This document shows positions 1 through 64,000 of a DNA stretch of 64,000 nt, one piece after another; position 1 is the first letter of the stretch, and each line of letters begins with the position of its first letter. The stretch spans positions 64,001-128,000 of the forward strand of contig CAVTZU010000018.1 of assembly GCA_963739305.1 (NCBI GenBank), written 5' to 3'. The position numbers and the translations under genes were made by a program. Source of the DNA: Candidatus Bathyarchaeota archaeon. GTDB taxonomy: Archaea; Thermoproteota; Bathyarchaeia; Bathyarchaeales; Bathycorpusculaceae. The notes beneath the pieces were generated by a model. The model made no database searches and was not told the DNA's origin. It worked only from the letters and a program-made list of their open reading frames with translations.

Positions 1-219
1 ACTAATAAACCTAACATCAATTCTGGAATATTGGCGTCCGTGACTTCCAACATGAAACAACCCGAAGAAACCAGGCCGGCGATACACGAATAAAACCGTT
101 ACCACACGACATTACAAAAAACGTTACAAAAATTCAGGGCGTAGAGTATTCTTTGACCCTGCTTTGCCACTGATTCTATATACCCAAACCCCCAAACACA
201 ACACACGAAGTGAACAGAC

Positions 220-630
220 ATGATACTTGTCCACACCAGCATCCGAACAAGCGACATCGACAAATCAATCAACTTCTACACCAAACTCATCGGGCTCAAA
301 CTCCAAGGAAGACGCCAAATCCCCCAAAACAACGCTGAAATCGCCTTCCTACAAGACCCACAAGCCAAAGGCTCCATCCTCGAACTAACCTATTACCGAA
401 AACAAAAAAAGTTCCTGCAACCAGACTACGAAGACCGACTGTTCGACCACCTCGCGTTCAACGTAGAAGACATGCAAAAAACCATCGAAACCCTCCGCAA
501 AAACAACGTTACAATCACCGATGAACCATACACACTCGGACCCGGTGGATCCACGATAGCCTTCATCGAAGACCCTGACGGCACGCTCATCGAACTCATC
601 GAAAGAAAACAAACAACAACCTCAGTCTAA
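220..630 (+). CDS. VOC/glyoxalase family protein (lactoylglutathione lyase-like)
   Basis: HTSIRTSDIDKSINFY, ILELTY, FDHLAFNVED, FIEDPDGTLIELIE metal-binding VOC motifs. Confidence 0.85.
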   Translation: MILVHTSIRTSDIDKSINFYTKLIGLKLQGRRQIPQNNAEIAFLQDPQAKGSILELTYYRKQKKFLQPDYEDRLFDHLAFNVEDMQKTIETLRKNNVTITDEPYTLGPGGSTIAFIEDPDGTLIELIERKQTTTSV

Positions 631-666
631 ACCCTTTTAGGCAATAGGGTACCCAAAACTGTCTAC

Positions 667-1575
667 ATGGCAACTCGCGTCATAAGCCCCGTCAACGCTC
701 TCCTAATGACATTTCTCATAATCATCTGGGGCAGCAGCTTCGTCGTCGTAAAAATCGCCCTGTCTGAAGGATTAACACCGATCGCAATCGCCACCTTCAG
801 GCTTCTAGTTGCAAGTGTCCTATTCATCACCGTACTCACGATCAAGAAAGCTTCAAATCGGAGCTACTCACTCCACATAGTCAAGAAAGATCTGCCCCGC
901 CTAATCATCCTCGCCCTAACAGGAATCACCTTTTTCTTCATCGCCCAGATAACTGGGATACAACTCGCGAGCGCCTCAATCGCTGCAATCCTCGTTTGCC
1001 TCCTCTCGCCAATACTCATCACCGTGGTCTCCGCTCATACACTCAAAGAAACTTTGGCAAGAAAACAGATGACAGGAATCGGAATCGCAGCGCTAGGCAC
1101 CGTCATCGTCATAGCAGGCGGATCACTCGGCTTAGAAAGCAACATGTCCTTCCTCACCGGAACACTCGTCCTCCTACTGACACCGATCCTCTGGACCATT
1201 TACACCATCACCGGAAAAACAACAATGAAAAACTACAGCCCCTTTCTCGTAACAGCCTACGTAAACGTAATCGGCGCTCTCTGCCTTATTCCATTCTCCG
1301 TCACCGAAAACTCTCTCAACAGAATATTAACGATGAGCCTTCAAGCTTGGACAGCCATTCTCTTCCTAGCATTCACATCTTCGCTCTTGGGCTACTTCAT
1401 CTGGTTCCACGTTGCAAGCCAAGTCAAAGCCGCCGTCCTAAGCTCCTTCCTGTTCGCAGAACCCCTCGTAACCGCCCTGCTGGCCACGACGCTAATAGGA
1501 GAAACAATAAGCCTCTTCACGGCAGCAGGCGGCATCCTCATCTTCTTCGGCGTTTACCTCGTCTCTAAAAACTAG
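667..1575 (+). CDS. DMT/EamA family transporter
   Basis: About 10 hydrophobic segments; IIWGSSFVVVKIAL, FRLLVA, EPLVTALLA...GE EamA repeats. Confidence 0.9.
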   Translation: MATRVISPVNALLMTFLIIIWGSSFVVVKIALSEGLTPIAIATFRLLVASVLFITVLTIKKASNRSYSLHIVKKDLPRLIILALTGITFFFIAQITGIQLASASIAAILVCLLSPILITVVSAHTLKETLARKQMTGIGIAALGTVIVIAGGSLGLESNMSFLTGTLVLLLTPILWTIYTITGKTTMKNYSPFLVTAYVNVIGALCLIPFSVTENSLNRILTMSLQAWTAILFLAFTSSLLGYFIWFHVASQVKAAVLSSFLFAEPLVTALLATTLIGETISLFTAAGGILIFFGVYLVSKN

Positions 1576-2347
1576 ACAACATCGCATCTTCACCTAGGAA
1601 TCCAACGACCCTGCGAGAGTTAAAAACACTTAGAGCTGATTTCCTAAGAACTCTGCCCACCTTCGGAATCAACCCGGCGGCATCCGTTCCAAGCTTACAC
1701 GTAACGGCATGCTCAAACATCCCAAGCGGGTACAAGTCCACAATGTCCCTGTACACCCCCGTGGCATGTAGCGCCGCATCTACCTCATTGTAGGACGCTC
1801 CGATAATCAACAACCTATCAAGAAAAGAACGCGTCCAGTCTGCGTACAACTTCAGCTGCACCTCTGTGAGTTCGGTTTCAACACGCCTTGACGACAAATC
1901 CGCCTGCAAGATTCTAACCTGCAACGGTAAGTTCTTGCAGAAACCGAACAGCTCGATCAGCTTGTTCAGCGCCACCTTCCTTCCGTCACAAAGCTGAACC
2001 TGCAGCTTCTGAAGTGAAATCGCAACCTCAACGTCTTGCGGCGAGACGCCGATGTCCATTTTAAGCTCGTTCTTGCTCGCGGCCGGATCCATCAGGTACC
2101 CTTTGAACACGGAGAACCTTTGCATATCCTCAACTTTCATAGGGCAAAACCCCACGTTTTCTTCTAGATAGTGCATAGCCACTTTTTCGTCTTCGCCAGA
2201 AACCGACACGCCGACCCACCCGCGCGAGTTAGCTTCATGAAACGTCAATTGGATGTTTAGACCATCGAGCGCCAGCTTGAGGTTCTCTTCAACCTGGCTA
2301 AGCTGAAAACCACTGTGCATCTTGGTCTGCAAAACTATGGAAGGCAA
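1565..2347 (-). CDS. DUF2110-like conserved archaeal protein
   Basis: GEDEKVAMHYL, CKLGTDAAGLIPKVG; typical position downstream of tfe; start placed at TTG 2347 (ORF track 2392). Confidence 0.7.
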   Translation of the reverse strand: MPSIVLQTKMHSGFQLSQVEENLKLALDGLNIQLTFHEANSRGWVGVSVSGEDEKVAMHYLEENVGFCPMKVEDMQRFSVFKGYLMDPAASKNELKMDIGVSPQDVEVAISLQKLQVQLCDGRKVALNKLIELFGFCKNLPLQVRILQADLSSRRVETELTEVQLKLYADWTRSFLDRLLIIGASYNEVDAALHATGVYRDIVDLYPLGMFEHAVTCKLGTDAAGLIPKVGRVLRKSALSVFNSRRVVGFLGEDAMLSSF

Positions 2348-2877
2348 TCGCAGTCGCCGACCAAAGACAACATTTCTTCGTGCAACTTCCACAACCTCTC
2401 GATCGTCGCTGCAGGAAGATCCTGTGAGAGTTTGTCAATCGTCTTCTCGATTGGGACGCGGCGTGAACCCTCAATCAGCTTATCAGCGTAACAAACGATT
2501 TTTTCCTCAAGGGTTTGTGGAACGTAAACGTCCTTGGGCCACCCTAACTTCTTTGCGTCCCTTGCCGTTATGCCGCCGCCAACGTGCTTCTTGATTATCG
2601 ATATCACCGGTTTGGGCAACCTGAGGGTTTCCGCGATTTCTGCACCAACGATGGCATGGTGCACGGTGTGTGTCTTGCTTCGTCCAATGTCGTGAAGAAG
2701 CGCTCCAACCTGGACGAGATTAACATTTACGGGGTACCCTCTCTTCACGGCTGCTTCCGCAATCTCGGTGGCAAGATCAGAGACAGCCTCAACGTGTCTT
2801 ATGACGTTCTGTCTGCAACCGTACTGTCTCAGAAATTGTAGGGCTTGTTCTCTGGTCGGGAGCCGTTCACTCACCAA
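2335..2877 (-). CDS. HDIG-domain metal-dependent phosphohydrolase
   Basis: GALLHDIGRSK, HAIVGAEI, EEKIVCYADK. Confidence 0.85.
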   Translation of the reverse strand: MVSERLPTREQALQFLRQYGCRQNVIRHVEAVSDLATEIAEAAVKRGYPVNVNLVQVGALLHDIGRSKTHTVHHAIVGAEIAETLRLPKPVISIIKKHVGGGITARDAKKLGWPKDVYVPQTLEEKIVCYADKLIEGSRRVPIEKTIDKLSQDLPAATIERLWKLHEEMLSLVGDCDCLP

Positions 2878-3379
2878 GCTCCTTCCTCAGAGTTTCAACT
2901 TTCCTTCCCAATGCTTCCAGTATCTTATCATTGTCGTAATGCATCAGCGGCTTTCCACATGTTGGACATTTGAAAACCAGTTCCACCGCTTCCTCGAAGG
3001 GTATCCGTTTGCATCCTGGGGTGTTACAGTAATAGAAATCATGATTCTTCTCGAACTCAAGCCTGATGTTCAATTTCTCAAGCACACGCCGCTTCTGGCT
3101 TTGTATGAAGGCTTCCAGCTGATCCGACTGCAGTCTCCAGTGAAAAATGAACCAGCCGGTCTTTGGGTCACGGGTTCTTCTCAAGCTAACGAGAGAGTGG
3201 TCATAGAGTTTGTAAAGGATCTTGCGCACCGAGTTCAGTCTTATGCCCGTCTTTGTGGCAATCTCGTCATCAGTGGTTTCCTCGGCGTTCTTGAGAACTT
3301 CGATCAGCCTTATGGCTTCCTCCTCGCCCAACGCCTGCGCAACCCTCGTCAACGTTGCATCGTCAATGCTTGATAACAT
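2867..3379 (-). CDS. tfe: Transcription factor E (TFE alpha)
   Basis: Winged HTH TDDEIA...VRKILYKLYD, GWFIFHW, Zn ribbon FKCPTCG; start at ATG 3379. Confidence 0.93.
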   Translation of the reverse strand: MLSSIDDATLTRVAQALGEEEAIRLIEVLKNAEETTDDEIATKTGIRLNSVRKILYKLYDHSLVSLRRTRDPKTGWFIFHWRLQSDQLEAFIQSQKRRVLEKLNIRLEFEKNHDFYYCNTPGCKRIPFEEAVELVFKCPTCGKPLMHYDNDKILEALGRKVETLRKELGE

Positions 3380-3467
3380 GGCGGTATCCTTGCTTCTCTT
3401 TTTCAAGACGGATCTCTATATTATATACTGCAATGTTCGAATTTAAATCTCTTTACGAAAGAAAAGA

Positions 3468-4025
3468 CTAAATCTGTCGTCGTTTCTCGACAGAGATCTT
3501 TTTTCCCCTTTGTTGAGGGACTATTTTCACCTTTGCATTCTTCAATGATCTACTCAGCTCTTTTCCTTCGAAGAAGCGGTCAAGAAAGACAGCGAGACTC
3601 GCACACTCGGAATGAGGCTGGTTTCCGATCGCCACGTTGAAGTCAGAAACATCTTGGGAAAAGAATCGGCCCGGCACTTTCTGGCTTCCAACGATGACAA
3701 GAACATCTTTGTTTGAATCTCTTATCTTCTTCATCACGCCGCTGGTTTCGACGTTTTCACCATATGCCGTCAAGTGAACGATCAGACCCTCCTTTTTCTT
3801 CCATTCTCGGACGACTTTTTTCCATGGGGTTCCCATTTCGAAGAAGAATCGTCCACCCCATTGCTGAGTGACTTTCTCAATTGATTCCTTGATTTGGTTG
3901 TCTTTTGTGTCTGAGAGAATGATTCCCGTGGCTCCCAGCGCTCTGGCGGCTAAGGCTACATGTGTTGTGAGTCGTGCATCTCGCTGGGGTCTGTGGCCCC
4001 ACCTCAACACAACGACTTGTTTCAT
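3468..4025 (-). CDS. trm56: tRNA (cytidine(56)-2'-O)-methyltransferase
   Basis: LRWGHRPQRDARLTTHVALAARALGA, VHLTAYG, GSQKVP, NQPHSE SPOUT motifs. Confidence 0.95.
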   Translation of the reverse strand: MKQVVVLRWGHRPQRDARLTTHVALAARALGATGIILSDTKDNQIKESIEKVTQQWGGRFFFEMGTPWKKVVREWKKKEGLIVHLTAYGENVETSGVMKKIRDSNKDVLVIVGSQKVPGRFFSQDVSDFNVAIGNQPHSECASLAVFLDRFFEGKELSRSLKNAKVKIVPQQRGKKISVEKRRQI

Positions 4026-4041
4026 GGCAATTTCCCTTTTT

Positions 4042-5304
4042 TTAGGCTTTCTGCAGTTTTGCGTTGAATTCTTTTTGGACGCGTGCTCTCACTCGCTCTG
4101 CAAACGATGGTTCTGATTCAAAAACCACGTGAACCGAGTCCGCGTTATAGTCGGTCTTTTGTACGTCAGCATTCTTGAAGAGCCAAGCCATGAACGACAT
4201 TGTGTTCTTTGTTACGGGAATTGTGAATGACGCTTTGACGTAGTTTCTGAGGATTTTTAATATTTCATTTTTTAGCTGTCCTGTGTTTGTTCCTTTCAGG
4301 GCTGATATAGGCACTAAGGTCGTTGCTTTGTCTTTTAGGAGGTTGATTTTCTGTTGGGCCTCTTCTTCAGAGATGAGGTCGATTTTGTTCAGTACTGTTA
4401 TGGTCGGGATGCCTGACGCTCCTATGCGTTCTATCGTCTCCAGACAAGCTGAGAGCTTCTTTTCGACGACGTAAATGGTTTCGCTGACGTCAACGATCAG
4501 CAGAATGAGATCGGAGTATATGGTTTCTTCGAGCGTCGAATGGAAAGCTTCTATTAGGGTCAGGGGTAATCGATCTATGAACCCTACTGTGTCGGTTAAC
4601 AGGAACTTTTTGTTGGAAAACGTCACGAGTCGCGTCGTGGTTGACAGCGTTGTGAACAAGACTGTGTCCACTGGAACAGTTTCCTCTGCTAGCGCGTTGA
4701 ATAGAGAGCTTTTTCCGGCTTTAGTGTATCCTGCGAGGGAAATCGACGTGAACCCAAGCTCGGCCCTTCTTTCACGTTGCAGTCCGCGTTTTCCCCTTAT
4801 TTTCTTCAGCTTCCTCCGTATAGCATGTATTTCTCTCTTTACGCTCTCGTAATAAACATCCACTTCGTAGGCTCCAAGCCCCATGAAACCTGGTTGCTCA
4901 CCTTTTTTCGCGAGTCTCACTCTTTCTTTCGCTTGTGCGAGGTCGTAACTTAGTTTCGCCAATCGAATCTGGAACTGTGCCTCCGTCGTCGTGGCTCTGC
5001 TCGTGAAGATCTCGAGTATGAGCTGGAAACGGTCGATGGCTTCCACGCCTGTAGATTTCGCAAGGTTGTACGATTGAACAGGTCTCAATAGGTTGTCGAA
5101 AATCACTTTTTCAGCGCCCGTTTTCTTCACGAGCTCGGCGAGTTCCTCGACTTTTCCGGGCCCAATCTGGTAGCGTGCGTTGGGTCTTCTCACCTGTTCT
5201 ATTCTGCCAACAACTGTATAACCTGCTGATTCAGCGAGGCTTGATAGTTCATCGAGAGCTCTTGGTTCAGCCCGCTCTCGTCGCTGGACTATGACTGACT
5301 TCGT
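4042..5304 (-). CDS. hflX: GTPase HflX (true start upstream of ORF-track GTG, probably non-canonical)
   Basis: GYTKAGKSSLFN, LFTTL, DTVGFI, NKID; frame extends upstream as KSVIVQRRE...DELSSLAESAGY. Confidence 0.92.
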   Translation of the reverse strand, partial: TKSVIVQRRERAEPRALDELSSLAESAGYTVVGRIEQVRRPNARYQIGPGKVEELAELVKKTGAEKVIFDNLLRPVQSYNLAKSTGVEAIDRFQLILEIFTSRATTTEAQFQIRLAKLSYDLAQAKERVRLAKKGEQPGFMGLGAYEVDVYYESVKREIHAIRRKLKKIRGKRGLQRERRAELGFTSISLAGYTKAGKSSLFNALAEETVPVDTVLFTTLSTTTRLVTFSNKKFLLTDTVGFIDRLPLTLIEAFHSTLEETIYSDLILLIVDVSETIYVVEKKLSACLETIERIGASGIPTITVLNKIDLISEEEAQQKINLLKDKATTLVPISALKGTNTGQLKNEILKILRNYVKASFTIPVTKNTMSFMAWLFKNADVQKTDYNADSVHVVFESEPSFAERVRARVQKEFNAKLQKA

Positions 5305-5825
5305 TTCGTCGTTTCCTCCTTCTTCTCTTTCCGTTCTTGTTGAATCAAGTCTCCGAGGGTCAGTTCACGACTTGGTTTCTGCGGAATCTTGGCTTGCGGA
5401 ACCTTCTCTTCTTTAGTTGGGACTATTAGTTTGATCTTCAACACGTGTTCCAATGTTACGGCAAGTTTGTCACTTGGCGCGATTTTTCCAGTTTCGATTT
5501 TTCTGAGCAGCGATACCTTCTCGTTTATTCTCTTCCCCAGGTCTTCATGCGAGAGTCCAAGCTTTTCCCTGGCCTTCCTTATTTTCGACCCAAAATCTTC
5601 TGAGATTTCCACGTTTGTGTCAATCGGAGGCAGCTGTGGTTTGGATTGAGCTCTAAACGTAACTGGCGCTGGTTTGGGTCTGGCGAAAACAGGTTTTGGT
5701 TTGGGCTCGTCATAACATATCTTGCCATGCTTTGCACATTCACCGCAAACCGTCAGGCGAGCGCCTTCAATCATGACGTTGAATGGCTTGTCGCCGATTC
5801 TGCACCCGCAGACTTCGCATCGCAA
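5289..5825 (-). CDS. mbf1: Multiprotein bridging factor aMBF1
   Basis: CEVCG...CGEC Zn ribbon plus HTH (IRKAREKLGLSHEDLG...IETGK), LTLGD; TTG start 5825 after AAGGTG. Confidence 0.92.
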   Translation of the reverse strand: MRCEVCGCRIGDKPFNVMIEGARLTVCGECAKHGKICYDEPKPKPVFARPKPAPVTFRAQSKPQLPPIDTNVEISEDFGSKIRKAREKLGLSHEDLGKRINEKVSLLRKIETGKIAPSDKLAVTLEHVLKIKLIVPTKEEKVPQAKIPQKPSRELTLGDLIQQERKEKKEETTKRSQS

Positions 5826-5909
5826 ATTGACTGCACCTTGGCTGCTTTTAATATTAAGGTCTTCTTTATAGTTGTCGAACCAGAAAGCGTCGGTTAACGG
5901 TGGATAAAG

Positions 5910-6380
5910 TTGGATGAAGCGTTGAAGCGAATACGGGCCGTAGCCGACTATCAATTCGGCAAAGGAGCAGGCGAAGAACTCTTCCCAGAGAGAGTGAAGA
6001 TTCTGTTCTCAAAAAGAACAGGAAGAATTCGTTACGTCTATCTTGATGGGAAACGCCTTGCGACCATGCGTCCCACTGATGGTTTTTTCTCCCTAAGCGT
6101 ATACGGCGCCAAACGCATCGTTGAGCACGCGGCACGGGCCGAATGTTGCGTTGTTGTTCGCGACGATGTATCTAGATTCATAGCTGAAGGCGGGGACGTG
6201 TTTGCGGTTCATGTTGTGAAGGCTGACACTGAAGTTCGCGCCAAGGACGAGGTGATTGTGCTGGACAGTTCGCGACGCGTTCTGGCAGTGGGACGGGCCG
6301 TTTTGTCTGGTGAAGAAATGATGGCTTTCAAACGGGGTGTTGCAGTCAAGGTCAGACGGGGCTGTGAAGATGAAAGTTAA
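5910..6380 (+). CDS. PUA-domain RNA-binding protein (TGT C-terminal-like)
   Basis: ADYQFG, TGRIRYVY, VFAVHVV...DEVIV...AVGRA...GVAVKVR. Confidence 0.85.
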   Translation: MDEALKRIRAVADYQFGKGAGEELFPERVKILFSKRTGRIRYVYLDGKRLATMRPTDGFFSLSVYGAKRIVEHAARAECCVVVRDDVSRFIAEGGDVFAVHVVKADTEVRAKDEVIVLDSSRRVLAVGRAVLSGEEMMAFKRGVAVKVRRGCEDES

Positions 6381-6425
6381 GTATATGAGGTTTGACAAGT
6401 ACAGGTTAGCAGTGAAGGTGGTTTC

Positions 6426-6779
6426 GTGCAGAGACGAGTGAACCCTCGCGATGCAAAGCGCATGATGCAGCGAATGGGCATGAGCATGGACGCTGTTGCG
6501 GACGTTGAGCAGGTTGTGATAAGAACCAGCAGCAAGGAGATCACGATCGAACAGCCAGAAGTTGCAATACTCGCGGTTCAAGGGCAAAAGATTTTTCAAG
6601 TCACTGGTGGAAAGGTCACCGAAAAGGCTGTCGAGCGTAAGTCTTCAGGAGTTGCTGATGAGGACGTGAAGCTTGTGGCCGACCAGACAGGCAAGAGTGT
6701 AGAGGAAGCCCGCAGGGCACTGGAGGAAAGCGGGGGCGACCTGGCGAAGGCAATCCTGCTACTGCAGTCAAAATTCTGA
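6426..6779 (+). CDS. nac: Nascent polypeptide-associated complex protein
   Basis: NPRDAKRMMQRMGM, C-terminal UBA-like EDVKLVA...GDLAKAIL. Confidence 0.93.
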   Translation: MQRRVNPRDAKRMMQRMGMSMDAVADVEQVVIRTSSKEITIEQPEVAILAVQGQKIFQVTGGKVTEKAVERKSSGVADEDVKLVADQTGKSVEEARRALEESGGDLAKAILLLQSKF

Positions 6780-6933
6780 CGCCCAAATGTGTTCCCGCTG
6801 ACTAGAGTCTTGCCGTTCTTGACTTACTAGATGTAGCAGGAAGCGTTTAGTGAGACTTCGATCAGTGAAGCCAAGACTATTCCGTTGGTTTTAAGTCAGT
6901 GTCAGCTAATATTCTAGGCGAGGTCACCAACTC

Positions 6934-7848
6934 GTGTTTGACGTTGTTCCAGTGGGACACTTTGCTATAGACTCAATCTTTCTTCCAGGTCGCGATACTC
7001 CGTTCGTTGTCTTAGGCGGGTCAGTTACGTACGTTTCGTTGGCTGCAAGGCGGCTTGATGCCCAGGTTTCCGTGGTCTCCAAGATAGGCAAAGATTTTCC
7101 TGAAGCCTACAAGTGGTGGCTCAAACAGGAGGGCATCGACCTGTCAAACGTATCAAGAGACGAGAATAATGTGACAACACGGTTTGAGTTGAGATATGCC
7201 GAAGGGTTTTCTGATCGCAAGCTGCGGTGTGGAAGTCGGATGTCTCCAATCACTGTTGAGGAAATCCTTCATTTTCCAAAGGTTTTCGCCGTTCACATTG
7301 GGCCAATAGCAGGCGAGATAACGTATGAAGTCGTTGAGAATCTTCGAGGTCATTGCGAATTCATGTCTCTGGACCCGCAGGGACTCGTACGGCGTTTTGA
7401 TGATGAAGGAAACGTTAGCCTCGGCCCGTTGATGGATAAGCGGGTGCTAGGACACGTGGACGTTTTCAAGTCTTCCCTTGAAGAAATCAAAGCGATAAGT
7501 GGTCTTGATGAACTGGGCCATGCTGCAAAAGCCATTCATGATTATGGTGTTGACATAGTCATAGTTACGCTCGGAGAAAAAGGCGCTGCGGTTTCTGTTG
7601 AAGGCGCGATGCACAATGTTCCAGCATTCAAACCGGCGAAACTCGTTGATCCGACGGGAGCGGGAGACGCCTTCATTGGTGGTTTTTTGGCTGAATATGT
7701 GCGTGGCGAAGATTGCTCGTGGTGCTCATGCGTCGGAGCAGCAGTTTCTTCACTTGTCGTCGAAGGCGCGGGGCCAACGTTTTTAGGCGACAAAGACGAG
7801 ATCCACCGGAGAGCACGTTTTCTCTACGAAAAAGGAATTAAGGAATGA
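6934..7848 (+). CDS. PfkB family carbohydrate kinase
   Basis: GGSVTY, VTLGEKG, DPTGAGDAFIGG. Confidence 0.9.
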   Translation: MFDVVPVGHFAIDSIFLPGRDTPFVVLGGSVTYVSLAARRLDAQVSVVSKIGKDFPEAYKWWLKQEGIDLSNVSRDENNVTTRFELRYAEGFSDRKLRCGSRMSPITVEEILHFPKVFAVHIGPIAGEITYEVVENLRGHCEFMSLDPQGLVRRFDDEGNVSLGPLMDKRVLGHVDVFKSSLEEIKAISGLDELGHAAKAIHDYGVDIVIVTLGEKGAAVSVEGAMHNVPAFKPAKLVDPTGAGDAFIGGFLAEYVRGEDCSWCSCVGAAVSSLVVEGAGPTFLGDKDEIHRRARFLYEKGIKE

Positions 7849-7894
7849 AGTATATTCTATTGCATCCAAAACACGAATTTGAGAGGAACTGAAC

Positions 7895-8101
7895 TTGGGT
7901 CGCATCGGCAAAGGCGTGAAATGCAACGTGCAAGGTTGCGGTCAGGAGGCTGTTCGTTCCCTTTCAGCTGAAAAAGTGAAGCGTGCAGGTCTGAGAGTGA
8001 TCGACGAGAGGCATGCTTACCTTTGCAAAGAACATTACAAAGAGTACAAGAAAAAAACGAAGAAAGACAAACAAATCGAAAAGTGGCGGTACAACCCCTA
8101 A
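7895..8101 (+). CDS. Small basic putative Zn-finger protein
   Basis: C-x4-C...C-x2-H pattern, Lys-rich tail, tightly upstream of thrS. Confidence 0.65.
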   Translation: MGRIGKGVKCNVQGCGQEAVRSLSAEKVKRAGLRVIDERHAYLCKEHYKEYKKKTKKDKQIEKWRYNP

Positions 8102-8121
8102 ACGCGTTGCGGTGAGAATTT

Positions 8122-9999
8122 ATGAGAATTTTGCAGTTACATTCCAACTTCATCGTGTACAAACCTGTGCAGAAGGAGATTGCGACGGCGGAACAGGCTG
8201 AGAAGAGAGAGGTACGTTTAGAAGAGCTTGTCGTCATGTTCACTGCGGTTGAAGAAGGCGACACGGCCGCAGTCGCCCGGAAAGCCATCGATGAAGTTCA
8301 CGGTTTCCTTGGAAAACTAGGCGTCAACCGCGTTCTAATCTATCCATATGCTCATTTGAGCAGCAGACTGGCCAAGCCATCTGACGCTTTGAAAACAGTC
8401 AAAGCCATGGAAGCTCATGCGTCGAAGATGGGCATAGAAACATTTCGAGCACCATTCGGTTGGAACAAGCAGTTTACAATATCAATCAAGGGGCACCCTC
8501 TGGCTGAGCAATCTCGAGTTGTATTGCCTGCGGATGCCAAAGAGAAAGGGGAAGAGGACAAAGTTTCCGACGCTCTGAAAGCCGAAGAAAAACTGAAGTC
8601 AACTTGGTACATTCTGCAGCCGGATGGAAAACTGATGCCCGTTGAAGAATTCAACTTCAGAGGACGCAAAGACCTTGAAAGATTTGCGAGGTACGAAATA
8701 TCCAAGGTAAGAGCCAGCCAGCAGATGCCACCACATGTTCAGTTGATGAAGAAACTTGAGATATGTGATTACGAATCTGGAAGCGACCCTGGAAACATTC
8801 GATGGTATCCTAAAGGTCGCTTGATCAAGGCTTTGCTGGAACAGTTCGTCAGTGCCAAGATGAATGAGTACGGTGCTATGGAAGTGGAAACTCCAGTCAT
8901 GTATGATTTCCGGCATCCTAGCCTAGCAGACTACTTGAACCGGTTTCCTGCGCGACAATACTTGCTGAAGTCAGAGGACAAAGAACTCTTTCTGCGCTTT
9001 GCAGCGTGTTTTGGACAGTTCTTGATGGTTCATGACGCGCAGTTCTCTTATAAGGACATGCCCATGAAAGTTTACGAATTAACCCGCTACAGCTTTAGGA
9101 GAGAAAAAAGCGGCGAAGTGGTAGGATTGAGGCGGCTCAGAGCCTTCAGCATGCCAGACTGCCACGCGTTCTGCACAGACTTGGAACAAGCCAAGAAAGA
9201 GTTTGCAATAAGGTTCAAAATGTGTGTACAGATTTTGCGCGAGATAGGCTTTGAAAAAGACGAATATGAAATTGGCATCCGGTTCACAAAAGACTTCTAC
9301 GACGAAAACAACAAGTTCATCGCTTCGCTAGCGAAAACTTACGGCAAACCCATGCTGGCCGAAATGTGGAATGAGAGATTCTTCTATTTCATTCTTAAGT
9401 GGGATATGAACTACGTAGACAATCAAGACAAAGCTGCAGCGCTTTCGACGGATCAACTTGACGTTGAAAACGCAAAAAGGTACGGCATAAACTACGTCGA
9501 CGAGAAAGGAGAGAAGAAACTTCCGCTGATTCTGCACTGCTCTCCAAGTGGGGCAATTGAAAGAGTAGTGTATGCGTTGTTAGAAAGAGCCTACAAGGTA
9601 CAGAAGAGCGGCAAGGTGCCGATGCTGCCGGTCTGGCTCTCTCCAACACAAGTTCGTTTGATTCCCATTTCCAACAATTTCCTGAAAGACGTTGAAAAGT
9701 TCGCTGAAATGATGCAAGCCTGCTGTATTCGGAGCGACATTGATGATCGTCCAATGACACTGCAAAAGAGGGTACGCGAGGCCGAAATGGAGTGGGTGCC
9801 TTATGTCATTGTGGTTGGACAGAAAGAACTCGACTCTGGAACCTTACCGGTTAGGGACCGGGCCACTGGGCAGATGCGCAGACTGAAACTAGAGGACCTG
9901 ATTTCAGAAATACAGAAAATCACAGGCAACAAACCGTACAGACCGTTACCGTTGCCCAAACACCTTTCAAATAGACCCCAGTTCTGCGGATCACGCTAG
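8122..9999 (+). CDS. thrS: Threonine--tRNA ligase (archaeal type with N-terminal editing domain)
   Basis: MRILQLHS, YPYAHLS, APFGWNK, GHPLAE, LRFAACFG, SFRREK, ILHCSPSGAIER. Confidence 0.97.
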   Translation: MRILQLHSNFIVYKPVQKEIATAEQAEKREVRLEELVVMFTAVEEGDTAAVARKAIDEVHGFLGKLGVNRVLIYPYAHLSSRLAKPSDALKTVKAMEAHASKMGIETFRAPFGWNKQFTISIKGHPLAEQSRVVLPADAKEKGEEDKVSDALKAEEKLKSTWYILQPDGKLMPVEEFNFRGRKDLERFARYEISKVRASQQMPPHVQLMKKLEICDYESGSDPGNIRWYPKGRLIKALLEQFVSAKMNEYGAMEVETPVMYDFRHPSLADYLNRFPARQYLLKSEDKELFLRFAACFGQFLMVHDAQFSYKDMPMKVYELTRYSFRREKSGEVVGLRRLRAFSMPDCHAFCTDLEQAKKEFAIRFKMCVQILREIGFEKDEYEIGIRFTKDFYDENNKFIASLAKTYGKPMLAEMWNERFFYFILKWDMNYVDNQDKAAALSTDQLDVENAKRYGINYVDEKGEKKLPLILHCSPSGAIERVVYALLERAYKVQKSGKVPMLPVWLSPTQVRLIPISNNFLKDVEKFAEMMQACCIRSDIDDRPMTLQKRVREAEMEWVPYVIVVGQKELDSGTLPVRDRATGQMRRLKLEDLISEIQKITGNKPYRPLPLPKHLSNRPQFCGSR

Positions 10000-10141
10000 C
10001 CGCACGATCAGACGCCTTAGCCGAAAATCATTTTTTCTTTTGTTCGACCCGTCAAGCTATTGGAAGGCACGGGTGCCAATCACAGCGCGAAGGAGCTCTC
10101 ATGATTTCAGGGAGTCGATGAGAAGATACAATGAATTCCGT

Positions 10142-10600
10142 TTAGTCTGTTGCCTCTGATTCTTCTTCGGCTGAAGCATTGGCGCAGGAAATTTGTGTTT
10201 CTCCTATACTCGTTTTTGGCTCCTTCAGTTCCTCGAGTTTATCTTCGATTGCCTTTATTAGACGAACAGGATTCACCGGTTTCGTGAAGTATGCTTCAGC
10301 CCCACTTTTGATCGCATCGATCGCATTCTGCAGTTCAGGATATCCAGTTAGCATTATCTTCACCATTTTGGGGCAGGTCTCATGCATCGTCCTCAACAGT
10401 TTTGTGCCTTCGATGTCTGGAAGTCTGACGTCAAGAACTGCCAGATCGTAAGCTTTTGTCTTTGACTTTTCCAACGCAGCTTTTCCTGTATTGGCAACAT
10501 CAACATCGTAGCCCCTGCTTTCCAGTATAAGGCTCAGAGTATCGCATATGTTTCTGTCATCGTCAACCAAGAGAATTTTCGCTTTTTCCGTTTGCAACAA
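10142..10600 (-). CDS. Stand-alone response regulator (receiver domain)
   Basis: ILLVDDD, LDVRLPD, MLTG, FTKP. Confidence 0.9.
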   Translation of the reverse strand: MLQTEKAKILLVDDDRNICDTLSLILESRGYDVDVANTGKAALEKSKTKAYDLAVLDVRLPDIEGTKLLRTMHETCPKMVKIMLTGYPELQNAIDAIKSGAEAYFTKPVNPVRLIKAIEDKLEELKEPKTSIGETQISCANASAEEESEATD

Positions 10601-10912
10601 TTCCGTCTCCGCTTCTACAGGTTGCAGTTTAGATAGAGACTGAAACCATTTCAGAGATTCATTTCATTTGATGTTAAACTGTTCTATGACAATCATTCAG
10701 TCAGTGTTAAGGAGAATTATGAGGCGTCCAAGAAAAGGGTTGTGGACCTTAAATCTGTATTGAAGTAATATCCTAGGACTGTCGCACTCTGTCAAGTACA
10801 AAACGTCCGATTTCACTCCCTGTCTTTCACGTTGAAAGTTCGATCAGTTCTCCCAAAAGATATATGAAACCTTGACTTGATAGACTAACTTCGATATTTC
10901 GAGGGTAAGATA

Positions 10913-11803
10913 ATGGAGAAAGAACTGCAGGTCTACGTTGATGGCAAGTTCTACCCAAAGTCAGAGGCCAAAGTCTCAGTTTTTGATCACGGGCTGCTTT
11001 ACGGAGACGGCATATTCGAGGGCATCCGCGCATATGATGGTTCAGTGTTTAAACTGAACGAACACATCGATCGACTTTACAAATCTGCTCATATGATAAT
11101 GTTGTCAATTCCTATTACAAGGGAGGAAATGATTCAGAAGACGTTGGAAACTCTGAGAAGGAACAACATGAGGGATGCTTACATTCGTCTGGTCGTTACT
11201 AGGGGAACCGGCGATCTTGGGTTGAACCCAAGGAAATGTCCTAAGCCAACGATCATAATCATCACAGATACAATTTCGTTGCATATGGCAAGTGCCAAAG
11301 ACACAGGGATTGCAGCGATGATATCGTGGGTGAAGCGGGACCCAGTGGATGCAACGTCTCACGAGATCAAATCTCTCAACTACCTGAATAGTATTCTTGC
11401 AAAGATTGAAGCGAACATTGCTGGCGTTGATGAAGCAATATGTCTCGACAAGAACGGGTTTGTCTGCGAAGGCGTTGCCGAGAACATATTTATCGTAAGG
11501 AAGGGAAAAGTTTACACGCCACCAACCTACACAGGCGCATTGCATGGGATAACGGCTGAATGTGTCCAAAATCTCTGCAAAAGCCTAGGGTATGATGCAA
11601 AGGAGAAGAACATCACGCCTTTTGAATTGTTTAACGCGGATGAGGTCTTCTTCACTGGTACGGCTGCGGAGATTATACCTGTCAGAGAAATAAATCAGAG
11701 ACAGATAAACGACGGCAAACCAGGTCTTATCACTCGAAGGCTTATGGGAGAGTTTGCCAAAATGGTTCGCGACCCCAAAGAAGGGGTTCCTATTTACAAG
11801 TAG
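10913..11803 (+). CDS. ilvE: Branched-chain amino acid aminotransferase
   Basis: DHGLLYGDGIFEGIRAY, KSLNYLN, EGVAEN, LHGIT, DEVFFTGTAAEI. Confidence 0.95.
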   Translation: MEKELQVYVDGKFYPKSEAKVSVFDHGLLYGDGIFEGIRAYDGSVFKLNEHIDRLYKSAHMIMLSIPITREEMIQKTLETLRRNNMRDAYIRLVVTRGTGDLGLNPRKCPKPTIIIITDTISLHMASAKDTGIAAMISWVKRDPVDATSHEIKSLNYLNSILAKIEANIAGVDEAICLDKNGFVCEGVAENIFIVRKGKVYTPPTYTGALHGITAECVQNLCKSLGYDAKEKNITPFELFNADEVFFTGTAAEIIPVREINQRQINDGKPGLITRRLMGEFAKMVRDPKEGVPIYK

Positions 11804-11839
11804 AAAACCGAGCACAAACAGTTGACCAGAGGCTTCTTC

Positions 11840-13060
11840 CTATCTATGTTTCTTCATGAAGCCTTCGATTTCATCAGCTGCTTCCTCAAGCGTCTCAAGC
11901 GGAGGGAGAACAACTCCTCTGACGTGTCCTGCCCCGTAGACCGGGTCGAATCCTGACCCATGAACGAACAGAACTCCAGTCTCCCTCAGAAGACTCAGTG
12001 TGAAGTCCATGTCCGTTTTCCATCTTGTCCCTACTCCATGGATTTTGGGAAAAACATAGAACGCTGCTTCCGGTTTTGCACAGCTGATTCCATCAATTTC
12101 GTTCAACCGCTTCCAAGCGAAGTTGCTTCTTTCCTTGATCTTTGCGACTGTGACCTTAATATGGTCCTGTGGACCGTTGAGGGCTGCCACCCCCGCTTCT
12201 TGGACTGGAGTGTTTGCGCAGAGCCTTATTCTCGCTTCCTTTTCGACGCAATCTTTGAGTTGTTTCAATCTTCCCTGGGGGTTATAGAAGTAAAGATATC
12301 CTAGTCTCCAGCCGGTCATCAGATAAGCCTTTGAAAAGCCGTTTAGTCCCACAATGGGAACGTCCTTCGTCAAGTGAGCTGTGCTCACAAACTTCTTTCC
12401 AAAAACTATCTGATCGTAAATCTCATCAGACAAAACCGTTATTTCGTGTTCAGCGGACAAGTCCAATATTTCCTTGACCACTTTGCTTTCGTAGAGCGCG
12501 CCACATGGGTTGTTTGGGTTGATGATCGCTATCACATGAGTCTTCTTCGAAATCTTTTTTCTCAGGTCGTCAATGTTGGGCTGCCAACCGTTTTCTTCGA
12601 CTGTTTCATAAGTTACCGGGTTTCCGCCGAAGAATTTGGCGTAGGCAATGTAAGGTGGATATGTCGGTCCAGGAAGCAGAATCTCGTCTCCTGGATTGAT
12701 GAGCGCAGCCATTATCATTTCTATGCCTTCAGAGATGCCAGACGTGACGATAACGTCATCAGGTGATATCTCAACGCCGTTTAGTCTCCTTTCTTTCTGA
12801 CTTATTGCCTCCCTTAGTTCAGGCAGTCCTTCTGATGGTGAATAAGCATTTGCTTTGTCGCCCGATTCGACTGCCTTCTTAAGAGCTTCCTTGATGTGGG
12901 GTGGAGTGTCGAAATCAAAGGCGTTTGGGTCTCCGATGTTCAAGTAATATATTTTTTTGCCCGTCATGGCAACCTGCTTCGCGTACGGTATCACGTCGCG
13001 GATTGCATACTCGATCTTGCGCACTCTTTCAGTGGGATTCACAGCCGACACTGGCATCAC
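11840..13060 (-). CDS. Class I/II PLP aminotransferase (alanine aminotransferase-like)
   Basis: YAIRD, LNIGDP, INPNNPCG, SDEIYD, NGFSKAYLMTGWRLGY. Confidence 0.9.
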   Translation of the reverse strand: MMPVSAVNPTERVRKIEYAIRDVIPYAKQVAMTGKKIYYLNIGDPNAFDFDTPPHIKEALKKAVESGDKANAYSPSEGLPELREAISQKERRLNGVEISPDDVIVTSGISEGIEMIMAALINPGDEILLPGPTYPPYIAYAKFFGGNPVTYETVEENGWQPNIDDLRKKISKKTHVIAIINPNNPCGALYESKVVKEILDLSAEHEITVLSDEIYDQIVFGKKFVSTAHLTKDVPIVGLNGFSKAYLMTGWRLGYLYFYNPQGRLKQLKDCVEKEARIRLCANTPVQEAGVAALNGPQDHIKVTVAKIKERSNFAWKRLNEIDGISCAKPEAAFYVFPKIHGVGTRWKTDMDFTLSLLRETGVLFVHGSGFDPVYGAGHVRGVVLPPLETLEEAADEIEGFMKKHR

Positions 13061-13108
13061 CGTTTAGCGGTGTGTCTGTCTAGAAATGAAATAAAGATTG
13101 CGGAGAAA

Positions 13109-14739
13109 CTACCCCACTTTGAAGGTTCTTGACACTTGGAATCCGTCTGCAGTTGTCAGTACAACGGTCACGTTTTCGTTTGTATAGGGAATCCAGTTCC
13201 AAGAACAAACGATTCCTATTTCGGATCCGGCGTCGACTTCATATCCTGAAGATTCTATCACCAGCAGCGGAGTGGTCTCGTTTCCGATCAGGACTTGGAC
13301 GACGGTCGCGTTGAACTTGGTTAGTTCACTGTTTTTGACTGTGATGTTCACGTAGGGAACCTCTGAAGCTACGTTTGAGAAAGATGCACTTGTGATATTC
13401 AAGTACGGAAGCGTCACGTTAATGGTTGGCAGAATTTCTGTTGAGTTGTACACGAGGTGTGCTCTTATGGTGACGCTTTGTCCCACGAAGTTTGACCAAT
13501 CGAACGAGCAGACTAATGATCCATTTGTACCCGGAGCTATCAACGTTGGTGAGATGATAGTTGCGTTTTGGCCAATGTCTATTTCGGTCACGTTGGCTGC
13601 TTGGACCGAGTATCCAAGATTTGTGACGTTAACTGAAAATGTTGCTGTGTTGGTCAAATCAAAATTAACACCAACTATGCCTCCGGCATACCGTGCGGGT
13701 GTTGTCACCGTTAATGGTACAGAGGTGAATCCCTGTTTGGTGTAGGCAATCACTTGGATGTTTGTGTTCCGAAGGCTTGTGTCAGTCCAATTCCAAGGAC
13801 ACGTAATGGTGGCTGTTTGGTTTGTGCGGCAATTGTCAACGGGAGGGTCGGTGTTGTTCCGTTGATTATTGTGTCAGTTACGTTGCCGTGCTGGAACGTC
13901 AGGCTCGTGATGTTCACGTAGCTTGCAGAATCTGGGGAATTAGACAGGGTGACGTTGACTTGGCTTGTGTTCTCTAAGTCAAAATCAACCTGTGTTGTCA
14001 GTAGAGTAACGGTTGAACCCACGTTTGTTCTCAATTCAGCTGTGAATCCTTCAGCGGTCACTACCTGTACGATTGGGTTCACGTGTCCTTGCCAGTTTGT
14101 GTAGCATGTGAACGTAACAGTCTGGTTCGGTTGTAATACCTGCGGTAGTGCTATGCTCAGATTGTCAACTGGGGTGAGGTCGAACAAAACTTGACTAAGC
14201 GTGAGGTTGATCGGGGAGTTGTCGTTTGTGACTGTAGCGTTAAAGCGTTGTATGGTGTCTGACGGGTCGAAAAGTGTGACCAAACTAATTTTGACGGAGG
14301 GTGTCTGAACAGTTAGTGGTGCAGCTTCCGTGTTGTTTATTGTTAGCACGTGCACTGTGAGGACGTTGCCGGCCAGTACTCCCCAGTTCAGAGTACAATT
14401 GAAGGTTTGTTGCGTTCCCTTTTCGATGAATATTGGAAGTTGAGGGTCACTGTTTGTTATGCTGGTTTTGTTGTTTCCCGAAGATTCGATGTAAATATCG
14501 GTGATGTTTGCTCCAACGATTGAGTGCGATGGATTCATAACTGTCAGGTTAAAGTGATTTCCATTGTCTGCTGGGAAGTTGACGTTTGTGATTATTAGGT
14601 CGGCTGTGTTTTCGGGTTCCAGGTAGAATGGTGCCATGGTCCAAACGTATGCCAACAGGGCGCCGACTATTGCCGATATCAGTATGAGCAAGATTAGGAT
14701 TATACTGGAGATTGCTCTGACGCCTTTTTTGACGCGCAA
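13109..14739 (-). CDS. Surface glycoprotein with class III-like signal peptide and five repeated beta-rich domains; one frameshift near 13828 splits it into two ORFs
   Basis: KKGVRA/ISSIILILL N-terminus; alternative frame across the break reads NQTATITCPWNW...VIAYTKQGF, matching the other repeats. Confidence 0.7.
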
Positions 14740-14946
14740 TTTGTTCCCTCGATCCTATGCGATTGGTGTAGAACATATTCTCGGTAGTAAATAAGCATTT
14801 CAGGACTGTATCAGGAACGTTTTGGTCTCCATTTTTGTGATATGTTTGGTTAGAGAACTGGCTCTACTTTTTTGTGCGGTTAGGATAGCTAAGCTTAAAT
14901 CTTGTCCTTCTCCATACTTGACTTCCCAAAAATTCAGGTGGTTGTG

Positions 14947-16233
14947 ATGAACGAGTGTGACGCGGTGATAGTCGGCGCAGGAATTGTGGGGTTGTCGACT
15001 GGATATCACCTTAAGCGCATGAACCCGAAGCTCGATGTTTTGATCGTTGACAAACGGGGTGCTGCTGGTCAAGGCAGCACCGCGAAGAGTGCGGCTGCTT
15101 TTCGGTGTCTGTTTGCTTCGAGGACCAATTTTGCATTGGCGGATTCTTCGGCCGAATTCTACAAGCACGTGCAGAACGATTTGAAGTTTGATCTGAAGCT
15201 GCGCTGGGCAGGGTACCTGTGGTTTTTTGATGAGGAAGGTTACGGCAAAATGCTTCCTGTTCTGAAGGATCTCGCCAACCGAGGTTTTCAGTACAAAGAA
15301 TACGACGCGCCGGATCTCGCGAAAAGACTCGAAATGAAGACTGATCTAAGCAGAGATGATGAAGCAAAGATGATGGGGTTGGCCAATGTTCACAAGGGAG
15401 TCTTGATTCCGAAGGCGGGACTGATTGATGTTGATTCCCTTGTGAAATTCTATGAGTCCGAGTTCTTGAAGCTCGGTGGAAGGATTCAGTACCACACTGA
15501 GGTTGAGCAGCTCGTCGTTGAACCTCGCAGTCCTTTGGGAATGCCGGGCGAACCCTATTTCTGGCAGGACGCAACCATCACGGGCGTGAAAACCGTGAAG
15601 GGTTTGATCAAAGCAGAGAAAACAATCGTTGCAGCGGGCGCATGGGCTTCTCAACTTCTGGATCCAGTCGGGATCGAATGTTTCATCAAGGCTAAGAAGC
15701 GACAGGTTTTCTCCGTCAAGGCAAACACCAGCGAGCTTAGAAAGCTACTGTTCTGCAAAGAATTCTCGGAGGCTGGATGTCTCCCGTTCACGATTCTTCC
15801 GAAACCCACTGCATACATTCGCCCTGCTCCTGAGGAGGATGCTTTGTGGCTAGCGTACGCTGACGAGTTTCCGAGAGCCTTCAAGGTTGAAGAGGAGCCC
15901 GAGCCTGAGGAAAACTATTACAGTTATGGGCTGTATCAAGTGATGGTCAAGTATTTCCCACAGTTGACTGGCTGTCAGCCATTTTCGTCTTTCGCTGGAT
16001 TGTATGAGATAAACAGTATCGATGGTCAACCGATCATTTTCGAGGAGAACGGAGTTGTTGTAGCAGGCGGAGCAAGCGGAAGCGGAATTTTGAAGGCTGA
16101 TGCTATGGGAAGGATCGCTGCGGCTCTGTTCAACGGTGAAGAGTACGCGTATCTCCACGGTGACAAAAAGTTCAAAGTCAGTGATCTAGGGATCAAGAAC
16201 AGGAGCGTCGAGCCAGAGAAGCTGGTGATATAG
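14947..16233 (+). CDS. FAD-dependent oxidoreductase (DAO / sarcosine oxidase beta / proline dehydrogenase family)
   Basis: VIVGAGIVGLS, GSTAKSAA, AAGAW, GLYE...DGQPI, GASGSGI. Confidence 0.88.
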   Translation: MNECDAVIVGAGIVGLSTGYHLKRMNPKLDVLIVDKRGAAGQGSTAKSAAAFRCLFASRTNFALADSSAEFYKHVQNDLKFDLKLRWAGYLWFFDEEGYGKMLPVLKDLANRGFQYKEYDAPDLAKRLEMKTDLSRDDEAKMMGLANVHKGVLIPKAGLIDVDSLVKFYESEFLKLGGRIQYHTEVEQLVVEPRSPLGMPGEPYFWQDATITGVKTVKGLIKAEKTIVAAGAWASQLLDPVGIECFIKAKKRQVFSVKANTSELRKLLFCKEFSEAGCLPFTILPKPTAYIRPAPEEDALWLAYADEFPRAFKVEEEPEPEENYYSYGLYQVMVKYFPQLTGCQPFSSFAGLYEINSIDGQPIIFEENGVVVAGGASGSGILKADAMGRIAAALFNGEEYAYLHGDKKFKVSDLGIKNRSVEPEKLVI

Positions 16234-16309
16234 GCTTCCGTCTGCGGTTAAGCTTATCTACGATTTGCCACATATTTCTAGTCTGCTGATTTTCAGGAAG
16301 TGTGATGAT

Positions 16310-18145
16310 ATGTTCGGTTGGAACGGCAGAATTCTTCACGTCAATCTGGGCAAAGGCAAAGCTGTTGCCGCCACGTATCCCGCTGGGATGGCGCAGAGTT
16401 GCCTCGGCGGAAGGGGCTTTGCCGCGCGCATACTTTGGGATGAGCTCAGACCCGGGATCGACCCGCTGTCGCCTGACAACAAGCTTGTCCTTGCTGCTGG
16501 TCCTTTGACGGGTTTTGCGTTGCCCAGCAGTGGAAAACTGGTTGTTGCGGCCAAGAGTCCTCTGACGTGGGGTTATGGAGACGGGAATATCGGGACTTTT
16601 GCAGCGGTTCAGATGCGGAAGGCAGGGTATGACGCCGTGGTGATCGAAGGAAAGGCAGATAAGCCTATTATGCTTCTCGTGCGAGACGATTCCGCCGAGT
16701 TTTTTGATGCCACTGATCTCTGGGGCTTGAATTCTTTCGAGGTCGAAAGAAAGCTCGCTGAAATCTATGGACATACCGTTGGCGTTCTCTGCATAGGACA
16801 GGCTGGTGAGAACCTTGTAAAATTCGCCTGCGTCGTTTCTCAAGAAGGTCGTGCAGGAGGCAGGCCCGGCATGGGAGCCGTGATGGGTTCGAAGAAACTG
16901 AAAGCGGTTGTTTTCATCGGGTCGAACGACTTGCCGGTTGCCTATCCGAAAGAGATGAAAGAACTGGGAGCTGAAGCCCTCAGGGAAGTGTTGATGAAAC
17001 CCAACTATGCGTTTTGGAAGCGTCAGGGCACGATGAGCACGATAGAATGGAGTCAAGAGAACAGTGTCCTTCCCACCTTTAACTATCGCGAAGGTATCTT
17101 CTCCAAAGCTGAAGCCATAAACGGTTTTGCAATGGAGAAGATCAAAGTCTCAAACCGCGGTTGTCCACAATGTAACATGACGTGCGGAAACATCGTGAAG
17201 GACTCCGACAGAAAAGAAGCCGAACTTGATTATGAGAATATTGCAATGCTAGGGTCAAACATAGGCTTGGGCAATCTGAAGCAAGTCGCTGCTCTCAATC
17301 GTATGGCGGACGAATATGGGTTGGACGCGATCTCTCTGGGTAACGTTTTAGGTTTTGCCATGGAAGCATCTGAGAAAGGGTTGATTGAAGAAAAGATTCC
17401 ATGGGGTAAGTTCAAGATCACAAAGACTCTTGTGAAAGATATCGCCTTTAGAACTGGCAGACTGGGCAATTTGCTCGCGGATGGCGTCTACTCCGCCTCA
17501 CAAGAGATAGGAAAAGGATCCAATCGTTGGGCTATGCACGTCAAAGGCTTGGAAGTATCGGCCTATGATTGTCACACCACGCCGGGCATGGCGTTAGCTT
17601 ATGGAACCTGCTCCATAGGTGCTCATCACAAAGATGCTTGGGTTATCTCTTGGGAAGTCAAGGCTGGGCGGCAAGGATATGCGGATGAGAAGGTTGACAA
17701 GGTCATAGAGTTACAGCGAATTCGAGGCGGTGCTCTTGAGTCTCTGGGCGTCTGCAGGTTTCCGTGGATCGAGTTGGGTCTTGAGCTTGAATGGTATCCG
17801 AGACTTTTACACGCCGCAACAGGCTTAGATTTTTCATGGAGCGACCTGAACATAATAGCTGACAGAGTCTTCAATTTGACGAGAGCATTCTGGGTGCGCG
17901 AGTACGGCAAAAAGTGGAGTCCCGAAATGGATGTTCCACCCCCCAGATGGTTTGAAGAACCGTTGACAACAGGATCATTCAAAGGGTCGAAGCTTGACAG
18001 AGCAAAATATGATGTCATGCTGCAGACTTACTACAAGAAACGAGGCTGGGATGAGCGCGGTATCCCAACGAAATCGACTTTGGCGCGACTCGGTCTCGGA
18101 GACGTGGCAAAAGAACTTGGCGCTCACGTGAGTCTTTCAAAGTAG
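16310..18145 (+). CDS. Tungsten aldehyde:ferredoxin oxidoreductase family (FOR-like)
   Basis: MFGWNGRILHVNL, KSPLT, GRPGMGAVMGSKKLKA, CPQCNMTC, DEYGLDAIS, YYKKRGWD. Confidence 0.92.
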   Translation: MFGWNGRILHVNLGKGKAVAATYPAGMAQSCLGGRGFAARILWDELRPGIDPLSPDNKLVLAAGPLTGFALPSSGKLVVAAKSPLTWGYGDGNIGTFAAVQMRKAGYDAVVIEGKADKPIMLLVRDDSAEFFDATDLWGLNSFEVERKLAEIYGHTVGVLCIGQAGENLVKFACVVSQEGRAGGRPGMGAVMGSKKLKAVVFIGSNDLPVAYPKEMKELGAEALREVLMKPNYAFWKRQGTMSTIEWSQENSVLPTFNYREGIFSKAEAINGFAMEKIKVSNRGCPQCNMTCGNIVKDSDRKEAELDYENIAMLGSNIGLGNLKQVAALNRMADEYGLDAISLGNVLGFAMEASEKGLIEEKIPWGKFKITKTLVKDIAFRTGRLGNLLADGVYSASQEIGKGSNRWAMHVKGLEVSAYDCHTTPGMALAYGTCSIGAHHKDAWVISWEVKAGRQGYADEKVDKVIELQRIRGGALESLGVCRFPWIELGLELEWYPRLLHAATGLDFSWSDLNIIADRVFNLTRAFWVREYGKKWSPEMDVPPPRWFEEPLTTGSFKGSKLDRAKYDVMLQTYYKKRGWDERGIPTKSTLARLGLGDVAKELGAHVSLSK

Positions 18146-18161
18146 AAAAGCAGATTTGTCT

Positions 18162-19625
18162 TCAGTAAGCCACTGCGGTTCTGACAATCTCCTTTGCTTC
18201 TTCTCCGCAGACTATGCATTTTCCCTCGATCTTTGCTTTCGAGTCCTCCGGGATACCTAAGACCCGGGCGTTCGTAAGTTCTTCAAGCTTGTGACCGCAG
18301 ACAGTCTTACTGCACCAAGGTACTTCAACGACGCCAGCATGTTTCTCCAACAGTTTCTTGGCTTCCTCCAATGTTTCAGTGCGGTAAACATGTTGCTCGT
18401 TCCAATGCCAAGCTTTCTGTCTCAGGTCCTTTGTTATTTGTGCTGCAAGGTTGGTCAGAAACTTAGGAAGTTCATTTCGTTTGCATGTCTGCTTTTCCAG
18501 AGTGTCTCGTCTAACCACTGTGACTTCCCCTTTTTCCATGTCTCTTGGACCTATTTCCACCCGAATGGGTACGCCTCTGAGTTCCCAGTCAAAGTATTTC
18601 GCGCCTGGAGTTACAGTGTCTCGAAGATCAACGTCTACTCTGAATCCTTTTTCCTTCAGCTCCGTTGCGACTACTTCGCATTCTCTGTTCACGATTTCTG
18701 CCTTTCCTTTGTACGGGATTGGGATCATTATGACTTGTATCGGCGCGATTTTCGGCGGCAATACTATGCCATGGTCATCTCCATGCATTATGAGAGCTGA
18801 TGCTATCCCGCGTCCTGATATTCCGGCGCACGTTTGCCAGACGTGTTCTCTACCTCCGTCTCTTGTCTCATATGAAACGTCGAAGGCTTTTGAGAAGTGT
18901 TGACCCAGGTGATGGACTGTTCCTATCTGAAGTGTCCTGCCATCTGGGCATATCATATCGAAAGCTGTTGTGTACTTCGCGCCTGCGAACTTGTCCCATT
19001 CAGGTCTTCGAGAGATGCAGTAGGCCACGCCTAGTTCGTTGAATATCTTCTTGTAATTGTCTATTTCTTCTTTCACTTCTGCTTCGGCATCTGCTTCTGT
19101 TGCGTGTGCCGTGTGTGCTTCCTTGAAGTCGAACTCTCTCATTCTCAAGATCGGCCTTGTTGCTTTGGTTTCAAACCTGAAAACAGTGACTATTTGGTAG
19201 AGTTTCAGTGGCAGATCAGTGTAAGAGCGTATCCACAGGTGCTCCATAGGACCGATTATTGTTTCACTCGTCGGTCTCAAGGCAAGCCGTTGTTTTAGGT
19301 GTTTTTGTCCGCCTTGGGTGACCCAGAAGACCTGTGCCTCGAACCCTTCGACGTGTTCTGCTTCCTTCTGTAGGGAGGTTTCTGGTATCAGCAACGGAAA
19401 CAATGCTTCATTGTGACCGGTTAGGTCGAGTTGATCTCGGATAATTCGAAAAACGTTTTCTCTTATCTTGAACCCGTAGGGAAGCCAGACTCCTAACCCT
19501 TTGATTGGGTACCTGTAGTCGAGAATTTTTCCCTCGATCAGGACTTTTCGGAACCATTTTCCGAAGTGTTTGCTCCATTTTTCTCTGGAAACGATCTTCT
19601 CACTTGTCTTGGTTGTTTTCGACAT
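18162..19625 (-). CDS. proS: Proline--tRNA ligase (archaeal/eukaryal type)
   Basis: [43 protein letters not shown]-terminal Zn site and terminal Y. Confidence 0.97.
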
Positions 19626-19950
19626 TCTGATCTCTCCATCGTTGGCTGTTTCTAGAATATAATTCTAGTGTGACATCTTTCATGAAATGGGCTACGCGTC
19701 TTGAGAATTCAGCAGCGTGGAAGGCAATCGCCCATTTCTACCACACCGAAGGACATTGTAAAAGGAATTATTAAGTGTTTACTTGATTCACAGGAGTGCG
19801 CGCTGTTAATGGAGGGAAATCCATCGGAATCAAGCTGCAGCTTAGTCTCTTGCGCGCGCACGTGTTATGCCGGTGGAATTCTGCGCAAGTGTTTTTAACG
19901 TGATCTCCACAAACCTTAGGGTGTTCTCGCTCCGTGAGGATAAGTGAGGT

Positions 19951-21198
19951 TTGGGTTTGAAAGCAATTCTGGTAGTCGCAGATGGAATGGCAGACAGACC
20001 GATAAGCGAGCTAGGGTCGAAGACACCGTTGGAAGCAGCGTCGAGGCCAAATCTGAATCGAATTGCTAAGAACGGCGTGTGTGGCATAATGGATCCTATC
20101 GCCCCTGGAATTCCTCCGGGCAGCGACACCGCAACGCTGGCTATGCTCGGCTACGATCCATGGAAGGTCTATTCAGGCAGAGGCGCTTTTGAGGCTGAAG
20201 GCTCAGACGTTGAAGTCCTGCCCGGAGATGTTGCATTCAGATGTAACTTCGCTACGGTGAACGATGATTTGGTTGTTCTGGATAGACGTGCCGGCAGAAT
20301 AGCCAACGAAGACGCAGCGAAATTGGCTGCTAGCCTGAGAAAAGTGAAGCTTCAAGAGTCCTTGAAGGTCACGTTTCAGTTTAAGAACACAGTTCAACAC
20401 CGGGCAATCTTGGCGATTCGCGGGCCAAAGCTATCTTCGGCGGTGAGTGATTCGGACCCGGAGACGAATGGAAAGAAAGTGTTGGAGGTCCGGCCGTTAG
20501 AAGACAGTGCTGAGGCTAAACGCACTGCTCAGATTGCCAACTTGCTCGTTCACGAGTTTCACAGGGTATTAGCCCAACATCCAGTCAACAAAAAAAGGGC
20601 TGACCAAAACCTGCCTGTTGCCAACATGATTCTTCTCCGAGGAGCAGGCAACCTGCCGAAGATACCTACTCTTCAAGAGAAATATGGCATCAAACCCGCG
20701 TGTGTTGCCGCTGTTTCTCTGATAAGAGGCGTCTGCAAAGTTGCAGGAATGGACTTGATTGACGTCAAAGGTGCCACTGGCACGCCTCAGACTGACTATA
20801 TGGCTAAAGCCAAAGCAACTGTTGAATCTTTGAAGAAGCATGATTTTGTGCTCTTGCACGTTAAGGCCACAGATGTCGCAAGTCACGATGGCAACGTCAA
20901 GCTGAAGGTGCAAATTATCGAGAAGATCGACAGAATGCTGGGTCATGTTCTAGCCAATATTGATCCAAAATCGACCTTTGTCGCGGTCACTGCTGACCAC
21001 ACGACGTCAACAGTCACAAGAAATCATGAGGGAGATCCCGTTCCAGTCGTGATAATGGGACCTGGAGTACGCTGTGATGACGTTGCAGAGTTCGGTGAGA
21101 GAACGTGCGCAAAAGGTGGGCTTAACAGGGTAAGAGGGCTAGATCTTATGCCAACTCTGATGAGTCTGATGGGCAAAGGAAAGAAATTTGGATCCTAG
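19951..21198 (+). CDS. apgM: 2,3-bisphosphoglycerate-independent phosphoglycerate mutase
   Basis: DGMADRP...KTPLEAA, PGSDTA, GRGAFEA, HVKATDVASHDG, TADHTT. Confidence 0.93.
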   Translation: MGLKAILVVADGMADRPISELGSKTPLEAASRPNLNRIAKNGVCGIMDPIAPGIPPGSDTATLAMLGYDPWKVYSGRGAFEAEGSDVEVLPGDVAFRCNFATVNDDLVVLDRRAGRIANEDAAKLAASLRKVKLQESLKVTFQFKNTVQHRAILAIRGPKLSSAVSDSDPETNGKKVLEVRPLEDSAEAKRTAQIANLLVHEFHRVLAQHPVNKKRADQNLPVANMILLRGAGNLPKIPTLQEKYGIKPACVAAVSLIRGVCKVAGMDLIDVKGATGTPQTDYMAKAKATVESLKKHDFVLLHVKATDVASHDGNVKLKVQIIEKIDRMLGHVLANIDPKSTFVAVTADHTTSTVTRNHEGDPVPVVIMGPGVRCDDVAEFGERTCAKGGLNRVRGLDLMPTLMSLMGKGKKFGS

Positions 21199-21207
21199 AA
21201 TTATTGG

Positions 21208-22326
21208 TCATTGAACTTGCATCAGTCTCCATTCTCTGTAGTCTGTTATGACTCTAAGGTATCCTTTGAGTTTTTTATCAATTTCAGTGTTGCCCGTGTC
21301 GACTCTTAGAACGTTTCCGTGAATGTTCTGTATTTTAGTTTTTGTTGCTGCAACGATAATGTGGTCCTTTTCGATGCGCTTCAGTATCTCTGGACTTATC
21401 TGTTGGTTGCCTCTTCCAAGCAAGATTCCTTGTCGTCCAATAGGCGAAACCACGAGCCACGCGTTTTTCCAATCTTTCACTTCTTTCAATGTTGTTTCTT
21501 CATTGACGTCACGAGTCATTTTTCCGTCGTGGTAAATGTCGACGCCTAGTGTAGTCTTTTCGACGCCCAGCAATTCCGCAACGTGTTTCATGGTTGTTCC
21601 AGGTCCGAGAATCCATGTTGCATTTTTCGGAACTTGTTCCAAAATGAATCGACCTATTGCTTTCTGGTTCTCGATTTCGTCATCGCTTTCTGGGCTCACT
21701 TGTTTGCTTCCTTGGACGTGTGTTGGAAGGAATGGTCCTTTTAGAAATCCATGAAGAACCACTGCGAATACATCGTTTCGTATTGCTTTTTCATCAGAAT
21801 CCATGATTTCCAAGTCAGTGATTTGTGCTTGTCCTCGGGAACAGGCTAGAACTACTTCAACAGCATCTAAGGGGTTCACGGCAAAGATGCCGCTGTACAT
21901 CTTCACGCCTGAAGGAACGCCGATCACAGGAAGTTGACCGCTTTTCTGCATTACGTCATAAATGTCCCTGGCAGTGCCGTCACCACCTACGAAGACTATC
22001 AAATCGACTTTGGCTGCAGTCAGAAGAACCACCGCGGTCTTCGTGTCGCTTGCGGTTGTCTCTTCTTTAGTTTTCATCGGCAGAACCTTGACTGGAAAGC
22101 CAGACTGTGCTGCCTCTTCTTCACCCATTTTTCCTGGGCAAGTGAGTATTTCAATAGTTTCGTTCGTAATGTTCCGCTTCAAGCCCCTTAGGAATTCTAC
22201 TGCCCTGTTTGGGGCCACGGGTTGGGCTCCTCTGGCTATTGCTTCTTTCAGCACGTTGTCCGTTCCCTTCAAGCCGACTTTGCCGCCCATACCCGCGATT
22301 GGGTTGACGATGAAGCCGATAATCAT
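21208..22326 (-). CDS. ATP-NAD kinase family protein
   Basis: NPIAGMGGKVGLKGTD, GGDGTARD, GVKMYSG, GRGNQQIS. Confidence 0.88.
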   Translation of the reverse strand: MIIGFIVNPIAGMGGKVGLKGTDNVLKEAIARGAQPVAPNRAVEFLRGLKRNITNETIEILTCPGKMGEEEAAQSGFPVKVLPMKTKEETTASDTKTAVVLLTAAKVDLIVFVGGDGTARDIYDVMQKSGQLPVIGVPSGVKMYSGIFAVNPLDAVEVVLACSRGQAQITDLEIMDSDEKAIRNDVFAVVLHGFLKGPFLPTHVQGSKQVSPESDDEIENQKAIGRFILEQVPKNATWILGPGTTMKHVAELLGVEKTTLGVDIYHDGKMTRDVNEETTLKEVKDWKNAWLVVSPIGRQGILLGRGNQQISPEILKRIEKDHIIVAATKTKIQNIHGNVLRVDTGNTEIDKKLKGYLRVITDYREWRLMQVQ

Positions 22327-22469
22327 TGTTTTCACTAGCAAGATTTGCTGGGTAAGCTATAAACCATTTTTGAAGCTGATCCAAAGGAGAACAACATAAG
22401 ATTCGTTTCCAAACCTGAAAAATCTTATATTCCGAATTCTCAGACCCATGCCTAAATAGGAGATGATGA

Positions 22470-23450
22470 TTGGTGCCTCCGAAAAAGATGGGCAAAATTC
22501 TTGTAACTGGCTCCACTGGCCAGATTGGTTCCGAACTCACGTTGGCTTTGCGGAAAAAGTATGGCGGTGACAATGTCGTCGCGGTTGGGCATCAGAGAAA
22601 GCCCAGCGATAAACTGTTGAATTCCGGGCCTTTTGAAACCGTTGACGTCGGCAAAAAAGAAAGCATTGCGCGGGTTATCGAGAAACATGGCATCGACACG
22701 ATTTATCATTTGGCGGCTCTTCTTTCCGCAACTGGAGAGCAGAACCCTCAGCTTGCCTGGAATCTCAACATGGGGAGCCTTTACAACGTTCTTGAACTCG
22801 CAAGGGAACGTGGGTTGACTCGAGTTTTCTGGCCGAGCTCAATCGCAGTCTTTGGACCCACCACTCCTCGGGACAAGACCCCACAGGAGACAGTCATGCT
22901 GCCTGGAACGATGTACGGAGTAACGAAAGTGGCTGGTGAGCTTCTTTGCAACTATTACTCGGTCAAATATGGTGTCGATGTGCGTGGTCTAAGATATCCT
23001 GGCATTATTAGCAGTGAGACTCCTCCTGGCGGGGGCACGACGGATTATGCCGTTGAGATATATTATGAAGCTATCAGGAAAAAGCGGTACACGTGTTTTG
23101 TAAGAGAAGACACGGTGTTACCGATGATGTATATGCCCGATTGTCTCAAATCTACGATAGATTTGATGGAAGCTGACCCATCGAAAGTCAAGAGGCACGA
23201 CAGCTATAACGTTGCAGGAATGAGCTTTTCAGCGGGAGAACTCGCTGCAGAAATCAGGAAACATATTCCGGAGTTCAAGTGCGACTACAAACCCGATTTC
23301 AGGCAGAAGATTGCAGATTCATGGCCCATGTCGATCGATGACACTCAAGCGCGCAAGGACTGGGATTGGAAGCCCACTTATGATTTGGCCGCGATGACAA
23401 AGGACATGATTCAGAAACTGTCGAAGAGATTTGCTGAGGGAAAGCTCTAG
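22470..23450 (+). CDS. L-threonine 3-dehydrogenase (extended SDR type)
   Basis: TGSTGQIG, HLAALLSATGE, YGVTK, PGGGTTDYA, ADSWP; adjacent to kbl. Confidence 0.88.
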   Translation: MVPPKKMGKILVTGSTGQIGSELTLALRKKYGGDNVVAVGHQRKPSDKLLNSGPFETVDVGKKESIARVIEKHGIDTIYHLAALLSATGEQNPQLAWNLNMGSLYNVLELARERGLTRVFWPSSIAVFGPTTPRDKTPQETVMLPGTMYGVTKVAGELLCNYYSVKYGVDVRGLRYPGIISSETPPGGGTTDYAVEIYYEAIRKKRYTCFVREDTVLPMMYMPDCLKSTIDLMEADPSKVKRHDSYNVAGMSFSAGELAAEIRKHIPEFKCDYKPDFRQKIADSWPMSIDDTQARKDWDWKPTYDLAAMTKDMIQKLSKRFAEGKL

Positions 23451-23520
23451 AATCAAGCTAAGGAGCAAGAAAGAGTTAAGAGAAAGGGCGTAAGAATAGA
23501 GCCAAAAGGAGTATGGCAAA

Positions 23521-24714
23521 GTGAGAAACCCCACTTCATTCTTGCGAGAAGAATACGAAGCCTTAGTGAAGAGCGAGCTTGACTGGAGAATCCGCGTGTT
23601 GCAGGGTCCGAGCACTCCCTGGTGCAACGTTGACGGCAAGAAGGTCTTGATGTTCTGCTCGAACAATTACCTAAGCCTCAGCAACCATCCGAAATTGAAA
23701 GAAGCGGCGATCAAAGCCGTTCAGACCCACGGTGCAGGTTCAGGTTCAGTTCGTCCCATCGCCGGAACAATGGACATCCACATTGAACTTGAGAAACGAC
23801 TTGCAAAGTTCAAGCATGCAGAGGCTTCACTGGTTTATCAAACAGGCTTTGCGGCGAACGCAGGACTCATCCCTCAACTTGTGGGAAAAGAGGACCTGAT
23901 CATAAGCGATGAGCTTAACCACGGCAGCATCATCGACGGCGTACGGCTAGCTCACGGTGAACGAGCGGTCTACAAACACTCAGACATGGCAGATTTGGAT
24001 CGCGTCTTGAAAGAAGCAGAAAAGCACAACCCGCCTTATAGGCGAATTCTGATAATCACTGATGGTGTTTTCTCGATGGACGGAGACATTGCTCCGCTTG
24101 ATCAAGTAGCAAAACTCGGCGCTGAACACGGATGCATGGTGTACGTTGACGATGCTCACGGCGAGGGAGTCCTCGGCGAGGGCGGAAGAGGCATCGTTTC
24201 ACACTTCAAGCTCACACGAGACAAAGTGCAAGTTGAAATGGGCACTTTTTCGAAAGCCTTCGGAGTCGTGGGAGGCCACGTTTCAGGCTCCAAAGATCTG
24301 GTCAACTTTGCTTATAACAAGTCGCGCACTTGGCTTCTGAGTGGGTCACACCCCCCTGCAGTTGCCGCGGCTTGCACGGCAGCCATAGACGTTCTGGAAA
24401 ATGAACCTCAACACGTGAAGACGCTGTGGGATCACACTCGCTACTTCAAGAAAGTAATGAAAGACTTAGGCTTCAACATCGGCAACAGCGAAACCCCAAT
24501 CACACCCGTAATCGTGGGTGAAAGCGGCATAGCCAAGAAACTGAGCGCAAGACTCTTCGAGGAAGGAGTGTTCGCGTTACCGATCGTGTTTCCAATGGTA
24601 GCCAGGGACAAGGCCAGAATCAGAACGATAATGAACGCTGCCTTAACCAGAAAAGACTTGGACTTCGCCATAAGCGCTTTCGAAAAGATTGGAAAAGAGC
24701 TACACATAATCTAG
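23521..24714 (+). CDS. kbl: Glycine C-acetyltransferase (2-amino-3-ketobutyrate CoA ligase)
   Basis: SNNYL, SDELNHGSIIDG, TDGVFSMDGD, DDAHG, GTFSKA. Confidence 0.88.
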   Translation: MRNPTSFLREEYEALVKSELDWRIRVLQGPSTPWCNVDGKKVLMFCSNNYLSLSNHPKLKEAAIKAVQTHGAGSGSVRPIAGTMDIHIELEKRLAKFKHAEASLVYQTGFAANAGLIPQLVGKEDLIISDELNHGSIIDGVRLAHGERAVYKHSDMADLDRVLKEAEKHNPPYRRILIITDGVFSMDGDIAPLDQVAKLGAEHGCMVYVDDAHGEGVLGEGGRGIVSHFKLTRDKVQVEMGTFSKAFGVVGGHVSGSKDLVNFAYNKSRTWLLSGSHPPAVAAACTAAIDVLENEPQHVKTLWDHTRYFKKVMKDLGFNIGNSETPITPVIVGESGIAKKLSARLFEEGVFALPIVFPMVARDKARIRTIMNAALTRKDLDFAISAFEKIGKELHII

Positions 24715-24854
24715 ACTGAAATCCAATCCTCTTAGCTTTTCTACCAATCTCAGCTGTCATTTGATGCTTCAAAAGGATCCCAGAAACAAGACGAAACAAT
24801 GGTGAAGAAACTACCGGCCGAGTTCAAAGCTTCACTTCCCATATGAGACACAAA

Positions 24855-24970
24855 GAGTCAACATGGCTTTCAGCAACTTTTCCACCTAAAGAACTGGCTT
24901 CACCGCCGTTCAAAGCCATTCCAAAGGTACTCCGCACGAAAAAAAGGTAGGGGGGTAGGGTGTTTTAGAG
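24855..24970 (+). repeat. 116-bp intergenic element, copy 1 (8-bp inverted repeat, A7, G-tract)
   Basis: Aligns without gaps to the reverse complement of 45683-45798 with 11 mismatches. Confidence 0.92.
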
Positions 24971-25013
24971 CTGTTTATCACTCATAATCCATGTTGAGTA
25001 GGCCCTTTTTAGC

Positions 25014-26888
25014 TTAAGCCTGTCTCTTCCTCACTTTTTCCAACGCTTTATCAACGTCTCTTAACCCTAGCTTCACCAGCATCTCCGAAGACGGCACACC
25101 GTTCCTGTCCCAACCCACAGCTCTATAGTACCTGTGCTTGTACTTCTCCACCGCCTTCCTGTCCGTCGTCTTACCCTTCTCAGGCCCAGAAGGCAAGGGC
25201 TCATAAAACCTCGGCGGGTTAACATCATCAACCCTCGAATCCCACGTGACATCCGGACCGCCCAGCAGCAACAACGCTCTCTGAAGCTGCAGCGTCTTCA
25301 ACCCCCTCATATTGCACCACTCCTTCCGAGTCAACCTCACCCCGGTCACGGCAAAATAGAAATCAAAAATCGCGTTCCTCGAACCCGAAAAACTGTTGAA
25401 GCTACAGAAAACACCCGAATCATTCAATATCTCCATCAACTCGCTCCTGTCCAAGGGCAACCCGGTTAACGACGTGTGATCCCCACCCTGCACTCCGCAC
25501 GCGTAAGAAACTATCTCAGGAAAATCCTTCCCGCTCCGCGTCCCATGCGCACCGATGCTTATCCCCTTAGAATGCACGACGTACGGCAACAAATTCATCT
25601 TCTTCATCTCCCCAAGCTTCAGTGCCGCACGATACGTTCCCTCAGCCAACACGTCCCCTATACCTTGCCTGAAAGCGATCTTCTTCGCCAGGGCAGCAAA
25701 CGCATCAGTATTGCCCCACTCAAGCCTCAACCCATCAACGTCTTTCTCCTTCAATATTCCCCGTTGAAAAAGCTCAGCTGCAAACCCCATCACACTGCCC
25801 GTTTGAATACCACACAGCCCCAGGTCATCAACCAGAGACGTCAAATACACGTTGTCCTCAGGAACAAAAATGCCCAAGTTAGCCCCCAAATACGCCTGCA
25901 TCTCATAATCCGGGTTATCCGTTATCGCACCCTTGTACTTCCCACTGTTTACAACAGCAAGCTTCAAACAAGTGGTCGGACAACCAAAATCCCCCCAGTA
26001 CTGCTTCATCCAAAAGCGATTCTCAAACTTGTCAACTCCATAACCCCTCTCATCATGCCACTCCTCTTGCCAATTCCGCACCGGCTCCGAACTGCTATTA
26101 GCCCCAAAAGAATAACCGCCGCCACCTGTTCCCCAACGCCTCCACATCTCACTCTCATACACTCCCCTGCACACGCTCTTGATCAACCTCTTAACCTTCC
26201 CCATGTCCGCCGCTTCAGGCAAAGGACCCGTCCCCTTAACCACCACAGCCTTCAATCGTTTAGAACCCATAACCGCCCCATAACCACCGTAACCCGCAGC
26301 ATGCGACCACTTCGTCATAACGACAGCCGTACGCACCTTGTTCTCACCCGCAGGACCAACGTAAAGCATCGCCGGTTCCTTCCACTCTCCAAATCGCTTG
26401 TACCGCTCGTTCAGAAGCCCCCTGCACTCCTTCGTCAAGACGGCAACGGTCTGCTTCCCATCGTTCCCCCAAACATGACTCGCATCCCGAAGCTCAACGT
26501 CAGAATCCTTAACCATCAAATAAACAGGCTTTTCCGACTCACCGCTAACGATCACGCCGTCATAACCAGCACACCTCAACTCAACACCAAACTCGCCGGA
26601 AAGAGTGGAACCAACAACACCATTGCTCTGCGGAGACTTACCAGACACGCAGGTTCTACCGCCAGGGAAGTAACCCGTGAGCGGCCCAGTCAAGAATAGT
26701 AGAACATTCTCAGGCCCAAGAGGGTCCACTTTCTCCCATCTACTACCCAACCTGTCCCACAGGATCTTTGTGGCTAACCCTCTGCCCCCAACATAATCCC
26801 TCAAGACCTCGTCCTTAAACCTCGTCTCCTTAATCGCTCCATAAGCAAGGTCCACATCAAGAAACTTGCCAGCATAACCACGAATCAC
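25014..26888 (-). CDS. Tungsten aldehyde:ferredoxin oxidoreductase family (WOR5-like large subunit)
   Basis: GYAGKFLDVDL, KSPQ, GYGAVMGSKRLKA, GCPTTC, DDLGLCGI, YYRAVGWD; coupled to a polyferredoxin gene. Confidence 0.88.
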   Translation of the reverse strand: MIRGYAGKFLDVDLAYGAIKETRFKDEVLRDYVGGRGLATKILWDRLGSRWEKVDPLGPENVLLFLTGPLTGYFPGGRTCVSGKSPQSNGVVGSTLSGEFGVELRCAGYDGVIVSGESEKPVYLMVKDSDVELRDASHVWGNDGKQTVAVLTKECRGLLNERYKRFGEWKEPAMLYVGPAGENKVRTAVVMTKWSHAAGYGGYGAVMGSKRLKAVVVKGTGPLPEAADMGKVKRLIKSVCRGVYESEMWRRWGTGGGGYSFGANSSSEPVRNWQEEWHDERGYGVDKFENRFWMKQYWGDFGCPTTCLKLAVVNSGKYKGAITDNPDYEMQAYLGANLGIFVPEDNVYLTSLVDDLGLCGIQTGSVMGFAAELFQRGILKEKDVDGLRLEWGNTDAFAALAKKIAFRQGIGDVLAEGTYRAALKLGEMKKMNLLPYVVHSKGISIGAHGTRSGKDFPEIVSYACGVQGGDHTSLTGLPLDRSELMEILNDSGVFCSFNSFSGSRNAIFDFYFAVTGVRLTRKEWCNMRGLKTLQLQRALLLLGGPDVTWDSRVDDVNPPRFYEPLPSGPEKGKTTDRKAVEKYKHRYYRAVGWDRNGVPSSEMLVKLGLRDVDKALEKVRKRQA

Positions 26889-27415
26889 AGATACTCCTCC
26901 CCCTGATCGCCGTAGAACCTCGCAGCCAAATCCCTCGTCACCTCATCCGGCTTACGAGCATACAGCCGATACGACGTCTCATCCCGTCTTTCCACGACTC
27001 GTAACACGTTCCAACTGCCCTCTCGACAAACTTTTACACACTGCGGATCACCACCACAAAGATCACATATGACAATATGCTTCTCCTTCGGATGCATATG
27101 CGGAATCCTGCCAGGACAAGCATCAATACACTTGCCACAGGCAATACACTTTTCATTATTCACCAGCACGGCAGCCGTCCTCTTGCTAACAGACAAGGCC
27201 TCAACAGGACACGACTTCACACACGGATAATCTTCACACTGCGTACAAAAGTGAGGAAACTCAAGCCCCGGAACCAACATGAAAACCCTTATCATCGACG
27301 CGTCAGGCCACACACGGTTCTCATGATACAACGAACAAGCTATCTCGCACTTTCTGCAGCCGCTGCACCTGGCCAACTCTCTCGCTATCCAAATGGCCTC
27401 TCTCTTCGCCGTCAA
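26885..27415 (-). CDS. 4Fe-4S dicluster / polyferredoxin small subunit
   Basis: CSGCRKCEIAC, CTQCEDYPCVKSCP, CIACGKCIDACP, CDLCGGDPQCVKVC. Confidence 0.92.
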   Translation of the reverse strand: MTAKREAIWIARELARCSGCRKCEIACSLYHENRVWPDASMIRVFMLVPGLEFPHFCTQCEDYPCVKSCPVEALSVSKRTAAVLVNNEKCIACGKCIDACPGRIPHMHPKEKHIVICDLCGGDPQCVKVCREGSWNVLRVVERRDETSYRLYARKPDEVTRDLAARFYGDQGEEYL

Positions 27416-27539
27416 CGCTCAAACCCCCGAACGTTCAGCTTTTTCTAACATACCCTCTGATTTAAGTTTGATGCCCACGAATTCATTCTGAAGAGTTTCT
27501 AGCTGAAGAGACGTTACCTAAACGATTCGAGCTTATTAG

Positions 27540-28157
27540 TTGGGTTTGTTAACAAAAGGTTCGGGGCGCACCGGACTGGAGTACATTCTCGAAGTTCTAA
27601 CCATTCTCACAACGTCCTTCTTACTCAACATAATACCTTTTGCCGGACCATCAAACCTCTTCATAGCCTCAAGCGCAGCTGCCGTAACCAACGCTGAACC
27701 CTTCACAATCGGATTGGCTGTGGCGTTCGGATCAGCCTCAGCAAAGTTCATTCATTACATCGTAACATTCTTTGCGGGAAAATACATCGGTAAAGAACGA
27801 AGAAAACGATTGGACGCAGCAGCCCTAAAACTAAGAAAATGGGCTATGCCTGCTCTCTTCATAGTTGCTGCAACGCCCCTCCCAGATGAACCTGTGATCA
27901 TACCGCTTGGTCTTCTGAGATACAACCCTGGGAAACTCTTCTTGGCCTATTTCGCGGGCAAACTGCTCGTAGGAGTCGTCGGTGCCTACCTCGGAAAATT
28001 TGCACACGAAATGTTCAGGCCAATCATAAGCGATGAAGCCTTAATAATCATCTCCATCGCAGCCACAATCATAGTGACAATCATACTGCTAAAGATCGAC
28101 GTCACAAAACTGGCTGAAAGGATACTTAAAAGGAAAATAGAAACAATACCAGAATAG
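27540..28157 (+). CDS. VTT/DedA-like membrane protein
   Basis: LLNIIPFAGP, AATPLPDEPVIIPLGLLRY, FAGK; hydrophobic; start uncertain. Confidence 0.75.
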   Translation: MGLLTKGSGRTGLEYILEVLTILTTSFLLNIIPFAGPSNLFIASSAAAVTNAEPFTIGLAVAFGSASAKFIHYIVTFFAGKYIGKERRKRLDAAALKLRKWAMPALFIVAATPLPDEPVIIPLGLLRYNPGKLFLAYFAGKLLVGVVGAYLGKFAHEMFRPIISDEALIIISIAATIIVTIILLKIDVTKLAERILKRKIETIPE

Positions 28158-28166
28158 GTGGGATAA

Positions 28167-29456
28167 ATGAGAATAATAGCTGATCTGCACATACACGGAC
28201 CCTACAGTCGAGGTACCAGTGAACGAATGTGCCTCGAAGAAATCGCTCGATTCGCCAGAATCAAGGGCTTGTCTATCATTGGAACAGGAGACTTCACTCA
28301 CCCTAAATGGTATAATGAACTGAAAAACAAGCTTGTCCTGGACCCCGAAACAAGTCTCTACAGACTCAGCGTTGACCCTGCAACGCCCATCCGCTTCATG
28401 ATAACAACAGAAGTCAACACGGCCTTCTCCCATAACAACGAACTAAAAAAAGTCCACCACGTCATCCTCACGCCAAACCTTGAAACCGCAGATCAAATCA
28501 ACTACAGACTGTCCAAATACGGAAATCTACAGGCAGACGGACGGCCAACACTGAACGTTACGCCGCCTACGCTGGTTGAAGAAGTCATGGAAACGTCAAA
28601 GGACAACATGATATTTCCAGCTCACGCATGGACCCCCTGGTTCAGCATATTCGGTGCCTTCAGCGGGTTCGACGGCGTTGAAGATTGCTATGAAGACATG
28701 ACCAAACACATCCACGCTTTGGAGACTGGTCTCTCGTCAGATCCACCTATGAACTGGCGTGTCAGCAAACTCGATAAGTTCACTCTTGTCTCAAACAGCG
28801 ACAGTCACAGTTTCTGGCCTTGGCGCATCGGCAGAGAGGCTAACGTGTTCGAACTGAAAAAACCCACATACGGGGAAATCATTGAGTCCATTCGAATGAA
28901 GGACAGTAGCCGCTTCAAATTCACGATAGAAACAGATCCGGCTTATGGCAAGTACCATTGGACTGGACACAGAAACTGCAATGTCGCCCTTTCAGCCAAA
29001 GATGCAATGAAGTTCGCCAACATTTGTCCCGTCTGCCGCAGAAGGCTCACAAAAGGCGTCGAACAGCGAGTCGAAGAACTCGCTGATCGCCCCAACGACT
29101 ACAGACCCAACAACACGATTGGTTGCATGCATCTCCTGCCGCTATCGGAGATCATTGCAGCAGTTCAGGGAAGCGATTCTCCCTCAACTCAAAAAATCTG
29201 GAACTTATATAATTCGCTGATCCAAAAGTTTGGTGACGAATATAGGGTCCTGATTGACGCGCCAAAAGAAGCAATAAGCTCCATTGTAGACGAGTGTATC
29301 GCCGAGACAATCCTCAGGGTTCGACAACGAACAGCCGAGGTTATCCCGGGGTATGATGGCGTCTACGGAAAACTTGTCGTTCCATCGCAATTCGCTCAAC
29401 CCAAAACTGTTTCCCGAAGAGTACAACAGTTAAACCTTACCGACTTCGCTTCGTAG
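28167..29456 (+). CDS. Endonuclease Q family (PHP domain)
   Basis: ADLHIH, GTGDFTHP, PAHAWTPW, ETGLSSD, SNSDSHS, GKYHWTGHRNC, CPVC, PGYDGVYG. Confidence 0.9.
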   Translation: MRIIADLHIHGPYSRGTSERMCLEEIARFARIKGLSIIGTGDFTHPKWYNELKNKLVLDPETSLYRLSVDPATPIRFMITTEVNTAFSHNNELKKVHHVILTPNLETADQINYRLSKYGNLQADGRPTLNVTPPTLVEEVMETSKDNMIFPAHAWTPWFSIFGAFSGFDGVEDCYEDMTKHIHALETGLSSDPPMNWRVSKLDKFTLVSNSDSHSFWPWRIGREANVFELKKPTYGEIIESIRMKDSSRFKFTIETDPAYGKYHWTGHRNCNVALSAKDAMKFANICPVCRRRLTKGVEQRVEELADRPNDYRPNNTIGCMHLLPLSEIIAAVQGSDSPSTQKIWNLYNSLIQKFGDEYRVLIDAPKEAISSIVDECIAETILRVRQRTAEVIPGYDGVYGKLVVPSQFAQPKTVSRRVQQLNLTDFAS

Positions 29457-29547
29457 CCTCTTCATCATGCCTTTTCTGTATACCTGCTATGCAAGTGTAC
29501 AAGAACGCTTATTAAGTCGTGATAAACCAGATAGTCTCGGTAATCCG

Positions 29548-29874
29548 ATGCAGCAATCAAAAGCCACAGACGACAAAGTCACGAAAATCATCGATCACGT
29601 TCTAACCCAGATATTTGGAAAAGAAGCTTCGGCTCTCATCTACAAACACCTCGAGCGCAAATACTCGGTCAAGCGTTCCGAAGTCGGAGACAAACTCGAA
29701 CTCTTCGCAGAAGGTCTTGAGGATTTTCTGAAGTCCGGTGCCTACGTCATTGAGAGGAAAATACTAGAAGACATCTGGTCAAACTATGGTGCCGTTCAGA
29801 GACTTCAAATGGAAAAACCGAGACGTGAAGGAAGTTTTGCAAGTGAAGTTAAAGTTCTTTTGAGGGAAGCATAA
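29548..29874 (+). CDS. Hypothetical protein (small helical, DUF3227-like)
   Basis: IDHVLTQIFG...IYKHLE...FAEGLEDFL.SGAYVIERKIL pattern; ATG at 29548. Confidence 0.6.
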   Translation: MQQSKATDDKVTKIIDHVLTQIFGKEASALIYKHLERKYSVKRSEVGDKLELFAEGLEDFLKSGAYVIERKILEDIWSNYGAVQRLQMEKPRREGSFASEVKVLLREA

Positions 29875-30029
29875 CTAAACCTCTCGTTTTACGAGACAAG
29901 TTACATCAACATTATGTCTTCCTAGTTTTCATTTGCACAATGAACTTCCCGACAGACTACTCATTGGATAGTGATTGCAGAAAACCTTAAACTTATCGGA
30001 AAACAAATAACTCGGGCCTTTATTACAGC

Positions 30030-30989
30030 ATGGAGAAGGCGCAAAGCTTGGGTGCGAAAGGAATCAAGGAAGCATTGCTGAAGTACAATACACCTCGGAG
30101 AATAGTCCAACTGCTATCATTCATCTTATTCAGCGCAATTATCTTCAATCTCGGCGTGTTACCACTTCTGTTTCCTGTCCTTTGGACGTGGGGTCTCAGG
30201 ACGAACACAGTTGGAGATGCCTTCACGGCAATTCAATTCATGTTCAGCGGATGGAACTCTGCCTTCGTTTTGTTTCCTTGGATAGCACTCGCTTCATTTC
30301 TAATAGTCGGCGTACTTGTCGGCAAGTCACTCTGTGGGTGGGTGTGCCCTTTCGGTTTTGTTCAAGATTTAGTCGGCTATGTCCGTCGGAAGCAGACTGA
30401 CCTGTCAGCTCGTACACACGACACTTTAGTCTATGGGAAATATGTTGTTTTAGCCATCGCCCTGTTTATCAGTGTGACTTACTCGGCTGCAAGGTCAATC
30501 GGTGAAGACGCCGGATACGGACAGGCAATAGGCATTTTCGCTCAGGCTCCATTTACGGCTTTGAGCCCATCAGAAGTTCTATTCTCAACTCTGCCAAAAA
30601 TGGCTCAAGGCTTTCGTTTTTCAGGGTGGGAGAACTTGGGATCAGACCTGTTGTATGGAGTTTCGATTTTGCCACCGCTCTTCTGGGTTCAGTTCGCGAT
30701 AATGGTAATCGTGCTGGTTTTTGCAGTTTATGTTCCTAGAAGTTGGTGCAGGTATCTATGCCCACACGGAGCTTTTATGGCGATAATGAACAGGTTCAGC
30801 TTCGTGGGTTTGCGTCGAGAGCCATTCAAGTGTGAGAAGGGCGCATGCCGTTCGTGTGTTCAGGTGTGCCCGACTCGCGTTCCAATTCTCGATCTTCCAT
30901 GGGAAAAATTCAGTCACCCGGAATGCATCTACTGCATGAAATGCGCGGACGCATGCCCTCACAGCGCAATCAAGCCAACGTATCCTTGA
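30030..30989 (+). CDS. Membrane 4Fe-4S binding protein (NapH/MauN-like)
   Basis: CGWVCPFG, WCRYLCPHG, CRSCVQVCP, CIYCMKCADACP plus TM helices. Confidence 0.88.
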   Translation: MEKAQSLGAKGIKEALLKYNTPRRIVQLLSFILFSAIIFNLGVLPLLFPVLWTWGLRTNTVGDAFTAIQFMFSGWNSAFVLFPWIALASFLIVGVLVGKSLCGWVCPFGFVQDLVGYVRRKQTDLSARTHDTLVYGKYVVLAIALFISVTYSAARSIGEDAGYGQAIGIFAQAPFTALSPSEVLFSTLPKMAQGFRFSGWENLGSDLLYGVSILPPLFWVQFAIMVIVLVFAVYVPRSWCRYLCPHGAFMAIMNRFSFVGLRREPFKCEKGACRSCVQVCPTRVPILDLPWEKFSHPECIYCMKCADACPHSAIKPTYP

Positions 30990-31005
30990 CTTTTTGGCAC
31001 TTTTT

Positions 31006-32229
31006 TCAACCCCTCTTTGGAGCCCAGAAACTTTTTGAATATTCAGTGAGGACAGCTGTGTAAATGTCTTCAGTTTGTTGGGCGATCTTGACCCAGTTAT
31101 ATTTTTCCTGGATTTTCTTGTAGGCGTTGTCTCTCAAACGGTTCGCGTTTTTCTCATCGGTCAATACTCGAATTATTCCCCATGCCAGTGAATCAGGATT
31201 ACCAGTGTAAACTTTCACGCCGTCTACGTCGTGGTCCACTATCTCTGCCAGACCACCCGTGTCGGAAACTACGACGGGACTTCGTCCTGCCATTGCTTCG
31301 AGTGCAACAATGCCGAAGGGCTCAAAGAGAGAGGGCACGACAGAGACGTTGGCACATGTCTGAAGTCTTCTAAGCGTATCATCATCAACGAACCCAGTGA
31401 ATAAGACCTTCTGAGATATTCCCAGATTCTTGACGAGGCCTGAAAGCTGTTCTTTCATGTAGCCATTGCCCACGATTATGAATTTGGCGTCTATTTTATC
31501 CAGAACTTTTGGAATCGCATTGACCAGCACCTGGACTCCTTTTTCGTAGACCAGTCTGCCCACAAATAGGACGATCTCTTCACTGGGTAGTGCAAATTTG
31601 CTTCTGAACGGACCTAAGTCTTCATTTTGGATTTGTGCGTAAACATCGGTGTTAACACCGTTTGGTATCATGACTTGCTTGTCTCCGGGGAGGCCAAAAG
31701 CCCAACGAACGTGTGAAACCATGTAGTCACTGCAGCATATCACCTTCCATGCTTCATAGGTTAGCCATGCTTCTGTTTCATGGATCATTCTTTCATAGTC
31801 AAAATGAATTCCATTCCTCCGTCCGATCTCAGTAGAATGCATCGTCACGAAGAGTGGTTTCCTGAAAACATGTTTTAGCCCAATTCCTGCGGTTGCAACA
31901 AGCCAGTCATGAGCATGCACAACGTCAACATCTCCACCTAAATTCGCGATTATAGCTGCAGCTTCTTTCTGCATGTTTACGTTCATTAGATAAACCCAAG
32001 TAGCGAAGTCAGGCGACGGATTCTTGTAAGAATCTATTCGGAACACCTCAACTCCGTCCAGAATTTCATGTGGCGGTGCTCCTGGAAAATCACAGGTCAC
32101 TACGTAGACTTTGACCCCTTTTCGTACTAGACTTCTCGACAAGTAGTAAACATGCGGAGATATCCCTCCGATAATTCTCGGGGGAAACTCCCACGTGAGC
32201 ATCATCACGCTCAAATCATTGTGAATCAT
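31006..32229 (-). CDS. GT4 glycosyltransferase (glycogen synthase-like)
   Basis: WEFPPRIIGG, HAHDW, FVGRLVYEKG, PSLFEPFGIVALEAM. Confidence 0.92.
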   Translation of the reverse strand: MIHNDLSVMMLTWEFPPRIIGGISPHVYYLSRSLVRKGVKVYVVTCDFPGAPPHEILDGVEVFRIDSYKNPSPDFATWVYLMNVNMQKEAAAIIANLGGDVDVVHAHDWLVATAGIGLKHVFRKPLFVTMHSTEIGRRNGIHFDYERMIHETEAWLTYEAWKVICCSDYMVSHVRWAFGLPGDKQVMIPNGVNTDVYAQIQNEDLGPFRSKFALPSEEIVLFVGRLVYEKGVQVLVNAIPKVLDKIDAKFIIVGNGYMKEQLSGLVKNLGISQKVLFTGFVDDDTLRRLQTCANVSVVPSLFEPFGIVALEAMAGRSPVVVSDTGGLAEIVDHDVDGVKVYTGNPDSLAWGIIRVLTDEKNANRLRDNAYKKIQEKYNWVKIAQQTEDIYTAVLTEYSKSFWAPKRG

Positions 32230-32851
32230 GTGTTTTGCCCTCCGCGACATTCTTGTAGGCTCTCAGGATTTCTCTCGACCAACTCGCGGAACCGGGTGAA
32301 ATCAGGTTGATTTTGTCTGAGGGAACTTTGTACGCCCGAACTATTTCATCATTCATCCAACGCGATTTGACGAGAATCAGGTCTGCTTCATATGCGCCAA
32401 GCCATTCAATGCTCTTAATAGCCATGTTAAACGGGTTGTTTGCACCATGAGATCGATGATCTTCCAAGCTTTCAACGGAGTAAAGAAACGGGATTTTCAA
32501 ACCCTTCTTAAGGGTTACTGCGGCAGGAATGAAGTGCCAATCATGAACATCTATAAGGTCGACTTTCTGTTTTTTGTCGTAGTAGATGTTGGCCGTCACC
32601 CTTTCGACCTCCTGGTTCAAGGTTAGCACCCACGTAAGAACGCCAATGTGAGTGCGAACAGGGTTCGTTACTCTGAAAGTCTTGGTGCCTTCAGGCTCAT
32701 CGTACTCTCCCGTTAGATAGTCATGATAAGTAACTACATAGGGTTGTATCTGATTCTTGGTGAGTTGGATCGCGAGCGTTTTCACATAATTGGCAAGCTG
32801 TCCTACGATGCGAGGCGGGTACTCCCAAGAGAAGATGGCGGCAATCATCAA
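32216..32851 (-). CDS. GT4 N-terminal-domain-only protein
   Basis: WEYPPRIVGQ, VHDWH; lacks the C-terminal EPFG domain. Confidence 0.8.
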   Translation of the reverse strand: MMIAAIFSWEYPPRIVGQLANYVKTLAIQLTKNQIQPYVVTYHDYLTGEYDEPEGTKTFRVTNPVRTHIGVLTWVLTLNQEVERVTANIYYDKKQKVDLIDVHDWHFIPAAVTLKKGLKIPFLYSVESLEDHRSHGANNPFNMAIKSIEWLGAYEADLILVKSRWMNDEIVRAYKVPSDKINLISPGSASWSREILRAYKNVAEGKTHDSQ

Positions 32852-32857
32852 TTTTAC

Positions 32858-33109
32858 CTACGTGAAAAGCGCACAGACTTTTATTATCCCGCTTCCTGTC
32901 AGGTAATAACGATTCTTTCCCTCATTGTCCGTGAAGCTTTGTGCAAAACCTTCTGCTTTATAACCGTCTAGAATTCTTTCCAACTCGGTGATATCAATCT
33001 GCATTACCTGAGCAAGCTCCTCACTCCTCCTCGCCAAGTCCGGCGCAGTGGCACACAGGTTATGCAGAGTTTGTAGGATCTTTTCCGAAAGGGGAAGTTC
33101 CTCCCTCAT
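32858..33109 (-). CDS. Small winged-helix-like protein
   Basis: EELAQVMQI...LERIL...YYLTGSG wHTH pattern; within operon. Confidence 0.6.
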   Translation of the reverse strand: MREELPLSEKILQTLHNLCATAPDLARRSEELAQVMQIDITELERILDGYKAEGFAQSFTDNEGKNRYYLTGSGIIKVCALFT

Positions 33110-33182
33110 TTTTTCATCCTCTATTCTGCTGCAACGAATATTCTTGAGTCGTTTTCTTATAAAACCATGTGTGCAAGTTTGT

Positions 33183-34730
33183 TCAGAAATATTGGGTATC
33201 TGACTCTGTTTCGGCTAGCAAAGAGTCTAGCCTTTTTTTGAAGATTCTGGACACGCTCTTTCTAAGTTGCTCTCCTTTCAGCTTGTTCAGATTTGCGTTT
33301 ATGAGCTCTTTTGTCAAGATCTTGTCGTGAAGAGAGTTTTCGGCCCATCTTTCAATGTCGCCGCGTCGAGCATGAAATTCGATTGAGGCTAGACTGATTT
33401 TGTCGATAGTTTTTGCGAAACCCTTTAGGCTCCATGCCATTCGGCCCGTGAAATATTCTTCGCCTGTGCCAGTATTGAACAAAAATGGTTCATCAGCGGC
33501 TATAGCAGTGAGTCTCACCCGATTTTCAAAATCAAGTATAGCCGCTTGCGCGGTGACGAACGCGTCTGCAGGCGTGTTGTAAGGGCTGAAGTAGGAATGA
33601 ACATCGCCAGGTCCACCGCCGGCCGTGAACATGTAATAGAGGTGGTCACTTGTTTGGAAGTACCTCCAGGTTTTGAGGAAGGTCTTGTCTTCCGTTTCCT
33701 TGACGAGCGGTTCCAACTTCCTTAGACTCGTGTAGTAAGCCCATTGCATCGTGTTTCCCAGCCAGCAACTCGCGTCTCTCTCGAGGTCTGCCCAAGAAAC
33801 TGTTGGGCCAGTCTCGGGAACGTCTATTTCTCCTGCGCTTGCGCGTTTCTCTGCAACCTCTGAGGGGGTTGACAAGTGGAGGTTCCACCATTTCAATATC
33901 TCAGCTGGCAAGTGTCGAAGAAAGTCGTGAATGCCTGTTTCTGGCCAGTGGTGTTCACCAAACGTTTCATAATCCGGGAATATGTTTATGCAGTCTCCAG
34001 GCGAGGATGCTAACCAGCTTGCGTATTTGTCGGCTTTTAGTGGCCATTCGCTCCACCATCTTGCTGAAAACCTAAAACCTATGTCATCTGTCAACTTGTA
34101 GTTTCGGAGGAAAATCTTGATCTTCTTCGCACCTTTTGGCGAGTATAGATAATTCGGTGATTTCTCCTGTAGTATCCTTTCAACGCCTTCAGTGAAGATT
34201 CCTTTGTAGCCCAAGTTTTCAACAGTTCTTGCGACGGCGTTATTGTAGAGTAGCTCAGTGTTTTCGAAAATCCACGGTGCGTAACCCAGAAGGTCTCTCA
34301 CTATCTGTTGATGCATTTTCACCTGTTCAATGAACTCTTGCTTTTCAGGGTAGAGACTTGCGAGTGAGTGGTAATATGTTTGACTTAGAAATTCAACACA
34401 ATTTGTCTCTGCAAGTTGTTTGAAAGATGCGAGCAGGTCTTTATCATACATTTCGCATTGTTCTAAGAAAACTCCAGAGATACTGAAGGACACTTTGACC
34501 TTTTTTCTTTCGTTTTTGTATTTGTCGATGAGATCGAGCAGAATACTGTTTGATGGGAAATAGCACTTTCTGCTTGCTCTGTCAAATATCTCTTTGTTCA
34601 AGGCATTGTCAAAATAGTAGTCGAACAGTTCCTTCTTCTTTACGTGTTTGAAGATCTTGTCTTCCCAGAAGAAGTTTTTCTTTATCCGGTATGGTTGATG
34701 AACTTCAAAGACTAACACAACGTCTGTCAT
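33183..34730 (-). CDS. GH57 alpha-amylase family protein with C-terminal DUF5752-like domain
   Basis: FEVHQPYR, ENTEL, DYETFGEHHW, TSDHLYYM; tail AWSLKGF...SIEFH..RGDIERW. Confidence 0.9.
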   Translation of the reverse strand: MTDVVLVFEVHQPYRIKKNFFWEDKIFKHVKKKELFDYYFDNALNKEIFDRASRKCYFPSNSILLDLIDKYKNERKKVKVSFSISGVFLEQCEMYDKDLLASFKQLAETNCVEFLSQTYYHSLASLYPEKQEFIEQVKMHQQIVRDLLGYAPWIFENTELLYNNAVARTVENLGYKGIFTEGVERILQEKSPNYLYSPKGAKKIKIFLRNYKLTDDIGFRFSARWWSEWPLKADKYASWLASSPGDCINIFPDYETFGEHHWPETGIHDFLRHLPAEILKWWNLHLSTPSEVAEKRASAGEIDVPETGPTVSWADLERDASCWLGNTMQWAYYTSLRKLEPLVKETEDKTFLKTWRYFQTSDHLYYMFTAGGGPGDVHSYFSPYNTPADAFVTAQAAILDFENRVRLTAIAADEPFLFNTGTGEEYFTGRMAWSLKGFAKTIDKISLASIEFHARRGDIERWAENSLHDKILTKELINANLNKLKGEQLRKSVSRIFKKRLDSLLAETESDTQYF

Positions 34731-34765
34731 AGCTTCTGTCCTCTCGACTGCTACTATGAATTGGT

Positions 34766-36031
34766 TTATTTTTGGCTTGCTATAGAACTAGAGAGAACGA
34801 GACTTCTGGTTTTCTTGGCGGCAGCTTTTTCAAGGGCTGTGACTCCGGGCAATTTCTTTCCCATAAGGAACTCGATAAGTGCTCCGCCGGCGGTGCTGAT
34901 GTATGAGAATTTGTTGGTCAACTTGAACTGTTCTATCGCAGCTATCGTGTGTCCTCCCCCGGCCAAGGAGAATGCTTTTGACTCGCCGATCTCTTCCAGG
35001 ACGGCTTTTGTTCCGTAGCTGAACTTCTCATCTTCATATTTTCCCATTGGTCCGCTGATTACGATGGTTTTTGCTTTGTTTAGAATCTGCGAGTAGCTTT
35101 CCACTGTTCTCTTTCCTATGTCAAGAATAGGGTAGCTTGTAGGCAGTTCTTTCACGGGCATTTCCTTTCTTTTCTGGTCTGCATCAACGGCCACGTCGTC
35201 AGGAGTCATTATGGCTTCTTCGTGTTTCTGGATGAGTTTCCTTATTCCCGGGAGTAACGTCATCAATTCCTTGTTTTTCAAAAGCTCCGTGTTGGGTCTC
35301 CCCAAGTCATATCCTTTTGCTGAAAGAAAGACTTGGCCTACAACTCCGCCTGTTAACACTTGGTTTGCAATCCCTTTGTCTAGAATGTATTTAGAGATCT
35401 CAAGCGAATCATCTGCTTTCGCTCCTCCTAAGACGAAGACACAGGGTTTTCTCGGGTTTTCGAGCACCTTGCTTAGTGATTTCAGTTCCTTTTCCATAAT
35501 GCGTCCAGCAACGCTTGGCAAAACGGATGTGAAACCAACTATAGATGCGTGTGCTCGATGAGCAGATGCAAAAGCATCGTTGACAAACAGGTCTGCTAAA
35601 GGAGCAAGATTCTTGACTAATTCTGATTTTGCATGCTCTTTAGGAGTTCCGTCTTTGGTTTCCAAGGGGAACGTCCTAACGTTTTTCAAGACGGTTATTT
35701 GGCCGTCTTGCATGTTTTTTATGGTATTTTTTGCTTTTTTCCCGTAAAGATCATTAACGTACTTCACCGGTCTCTTCAGGATGTTAGATAGGATTTCGGC
35801 ATGCTGTTTGAGGGGGATGAAGTCAGGGTCGCCTTTTCGTCCCTGATGGGCGAGGATCACTGTTTTTGCGCCGTTGTCGCTAAGCTCTTTTAACGTAGTT
35901 TCGCCGTGAGCACGGATCCTGACGTCTTCAAGAACCTTGTGAGTCTTAGGATCTATCGGGGAATTGAAGTCAACGCGAACAAGCACCACTTTGCCTTTGA
36001 CCTTGACGTCATCTAGAGTGAGAAACTTCAA
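34766..36031 (-). CDS. pgk: Phosphoglycerate kinase
   Basis: RVDFNSP, AHQGR, NDAFASAHRAHAS, GGAKADD, AGGGHT, STAGGA. Confidence 0.96.
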   Translation of the reverse strand: MKFLTLDDVKVKGKVVLVRVDFNSPIDPKTHKVLEDVRIRAHGETTLKELSDNGAKTVILAHQGRKGDPDFIPLKQHAEILSNILKRPVKYVNDLYGKKAKNTIKNMQDGQITVLKNVRTFPLETKDGTPKEHAKSELVKNLAPLADLFVNDAFASAHRAHASIVGFTSVLPSVAGRIMEKELKSLSKVLENPRKPCVFVLGGAKADDSLEISKYILDKGIANQVLTGGVVGQVFLSAKGYDLGRPNTELLKNKELMTLLPGIRKLIQKHEEAIMTPDDVAVDADQKRKEMPVKELPTSYPILDIGKRTVESYSQILNKAKTIVISGPMGKYEDEKFSYGTKAVLEEIGESKAFSLAGGGHTIAAIEQFKLTNKFSYISTAGGALIEFLMGKKLPGVTALEKAAAKKTRSLVLSSSIASQK

Positions 36032-36105
36032 TTTCTCTTCACTTTCTATGGAAAGAAAAATAGTGAAAAAGGGTATTTTAGATTTTGGATGGAAAGTGGG
36101 GAGAA

Positions 36106-37146
<1,041 letters not shown>

Positions 37147-37208
37147 TTATATTGAGAATGAGGCTGTTCTAATTAGTTTTCCGCATGCTACGAAAGGGTG
37201 GAGTATGG

Positions 37209-38570
37209 TTATCGCAGTTTTAGCAGAACCATTTCTGCTGCGAGAACCATTGGTTCCCACGTTTCGCAGACGGGGGGTGCATAAGCCGTATCTGCTTTTG
37301 ACAGGTCTTTTGCAGTCATTCCTCTTTGTATTGCTAGGGATATTGCGTTGATGCGTTGGGTGACTTCTTCTCCACCGATTATTTGGGCTCCAATTATCCG
37401 CTGTGTTTCTTTTTCGACGACGAGTTTGACTTTTATCGGAAGGGCTCCTGGGTAGTAGTCCGCTTTAGTCTTCGAGGTGATTGTGCCCGTGACGACTTCG
37501 ATTCTGTTCTTCCTTGCTGCAGCCTCGGTTAGTCCTGTCCATCCACAGTCTGTGTCAAAAAGCCTTGAGACTGCGGATCCTAGGGCGCCCGTGAAGAGTG
37601 AGTATCCTCCTGCGGCGTTTATGCCTGCGATTTTTCCGGTTCTCACTGCCACTGTGCCGAGTTGTGGGAGAGATGGTCTTTGGGTGACTATGTTTGTTAC
37701 CTCTGCGCAGTCGCCTACTGCGTAGGTGTCTCTGATGTTTGTCTCCATGCGTGCGTTTGTTCTTATTGCTTTGGTTTCGCCTAGTAAGATGCCGGCGTTG
37801 ACTGCGAGTTCTGTGTTTGCTCTTACACCGAAGGCGCTTAGGAATAGGTCAGCTTCGATTTTCTCTCCGCTTGCCATGATGCCTGTTACCTTGGTGGTTC
37901 CGAGGAATTCTTCGACGCATCTGTTGGTGAGTACAGTTATTCCCTTTTCCTCAAGTAAGTCTTGTACCATTTTCGCCATTTCAACGTCAAGTGGCAGGGG
38001 CAGTATCTGCGGCAGCATTTCGACGACCGTTACCTTTAGTCCTCTTTCGTGAAACGCTATGGCTGTTTCAAGTCCGATTAGTCCAGCTCCCATGACCACG
38101 GCGGTTTTCGCGCCTTTTCTTATCGCTTGATCTATCTTCTGTCCGTCTTCTAGGGTTCTGACTGAATAGACATCTTGTTTTTCTTTGCCTTTGATCGGTG
38201 GCGTGAAGGAGCTTGCTCCCGTGGCAATAATGAGGCTGTCATAGGGTAATGTTTCTGTCTTGTCGTCTTTTTCTGTTATTTGGAGTGTTTTCTTTGCGGA
38301 GTCAATTGCTGTGACCTTTGTTTCAGTTTTGAGGTTGATCTTCATCATTTGAAAGTATGGTGGCGCGAAGACTATGAGGTCGTTGAACCTTGGTATTTGG
38401 CCGCCTAGAACGAAGGGAAGGCCGCAGCGTGAGTATCCGGGGTGTTTCTCTTGGGTGATTATGGTTATCTCCGCTTGGCGGTCTGTCTTTCTTGCTGCTG
38501 CAGCGGCGTCTACGCCGGCTGCGTGGGCGCCGATGATGACTATCCGCCTTTGCGTTGACGTGGTTTTCAC
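37209..38570 (-). CDS. CoA-disulfide reductase / NADH oxidase family flavoprotein
   Basis: Single redox Cys YSRCGLP, IIATG, GAGLIGLE, YAVGDC, AYAPP. Confidence 0.88.
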   Translation of the reverse strand: MKTTSTQRRIVIIGAHAAGVDAAAAARKTDRQAEITIITQEKHPGYSRCGLPFVLGGQIPRFNDLIVFAPPYFQMMKINLKTETKVTAIDSAKKTLQITEKDDKTETLPYDSLIIATGASSFTPPIKGKEKQDVYSVRTLEDGQKIDQAIRKGAKTAVVMGAGLIGLETAIAFHERGLKVTVVEMLPQILPLPLDVEMAKMVQDLLEEKGITVLTNRCVEEFLGTTKVTGIMASGEKIEADLFLSAFGVRANTELAVNAGILLGETKAIRTNARMETNIRDTYAVGDCAEVTNIVTQRPSLPQLGTVAVRTGKIAGINAAGGYSLFTGALGSAVSRLFDTDCGWTGLTEAAARKNRIEVVTGTITSKTKADYYPGALPIKVKLVVEKETQRIIGAQIIGGEEVTQRINAISLAIQRGMTAKDLSKADTAYAPPVCETWEPMVLAAEMVLLKLR

Positions 38571-38977
38571 TTCTTGAGGGTTTTGTGATATTCAACTGCT
38601 TTATTGAAATCCATCGTGTTTGTTAGTTCTTGGTTGAGGTTTGTTGGTCTTATTATTAGGAGCCAGCCTTTGATGTAGGGGTCTTCGTTTAGTAGCTCGG
38701 GTTTTGATTGTACTTCTGTGTTTACTTCTTCAATTGTTCCGGTTATAGGTGCGACTAGATCTGATACTGCTTTGACTGATTCGACCGTGCCGTAGGGTTC
38801 GTTCTGTTTTATTTCGGATCCTGGGTTTGGTAGTTCTGCGTACACTATTTCTCTGAGTTGTTTCTGGGCGTAGTCGGTGATGCCGACGCGGACTTTGTCG
38901 CCTTCTATTTTGAGCCACTCAAATTCCTTCGTGTAATATAATCCGTCGGGTACTTCGTTTCCTTCTACTTTCACCAT
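38567..38977 (-). CDS. gcvH: Glycine cleavage H-like lipoyl carrier protein
   Basis: VGITDYAQ, VESVKAVSD (lipoyl Lys), NEDPY..GW. Confidence 0.93.
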   Translation of the reverse strand: MVKVEGNEVPDGLYYTKEFEWLKIEGDKVRVGITDYAQKQLREIVYAELPNPGSEIKQNEPYGTVESVKAVSDLVAPITGTIEEVNTEVQSKPELLNEDPYIKGWLLIIRPTNLNQELTNTMDFNKAVEYHKTLKK

Positions 38978-39064
38978 GTTTTGTACACCTCTTGAATGTG
39001 CTGTTATTGTTTCGCATCTAACCCTTTAAGATTAACTGTCATTTTGTCAGGGGGTTTCATCTTA

Positions 39065-39113
39065 CCTACCCCCTCCTAGGTTTCAATGTATCATGGATAT
39101 TTGGATCCAAATA
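39065..39113 (-). repeat. Degenerate G-tract core plus 16-bp palindrome, related to the 116-bp element
   Basis: Minus strand GGAGGGGGTAGG at 39065-39076; TATTTGGATCCAAATA at 39098-39113. Confidence 0.5.
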
Positions 39114-39214
39114 GGGAAGGCTGTCTGAGTTTTTAGATGACAAAGCACGGGAGAGTTACCGTGCAGAGTGAATCACGAGAAAGAATTGTGGGCATGTTAG
39201 GATGAAAGATGGTG

Positions 39215-40291
39215 TTATCGTTCTCTTTTCCCTTGTATGAAATCCTCGACTGCTTGTTTTGCTACAGGATCTGGGACTTGGATCGGTGGGTGCTTGAAGG
39301 CGTATGATGATATGCTGAGTAAGGCGCCTCCAATTTTACGGTCCAAAGCTATCTTGACTGCTCGTATTAGGTCGATGACGACGCCGGCGCTGTTCGGTGA
39401 GTCTTCAACTTCGAGTTTTGCTGAGATCGTTAGTGGTCGATCGCCGAATTTTCTTCCTTTAAGCCATAGGTAGCAGATCTTCTTGTTTCCCAAGAATGGG
39501 ACATAGTCTGAGGGGCCGATTCGGGTGGGAAGGTCATAAGGAACAAGGCTTGTTACGGCCTCGGTCTTGCTGATTCGCTTTGTCTTCAGTCGTTCCTCAA
39601 CTGTCATGTTCAGGAAGTCGGTGTCTCCTCCAAGGTTCAGTTGGTATGTTTCCTCTATGATGACTCCTCGGTCCACTGCTAGTTTTGCGATTGCTCTGTG
39701 TAGGATTGTTGCTCCGAGTTGACTCTTGATGTCGTCTCCTGCGATCGGGAGTCCTTTTTCTTCAAATTTCTTGCTCCATGTCGCGTTTGATGCTATGAAT
39801 TCGGGCATGCAGTTGATCATGGCGCAGCCGGCGTCTAGGGCCGCTTGAGCGTAGAATCTTGTGGCGTTTCTGCTTCCGACGGGTAGGTAGTTTATCAATA
39901 TGTCTGCTCTTGTTTCTTTCAAGACTTTAGGAACGTGGGATGGGTCGACCTCTTTCTGGTAGACGTTGAAGACCTGTTTCATGTGGTCTGCTACGCCATC
40001 AAGGATGGGCCCTCCTGTGACTTCAACGCCTAAGTTCGGAACGTCCGCAAACTTTTCACAACAGTTAGGTGCTGTGAAGATGGCCTTCGACAGGTCTTTT
40101 CCTATTTTGTCTTTGTTCACTTCGAAGGCTGCGACGAATTTGACGTCTCTTACGTGATACGGTCCGAACTTCACATGCATGAGACCTGGCACGTTCGTGT
40201 CTTCCTTTGCGTCCTTGTAATATTGGACGCCTTGGACCAACGCTGATGCAGAATTGCCTACTCCTACGAGCGCTACTCGGATCTCTGACAA
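39215..40291 (-). CDS. ino1: Inositol-3-phosphate synthase
   Basis: GVGNSASALVQG, NYLPVGS, GDDIKSQLGAT, GGDTDFLNM, EDSPNSAG. Confidence 0.94.
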   Translation of the reverse strand: MSEIRVALVGVGNSASALVQGVQYYKDAKEDTNVPGLMHVKFGPYHVRDVKFVAAFEVNKDKIGKDLSKAIFTAPNCCEKFADVPNLGVEVTGGPILDGVADHMKQVFNVYQKEVDPSHVPKVLKETRADILINYLPVGSRNATRFYAQAALDAGCAMINCMPEFIASNATWSKKFEEKGLPIAGDDIKSQLGATILHRAIAKLAVDRGVIIEETYQLNLGGDTDFLNMTVEERLKTKRISKTEAVTSLVPYDLPTRIGPSDYVPFLGNKKICYLWLKGRKFGDRPLTISAKLEVEDSPNSAGVVIDLIRAVKIALDRKIGGALLSISSYAFKHPPIQVPDPVAKQAVEDFIQGKRER

Positions 40292-40425
40292 GTTGATGGT
40301 TGCTCCTTGAGTATAGTTCAGCTTAAGGCTTTAGTGAGCGTCTGCTGTATAACTTTTTCTGGAAAGATGGCAAGATTAAAAGGGACCTTGGGCTAGTTAG
40401 ACGATATGCGAAAGCGGTGTGTTTC

Positions 40426-40794
40426 ATGAGTTCTGAAGATGTTGTCGTTACGTATGAACCGTTCAAAGAAGTCGTTATCATGGAGAAGGATTATTTCACT
40501 TCGGCTGACGAGATGGCGAGGTTTGCTTCGATTATCGCTGGAGGAAAAGCTGCTGGTCTATACTGGGCTGAAGGTGTCGTGTTTCTTTACTTTCCACTTC
40601 CTGCGTCTACAGAAACAACAGCCAAACTTCTCGTTGAAAAAGGAAGGGTTTATTGGACTTTCGTCGGCTATTCCCTTATGCCGAAGTATCAACCTGTGAT
40701 TGAAACTCGAGAAAGAATGATTGTCCCAGTCGTTGACATGACCGCCAATGCGCTTATCAAGAAAGTCGCACTCTGGTTGAAAGAACAGAAATAA
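40426..40794 (+). CDS. Conserved hypothetical protein
   Basis: Protein-like ORF filling the gap (LYWAEGVVF, IVPVVD). Confidence 0.7.
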   Translation: MSSEDVVVTYEPFKEVVIMEKDYFTSADEMARFASIIAGGKAAGLYWAEGVVFLYFPLPASTETTAKLLVEKGRVYWTFVGYSLMPKYQPVIETRERMIVPVVDMTANALIKKVALWLKEQK

Positions 40795-40859
40795 CTTGTC
40801 TTCTTTTCCGTTTCGATTTTTCTCCCGTCATCAAATATGGAATAGCTGGTTCTGATTAT

Positions 40860-41246
40860 TTGAGGACCCTTTGCTTGAAGGGGCAAGTCTTCTCTGGAAA
40901 AGGTGAAGGAACTACTTTCGTCAACCTCCCGTGGGCGAAGAGGCAGATGGAAGAAAAGCTGGGGTTCACCCTCTTTCCTGGCACGCTGAACATAGAGTTG
41001 ACGCCGGAAGATACTAGGATGAGAGAGACGTTGAAAGGCGAAGGCGGGTTTGCCATCCTACCCGCGTCTGGATACTGCCCCGCGAGACTTTTCAGAGCTA
41101 AACTTAGCGGCGTGGAGTGCGGCGTGGTTTTTCCTCAAATCAACGGTTATCCTGTAGATGTTGTAGAACTTGTTTCATCCGTAAATCTGAGGGAGAAATT
41201 GTGCCTTTTCGATGGTAGCCAGGTCGAGGTTGAGGTCACTTTTTGA
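40860..41246 (+). CDS. CTP-dependent riboflavin kinase (DUF120)
   Basis: GQVFSGKGEG, FPGTLNI, ELVSSVNLREKL. Confidence 0.88.
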   Translation: MRTLCLKGQVFSGKGEGTTFVNLPWAKRQMEEKLGFTLFPGTLNIELTPEDTRMRETLKGEGGFAILPASGYCPARLFRAKLSGVECGVVFPQINGYPVDVVELVSSVNLREKLCLFDGSQVEVEVTF

Positions 41247-42741
41247 CTTGTCTTTTTCGGTGTCCGTTGAAGCTTTTGATGTAATCATGGACAAGATTCT
41301 TTTTCTGTAGGTATGACCCGTATCTGGCGAGGGCGCTCATTGCTCTTGCGGCGTCTTCTGGTGATGAGTATGCTGGAACGCCTAGTCTGTCGAACCTTAG
41401 CCGTGTGCTGATTGCCATTTCTGTTTCGCCTATGTCGCAGGCTACCATAGGTTTCTCGTACTTGCCTGCAACTGCTGCAACCTTGTCGATGTAGTCCTCT
41501 TTGATTGCTGGAGTGTGATGGAGACCCAGCATTATTACCCCGTTTATCTCGGGTTCTTCAAATACGATTTCAGTAGCAAGTTCGAACATTTCAGACGTGC
41601 CTGAACCCGTTATGTCCACAGGGTTCATGTTCGTGGCAAACTTTGGCAGTCTGCCTTCAGCTTTAAGTTCCTCGAACTTGGCGATTGTCTTTTCAGAGAA
41701 TCGTTTGACGTTCAATCCTTTCGACTCACACTCGTCAACGGCCATTATGCCGGGTCCCCCAGCATCCGTGACTATTCCGACGTTTTTACCCAAGGTGGGA
41801 ATCTGCATTGACAATGCCTTTCCTGCGTGGAAGAATTCGTCCATGTCTTGTGCCCTTAGAATCCCTGTTTGTTCGAAAACAGCATCATATATTCGGTCGG
41901 ATCCGGCCAATGCACCTGTGTGCGAAGCAGCAGCTCGAGCTCCCGCTTCTGTCCTTCCGGACTTCAAGGCTACAACGGGCTTCTTCTCGGTGATCTTATC
42001 GGCAGCTTCCATGAATCTTCTTCCAGATCTTATGTCTTCAACGTAAAGCAGTATTACACTCGTTTCGGTATCATAGTAGAGGTAGCGGAGCATTTCTGCC
42101 TCGTCTACGTCGATTTTGTTGCCGAAACTGACGAATTTGCTGACCCCAGTGTGTAAACCTGCAAGATAGTCAAGTGCTGCCACGCCGAAGGCTCCACTCT
42201 GCGTAACTATTGCTATGTTTCCAGGCATCGGGCGAGGTGTAGCAACAACTTCGTCTCCTGTCGTGAGAACTTTTGTTTCAGGAAGGAACAGCATGTCGAC
42301 GCCTGTTCTGGAATCATAGACACCCAGGCAGTTTGGCCCTAGGACCCGTATTCCCGCTTCTCGGGCAATTGTCGCTACTTGATTTTCGAGATCGTGGTTT
42401 CCGACCTCGCCGAAACCTGCGCTGATTATGACGACGTCCTTGACTTTTTTCACGACAGCATCCATCATTATCTGTGGGACGATGTCTGCAGGGACGACGA
42501 TGACTGCTAGCTCGAGTTCTCCTGGAATCTTCGTGATGGTTGGGTAACACTTGATGCCCAGGATTGAATCTTCATTCGGGTTGACCGCGAATATTTCACC
42601 CTTGAAAACCTGCCGCCGCTTGTTTTCGACGAAGTTTTTGAAGATGACCTGTCCTGCTTTTTCGACTTTTTTTGTTGCTCCGACGATCGCCACTGAACGT
42701 GGATTAAAGAAGGCGTTCAGCGCTTGCACTTTTTCTTCCAT
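41236..42741 (-). CDS. acdA: Acyl-CoA synthetase (ADP-forming) alpha subunit
   Basis: PRSVAIVGA, GPNCLG, TQSGA, SHTGALAG (phospho-His), NPVD. Confidence 0.9.
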   Translation of the reverse strand: MEEKVQALNAFFNPRSVAIVGATKKVEKAGQVIFKNFVENKRRQVFKGEIFAVNPNEDSILGIKCYPTITKIPGELELAVIVVPADIVPQIMMDAVVKKVKDVVIISAGFGEVGNHDLENQVATIAREAGIRVLGPNCLGVYDSRTGVDMLFLPETKVLTTGDEVVATPRPMPGNIAIVTQSGAFGVAALDYLAGLHTGVSKFVSFGNKIDVDEAEMLRYLYYDTETSVILLYVEDIRSGRRFMEAADKITEKKPVVALKSGRTEAGARAAASHTGALAGSDRIYDAVFEQTGILRAQDMDEFFHAGKALSMQIPTLGKNVGIVTDAGGPGIMAVDECESKGLNVKRFSEKTIAKFEELKAEGRLPKFATNMNPVDITGSGTSEMFELATEIVFEEPEINGVIMLGLHHTPAIKEDYIDKVAAVAGKYEKPMVACDIGETEMAISTRLRFDRLGVPAYSSPEDAARAMSALARYGSYLQKKNLVHDYIKSFNGHRKRQVKK

Positions 42742-43592
42742 CGCGGTTTTCCTCGTTGCTTCTTACAAGAACTATGGGTTTATGTTTTGCTCCATCTAGC
42801 ATTTCCCAGCTTACCTCGGTGAAGCCGACTTTGAACTTTTCCGCCATCTCCCAGACTGTTCGCCCTGTGCCAAAACCTCTGGAACGATTGGCAATCTCAG
42901 CGATCCTCAAGGATTGCTCAGCGTTAAGACTGCATCCTGCGACGGCTAGGGGAGTGGCTCTTTTTCTAAGCCTGAGAACTCGTCCGATGACGTATGTAAC
43001 GAAGCCTCCGCCTGATTGAATTCCTCTGGTAGTTGTTGGGCGGGGTGTGAAGTGGAAGTTTCTGAGCGAGTAGGTCTTGTCGGTGTCGACGATCATCACT
43101 GAGACTCTTTTTCCTAAGCGCGAAAGGATTTCTTTTCTGATCGTTTCAGCGATTTCTCCGGGATTTTTCAAGGGTAGACTGACGTATGAGTAGGGCAGGT
43201 TGCTTCCATCGATGGCGCCTTCGGATCCGAACATGAGCGTTTGGAGCAGCCCAGCTTGTTGCAGGGCGACTTGTTTGTGGCGGCTTCCTTCTATCGGATG
43301 GGTATTCTCGTATCTGTTTGAGTAGTCTGGCTTTGAGGTGGCAGGCTGGGCCTAGCACGTAGCCCCAGACTGTCCGCATCCAGATCGTGGCGACGAGTTT
43401 TGCTGTGAGTGTCGGCGCGGTTTGGTTTTCGTCTACTATGTTGTTTGTCGCGGTTGAGATGGCTTTTTCTGACAGGACGATTATGTCGTTGTTGGCTACT
43501 CTTCCATTTATGGCCTGGATGATTTGTTTGATGTAGTCTTGTCCTGGTCTCCAGTACTTTGTTTTGATTGGGAGAACTTTGTATTTGGTCAT
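42704..43592 (-). CDS. Coenzyme F420-0:glutamate ligase (CofE)-like protein, 1-nt frameshift near 43296
   Basis: TKYWRPG, VLSEKAISTA, GAIDGSNLP, MIVDTDKTY; removing one base gives YPSIEGSRHKQVAL. Confidence 0.75.
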
Positions 43593-43642
43593 TGGTTATC
43601 GCGTTGTTGTTTGAAAATCTGCTTGTACTACGCGCGTGTGCG

Positions 43643-44341
43643 TCAGAGTTTTTGGAATTTTTCTTTGATTTCTGTGATGTTGCAGTCTTCGGGTTTCATT
43701 TTTCCCTCTGTGCAGTAGCCGAGTTCGACGCATGTTGGTCCGCAGTTTTCGAAAAGTGTGGGTGTGGCTTTTTTTGCTTGTTTCAGCATTTCTTCGGCGG
43801 TTTGTCTGATTTCCCATTGTGCGCGGCGGCAGCATCTTAGGTTGAAGAAGTGGCGGAGTTCTCTTGCGTTCATTGTTACGATTATGTTGGTTTTTGCGGC
43901 GTTTGGAAGGATGAATCTTGAGTCTTCTTTTGGTATTCCTAGTTTGAGGAGTTTTTGGTAGGTTTCGGATATTTTCTCGAGTGTCTCGGTGAAGACTTTG
44001 TTTGCTTCGTTGTTGGCCGTGATGCTTGGTGGTGTCACGTATTTTTCGAGCGTGTCGTAGGTGACGTAGCGTTGGCTTTGTTGGGTGTATGAGGCGATGC
44101 GGTGTCTGACGAGTTGGTGTGTCATGGCTCTTGAGACGTCTTCGATGCTGAACGTGAACGATGCGTGTTCTATGATTGAGGTGTGTCCGTAGCCAGTTAC
44201 TTTTTTGATTTTTTGTTTGGCTGTTTCGGCGTCTATTTTTTCTAGGATTTCTGTGGGTTTTCCGGCTTTTATGGTGGTTTGGGCTGCTGTGCCGCATAGT
44301 AGTTCTGCGTCTGCGGTGTAGCGGAGCAGTTTGATTTTCAT
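43643..44341 (-). CDS. thyX: FAD-dependent thymidylate synthase
   Basis: GHTSIIEH, HQLVRHRIASYTQQSQRY, MNARELRHF, AQWEIR. Confidence 0.96.
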   Translation of the reverse strand: MKIKLLRYTADAELLCGTAAQTTIKAGKPTEILEKIDAETAKQKIKKVTGYGHTSIIEHASFTFSIEDVSRAMTHQLVRHRIASYTQQSQRYVTYDTLEKYVTPPSITANNEANKVFTETLEKISETYQKLLKLGIPKEDSRFILPNAAKTNIIVTMNARELRHFFNLRCCRRAQWEIRQTAEEMLKQAKKATPTLFENCGPTCVELGYCTEGKMKPEDCNITEIKEKFQKL

Positions 44342-44446
44342 TTTCTAGTCTCCTATCTTTCAATGTGTGGGGGCTCGGCTTTTGTTGAAATAACAATTGC
44401 TTCTGAGAGGATATAAAACAGTTTCAATCGGGCTTTTCGGGTTGGT

Positions 44447-45511
44447 TTAGACGTGCGTGTACATGCGGTCGGCTGTGTATTTTCCTGTCTGCATTTCTTG
44501 TTCTATTTCGCGCAGGAGCATTATTCGTCTGAAGGTTGGTGGGTGGGTTGAGAACCAGCTGTTTATGGTTTTCCAGCTGGATTTTGCTTCTTTTTCCATT
44601 GCGAGTTCGAGTTCTCGTTCGTCGAGGACTCCGTCGTGGTTAAGGTCGTATTCGTCCTTCTTTTCCATTATTTCGGCTATTTCTTGTTTTGCTAGTGAGG
44701 GGTCGCCTATGTAGAAGGCTCTGACGCCTGTTGGTGCTTTAGGGGAGAGTGAGAGTCCGTAGGTTATTTTTGCCAAGGCGCTTTCGAGGCTGTTTGGGTC
44801 GTTTGTTACGTAGGCTGAGTAGGCGTCGGCGTAATGTTCTCGGAGTCGGCTGAGTCTCATTACGGCTAGTAGTGAGATGATGTAGACGACGTACGAGAGT
44901 ATGCCGATGATGAAGAGGGCTGCGCCTATGTCGCCTTCGTTTCTTTGTCTTGATGATCTTCCTGAGAGCCATGCTGTTTGCCATGTTCCTCTTGCGACGA
45001 GGTAGGCGATGAGTGGCAGCGCGGAGATCACGGTCATGACTGCGTAGTCTTTGTGTTTTAGGTGTCCGAGTTCGTGGCCGATGACGCCTTTGACTTCGTT
45101 TTCGTTGAGGTTTCTGAGTAGTCCTTCGTGGACTGCGAGTGTTGCTGAGTGGATTGTTCTGCCGAAGACGAAGGCGTTCGGGGTGTTGTCGGGGACGATT
45201 GCGAGTCTTGGCGGTGGTATGTTGCTTTTGTCGGCGAGTTCTTTCACGGTTGATTCGAGCCATGGGTTTTGTCCTGGTTTGAGGTATTGAAGGTGGGTGG
45301 ACATTCTTACAACGGCGGGTCCGATGAGGTATTGGAAGAGGATGAAGATTGTTGGAAGGGCGACGATGAGGAGTATCCAGTAGTCTAGGCTGATGGGTGC
45401 GACGAATTGTTGGACGATGAGGAGGATTATGAAGAGGAAAGCGACGAAGATTAGGGATACGAGAAGGATGCTGGCGCTCATTGCGAGCTTTAGTTGTCCG
45501 AGTCTTGGCAA
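44447..45511 (-). CDS. htpX: Zinc metalloprotease HtpX (M48)
   Basis: PNAFVFG, HELGH, SRLREHYAD, STHPP. Confidence 0.92.
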   Translation of the reverse strand: MPRLGQLKLAMSASILLVSLIFVAFLFIILLIVQQFVAPISLDYWILLIVALPTIFILFQYLIGPAVVRMSTHLQYLKPGQNPWLESTVKELADKSNIPPPRLAIVPDNTPNAFVFGRTIHSATLAVHEGLLRNLNENEVKGVIGHELGHLKHKDYAVMTVISALPLIAYLVARGTWQTAWLSGRSSRQRNEGDIGAALFIIGILSYVVYIISLLAVMRLSRLREHYADAYSAYVTNDPNSLESALAKITYGLSLSPKAPTGVRAFYIGDPSLAKQEIAEIMEKKDEYDLNHDGVLDERELELAMEKEAKSSWKTINSWFSTHPPTFRRIMLLREIEQEMQTGKYTADRMYTHV

Positions 45512-45682
45512 GGTTTTTCCTCTGTTCCTATGAGTTGAAATCGTGCTGGAATTAAACTTTTCTTACCAACATCTGGGTCCTCTGGGTCGAGGGTTGTGAT
45601 GCTTACTGGTTCGTTGCGTATGCCGCGGATATGTGTGGACCAAGGTGAAGGACTGGTCAACATTCCTTTTGAGTTGAAAGCT

Positions 45683-45798
45683 CTCTAAAACACCCTACCC
45701 CCCTACCTTTTTTTCGTGCGCAGTACCTTTGGAATGGCTTTGAATGGCGGTGGAGCTGGCTATTTGGAAGGAAAAGTTACTGAAAGCCATGTTGACTC
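45683..45798 (-). repeat. 116-bp intergenic element, copy 2 (inverted relative to copy 1)
   Basis: Reverse complement matches 24855-24970 at 105/116 positions; sits at the left edge of the accessory island. Confidence 0.92.
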
Positions 45799-46279
45799 AG
45801 GGGTTCTTGCATAAGTTTGAACGCGTACGGTGTCCAGAAGTGAGTGTCTTCTTTTGATACGTTTGCCAACGCTTGCTCGTGTGCGCTGAACGAGGATTAG
45901 CGGAAAGGCATGGACTTGTTTAACAATTTCGCTGTAACAATCTGTCACAACCAGTTTTTCTTCTGGTTCACGAATTCCCAATATATATAACATCGATTTT
46001 GAGTAACTTTTCAACTTCTGTAGCAGAGAACAATTCTCGGAGGAATGAGCTTCTTTTCTAGGACAAAGGATAAACTATTCCGAGAATACAGTACAAGTTC
46101 AGTGTCAGGGAATTTGTGAGAGCTGTTGGCTAGTTCGCGGTAGAGACAGGGAACAGCAAAAGGAACAAAGCTGGGAAAGGTTAGGCGATTCTTTTTTTGT
46201 TCAGACATCAACAAGCAACCTACCTGCCACTTAGTACTCCAGCGCGCATGCTAACCGATTTTACTCATAGTGAAGGCTA

Positions 46280-47122
46280 CTAGTAGTCTGCTAAGCGCGC
46301 GATTGCACGAAAAGCAACTTGACGCACCCGCACGCTGTTATCGTGGTAGATGATGTCTCGACGTTGGTCCTTTAGGCTTGCACTGAACAAGGGGGGTCCC
46401 CGGTTCCAGTCTCTATTATTGTATTTCTTTTGGTACAAACTAATCGCTGTACGCAATTCATTTGCAGTCAGGCTTCCCTTTATAAGGTTTACACGATACG
46501 TCTTTTCGTAGCCTTTTCTAATAGCATTCTTCGTTTCTTCCATGGTAATGCTTTCCAGAATTTCAGACAGGTTCACCAAGATAGTGTGGGGGTTTTGGAT
46601 CTTAAGAGCGCGTCCTAAAGTGCTAAAGTCAACGTTTACCATCAAGGTGCCGTGATGAAGGATAGCATCATACAGTCTGTGTTGAGCGCTCCCAGAGATT
46701 TTCTTTCTCTCTACTACTATGTTTCCGTTATTGTTGCGAGCTTGAACGCTCAGCATCCCAAGTCCTTCGACGACTCCCCCGCAAAAGAAGCTGTAAGACC
46801 TTTCTACATTCTCGATACCAACGGCCAGAGAGGGCTTCCTGACAATTATCGAATAATTCACATTACCATAGTCATGATAAACAGCCCCACCTCCGGAGAC
46901 TCTTCTGAAGATTCTGATCCCCAGCTTTTCGCAGTCAACAATGCTAGTAACAGACTTGGGATCTTGGAAATGTCCAATGACGACGGCTGGCGGATTCTGC
47001 CACAGACGCAGAGTGTTGGGACCATTATTCTCCAGAACGGATCTTAAAATCGCTTCATCAATTGCCAGATTCATCGCAGGATCTTCGGAACTGTAGTCGA
47101 TCATTCGCCAGTTATCAGTCAT
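46280..47122 (-). CDS. lplA: Lipoate--protein ligase A catalytic domain
   Basis: NLAIDEA, RRVSGGGAVYHD, KKISGSAQ, HHGTL; ATG at 47122. Confidence 0.9.
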   Translation of the reverse strand: MTDNWRMIDYSSEDPAMNLAIDEAILRSVLENNGPNTLRLWQNPPAVVIGHFQDPKSVTSIVDCEKLGIRIFRRVSGGGAVYHDYGNVNYSIIVRKPSLAVGIENVERSYSFFCGGVVEGLGMLSVQARNNNGNIVVERKKISGSAQHRLYDAILHHGTLMVNVDFSTLGRALKIQNPHTILVNLSEILESITMEETKNAIRKGYEKTYRVNLIKGSLTANELRTAISLYQKKYNNRDWNRGPPLFSASLKDQRRDIIYHDNSVRVRQVAFRAIARLADY

Positions 47123-47157
47123 ATCTTGGGCACCTGTAATGAGTTTGGTGGAAGATC

Positions 47158-48240
47158 CTATTTTCCGGGCAATGCGGCCACAACTGCGTTTCTCAGGCAT
47201 TCCCTAGTGGGCAGGGTCTTATCAAATTTCAATTCTCCATTGATGATTATTGCAGGAATTCTGCTGCATTTTTCAGCATCTATAAGGGCTGAGGACAACT
47301 CTGGATAGACTCCATGCTGATTTATCCCCTTTCCTCTCATCCAGACTCTCACTGTGATGTCATCTTGCAAGCCCGACGTGACATCGTTGACAAGATTGAT
47401 GAGCTTACGGCACATTGAAGTCGGAGGATAAGCAACAAAAACTTCAAGCGACGCTTTTCCCATCCCGACGAAGAAGGGTTCTATCCCGTGCACGTTCCAT
47501 TTCTCAAGGTTATATTTGGCTCTGTACAGCAAATTAGTCGATTTCTGTTCGTCTTCTGTTAATTTCTTTTTCAATTCGAAGACTATTCCCAACTTCTTCT
47601 CAAAGCCGTCTATAAGAGCTGTCTTTGCTTCTTCCATCGAAACGTCTTTTCTTAGTTGGCGTTTCAGCGATGTTATCATCAGCTTCTGTTCCGTTGGCTT
47701 TTCAGTTTTGATCATTTTGTTGTAAGCGTTCACGTCAGTATTAACGAGCAGAGTTCCTTGAAATAGAAGGAAATCGTGAAACCATTTTGGCAAAATCCCA
47801 GTCATTCTTCGTTCGCCAATATGAATTCCATCGGCATTCGCCTCAAGTTTGTCACTGAATTTTCGGAGCCCTTCAACGATTGCTGCGTTCAAAATAAAAT
47901 ACTCTGACAGGACAGGCGGGTAATCCGTAGTTCGCGTGTTGAAAAGTGCGGCATTCGCTGTAACAGCAAAATTCAAACTCCCCATATCCATGTAGAAAGG
48001 GTCGGCTGTGACTGATATTGCTCTGATGACTTCAACACCGTGTTTCCTGCATTCCTTTTGGTTGACGTCATCCTTGTATGAACTGCCCGATCCAATAATC
48101 ACAGAGGCTGGGCCTCGCCATAGCCGCAGTGTGTTCGGAGTCAAATTCTCTCTTCTGCTTCTAAAAATGGCCTCATTAATTGCCAGATCCATTCTCGGGT
48201 CGGCTGAACCGAAGTCAAGTAATCTCCATGTCTCAGCCAA
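47158..48240 (-). CDS. Degenerate LplA-like domain fused to a C-terminal thioredoxin-like domain
   Basis: WRLLD...PNTLRLW LplA scaffold with altered catalytic motifs; tail LEVFVAYPPTSMC...IPAIIINGE. Confidence 0.75.
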   Translation of the reverse strand: MAETWRLLDFGSADPRMDLAINEAIFRSRRENLTPNTLRLWRGPASVIIGSGSSYKDDVNQKECRKHGVEVIRAISVTADPFYMDMGSLNFAVTANAALFNTRTTDYPPVLSEYFILNAAIVEGLRKFSDKLEANADGIHIGERRMTGILPKWFHDFLLFQGTLLVNTDVNAYNKMIKTEKPTEQKLMITSLKRQLRKDVSMEEAKTALIDGFEKKLGIVFELKKKLTEDEQKSTNLLYRAKYNLEKWNVHGIEPFFVGMGKASLEVFVAYPPTSMCRKLINLVNDVTSGLQDDITVRVWMRGKGINQHGVYPELSSALIDAEKCSRIPAIIINGELKFDKTLPTRECLRNAVVAALPGK

Positions 48241-48964
48241 GATTGTTCACCCCAAAGTAGGGACACTTGTTTCCTAAACATTCTTTGTTGAGGTTTCTGA
48301 AATAGCAAGGGCGTGGATCTATCGAGTTGAGGGGTCTTATGTTAAATTCTCGTTCGAGGATCTCTGTTGCCTTCTGTACCGCTGAAAAAGTGCTTGCTTT
48401 GCAGCAACGCGGACCGCCAATCTTTGCGATCATGTGAAGGGATTCAGATACAGCTTCCATTGAAAGCGTCCGTTCTTTGTCTGATAGCATGTTGGCTTTG
48501 GTTGCAATGCTCAGGGCTATGCCTACTCCCGCGGCAGCCCCACAGACACCCCAAAGTCCACACGATGCAAGAAGTACTTTTCTTCCTCTTCTTATCGCTT
48601 CGTCAAATGCTGAATCGTTGATCCCAAATGTGCCCAAGTTTCTCCAAGCAGCTAGTAAGGCGCAGCTTACGACGTAGTGGTGCTCAGGGCCATGCATTTG
48701 GACTGCAGGATGCTTCATCAAGAGGAGAACAACTTTCATGGGATCCGTTTCTTTCGTGGCTCCGCAGACTTTGTGGACAAGCGTTTCAGGAGTGGCTAGC
48801 CTGCAGCTTTCACAAATGTAGTGTCCTTCTTCACAGACGTAGTCTGCTTTCTCAGTTTTTCCGCAAAAGGAACATTTCGTTGCTTCCGAGGTCGATCGCA
48901 AGGGCTTTCCACAGACCACACAATGGAATTCTTCCAGTTCTTCTGGAGACTGTTTCTTCTTCAG
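48233..48964 (-). CDS. DUF5714-like Cys-rich metal-binding protein
   Basis: CVVCG, CSFCG, CEEGHYICESC, MHGPEHH, CGLWGVCG, GGPRCCK, CLGNKCPY; probable CTG start after GGAGGG. Confidence 0.8.
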   Translation of the reverse strand: MKKKQSPEELEEFHCVVCGKPLRSTSEATKCSFCGKTEKADYVCEEGHYICESCRLATPETLVHKVCGATKETDPMKVVLLLMKHPAVQMHGPEHHYVVSCALLAAWRNLGTFGINDSAFDEAIRRGRKVLLASCGLWGVCGAAAGVGIALSIATKANMLSDKERTLSMEAVSESLHMIAKIGGPRCCKASTFSAVQKATEILEREFNIRPLNSIDPRPCYFRNLNKECLGNKCPYFGVNNLG

Positions 48965-48988
48965 TGTCTTTCCCTCCGCGCGCGATGC

Positions 48989-50916
48989 TCATCCCTTAAT
49001 CTTGGCTAGAGGCTTTGGCTTACTCAGCAACAGTAAAGCGGAATTGATTACCACCGATATGCATCCGGCTTCTGCAAGAACAACTGCTAGGACTGGATTC
49101 AGGATGCCAAAAGCGGCTAAACTCAATGCAACTATGTTCCAAATGAAGGCGTAAACTATGTTCCCCTTCATTCTGTTAAATGCCTTCCGACTCAGGCTAA
49201 TCGCATACTCAACCTTTGTCAAGTCGTCTCCAAGGAGAGCTACGTCAGCAGTCTCCACGCCACATCGCTGCCAGCCGCACCCATAGCAAACCCAACATCC
49301 GAATTAGCCAACGCAGGAGCATCATTCACGCCGTCACCAACCATCGCGACTATACTGCCTTTTCTCAGCTCCCCAATGGCCTCAACTTTCTGTTCTGGTA
49401 AAAGCTCAGCGCGGTACTCATCGACCCCGATCTGTTCAGCGATGGATTTGGCAGTCCTTGCGTTGTCGCCAGTTATCATGGCAGTTTTGACTCCTAAACG
49501 CTTAAGCCTTAGTATAGCTTCCAAGGAATTCTCCCTGACCGTGTCAGCCACCACGATGACGCCAATTACATTTTTGTCAAGTGCCACGGGAATAGCTGTT
49601 TTTCCCTCGCTTTCAACTTTACTCATCAATTGACTCGCTTCTTCTGAAATCATCCGTTCCCATCATCTTGGTTCCAATCAGGATGTGCTTGTTTCCGTAA
49701 TGAGCATCCACGCCGTGCCCTGGAACAGTTTTGAAGTCTGTAGGATCAGGAATTTTCATGCCTCATCTCAGTTGCCTTAGCGATGATGGCTTTGGACAGG
49801 GGATGCTCTGAGAATTTCTCGGCAATTGCTGCATACTTGATCGTGTCCGCTTCAGAGTAATTTCCGAAGGTTTTTATCTCAACAACCTTAGGTTCGCCTA
49901 GGGTTAACGTGCCAGTTTTGTCGAAGGCCACCAGCTTAATGTCCTTTAGCTTCTCGATGTGTGTGCCGCCCTTGATTATTATGCCGTTCATGCTGGCATT
50001 ACCGATAGTGCCCGCAACAGCGACTGGAACAGCTATGGAAAGCGCGCAAGGGCATGCGACTAAGAGAACAGTCACGGTTCTGGCCAATGCCACGTCAAAA
50101 CCAAGTGCGAAGTAACTCACCGCAAAGACAGAAGATGCCAAAACTGCCATGATTGGCAAGAAGTAAGTGGTAAACCGATCTGCAATGTTCTGTATCGGTG
50201 CTTTTTTCTCTTGAGCTTCTTCAACAAGTTGAATGAGATGAGCAAGCGTAGTGTCCTCAGCGATTTTTTCAACTTTGATTTCCAGTGCTCCACGTTCATT
50301 GAGTGTTCCAGCAAATGTGCGGTCTCCCACCGTCTTTTCTACAGGAATCGACTCGCCAGTTATAGTTGCCTGATTAACCGTGCTGTGTCCGGAAATCACT
50401 GTTCCGTCAACGGGTATTTTGTCGCCTGGTTTGACTAAGAACGATTTCGTCCATCTTGACCTCGTCTACGGGTATTTCAACTTCGGTGCCGTCTCGACGT
50501 ATTCGAGCAGTGGTGGGGCTCATTTTAATGAGCTTCTCAAGTGCGCCTCTTGTTCTATGGATGATGTAGTCTTCAAGCGTCATACCTGCAAGTATTATGA
50601 ACGCCACTATCGCTGATGCCGTGAGGTAACCAACTGCTTCTGCCGTGCCAGTGGCCGATGCCGAAGGCAGTACGAGACCAGCTATTACTGAAATGAAGAT
50701 GGCGATAGTTGCAAACAATTGAGCGGTAACGTTCCCATGCCGCAGGGATCGAATGCCATGCAAATAGATGCGGTAGCCCAAGGCAACGGCGATCAAAGTT
50801 AAAGCAATGCTAATTTCATGCGCATAAGCTACTTGAGTCCCAGATATTAGGGCCCCTGCTAGAATGAATAGCCCAAGTGAAGCGACAAGAAGTACGCCTT
50901 TAAAATGCTCTCTCAT
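48989..50916 (-). CDS. P1B heavy-metal-translocating ATPase, broken by four 1-nt frameshifts
   Basis: TGES, ACPC, DKTGT, SEHPL, TGDN, GDGVNDAP across consecutive ORFs; shifts near 50437, 49763, 49660, 49258. Confidence 0.88.
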
Positions 50917-51173
50917 TGGATTTCCTCTCTCGATACTATCTCGACTTGGTAGCCTAACTTTTCAATGCGCTCAGTGATCTTGGAGAAGCCAATTTTCTGT
51001 GTGTCGTATTCTATGCTGACTTTGCCGGTTATCTCGTCAACTTTGACTTTCGATACTCCGCTTAACCTTGCAAGTGCGTGCCTGAGGTTTTCTGCTGCAA
51101 AGTCTGAAGCACATGCTTTGCACCCTGTGCAGTCTATTTTCGCGGTATTCAAGATCATTTTTTCAACAGTCAC
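50913..51173 (-). CDS. HMA-domain metallochaperone (CopZ-like) with CxxCxxC
   Basis: IDCTGCKAC...L.GVSKVKVD...IEYD...IEKLGY. Confidence 0.8.
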   Translation of the reverse strand: MTVEKMILNTAKIDCTGCKACASDFAAENLRHALARLSGVSKVKVDEITGKVSIEYDTQKIGFSKITERIEKLGYQVEIVSREEIQ

Positions 51174-51224
51174 GTTAAATCACCTTCAGTTTGAGATTTT
51201 GCGTTGTCAAATTGCTCAACCCAT

Positions 51225-51554
51225 TTAACGGCATGTCACATGCTCAATAGCTTCCTTTGTCAAAGTGCCGACAACCTCAGGAGTCAAGCTATCGATAACA
51301 TTGAAAACTCTCTTATCAACAATCGAATACATTCTTTTAGTTCCATCCTTTCGGCACCTAACTATCCCCACATCTTTCAGAATTTTCAGATGCCGAGACA
51401 CGACTGGCTGCATCAATCCAACATACGGTATTATTTCACACACGCACTTCTCCTTTGTGCGCAGGAATTCGAGTATTTCAAGTCTCGTCTGGTCAGAGAG
51501 GGCATTGAAGATTCTTGCCTTCAACCTAATTTGCCTGTCAGTTTCGTGATGCAT
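51225..51554 (-). CDS. arsR: ArsR/SmtB family repressor (CVC motif)
   Basis: FNALSDQTRLEIL, EKCVCEI, QPVVSRHLKIL. Confidence 0.92.
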   Translation of the reverse strand: MHHETDRQIRLKARIFNALSDQTRLEILEFLRTKEKCVCEIIPYVGLMQPVVSRHLKILKDVGIVRCRKDGTKRMYSIVDKRVFNVIDSLTPEVVGTLTKEAIEHVTCR

Positions 51555-51575
51555 GTTTATGGTAGTAATAATAAG

Positions 51576-51594
51576 AATATTTAAATATTGCTAT
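51576..51594. promoter_or_regulatory. Palindromic bidirectional TATA / putative ArsR operator, copy 1
   Basis: AATATTTAAATATT palindrome + GCTAT, 22 nt from the arsR ATG, between divergent genes. Confidence 0.75.
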
Positions 51595-51627
51595 TAATCT
51601 ACTTTCATTCACTCGAGGTAACAATCA

Positions 51628-52002
51628 ATGTCTGACATCAAGGTCACCGAAAAAGGGCAAAAGATCCTGGCCGTTTGGCATGGAGTTCCACGCAAAGAAA
51701 TCGAGTGGCATCCCACGGTTGAAAAAGAGCTATGCATAGGATGCGGGTTATGTGTGCTTGGTTGCGGAGCCAATGTTTATGCGTTCGATTTCAGTGACAA
51801 CAAACCAGTCGTCGTCGCACCTCTCAACTGTAAAGTAGGCTGCGTAACCTGCGCAAACACTTGCCCAGTGCATGCGATAAGCTTCCCGCCGCTTTCATAC
51901 TTGCATAAAATAATCAAGGAAAAAAAGGTTCTCACCACCAGCAGAGACGAACTCAAGAAGAGTGCAGACAGAATAGGTTACACCTACAAGGACGTGGAAT
52001 GA
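51628..52002 (+). CDS. 2x[4Fe-4S] ferredoxin family protein
   Basis: CIGCGLCVLGC, CKVGCVTCANTCP. Confidence 0.88.
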   Translation: MSDIKVTEKGQKILAVWHGVPRKEIEWHPTVEKELCIGCGLCVLGCGANVYAFDFSDNKPVVVAPLNCKVGCVTCANTCPVHAISFPPLSYLHKIIKEKKVLTTSRDELKKSADRIGYTYKDVE

Positions 52003-52006
52003 TACG

Positions 52007-52762
52007 TTGAAAGGAGAATCAGACGTGCCTCAAACATCAAACTTCCAATATTCTCTTTCGCTCAAGGAAACACTTGGACTGAAGTGGTCACCAGTCGCGG
52101 TCAAACTGGTCAAACCTGATGAACCCATCAACGAAATCCCTCCAAAGTCTCCCAAGAGGCTACGGTACTGTCAACTTCTGATGGAAGGAAAAAGGGGAAA
52201 AAGCGCGACTCTAACAAACGAAAACATTGCTTGTCCTGCTGCCGCGGCAGCTTTAGGGCTTATGCCTCTTCCTGAGAAGATCAGCAGTGGGAAGATGCTT
52301 AAAACACTCGGCCTGTTTGAGTCTGAAGAGGCTGCAGCAAAGACGATGGCGCAAATGTCAAGAATAAAACTGGGAGATGTCAAAGCAATCGCTGCTGCTC
52401 CACTTGAAAATGCGACATTCAGACCAGACGTCGTCATAATTGAGGACAACCCCGAAAGAATAATGTGGGTAAATCTGGCCGCAATTCACGAAACCGGAGG
52501 ACGTCTTTCTTTCAGCTCTGCCGTTTTTCAAGCTTGCTGCGTAGATGTGACGGTCATTCCATATCTTACCAAGAATGTCAACGTTAGCCTAGGCTGTTAT
52601 GGCTGCAGAGATGCCACCGACATAGCAGACGATGAATGTCTTGTTGGAATACCAATGGAAAAACTGGACGAAATAATCACATCGCTTAAAGCCCTAGCCC
52701 AGAAAGCCATGCCCGAAGCCCGAAACAAAGGAGTCTACAACCAGTTCGTCAAGGTTCAATAG
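52007..52762 (+). CDS. DUF169 family protein
   Basis: SPVAVKL, RYCQ, CPAAAAALG, PDVVII, ACC, SLGCYGCR. Confidence 0.88.
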   Translation: MKGESDVPQTSNFQYSLSLKETLGLKWSPVAVKLVKPDEPINEIPPKSPKRLRYCQLLMEGKRGKSATLTNENIACPAAAAALGLMPLPEKISSGKMLKTLGLFESEEAAAKTMAQMSRIKLGDVKAIAAAPLENATFRPDVVIIEDNPERIMWVNLAAIHETGGRLSFSSAVFQACCVDVTVIPYLTKNVNVSLGCYGCRDATDIADDECLVGIPMEKLDEIITSLKALAQKAMPEARNKGVYNQFVKVQ

Positions 52763-52793
52763 ACGCAGCTTATACACAAAAGAAGGTTTGAGC

Positions 52794-53165
52794 ATGGAAA
52801 AAGTCAAGGTAAGACTGGAAATCTATGAGGACGACCCGTTTGGAAGCACTTGCTGCGGCCCTGGTCCCCGAGTGACTTCTCTTGCAGCAGTAGAAAAGCT
52901 GCGGAGAATGTTGGAAGAACGGAGCGAAATAATGAACAGACTTTCAGAAGAATACAAAGACAGCGTCACCATAAAAAGAGATACCATTAACCAGAAACGA
53001 TGGGATTACCCAGAGTACGTAATGAGGCTAATGTTAGACAGCAAACCAACACCTTACATATTCATCGACGGGGAACCCGTCATAGTCGGCAAATTTCCAT
53101 CCTACGAAGAATTCATAGCGTTGCTGAAAGCAAGTTTGAGAAATGAGCAAAAACAAGGCCAATAG
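52794..53165 (+). CDS. ArsD-like thioredoxin-fold metallochaperone
   Basis: LEIYEDDP..TCCG N-terminus; PYIFIDGEPVIVGKFPSYEE resembles ArsD LPLLLLDGETVMAGRYP. Confidence 0.65.
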   Translation: MEKVKVRLEIYEDDPFGSTCCGPGPRVTSLAAVEKLRRMLEERSEIMNRLSEEYKDSVTIKRDTINQKRWDYPEYVMRLMLDSKPTPYIFIDGEPVIVGKFPSYEEFIALLKASLRNEQKQGQ

Positions 53166-53514
53166 GCAAGACTTGATGGATAGAGTTATCAGAATCAGAA
53201 GCTGGCAAGAATTCAAGCGCTTAGCTATCAATCTCAAACCTGAGTCCGTGGTTTACAACATAGAACAGAACGGTCTTTCTCCAGAAAGAGAGCTGACCTG
53301 TTTGAGGTTGATCATGCCGACTCAAGAAGTAGCGCGCGCGCTCTACTACATTTTCCTTGACTTCCCAAGAGAGGACGACTGCGGGAAACAGGCCATTCCA
53401 ATACGAAAGGATAGAAAAGGGAACGGATGCCTGGAGGACAAAGATATAATAGATTTTCTCAAAACCCAACTAGAAATAAAGGATTTGACCGTCTGTTCGT
53501 ACTGGACTATCTAG
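53143..53514 (+). CDS. Hypothetical protein
   Basis: ORF overlapping the end of the ArsD-like gene; no family recognised. Confidence 0.55.
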   Translation: MSKNKANRQDLMDRVIRIRSWQEFKRLAINLKPESVVYNIEQNGLSPERELTCLRLIMPTQEVARALYYIFLDFPREDDCGKQAIPIRKDRKGNGCLEDKDIIDFLKTQLEIKDLTVCSYWTI

Positions 53515-53615
53515 TGGTCACACTTCAGAAGATGGCGCGCGCTATGCTTCTAGGGAAAATGTGCGTGCTAAATCTTAAATTCTGTCTGACTAATAGTGGG
53601 ATTTGGTAATTTAGT

Positions 53616-54395
53616 TTGAGCAAAAACGTGATGAAGTGCTATGACATTGAAGGACAGACTGCAATCGTCACGGGTGCTTCTAGTGGATTAGGCGTGTGTT
53701 TTGCTGAAGCCTTGGCTGAGTGCGGAGTAAACCTTGTAATTGCCGCAAGAAGAAACGAAAAGCTAGTGAAAGTGGCTGAAGGTCTGACTCGTGAATATGA
53801 TGTCAAAGTGATTCCTGTTCAAACGGATGTGGTCCAAGAAGATCAAGTTATAAAGATGGTGAAAACCGCTGTGGACAGATTTGGCTCGCTGCAAATCATA
53901 GTCAACAATGCCGGGATCGGAGCCCTGAACCCTTCTACAGACATGCCACTTGAAGAATGGAAGAAAGTGATAGATGTTAACCTCACAGGCGTCTTCCTGT
54001 GCGCACGAACTGCAGCCTGTGAAATGATCAAGAACAAATACGGAAAAATAGTGAATATCGCTTCAATTTATGGTGCAGTAGGGGATATTTTTCCGACGGC
54101 ATCGTACTACGCCTCTAAGGGGGCAGTGATAAACTTGACGAGAGCTCTGGCTATAGAATGGGCTGCATATAAGATAAATGTTAACGCGATTGCACCTGGG
54201 TTTTTCCCGAGCGAAATGACTGCATCGGTTTTCCAAGACGAAAAAGCCATGCAACACATTCTATCCCGAACACCGCTGGGCAGAACAGGTGAACCCTTGG
54301 ATTTGAAGGCGGCACTAACTTACTTGTCGTCTCCAGCCTCGAACTACGTGACAGGTCAAACAATCTTCGTGGACGGCGGATGGACGGCACTATAG
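53616..54395 (+). CDS. SDR oxidoreductase (gluconate 5-dehydrogenase/FabG-like)
   Basis: TGASSGLG, NNAG, YYASKG, VNAIAPG, VDGG. Confidence 0.92.
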   Translation: MSKNVMKCYDIEGQTAIVTGASSGLGVCFAEALAECGVNLVIAARRNEKLVKVAEGLTREYDVKVIPVQTDVVQEDQVIKMVKTAVDRFGSLQIIVNNAGIGALNPSTDMPLEEWKKVIDVNLTGVFLCARTAACEMIKNKYGKIVNIASIYGAVGDIFPTASYYASKGAVINLTRALAIEWAAYKINVNAIAPGFFPSEMTASVFQDEKAMQHILSRTPLGRTGEPLDLKAALTYLSSPASNYVTGQTIFVDGGWTAL

Positions 54396-54398
54396 CAC

Positions 54399-54460
54399 CG
54401 CGAGCTATCGCCTTCCCTTTGGATCAAAAGAAGCCTATAAGGAGGGAAATAGCGCTCGCG
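54399..54460. terminator. Imperfect GC-rich hairpin between convergent genes
   Basis: CGCGAGC/GCTCGCG, GCTAT/ATAGC and TTCCCT/AGGGAA arms. Confidence 0.35.
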
Positions 54461-54498
54461 ACAGTAAGGGTATTCGCTCCACAAATCAAGGTAGGAAT

Positions 54499-55122
54499 TT
54501 ATGTGTTTCTCCAAACCTCCACCATGGATTGATCGCCTCGGTAACCGATGACCTTGTGAAGAGCTGATACCTCGAACCAGTTCTTTCGGGGGTTTACATC
54601 CAAGGGATTGTTAAAGTACATGAATTTGTCATCCATCCCAGTCACTGCAACCCAGTGCGGCAGGTTTTCTCCACTGTACAAGGACGCGTTTGTTACAATT
54701 AATGGAACATGGTCTGAAAGAAGCGAATTATAGATAATCTCGCCTGTGATTTTTTCCTTCCTTTCTTCGACTCCTAGTTTTCTGCATCTTGCTCTTCTTT
54801 CGTAAAAATGGAGCTCAAGCACCTGCATGTTCAGGTCCCTAACTGGGGGAACAAACCTATCGACAAAATCGATTCTATCAGTATTACTGGTAACTCTTGC
54901 ACAGAAACCACGAACAGCTGCAGAATAGGCCAGACCGTACCTGCTCGTTCCATACACTTCCAACATGTTTCCCTCCCTCCATATGTCAATCTCCAAATCC
55001 TTCGTGAGATGTACATGTTCATCAAGATGTTTCATAGCCATCATCAACGAGGCGGGACCGCATGTGAAGTCGTAATGCTGCCTGTAAAATGGGACGTTGA
55101 GATGAATCGACGCCTTGTCCAT
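54499..55122 (-). CDS. Peptidase C39-like family protein (DUF3335-like)
   Basis: YRQ..DFTCGPASLMMAM, PHWVAVTG.DD Cys-His-Asp pattern. Confidence 0.82.
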   Translation of the reverse strand: MDKASIHLNVPFYRQHYDFTCGPASLMMAMKHLDEHVHLTKDLEIDIWREGNMLEVYGTSRYGLAYSAAVRGFCARVTSNTDRIDFVDRFVPPVRDLNMQVLELHFYERRARCRKLGVEERKEKITGEIIYNSLLSDHVPLIVTNASLYSGENLPHWVAVTGMDDKFMYFNNPLDVNPRKNWFEVSALHKVIGYRGDQSMVEVWRNT

Positions 55123-55177
55123 GCTTCATCCTCATTCTACTAGTCTTGAGTTGGCACCCTCACTTTAAGCTTGAAGA

Positions 55178-57592
55178 TTAATCCTCAAGCGTTTTGAATT
55201 TGCGTGTTAGGTACACCTTGATTGGATCGTTGATTAGAAAAGTCGTTAACAGCGCGTAGCCCAAGATTGCAAGCAGAGGCATGTAGCCGAGTGGGGCAAG
55301 CTCTAAGACGCCGAAGCTGGAGATAGCGATCACGAACAGGATTTCTGCTAAGACTGTAATGCCAAGCAACCTGCTGGGTCTTGACTTCCAGAAGTGGTTC
55401 CGCTCACGAACGATCATTAGCGTGGATATGCCTGCAAGGTTCAGGTAGGCAAACCCGAAAGTGTAGATTTTCTCAACATTCCCAATTAGCCCAAAGTATG
55501 ATAGAGCAGGCACTGCAAAGAGTGCACTTTCAACCGTCATTAGTGCGCCTAGTGAGCCGCTGACTCCGAATAGCCGTCGCATGTCGAAGGTGTCAGGCTT
55601 GAGAGAAGAGCGCACATTGTCTGTTGATATGGACATGGAGACAAAGTCGCCGAGGAAAAGTATCAGCACCGTGCCCGTTATTGATAGCATTAATGAGTGG
55701 GTGAGGAAAAGCATCAAAACGATGAATCCAGCGATGTGCAGTTTGCGGGCGACCATCATTAAAGCCCAGCTATAGATTCTCTGATAAATCGTCCGCGAAG
55801 TCTTAATCATGGGTATTATTCCTCCAAGACCCTCAGCGGTGAGTACAGCGCTGGCGGAGTCTTTGGCGATGTCTGTTGCGTTCTTTACGGCGATTCCCAC
55901 TTCCGCCTGCCCCAAAGCTGGAGCGTCGTTCACGCCATCTCCAGTCATCCCAACCACATGTCCTATGCGTTGCAGAGTCTTGACTATGCTGAATTTGTCT
56001 TCGGGGTAAATCTGGGCTATGCCGTGGCTGTCTTCAATCGTTGAGTCAATAGGTGTTGCCTTGGTTTCATCTTCCTGAATCTTCGACATCGTGGTGACCC
56101 TGCTGCCTAATCCTACCTGCTGCGCGATGTTTTTAGCAATGGGAAGCGAGTCGCCCGTAAGCATCTTCACTTCTACACCTAACGCATGAATCTGCTCTAT
56201 TATCTCGCGTGAATCTTCTCTAATCCTGTCAGCGATGCCTGCAAGACCAACAAACTCCAGTCTGCTCCGTTCAGCTCCCTTGGCGACAGCGATCACTCTT
56301 AACCCTTTTGCGGAGAGTTGCTCAGCAATCGTGACCATAGCCTTTGCTTCCTCTTCCCGAGCGTTGCAGACAGCGCATATTACGTCAAAAGAGCCCTTTC
56401 CGACAAAGAATTTTTCGCCAGCTTTGTCGATTGTGGCTTCTGTCATTCTAGTTTTAGGGTCGAAGGGTATGAATTCCTTTTGTATGCAAGTATTCAAGGG
56501 TATACGTGCCTCTGCAGCAGCTGTTAAGAAAGCTATGTCGATTGGGTCCTGATTGGCTTCATTCGATGAAAGTGCCCCATAAAGCAACACGTCGCCTTCG
56601 CCAAATCCGTTAAGAGGAACTTCTTCTTCAACGAAGAGTTTGTTCATCGTAATTGTGCCCGTTTTGTCTGCACACAGAACATCCATCGTGGCTGCGTCCT
56701 CGCTCGCGCTCAGTCTTGTGACTAGGACGCTTTGTTTTGCAAGCATTGCTGAGCCGAGTGCCATGTTTATGGTAAACATCGTGGGCATGGCGATCGGCAC
56801 GGAGGCTACGAGCAACACGCCGGCAAGTGGCAACAATACGGCAAGGTCGAAACCAGTCAATACAGCGTAGACAAAGACTATCAAGAGAGATGCAAGCACG
56901 ATGATGGCGAGTCGGCGTGCTACGTTGACTGTGACTTCTTCCATGTGAAGTTTTGGTTTAGCCAGTTCGAGCAGGGAAATGGTTTTTCCAAAGTAGGTTT
57001 TCGTTCCTGTGGCGGCAACTGTACCTGTGGCTTCGCCGCGTTTTACAGCCGATCCCGAATAGGCTATCTCTCCAACACTCTTATCCACGATTCCAGACTC
57101 GCCAGTGAGCACGGATTGGTCCAAACCGAGAGAACCATCAACAATCTTTACATCCGCAGGCAAAAGATCGCCAATTCTGACTCTAACGAGATCGCCGGGA
57201 ACAAGCTCCCTAGCCGCGATGACGGCCCATTTTCCTTCTCTCTTGACTCTGCTCTGAATCCTTAGTCGCTGTTTTAGAGTTGCCATTGCAGCTTTTGCCC
57301 TTTTCTCCCGCCACAGCGACATTCCAGCGTTGAAAAGAAGAAGACCTATGATTACGGCTGCTTGCACATACTTACCTAACACCAATGTGACGATTGCAGT
57401 AGCTTCAAGCATCCAAGGTACGATGCCCCAGAAACGTTTTCCAAGTCTATTCCAAAAACTGACTTTCTTCTCAGAAACCTCATTGTACCCATACTTCGCA
57501 AGTCTCTTCTGGACTTCTTGTGCATCCAACCCATTTTCCAGATTTGTTCCTTTCAATTCTTGTTCTTTGTCGGAATCGTCCAAAATCTTCAC
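55178..57592 (-). CDS. P3A-type plasma-membrane proton-efflux ATPase
   Basis: DQSVLTGES, PIAMP, CADKTGT, DPID, PFDP, KG, LTGD, TGDGVNDAPAL. Confidence 0.88.
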   Translation of the reverse strand: MKILDDSDKEQELKGTNLENGLDAQEVQKRLAKYGYNEVSEKKVSFWNRLGKRFWGIVPWMLEATAIVTLVLGKYVQAAVIIGLLLFNAGMSLWREKRAKAAMATLKQRLRIQSRVKREGKWAVIAARELVPGDLVRVRIGDLLPADVKIVDGSLGLDQSVLTGESGIVDKSVGEIAYSGSAVKRGEATGTVAATGTKTYFGKTISLLELAKPKLHMEEVTVNVARRLAIIVLASLLIVFVYAVLTGFDLAVLLPLAGVLLVASVPIAMPTMFTINMALGSAMLAKQSVLVTRLSASEDAATMDVLCADKTGTITMNKLFVEEEVPLNGFGEGDVLLYGALSSNEANQDPIDIAFLTAAAEARIPLNTCIQKEFIPFDPKTRMTEATIDKAGEKFFVGKGSFDVICAVCNAREEEAKAMVTIAEQLSAKGLRVIAVAKGAERSRLEFVGLAGIADRIREDSREIIEQIHALGVEVKMLTGDSLPIAKNIAQQVGLGSRVTTMSKIQEDETKATPIDSTIEDSHGIAQIYPEDKFSIVKTLQRIGHVVGMTGDGVNDAPALGQAEVGIAVKNATDIAKDSASAVLTAEGLGGIIPMIKTSRTIYQRIYSWALMMVARKLHIAGFIVLMLFLTHSLMLSITGTVLILFLGDFVSMSISTDNVRSSLKPDTFDMRRLFGVSGSLGALMTVESALFAVPALSYFGLIGNVEKIYTFGFAYLNLAGISTLMIVRERNHFWKSRPSRLLGITVLAEILFVIAISSFGVLELAPLGYMPLLAILGYALLTTFLINDPIKVYLTRKFKTLED

Positions 57593-57637
57593 CCGAGTGC
57601 CTCTGTCTCACTTAATGAAAAAGCCAATATTGCCCCC

Positions 57638-57961
57638 TCAAACCAATTGTTCAACGATACGTTTTGAAAGAGTGCCTATCAGCTCCGGGGTCACCGCATC
57701 GATTATCTCTAATACTCTGCGATCTGTAATTGAGTAGAGTCTTCTGTTCGCGTTTTTTCTGTCCCTCACTAGCCCAGAGTCTTTGAGAATTTTCAAATGG
57801 CGGGACACCATGGGCTGGATAAGTCCAACATGTGGGATTATCTCGTACACGCATTTCTCGCCAGTGCGTAGGAATTCCAGGATTTCAAGCCTCGTCGAGT
57901 CCGAAAGGGCATCGAAAACTTTAGTCTTGAACTTGACCAGTTTATCTGTCTGGGGGTGCAT
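57638..57961 (-). CDS. arsR: ArsR/SmtB family repressor, paralogue (CVY motif)
   Basis: FDALSDSTRLEIL, EKCVYEI, QPMVSRHLKIL; close paralogue of 51225-51554. Confidence 0.92.
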   Translation of the reverse strand: MHPQTDKLVKFKTKVFDALSDSTRLEILEFLRTGEKCVYEIIPHVGLIQPMVSRHLKILKDSGLVRDRKNANRRLYSITDRRVLEIIDAVTPELIGTLSKRIVEQLV

Positions 57962-57981
57962 GTTTAAGGAAATATTGATGA

Positions 57982-58001
57982 CAATATTTAAATATTGCTA
58001 T
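57982..58001. promoter_or_regulatory. Palindromic bidirectional TATA / putative ArsR operator, copy 2
   Basis: CAATATTTAAATATTG 16-bp palindrome; 19 bp identical to 51576-51594 at the same 22-nt spacing from the arsR ATG. Confidence 0.78.
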
Positions 58002-58060
58002 GGATTACTCTATCTGCCAACGTGCGAAAGAACAAGAGAGCATGAAAAGAGGTGCAAATC

Positions 58061-58429
58061 GTGGAGAAAAAAAAGGCAAGTTTCATATTCTGTGTGTGCA
58101 CGGGAAAGTGTAGTGGATTCAAGGATCTAGACATGTGGGACTTCGTTAACATCGTAAGAGCCGAGTATCCGGTCGAATATGCGTTCATACATCCCATGCT
58201 CTGTGATGAAGACGGGGAACGCTTCTTTGCAGACTTCCTCCGAAAAGATAGGGTATATTTCATCGCTGGCTGTGCTGCAGTGATGCAGAAAAAGCTCTTT
58301 CGAGACGCGTTTGAGAAAGCTGGACTTGACATAAACAAGGATCTAGTTCCTCTAGACGTCAGGAACATGACTACAGAAAAAGCATTGGAAACCGTGAAGA
58401 AAGCCTTGGAGGCTACAACCCAAACATGA
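58061..58429 (+). CDS. Stand-alone HdrA N-terminal-like Fe-S domain protein
   Basis: FCVCTGKC...HPMLC...G...IAGC...LFR...AGL...LDVR mirrors the HdrA N-terminal CxC/LC/AAC/NIR pattern. Confidence 0.65.
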   Translation: MEKKKASFIFCVCTGKCSGFKDLDMWDFVNIVRAEYPVEYAFIHPMLCDEDGERFFADFLRKDRVYFIAGCAAVMQKKLFRDAFEKAGLDINKDLVPLDVRNMTTEKALETVKKALEATTQT

Positions 58430-58717
58430 CAGAAGAAACATACATGGGAGTTCCACGAAGCAAAATCCCTTGGTGCCCAAAGATCGATACAGCAAAATGT
58501 AACCAGTGCGAGGGCGACCCGCAATGCCTCAGATTCTGCCCCCATGGAGTGTTCGAATACAACAAGGAAAAGAAGGAATTCATCGTCAAAAACCCAGAAC
58601 AACTGCGTCGTGTTCTGCAGGGCATGCTCCAAAGTCTGCGCCGCGGACGCACTCAGTTTTCCAGAGAAGAAGGAAATTCTGAAGCTGATAAAAAATGTCC
58701 GAGAAGAAAAAAAGTAA
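58426..58717 (+). CDS. 2x[4Fe-4S] ferredoxin, 1-nt frameshift near 58597
   Basis: CNQC...CLRFCP; removing one G gives NPNNCVVFCRACSKVC...REEKK stop. Confidence 0.82.
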
Positions 58718-59099
58718 GTACATAATCATCCCGTGTAGCGGGATCGGAAAGGCACTCGGAACGATAACGCGTAGAGCCACGTACATCGTGACCGAAGAAC
58801 TGTTGCCGAATGATACCGATTCTATTTGTCTTCCTTTGCTCACAATCGAAGACGAGGAGACTGTGCGGAAAATAAGAGAGAACCCTTGCATAACCCTAGA
58901 TGGCTGCGTTGCTCAATGTGCCAAGAAAAATGTTGAACACCATCACGGAGAACTCAAAGGAAGCATCAGGATCCTGGACGTGATCAAGGAGAATCCTAAG
59001 CTTAAGCCTGGAACGGTACTGGACATCGGACCTGACGGTGAGAAACTGGCAAGAAAAACAGCCGAAAAAGCCGTCAAAATCATAGGAGATAAAAATTGA
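58695..59099 (+). CDS. DGC-domain putative zinc-binding protein
   Basis: PCSG, ICLP, LDGCVAQCA. Confidence 0.88.
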   Translation: MSEKKKSKYIIIPCSGIGKALGTITRRATYIVTEELLPNDTDSICLPLLTIEDEETVRKIRENPCITLDGCVAQCAKKNVEHHHGELKGSIRILDVIKENPKLKPGTVLDIGPDGEKLARKTAEKAVKIIGDKN

Positions 59100-59503
59100 A
59101 GATCAAACGCAAAATCGGCTTAATCTCCTGCAGCGGAGAAGGGCTTCCTGAAGGAATGATATCCCGCGTAGCAACTCGAAGAATACTAGAAGAACGCGAC
59201 GACGTCGTAACAATCTGCCTTCCTCTCTTTCTCGCAGGCGGACAAGAAGAGAGAGACTTCGCCAAGGACAATCCTTGCATAACCGTTGACGGCTGCGACA
59301 AGATGTGTGCCGCCAAAGGCGTCCAAATGTACGGCAAAGTGCATCCCAAATCGTCAATAGTCATATCAGACATTGCAGAAAAACATAAACATCTTAAACC
59401 CAAATCAAAAAGCAGAATAGAACCTCAAGACGAGAAGCTTGTTAAAGAAACCATGAAACGCATTACTGAGGAGATAGACAGAGTAGAGGAGGAAGAAGAG
59501 TAG
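59096..59503 (+). CDS. DGC-domain putative zinc-binding protein
   Basis: SCSG, ICLP, VDGCDKMCA. Confidence 0.88.
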   Translation: MKIKRKIGLISCSGEGLPEGMISRVATRRILEERDDVVTICLPLFLAGGQEERDFAKDNPCITVDGCDKMCAAKGVQMYGKVHPKSSIVISDIAEKHKHLKPKSKSRIEPQDEKLVKETMKRITEEIDRVEEEEE

Positions 59504-59504
59504 C

Positions 59505-60311
59505 ATGTCAATAGAAAAGAAAGTTGCCGTTGCTGTTTGCACAGGCATGGACCGACCGCTTGCCACAGTGTCCAGATACGCAGGATACCATGTTCTAGAA
59601 AAACTGAGGCCAGACAAGACTGTCTTGCTTTGCACTCCAGCCCTAATAAGTGGCGTTAAAGAGGACGTGACCTTTGCCAAAGAGAACCCTATATTGGTCA
59701 TCGATGGCTGTGAAGAGAGATGCTGCGAAAAGATAGTCAATGAAGCGAAAGGACAGATCAAAGCCATCATAAACGTTGAAGACGTCCTGAAAGAACACGA
59801 GGACTTGCAGCCTGAGTCGAGAGCTAAGCTTGGGCCGAAAGGAATGAAACTTGCGGAAATAGTCGGAGAACTGGCCGCGAAGAAGGTCGATGAAATACTC
59901 GCAGGGGTGAAAGAGATGGAAGATAAGAAAGTCGCTATCGTAGCCTGCACTGGCATGGGAAAAGCACTTGGGACAGTAGCTCGACAGGTCGCCTTCAAGG
60001 TCGTGGATGAACTGCGACCTGGAAAAGCAGTGCTGATATGTATTCCATCTCTCACCGCAGGAGTCGGAGAATACAAGAACCTGTTGCAGAAGTATCCTTC
60101 CATCGTACTGGATGGTTGCGTGGAAAGGTGTGCCACTAAAATCATTTTCAAGAACAAAGGCATTATGAGGGCTAAAGTTTTCATGCCTCAAATGGTCGCA
60201 AAGTATGGCTTAAAGCCCCTGTCCCGAACTGACCTCGGTGAAGAAGGGGAGAAACTTGTTACGAAAATAGCTGAAGAAGTAGCCGCGTTAGTTGACCAGC
60301 TTTCAAGGTGA
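59505..60311 (+). CDS. Tandem double DGC-domain protein
   Basis: CTG...LCTP...IDGCEERCC and CTG...ICIP...LDGCVERCA. Confidence 0.88.
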   Translation: MSIEKKVAVAVCTGMDRPLATVSRYAGYHVLEKLRPDKTVLLCTPALISGVKEDVTFAKENPILVIDGCEERCCEKIVNEAKGQIKAIINVEDVLKEHEDLQPESRAKLGPKGMKLAEIVGELAAKKVDEILAGVKEMEDKKVAIVACTGMGKALGTVARQVAFKVVDELRPGKAVLICIPSLTAGVGEYKNLLQKYPSIVLDGCVERCATKIIFKNKGIMRAKVFMPQMVAKYGLKPLSRTDLGEEGEKLVTKIAEEVAALVDQLSR

Positions 60312-60315
60312 AAAG

Positions 60316-60789
60316 ATGGAACAATTAGAACTGAAAGTTGACAAATATACGTTCATCGTTCCTAAAGGTCTCTACTACAACGAGAATGATTTTTGGGCCA
60401 GAATTGAGGGCAAGATAGCAACCGTCGGCATAACGTCCTATCTGCAAAATCATTTGAGTGACATAGTCTTCGTCTCTCTCCCACAAATCGGCACCAAAAT
60501 TGAACAATTCGGTGAAGCCGGATCCTTTGAATCAGTGAAGGCTGCTCTGGACGTTATATCACCTGTTTCAGGCTCAATAGTTGAAGTCAACAATGAATTA
60601 GTGAATTCGCCTGAACTTGCAAATTCAGATCCATATGGCAGAGGCTGGTTCGTGAAGATCGAGCTGACAGATTTTGAGTCAGACAAAGAGAATCTCATAG
60701 ACGCAGAAGGCTACTTTGAGGTCATGAAGAAAAAAGTGGAAAAAGAACACGAGCAACTGAAACAAAAGCGAGCTGTAAACACGACTTAG
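60316..60789 (+). CDS. GcvH-like lipoyl carrier protein (second copy)
   Basis: VGITSY, FESVKAALDVISPVSG (lipoyl Lys), NSDPYGRGW. Confidence 0.9.
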   Translation: MEQLELKVDKYTFIVPKGLYYNENDFWARIEGKIATVGITSYLQNHLSDIVFVSLPQIGTKIEQFGEAGSFESVKAALDVISPVSGSIVEVNNELVNSPELANSDPYGRGWFVKIELTDFESDKENLIDAEGYFEVMKKKVEKEHEQLKQKRAVNTT

Positions 60790-60807
60790 AAAGAGGGCAG
60801 GCGAGTC

Positions 60808-61038
60808 GTGGAAACAAGTTTCAAGGAAATACGCGAGAAATATCGTTCTGTCAAGACCGGAAAGTCCAGCATTGACGTTTTCTCTCTGAAATCAGAAATT
60901 GAGACCTATGTGAAGAGTCAGCAAGGTTCGAAAACAAGAAACAGCAATTCTTTGGCGGAGGCAGAGGACATGTTGATTGATGTGACACAGATGATTGAAG
61001 AGGGCCACTGCAACCCTCTAAGAAATAAGAAGCTGTAA
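60808..61038 (+). CDS. Small hypothetical protein
   Basis: 76-aa ORF 18 nt after the GcvH-like gene, C-terminal GHCNP. Confidence 0.55.
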   Translation: METSFKEIREKYRSVKTGKSSIDVFSLKSEIETYVKSQQGSKTRNSNSLAEAEDMLIDVTQMIEEGHCNPLRNKKL

Positions 61039-61122
61039 GTCATACTTCTGTCTGAGTTGGAACTATGAAGAAAATTCCGTTTGTCGCCCGCGCTAGTACT
61101 GAAATGAGGCTGTGATTAAGAC

Positions 61123-61557
61123 TTGGAAAAGACTAAAGTCATTTTTCTATGTGTAGGAAATTCGGCACGGAGCCAAATGGCTGAAGCATTCCTAAGAAAA
61201 TATGCAGGTAATCATTTCGAGGTCTACAGTGCAGGCTTCGAACCCCGACCCATCCACCCTTACACCATCAAGGTGATGAGAGAACTGGGATATGACTTGA
61301 GTGGCCAGCATCCAAAGGAGTTGAAACAGTATCTTGGAAAGATACATTTCGGGATAGTCATAACAGTATGTGAAAAAGCAGAAAAGACGTGCCCTATGAT
61401 ACCAGGGGCATCCACTAGATTGTATTGGCCATTCGAAGACCCAGCAGCATTTCAAGGAACTGAAGAGGAGAAATTAGCCAAATTCCGAGAAGTTCGAGAT
61501 AAAATCAACGAAAAGATAAAAACATGGCTGAAAGACAGAGGCATCGCGGAAAACTGA
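61123..61557 (+). CDS. arsC: Arsenate reductase ArsC (LMW-PTP fold, thioredoxin-coupled type)
   Basis: FLCVGNSARSQMAE, TVC...TCP, WPFEDP. Confidence 0.88.
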   Translation: MEKTKVIFLCVGNSARSQMAEAFLRKYAGNHFEVYSAGFEPRPIHPYTIKVMRELGYDLSGQHPKELKQYLGKIHFGIVITVCEKAEKTCPMIPGASTRLYWPFEDPAAFQGTEEEKLAKFREVRDKINEKIKTWLKDRGIAEN

Positions 61558-61672
61558 AAACCTCAAGATAATCGCGCGTCCAATATAGGCGATGAGGTTA
61601 CGGTTAGTTTTCCAAGCGAAAAAAGTTATGTATTCGCATATGCAAGTGGATGGTTAAGGGAGGAATTAGCTG

Positions 61673-62335
61673 TTGAGTGATCTCCTCTTGAAGTGGTTTG
61701 AGAAACGCAGAGAATCAAAAGCTTTAGCTCCGATGCAACGCCATCTTGCGATAACAATGAGCTCAGTTGAAGACCTTGAAAGTGCAGTAAAAGCAGCAGT
61801 TGATCTCAACGAAAAAGAAGCCAAGGCTGCAATAGGAAGGGTCACAAGTTCTGAGAAGGAAGCCGATGGACTGAGGAGAGCCGTTATGACTGAACTGGCA
61901 TGCGGGGAGTTGCCGCCCTCAGACAGAGAATACCTGATGAACTTAATGAAGTCCGTCGACATGGTCGCAGACTGTAGCCAAGAATCAAGCCGGCTCTTGA
62001 GTGCCATTCCAATGGAAGATGTGTCAGAAAACCTCAAAAAAGCGCTGGTCAAGATGGTGGAAGGCGCTAAAGAATGTGCCATGGCGCTGCGAAAATGCAT
62101 TAATAGCATACCGGAAAAACGCGAAGAAGCCTTAAAAGCAGCAGACGAAGTCGAACGATTAGAAGAGAAAGTCGACGACCTATTTGAAAACTCCAGACGT
62201 TTGATCGCCAGAGAGGAGAAGATTCGGGTAGGAACCGCCATATTACTGAATGATCTCTTTGAAGCTATTGAAATGGTTGCCAATCGATGTGAAGACGCCT
62301 GTGACCAAGTGAGAGTGATTGTCTGCTGCCGATAA
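61673..62335 (+). CDS. DUF47 / PhoU-like phosphate transport regulator
   Basis: EKEADGLRR, DMVAD, LEEKVDD, ANRCEDACD repeated helical motifs. Confidence 0.88.
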   Translation: MSDLLLKWFEKRRESKALAPMQRHLAITMSSVEDLESAVKAAVDLNEKEAKAAIGRVTSSEKEADGLRRAVMTELACGELPPSDREYLMNLMKSVDMVADCSQESSRLLSAIPMEDVSENLKKALVKMVEGAKECAMALRKCINSIPEKREEALKAADEVERLEEKVDDLFENSRRLIAREEKIRVGTAILLNDLFEAIEMVANRCEDACDQVRVIVCCR

Positions 62336-62416
62336 ATGTTTTAGAAGGTGGATGGACGACTATCGTCCACGGTAATTGTCGTAGCGCACGCCAGTAACGC
62401 GACAAGGTGTTTGTGA

Positions 62417-62911
62417 ATGGAAAAGATAAAAGTTCTTTTTTTGTGTGAACATAATTCCGCCCGATCGCAGATGGCTGAAGGTTTGCTTAGGCATCTGTAC
62501 GGTGAAAAGTATGAAGTGTTCAGCGCGGGCGCAAATCCGACGCAAGTCAATCCTTTTGCCATTAAGGTTATGGCCGAGATAGGGATAGATATTTCCAAGC
62601 AGACTTCCAAGAGCATTGAAGAGTTCCGAAACAAGGAAATCGACTTAGTCGTATCAGTGTGCAGAAGCAGTGCCAAGCTAATGTGTTCATTGTGTTCTTC
62701 ACCGATAGTCATGGGTAGACCAGAGATAATCAACACGACAATACCCGGAGCAAAACACTATCTTCACCATGGATTCAACGATCCTTCTGAGGTGGACGGG
62801 AGTGACGAGGAAAAAACCAAGGCCTTCCGACGCACAAGAGATGACATCAAACAGTGGATAATCGATAAATTTGCCGATCCAAAGACAGTAAACTCGGACA
62901 ATGATTTATAG
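62417..62911 (+). CDS. arsC: Second ArsC / LMW-PTP family protein with Cys-containing insertion
   Basis: FLCEHNSARSQMAE, VSVC, MCSLC insertion, FNDP. Confidence 0.8.
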   Translation: MEKIKVLFLCEHNSARSQMAEGLLRHLYGEKYEVFSAGANPTQVNPFAIKVMAEIGIDISKQTSKSIEEFRNKEIDLVVSVCRSSAKLMCSLCSSPIVMGRPEIINTTIPGAKHYLHHGFNDPSEVDGSDEEKTKAFRRTRDDIKQWIIDKFADPKTVNSDNDL

Positions 62912-63265
62912 GCGCGCTCTGCGCGATGTCAATTGAAAAATGTTATCACTCCTAGGGCGCCTTACTAGTCTGCGCGTTGATTGAGTACGGAGAATGTTTA
63001 TTTGTCCGTCTTGCATCCTAAAGTTTGTTAGGCGATGAAGCTCGCCTTTAACCGCCTTTGCTTCAAAAGATGCAGAGGCTGATAGCTTCTACCAGCATTT
63101 AATATAAATGAGTAGGTGCCAGGTTGCGTGAAGCAATGCGGTTCACTTCAAAGAGCACAGCTAATGTAATTCTGAACATACAACCGATCGCAGACTCGTT
63201 ATTGAGCAGACGACGAGTGAAGAATTTTGTGAACCGACAGAATGATGATGGAGGTTCAATGAAAC

Positions 63266-64000
63266 ATGAGTGAGGAATCAACGAGTGGCCAAAACTCTCG
63301 AAAATGGCTGAACAGAAACGTTGCCGCAATGGGTTTTACCAGTCTGTTCAGCGACATGAACCATGAAATGGCTACGGCGGTTCTCCCATTCTTCCTCGCA
63401 ACACTCGGGGCAGGACCTGAGATTTTGGGTCTGATCGAAGGGTTTTCCGACGTTTCTTCAAGCCTCGTAAAGTCTTTCGCGGGATATCTGAGCGACAAAC
63501 TTGGACGAAGGAAGCCTCTGCTAAACATTGGTTACGCTTTAACAGGCATATTCACACCCCTAATAGCATTAGCTACCTCGTGGTATCAAGTGCTCGTCTT
63601 AAGGGTTGGTGCTTGGACTGGAAGAGGAGCCCGTGGACCACCCAGAGATGCTTTACTGGCGGATTCCGTTTCTCCAGAAGTCAGAGGAAAAGCGTTCGGT
63701 TTCCACAGGACCATGGACACATTAGGCGCTGTTATCGGACCCGCCTTAGCCCTGTTCTTTCTAACTTTCCTGAATTATCGCCAGATAATTGCAATATCGG
63801 CAATCCCCGGTCTAGCAGCGTTGCTAGTAGTCCTTCTATTTGTACGTGAAGTCCGAAAAAAACCATCGCCAGACACTCCGATTGTCTCGGCTCATGGCGG
63901 CCTCGTCGTGAAGGACAAAGGATTTGTCACGTCGATCAAGACGCTTCCGAGGTCGTTTCAGCTCTTCCTTGTTGGCGTAGGCGTTTTTGGGCTGGGAAAT
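63266..64000 (+). CDS. MFS transporter (5' part, runs off window)
   Basis: Own translation: SLFSDMNHEM...GYLSDKLGRRKPL (MFS motif A), RGPPRDALL; absent from ORF track because it has no stop in the window. Confidence 0.88.
   Translation, partial: MSEESTSGQNSRKWLNRNVAAMGFTSLFSDMNHEMATAVLPFFLATLGAGPEILGLIEGFSDVSSSLVKSFAGYLSDKLGRRKPLLNIGYALTGIFTPLIALATSWYQVLVLRVGAWTGRGARGPPRDALLADSVSPEVRGKAFGFHRTMDTLGAVIGPALALFFLTFLNYRQIIAISAIPGLAALLVVLLFVREVRKKPSPDTPIVSAHGGLVVKDKGFVTSIKTLPRSFQLFLVGVGVFGLGN

Follow-up and report, generated by a model that had tools for sequence, protein, structure and literature searches.

Which process would combine an HdrA-N-terminal-like protein, a ferredoxin-like protein, four DGC (PF08859) domains, a GcvH-type lipoyl protein and a 76-aa ORF in one operon? 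This question is raised by a locus in the window, by which we mean the whole 64,000-nt stretch of a Bathyarchaeia MAG that was analysed. To our knowledge, protein-bound lipoate has few uses, namely in 2-oxoacid dehydrogenases, glycine cleavage, acetoin dehydrogenase and sHdr-LbpA sulfur oxidation. We also know of no characterised member in either of the two families from which the module is built, DGC (PF08859) included. Searches in the full text of open-access papers and preprints turned up no description of this module. The recurrence of the gene set beside arsenic-resistance genes suggests that it may be an undescribed way of arsenic handling. We establish here its gene content, conservation, fusions, clades, folds and genomic context. 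The reading that we favour, although we give it somewhat less than an even chance, is that the operon encodes an arsenic-island, arsenite-regulated, lipoate-dependent thiol and Fe-S redox module that serves DGC Cys4 centres. The genes and junctions described in an earlier sequence-only reading of this DNA were confirmed, with stop/start overlaps, a 1-nt spacing and a last ORF after an 18-nt gap:

58061-61038, + strand: operon with seven ORFs
58061-58429, + strand: ORF1, 122 aa (alternative GTG start at 58052)
58426-58717, + strand: ferredoxin-like protein, frame broken according to alignment with intact orthologues
58695-59099, + strand: DGC subunit type A, DGC_A (PF08859, 59.7 bits)
59096-59503, + strand: DGC subunit type B, DGC_B (PF08859, 61.1 bits)
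59505-59915, + strand: DGC domain C (part of a two-stretch PF08859 match, 104.5 bits)
59916-60311, + strand: DGC domain D, the GcvH-adjacent type (part of the same two-stretch match)
60316-60789, + strand: GcvH-type lipoyl carrier, GcvH2 (PF01597 and TIGR00527)
60808-61038, + strand: ORF7, 76 aa, 18 nt past GcvH2

The stop of ORF1 overlaps the ferredoxin ATG at 58426, the stop of DGC_A overlaps the TTG start of DGC_B, and a two-domain DGC ORF (59505-60311, 268 aa) begins 1 nt past the DGC_B stop. GcvH2 could start at 60292 or 60316; the ATG at 60316 agrees with the start in relatives. ORF1 has no match in Pfam or NCBIfam. In a comparison with the PDB its profile aligns (E 0.007) with residues 8-93 of HdrA, including the CxC...C...C pattern, and each of the top seven Foldseek matches of its AF2 model (pLDDT 94) is an HdrA chain (E 3.4e-6 to 2.2e-4, TMq 0.62-0.74), which bears out the HdrA-N-like identity proposed before. 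The four conserved cysteines (C11, C13, C48 and C71) presumably bind a [4Fe-4S] cluster. The FAD-binding thioredoxin-reductase-like core and the ferredoxin domains of HdrA are absent from the 122-aa protein (no Pfam match). Rather than an HdrA, ORF1 is a stand-alone homologue of a single domain of that protein.

The ferredoxin gene is present as had been described, but it is not intact: DNA alignment with four close relatives reveals one extra base near 58597, which had been overlooked. The first frame runs from 58426 to about 58597, and the remainder lies in the next frame up to the stop at 58717. In the four relatives the gene is a single intact ORF of 94-102 aa with eight cysteines in two 4-Cys motifs, and it is intact in locus L057 (96 aa). 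Eight cysteines in one frame, as in a 2x[4Fe-4S] ferredoxin, are found in the orthologues and not in the window copy, whose Fer4_6 score of 21.2 bits is under the cut-off of 25. A second overlooked detail concerns the DGC genes. The 268-aa two-domain protein exists only because one base is missing at 59915/59916, and C and D are separate genes in four relatives. Unbroken versions of both sites are often found in related-strain contigs of public metagenomes. The ferredoxin insertion and the C/D deletion may be genuine lesions or assembly errors.

All DGC matches are above the PF08859 cut-off of 27 bits, and the four domains of the window are the sole DGC matches in the 2.3-Mb genome. Each of them keeps the C(S/T)G, CxP and DGCxxxC motifs, as had been read from the translations. 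In an alignment of 91 DGC sequences, C12, G66, C67 and C71 never vary, and C41 is kept in at least 90%. The AF2 model of DGC_B (pLDDT 91.8) has a four-strand parallel alpha/beta fold in which the cysteines follow beta1, beta2 and beta3 and sit at the start of the next helix; structure comparison of the DGC fold gave no informative structural neighbour. Orthologues of type A are present in archaea and bacteria, type B forms one clade of 16 rows (support 99) from Bathyarchaeia, Thorarchaeota, Bacillota and Caldisericia, and type D forms a fusion protein with GcvH in bacteria and in Thorarchaeota. Three DGC orthogroups are kept across archaea and bacteria, a pattern that would fit a hetero-oligomer composed of different DGC proteins.

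The synteny is not unique to this genome, since the module recurs in two domains of life. With the ORF1 profile alone, 42 loci were collected, and the module was found in Bathyarchaeia, Thorarchaeota, Bacillota and Caldisericia. The ferredoxin gene is present in 38 of the 42 loci and GcvH in 27 of 42, or in 24 of the 27 loci that have at least 2.6 kb downstream of ORF1. For a second sample, the DGC half of the fusion was the sole criterion, applied to 401 genomes of one bacterial phylum. Here, 15 of the 401 genomes matched and 10 loci were retrieved, nine of which have the full ORF1-Fd-DGC::GcvH-DGC-DGC set. ArsR-like genes accompany all ten, with Acr3-like genes in five, ArsM-like genes in three, Lpd in two and LplA in one. 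Among other DGC loci of one phylum, 15 of 30 have ORF1, Fd, DUF169, ArsR, Acr3-like or ArsP genes within 1.5 kb. The window stretch was not present in any RNA run.

The lipoyl carrier GcvH2 scores above both GcvH cut-offs (PF01597, 127 bits vs 22.2; TIGR00527, 132.5 bits vs 115.85), and its best PDB matches are all glycine-cleavage H proteins (E 4.5e-38 and weaker). This is what an ordinary glycine-cleavage H protein beside unrelated genes would give, and fold family and lipoyl-lysine motif are those of GcvH. However, the 26 operon-linked GcvH copies form one clade (support 98/98), outside of which fall eight GcvH paralogues of the same genomes, including GcvH1 of the window. Furthermore, GcvH2 is not beside gcvP or gcvT (gcvP lies on another contig, C8), its group has an NENDCW-type N-terminal signature, read from the alignment, and the gene order, in which GcvH is adjacent or fused to DGC, is kept across domains of life. 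We therefore regard an ordinary H protein as scarcely credible, and the separate clade and the gcvP on another contig set GcvH2 apart from the housekeeping H proteins, which supports this part of the earlier reading.

Lipoate dependence is backed by several observations. The lipoyl lysine is intact (ESVKA), as had been noted, and K75 and E72 are invariant in 19/19 operon-linked GcvH sequences. Natural DGC::GcvH fusion proteins occur in five loci. A database search for such fusions (E<=1e-5) returned 1276 clusters, and all 120 of the 120 matches listed contain both PF01597 and PF08859. Among the matches listed are proteins of cultured Clostridia (by source name Dehalobacterium formicoaceticum, Clostridium tepidiprofundi and Caloramator quimbayensis), so that the idea can be tested at the bench. 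Some Bacillota also carry the lipoate enzymes in place: a dihydrolipoyl dehydrogenase lies immediately upstream of ORF1 in three loci (TIGR01350, 507-531 bits vs a cut-off of 408.8), and a lipoate-protein ligase lies within the Formimonas operon (TIGR00545, 356 bits vs 280). In the window genome a dihydrolipoyl dehydrogenase is encoded elsewhere, on contig C17 (NF004947, 726 bits vs 592). Variants with DGC, ORF1 and Fd and without GcvH also exist (L092-L094, L022-L024), and lipoate is therefore not required by every DGC system. At a distance of 10-20 kb, the window also encodes another GcvH, two LplA-like proteins and a DUF5714 protein.

Lipoyl enzymes, and lipoate itself, are classic arsenite targets. 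A protective role is thus conceivable, in which an arsenite-induced spare lipoyl protein and its helpers would free or replace arsenic-blocked lipoyl and Fe-S enzymes. The dedicated LplA in some operons and the just mentioned second GcvH, LplA-like and DUF5714 genes would suit such repair. Since it accounts neither for the constant association with Fe-S proteins and three types of DGC nor for the covalent DGC::GcvH fusion, we consider it very unlikely.

The surroundings of the operon point to arsenic. The window contains the following features around the seven ORFs:

55178-57592, - strand: Type IIIA P-type ATPase (TIGR01647, 681 bits vs a cut-off of 615.5)
57638-57961, - strand: ArsR/SmtB-family repressor, divergent from the operon (HTH_5, 60.1 bits; HTH_metalloreg, 86.6 bits)
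57982-57997, no strand: perfect 16-bp palindrome CAATATTTAAATATTG in the divergent spacer, from an inverted-repeat search
61123-61557, + strand: first ArsC-like LMW-PTP (Pfam LMWPc; arsC_pI258_fam)
61673-62335, + strand: DUF47/PhoU_div protein (Pfam PhoU_div)
62417-62911, + strand: second ArsC-like LMW-PTP (Pfam LMWPc; arsC_pI258_fam)
63266-64000, + strand: MFS transporter, running past the window end (Pfam MFS_1)

Across the 42 loci, genes of the ArsR family are present in 39, Acr3 in 21, ArsC-like genes in 11 and ArsP in five, with at least one of these in 40 and ArsM in some. Acr3 was verified in one relative (TIGR00832, 340 bits vs 282.8) and ArsM in relatives (NF008823, 309 and 362 bits vs 263). 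The sequence-only reading had named a metalloid as one option and overlooked these neighbours, which point to just that option. DGC genes are also found in other ars operons. The accessible part of a preprint gives ArsR5-ArsP-ArsE-DGC for P. mercurii (bioRxiv 10.1101/2022.10.17.512643). Of the operon-linked ArsRs examined, 22 of 23 have a CxC motif. In the R773 ArsR literature CxC is the As(III)-binding cysteine pair. The ArsR of the window has CVY in place of CxC and KDSGL where close relatives have KDCGL. The palindrome CAATATTTAAATATTG overlaps a TATA-like TTTAAATA, and an extra half-site lies at 57970-57977. It is exact in eight of 12 divergent spacers, differs by 1-2 bases in the remaining four and was not found in three same-strand spacers. 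CAATATTTAAATATTG is a candidate ArsR operator and TTTAAATA a candidate TATA element.

In the window the P-type ATPase lies behind ArsR, in the place that Acr3 takes in most relatives, and the same is true for L057 and L090. Acr3 had no match in the 97%-complete genome of the window. The MFS transporter (418 aa in the contig, full ORF at L120:67-1323) matched no specific arsenical-transporter model. Together, the frameshifted ferredoxin, an ArsR without CxC and a genome without Acr3 suggest possible decay, or a different wiring, of the operon in the window. Also to be set against the arsenic reading, regulators of the ArsR family can respond to persulfides and to metals other than arsenic, and the ArsC-like genes, for which arsC_pI258_fam is the best NCBIfam match, score 134.3 and 109.7 bits, both under the cut-off of 174.3.

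An alternative reading is that the module handles sulfur, persulfide or another soft metal in the manner of sHdr-LbpA, with a regulator that senses persulfide or another metal, and that ars genes are frequent neighbours because stress islands cluster. In the accessible parts of the description of that system (PMC6067878), LbpA-type lipoyl proteins act in Hdr-like sulfur oxidation, and likenesses are a GcvH-like lipoyl carrier outside glycine cleavage, whose gene is accompanied by those for an Fe-S element related to HdrA and a protein of the ferredoxin type, and an own LplA and Lpd in some genomes of both systems. The HdrA-like ORF1 and the window ArsR without CxC fit in, as do YeeE, DsrE, DsrH and a third GcvH-like gene downstream in one relative (G109) and DsbD_TM and membrane-anchored Trx-like genes after the module in 10 of 42 loci. 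However, the module has only the 122-aa HdrA N-terminal domain, with DGC proteins standing in; none of the domains of hdrC1B1A-hyp-hdrC2B2 (CCG HdrB/HdrC, flavin HdrA) was found among the scanned ORFs of the window and the relatives' loci. Its neighbours are ars genes, whereas those of sHdr are sulfur-oxidation genes. The CxC motif in nearly all operon-linked ArsRs and the HMM-verified Acr3, ArsM and ArsP, which are arsenic-specific, also argue against sulfur handling, and the sulfur genes were seen in a single lineage. We consider this reading quite unlikely.

As(III) binds vicinal dithiols, for example dihydrolipoamide. Within the arsenic reading, the module might thus be a carrier or chaperone, in which the reduced lipoyl arm would bind As(III) or methyl-As(III) in a cyclic adduct with its two thiols and pass it on to the DGC Cys4 and an efflux pump, as ArsD serves ArsA, while the Fe-S proteins and Lpd merely keep thiols reduced. 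The ars context would be the same, Acr3 is the commonest partner after ArsR, a tethered swinging arm as in the fusions would suit a carried substrate, and the four clustered cysteines of each DGC domain resemble As(III) sites with three sulfur ligands. An 89-aa CVC/CC protein occurs in extended clusters. This protein and the DGC domains are comparable to ArsD as functional analogues, i.e. small Cys-rich cytosolic ars-operon proteins and putative As(III) binders; no sequence or fold relationship was found, however, and ArsD requires neither lipoate nor Fe-S partners. Furthermore, it is not obvious why a carrier would need three different DGC subunits, all of them conserved, as well as a ferredoxin and a cluster protein like HdrA, and variants without GcvH occur. 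We hold this role to be possible but doubtful.

The redox module that we favour would work as follows; we infer which cofactors it contains, which way electrons flow, what the substrate is and that arsenite induces it. An ArsR-type repressor would govern the operon and, in most relatives, a divergent Acr3 arsenite pump, probably acting at the conserved palindrome of the shared spacer. The core would consist of unlike DGC subunits of types A, B and D, with an extra C/D pair in the window lineage, each subunit having a flavodoxin-like sheet that bears a Cys4 centre along its C-terminal edge. Reducing equivalents could take two routes to these centres. One would start from low-potential ferredoxin and pass the 2x[4Fe-4S]-type protein and then the HdrA-N-like [4Fe-4S] protein; the other would start from NAD(P)H, with dihydrolipoyl dehydrogenase as the first step and the lipoyl-lysine arm of the dedicated H protein as the second. 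The arm would be tethered to the D-type DGC by adjacency of the genes in Bathyarchaeia and, in bacteria and Thorarchaeota, by a single polypeptide. The DGC centres may then carry out dithiol chemistry on arsenicals or on behalf of arsenic enzymes; pentavalent species could be reduced, ArsC or ArsM regenerated, or As(III)-binding thiols held reduced. Products would be exported through Acr3, ArsP or an MFS pump.

Comparable reductant chains are known. Ars islands can encode thioredoxin and thioredoxin reductase (arsTX), and in the mycobacterial Lpd-lipoyl protein-AhpD relay a protein-bound lipoyl can reduce a CxxC protein. The common theme is a detoxification cluster that supplies its own dithiol reductant chain, and an AhpD/CMD-like gene lies downstream of the module in three Bacillota loci. 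In contrast, the module is without a thioredoxin reductase and has lipoyl-GcvH as the carrier, and nothing there corresponds to its DGC subunits or its Fe-S proteins. A weakness of the redox-module reading is that a mere reductant relay gives no reason for three unlike DGC subunits. A bolder possibility is a glycine-cleavage-like machine, in which the lipoyl arm would carry As(III) or methyl-As(III) covalently among three different DGC active sites and low-potential electrons from the ferredoxin and the HdrA-like protein would drive a transformation. Organoarsenicals might, for example, be demethylated by reductive C-As cleavage, or be reduced or thiolated prior to export. We know of no anaerobic enzyme for such a transformation, and consider this machine unlikely.

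If true, the redox-module reading would add a new role for lipoate, in a system of arsenic islands of archaea and bacteria, and would give a first functional handle on the DGC family. The irony would be that lipoate works in arsenic islands although it is itself a classic target of arsenite. It could bear on how arsenic is cycled under anoxic conditions (peat, paddy soil, sediment), on the source of reductant for ArsC and ArsM in organisms without glutathione, and on which enzymes transform methylated arsenic without oxygen. The last gene of the operon, ORF7, is a variable accessory gene. It has no family match in Pfam or NCBIfam and a single conserved cysteine (EEGHCNP). Homologues were found as 11 tblastn matches in 10 of the 42 loci, and in some related metagenome contigs ORF7 is swapped for other sequence, with the joint at 60762-61064.

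The four DGC domains of the window belong to a conserved gene set, in which they are joined by HdrA-N-like and ferredoxin-type partners and by a lipoyl carrier that can be covalently linked to a DGC domain and falls into an operon-specific H-protein clade. Dihydrolipoyl dehydrogenase (Lpd) and lipoate-protein ligase (LplA) lie within the operon in some lineages, and ars genes are its neighbours. On this basis we tentatively favour, as the best explanation, an arsenic-island DGC module that would be fed by Fe-S proteins and a lipoyl arm. The source genome (2.3 Mb, 36 contigs, 97.1% complete, 7.8% contamination) carries the module as a tightly packed gene run from ORF1 through ORF7, and the four DGC domains that Pfam recognizes genome-wide all lie in this operon.

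Genes of the operon, window positions 58061-61038, forward strand
ORF1, +, 122 aa, no Pfam or NCBIfam family
Ferredoxin-like gene, +, after ORF1, frame broken in the window
DGC_A, +, 134 aa, Pfam DGC (PF08859)
DGC_B, +, 135 aa, Pfam DGC (PF08859)
C/D ORF, +, 268 aa, two DGC domains, Pfam DGC (PF08859)
GcvH-type gene (GcvH2), +, after the C/D ORF, Pfam GCV_H
ORF7, +, 76 aa, 18-nt gap after GcvH2, no Pfam or NCBIfam family

Pfam and the sequence bear out the gene set, the DGC motifs and the lipoyl Lys as the sequence-only reading had described them, with two corrections: the ferredoxin gene is out of frame and the C/D fusion is peculiar to this assembly. Compared with four close relatives, the ferredoxin gene has one extra base near 58597, while in its orthologues one ORF of 94-102 aa encodes both four-Cys motifs. 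At 59915/59916 the four relatives have one more base, which makes C and D separate genes; a search with the 268-aa C/D protein as query gave only 9 proteins, which the assembly-specific fusion explains. The neighbouring ArsR (57638-57961, -) reads CVY and KDSGL, its nearest relatives CVC and KDCGL. These three lesions at one locus could result from decay, a non-inducible repressor or a poor consensus. Split genes are also seen elsewhere in the window, namely a F420-0:gamma-glutamyl ligase (42704-43592, -), a P-type ATPase (49240-50916, -) and a GT4 glycosyltransferase (31006-32851, -), which suggests indel errors or pseudogenes in the MAG and makes an assembly error plausible at the operon. 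In four public metagenome runs the extra ferredoxin base is often missing, and at the C/D junction all depth carries the extra base in two of the four; these are contigs of related strains and not the window's own reads, so that real decay of the window copy is also possible. No RNA runs containing the stretch are listed. In contigs of three related metagenome runs, 33 other letters stand in place of 60762-61064, which includes ORF7; ORF7 is therefore dispensable in some strains.

A profile of ORF1, searched against a collection with one genome per species (185,579 species), led to 42 loci, mostly in Bathyarchaeia, but also in three Thorarchaeota, one Nezhaarchaeota, a Wolframiiraptor, some unclassified archaea and four bacteria (Dehalobacterium, Formimonas warabiya, a Desulfitobacteriaceae MAG and a Caldisericia MAG). 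By tblastn a ferredoxin follows ORF1 in 38 of the 42, and GcvH is present in 27 of the 42 and in 24 of the 27 whose sequence reaches 2.6 kb or further downstream of ORF1. The three exceptions (L084, L094 and L096) and the short loci L092 and L093 combine ORF1 and the ferredoxin with two divergent DGC genes or with no DGC. The order is ORF1-Fd-A-B-(C)-D-GcvH in Bathyarchaeia and ORF1-Fd-[D-like::GcvH]-A-B in bacteria and Thorarchaeota. Thus, the DGC and gcvH synteny is not unique to this genome and recurs in Bathyarchaeia, Thorarchaeota and bacteria. A second, independent sample, one bacterial phylum searched with the DGC half of the fusion only, gave matches in 15 of 401 genomes, and the ten loci fetched contained the complete module in nine cases, Lpd in two and LplA in one. 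A class-level search around Formimonas found the fusion in 4 of 73 genomes reached. Extended Bathyarchaeia clusters add DUF169, ORF7, a membrane-anchored protein, DsbD_TM and an 89-aa protein with CVC and a C-terminal CC; the membrane-anchored protein matched no family and would be Trx-like from a reading of its sequence. DUF169 lies inside the module between GcvH and ORF7 in relatives and recurs beside lone DGC genes and Acr3-like genes in the sampled phylum. In the window a ferredoxin gene followed by a DUF169 (COG2043) gene is found at 51628-52762 (+).

In bacterial and Thorarchaeota loci a single protein of 277-323 aa combines DGC and GcvH, and both Pfam domains are recognized in it. With one of these fusions as query, 1276 clusters were found among 5.8 billion proteins (E<=1e-5), and all of the 120 clusters listed carry PF01597 and PF08859. 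Judged by source names, the listed fusions come from Dehalobacterium formicoaceticum, Dehalobacter, Syntrophomonas, Clostridium tepidiprofundi, C. frigoris and Caloramator quimbayensis, and they are annotated as "putative zinc-binding protein" or "glycine cleavage system H protein". The inferred function of the module is testable in cultured Clostridia. GcvH2 itself scores above the NCBIfam gcvH cut-off and its nearest solved structures are H proteins of the GCS. That it is an ordinary H protein is nevertheless hardly credible: the 26 operon-linked GcvH group in a clade of their own (98/98), to the exclusion of eight other GcvH of the same genomes, including the window's own GcvH1 (38567-38977). 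Three Bacillota loci have Lpd directly upstream of ORF1 (TIGR01350, 507-531 bits, cut-off 408.8) and Formimonas has LplA after the DGC genes (356 bits, cut-off 280). In the window's genome an Lpd gene is found on contig C17. Complex prediction of DGC_A, DGC_B and DGC_D with GcvH2 scored 0.00 in two runs, a result that, without controls, carries no weight either way. Elsewhere in the window, at 37209-38977 (-), GcvH1 (136 aa) overlaps the start of a 453-aa flavoprotein, an unusual H-protein partner whose best match is CoA-disulfide reductase (378 bits, below cut-off) and not dihydrolipoyl dehydrogenase. Two tandem LplA-like genes followed by a DUF5714 gene lie at 46280-48919 (-); the second has a C-terminal thioredoxin-like stretch (weak match to a HUIPC-motif Trx-like family), and the DUF5714 gene scores 161 bits, below the cut-off, with the MbdU metal-binding double-selenoprotein model.

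The ORF1 profile aligns to HdrA residues 8-93 in the PDB (E 0.007) with the CxC...C...C pattern in register. Foldseek with the AF2 model (pLDDT 94) returned HdrA chains as the seven best matches (E 3.4e-6 to 2.2e-4, TMq 0.62-0.74) and MvhD-type chains next (E about 0.02-0.03). Both profile and model therefore point to ORF1 as a stand-alone homologue of the HdrA N-terminal domain, a domain that binds a [4Fe-4S] cluster in HdrA. The ORF1 family is small, with 132 representatives at E<=0.001 among 1.84 billion. For the DGC_B model (pLDDT 91.8), a four-stranded parallel alpha/beta fold is predicted. When residue positions are set against the secondary structure of the model, the conserved Cys, four in number, directly follow strands 1, 2 and 3 or open the helix that comes next, and would be clustered at one sheet edge. 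Foldseek with this model gave no PDB match at E<=0.001, a sequence search found nothing in the PDB, and VIA-align in its wide form returned only generic alpha/beta neighbours (best Z 8.8 to 3pu6_A, a level often seen between unrelated models). Neither ORF1 nor the DGC proteins are covered by an NCBIfam model, and protein atlas matches are only DGC clusters, named "zinc-binding". Kinship between ORF1 and DGC was not significant (profile-profile probability 4%), though two Cys columns align. A tree built from 55 DGC domains places the 16 B-type rows in a single clade (support 99). The GcvH-adjacent or fused domains group with the additional C/D copies (support 89), two long-branch Thorarchaeota rows excepted, and the A-type rows make up the remainder. 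These types are common to archaea and bacteria and each has its own conserved signature, which would fit a single assembly made of unlike subunits.

Of the 42 loci, 40 carry one or more ars genes, and the remaining two end at ORF1. An ArsR-family gene is found in 39 and in Bathyarchaeia usually points away from ORF1, with Acr3 behind it; Acr3 is found in 21 (one copy verified, TIGR00832 340 bits, cut-off 282.8), ArsC-like genes in 11, ArsP in five and ArsM-like genes in four, and two Bacillota loci of this first set have a verified ArsM. The second bacterial sample has ArsR-like genes in all ten loci, Acr3-like genes in five (35-37% identity, without HMM check), ArsM-like genes in three, and ArsC-like genes and ArsP in two each. 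CxC, the ArsR motif that binds As(III), is present in 22 of the 23 operon-linked ArsRs read (18 CVC, 2 CAC, 2 CQC), the window copy being the exception. The ArsR/ORF1 divergent spacer contains a perfect 16-bp palindrome, CAATATTTAAATATTG (57982-57997), that is exact in 8 of 12 divergent spacers, one or two bases off in the other four and absent where ArsR is on the same strand; it overlaps a TATA-like element and is a putative operator. DGC genes outside the module also keep ars-type company: 15 of the best 30 DGC loci of the phylum sample have ORF1, Fd, DUF169, ArsR, Acr3-like or ArsP within 1.5 kb, and a bioRxiv preprint describes ArsR5-ArsP-ArsE-DGC in P. mercurii, with a DGC gene without assigned function (10.1101/2022.10.17.512643).

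Downstream of ORF7 the window has two ArsC-like genes (below NCBIfam cut-offs), a DUF47 gene and an MFS pump. Behind ArsR, in the position held by Acr3 in most relatives, lies a plasma-membrane-type (IIIA) P-type ATPase (55178-57592, -), as likewise in L057 and L090, and Acr3 had no match in the whole 97%-complete genome. An arsenic-carrier variant, in which As(III) would ride on the dithiols to the pump, we regard as rather unlikely. In the favoured arsenic-island module, the ArsR-type repressor would respond to arsenite and the DGC Cys4 centres would act on arsenicals or on arsenic enzymes; these centres might be supplied from ferredoxin by way of the two Fe-S proteins and from NAD(P)H by way of Lpd and a swinging lipoyl arm. 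The boldest reading, a machine resembling glycine cleavage in which the lipoyl arm would carry arsenic between three DGC active sites for a reductive transformation, is unlikely, and a role of the module in repair or protection very unlikely. The partner set of DGC varies: an ArsE-type thioredoxin in P. mercurii, GcvH with or without Lpd elsewhere, and Fd with or without ORF1 and without GcvH in some archaea and bacteria. This suggests that the working part, DGC, stays constant and that the source of reductant can be exchanged. The earlier proposal of a hetero-oligomeric DGC complex moving electrons or sulfur/metalloid between Fe-S proteins and a lipoyl arm is thus supported in part, and the ars neighbours sharpen it towards arsenic.

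The operon is neither a GCS nor an sHdr system nor any named ars component. In logic, sHdr-LbpA (PMC6067878) comes closest among known systems: like the module it has a lipoyl carrier that works apart from glycine cleavage, Fe-S chemistry related to HdrA and a dedicated ligase and Lpd. It lacks DGC, and its HdrB/C and HdrA flavin core are absent from the ORFs scanned here. A sulfur or other-metal system is a distinctly unlikely reading of the module. Our search of open-access PMC papers and bioRxiv, with subscription journals and supplements outside its scope, found neither DGC/PF08859 linked to GcvH or lipoate nor a lipoyl protein described in ars operons, and no account of the module itself; the DGC gene of the P. 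mercurii ars operon was the one pertinent result. In L043 (G109:C65, 1014-4879), a same-order relative, genes for a YeeE-type sulfur transporter, DsrE, DsrH and a 78-aa ORF follow the module, together with a truncated GcvH-like gene (122 aa), the third of its kind, a ferredoxin gene and an ArsC2 that shares 83% identity with the window copy; the downstream genes are a possible sulfur-trafficking add-on. Behind the module in three Bacillota loci, the second ArsR is followed by a CMD/AhpD-like protein of 107 aa in which five Cys are conserved.

CMD/AhpD-like genes in Bacillota loci
L088, 10624-10947
L083, 13954-14277
L081, 12855-13178

ArsM/AhpD fusion models also exist in NCBIfam, which hints at a relay from the lipoyl group through the AhpD-like protein to ArsM.
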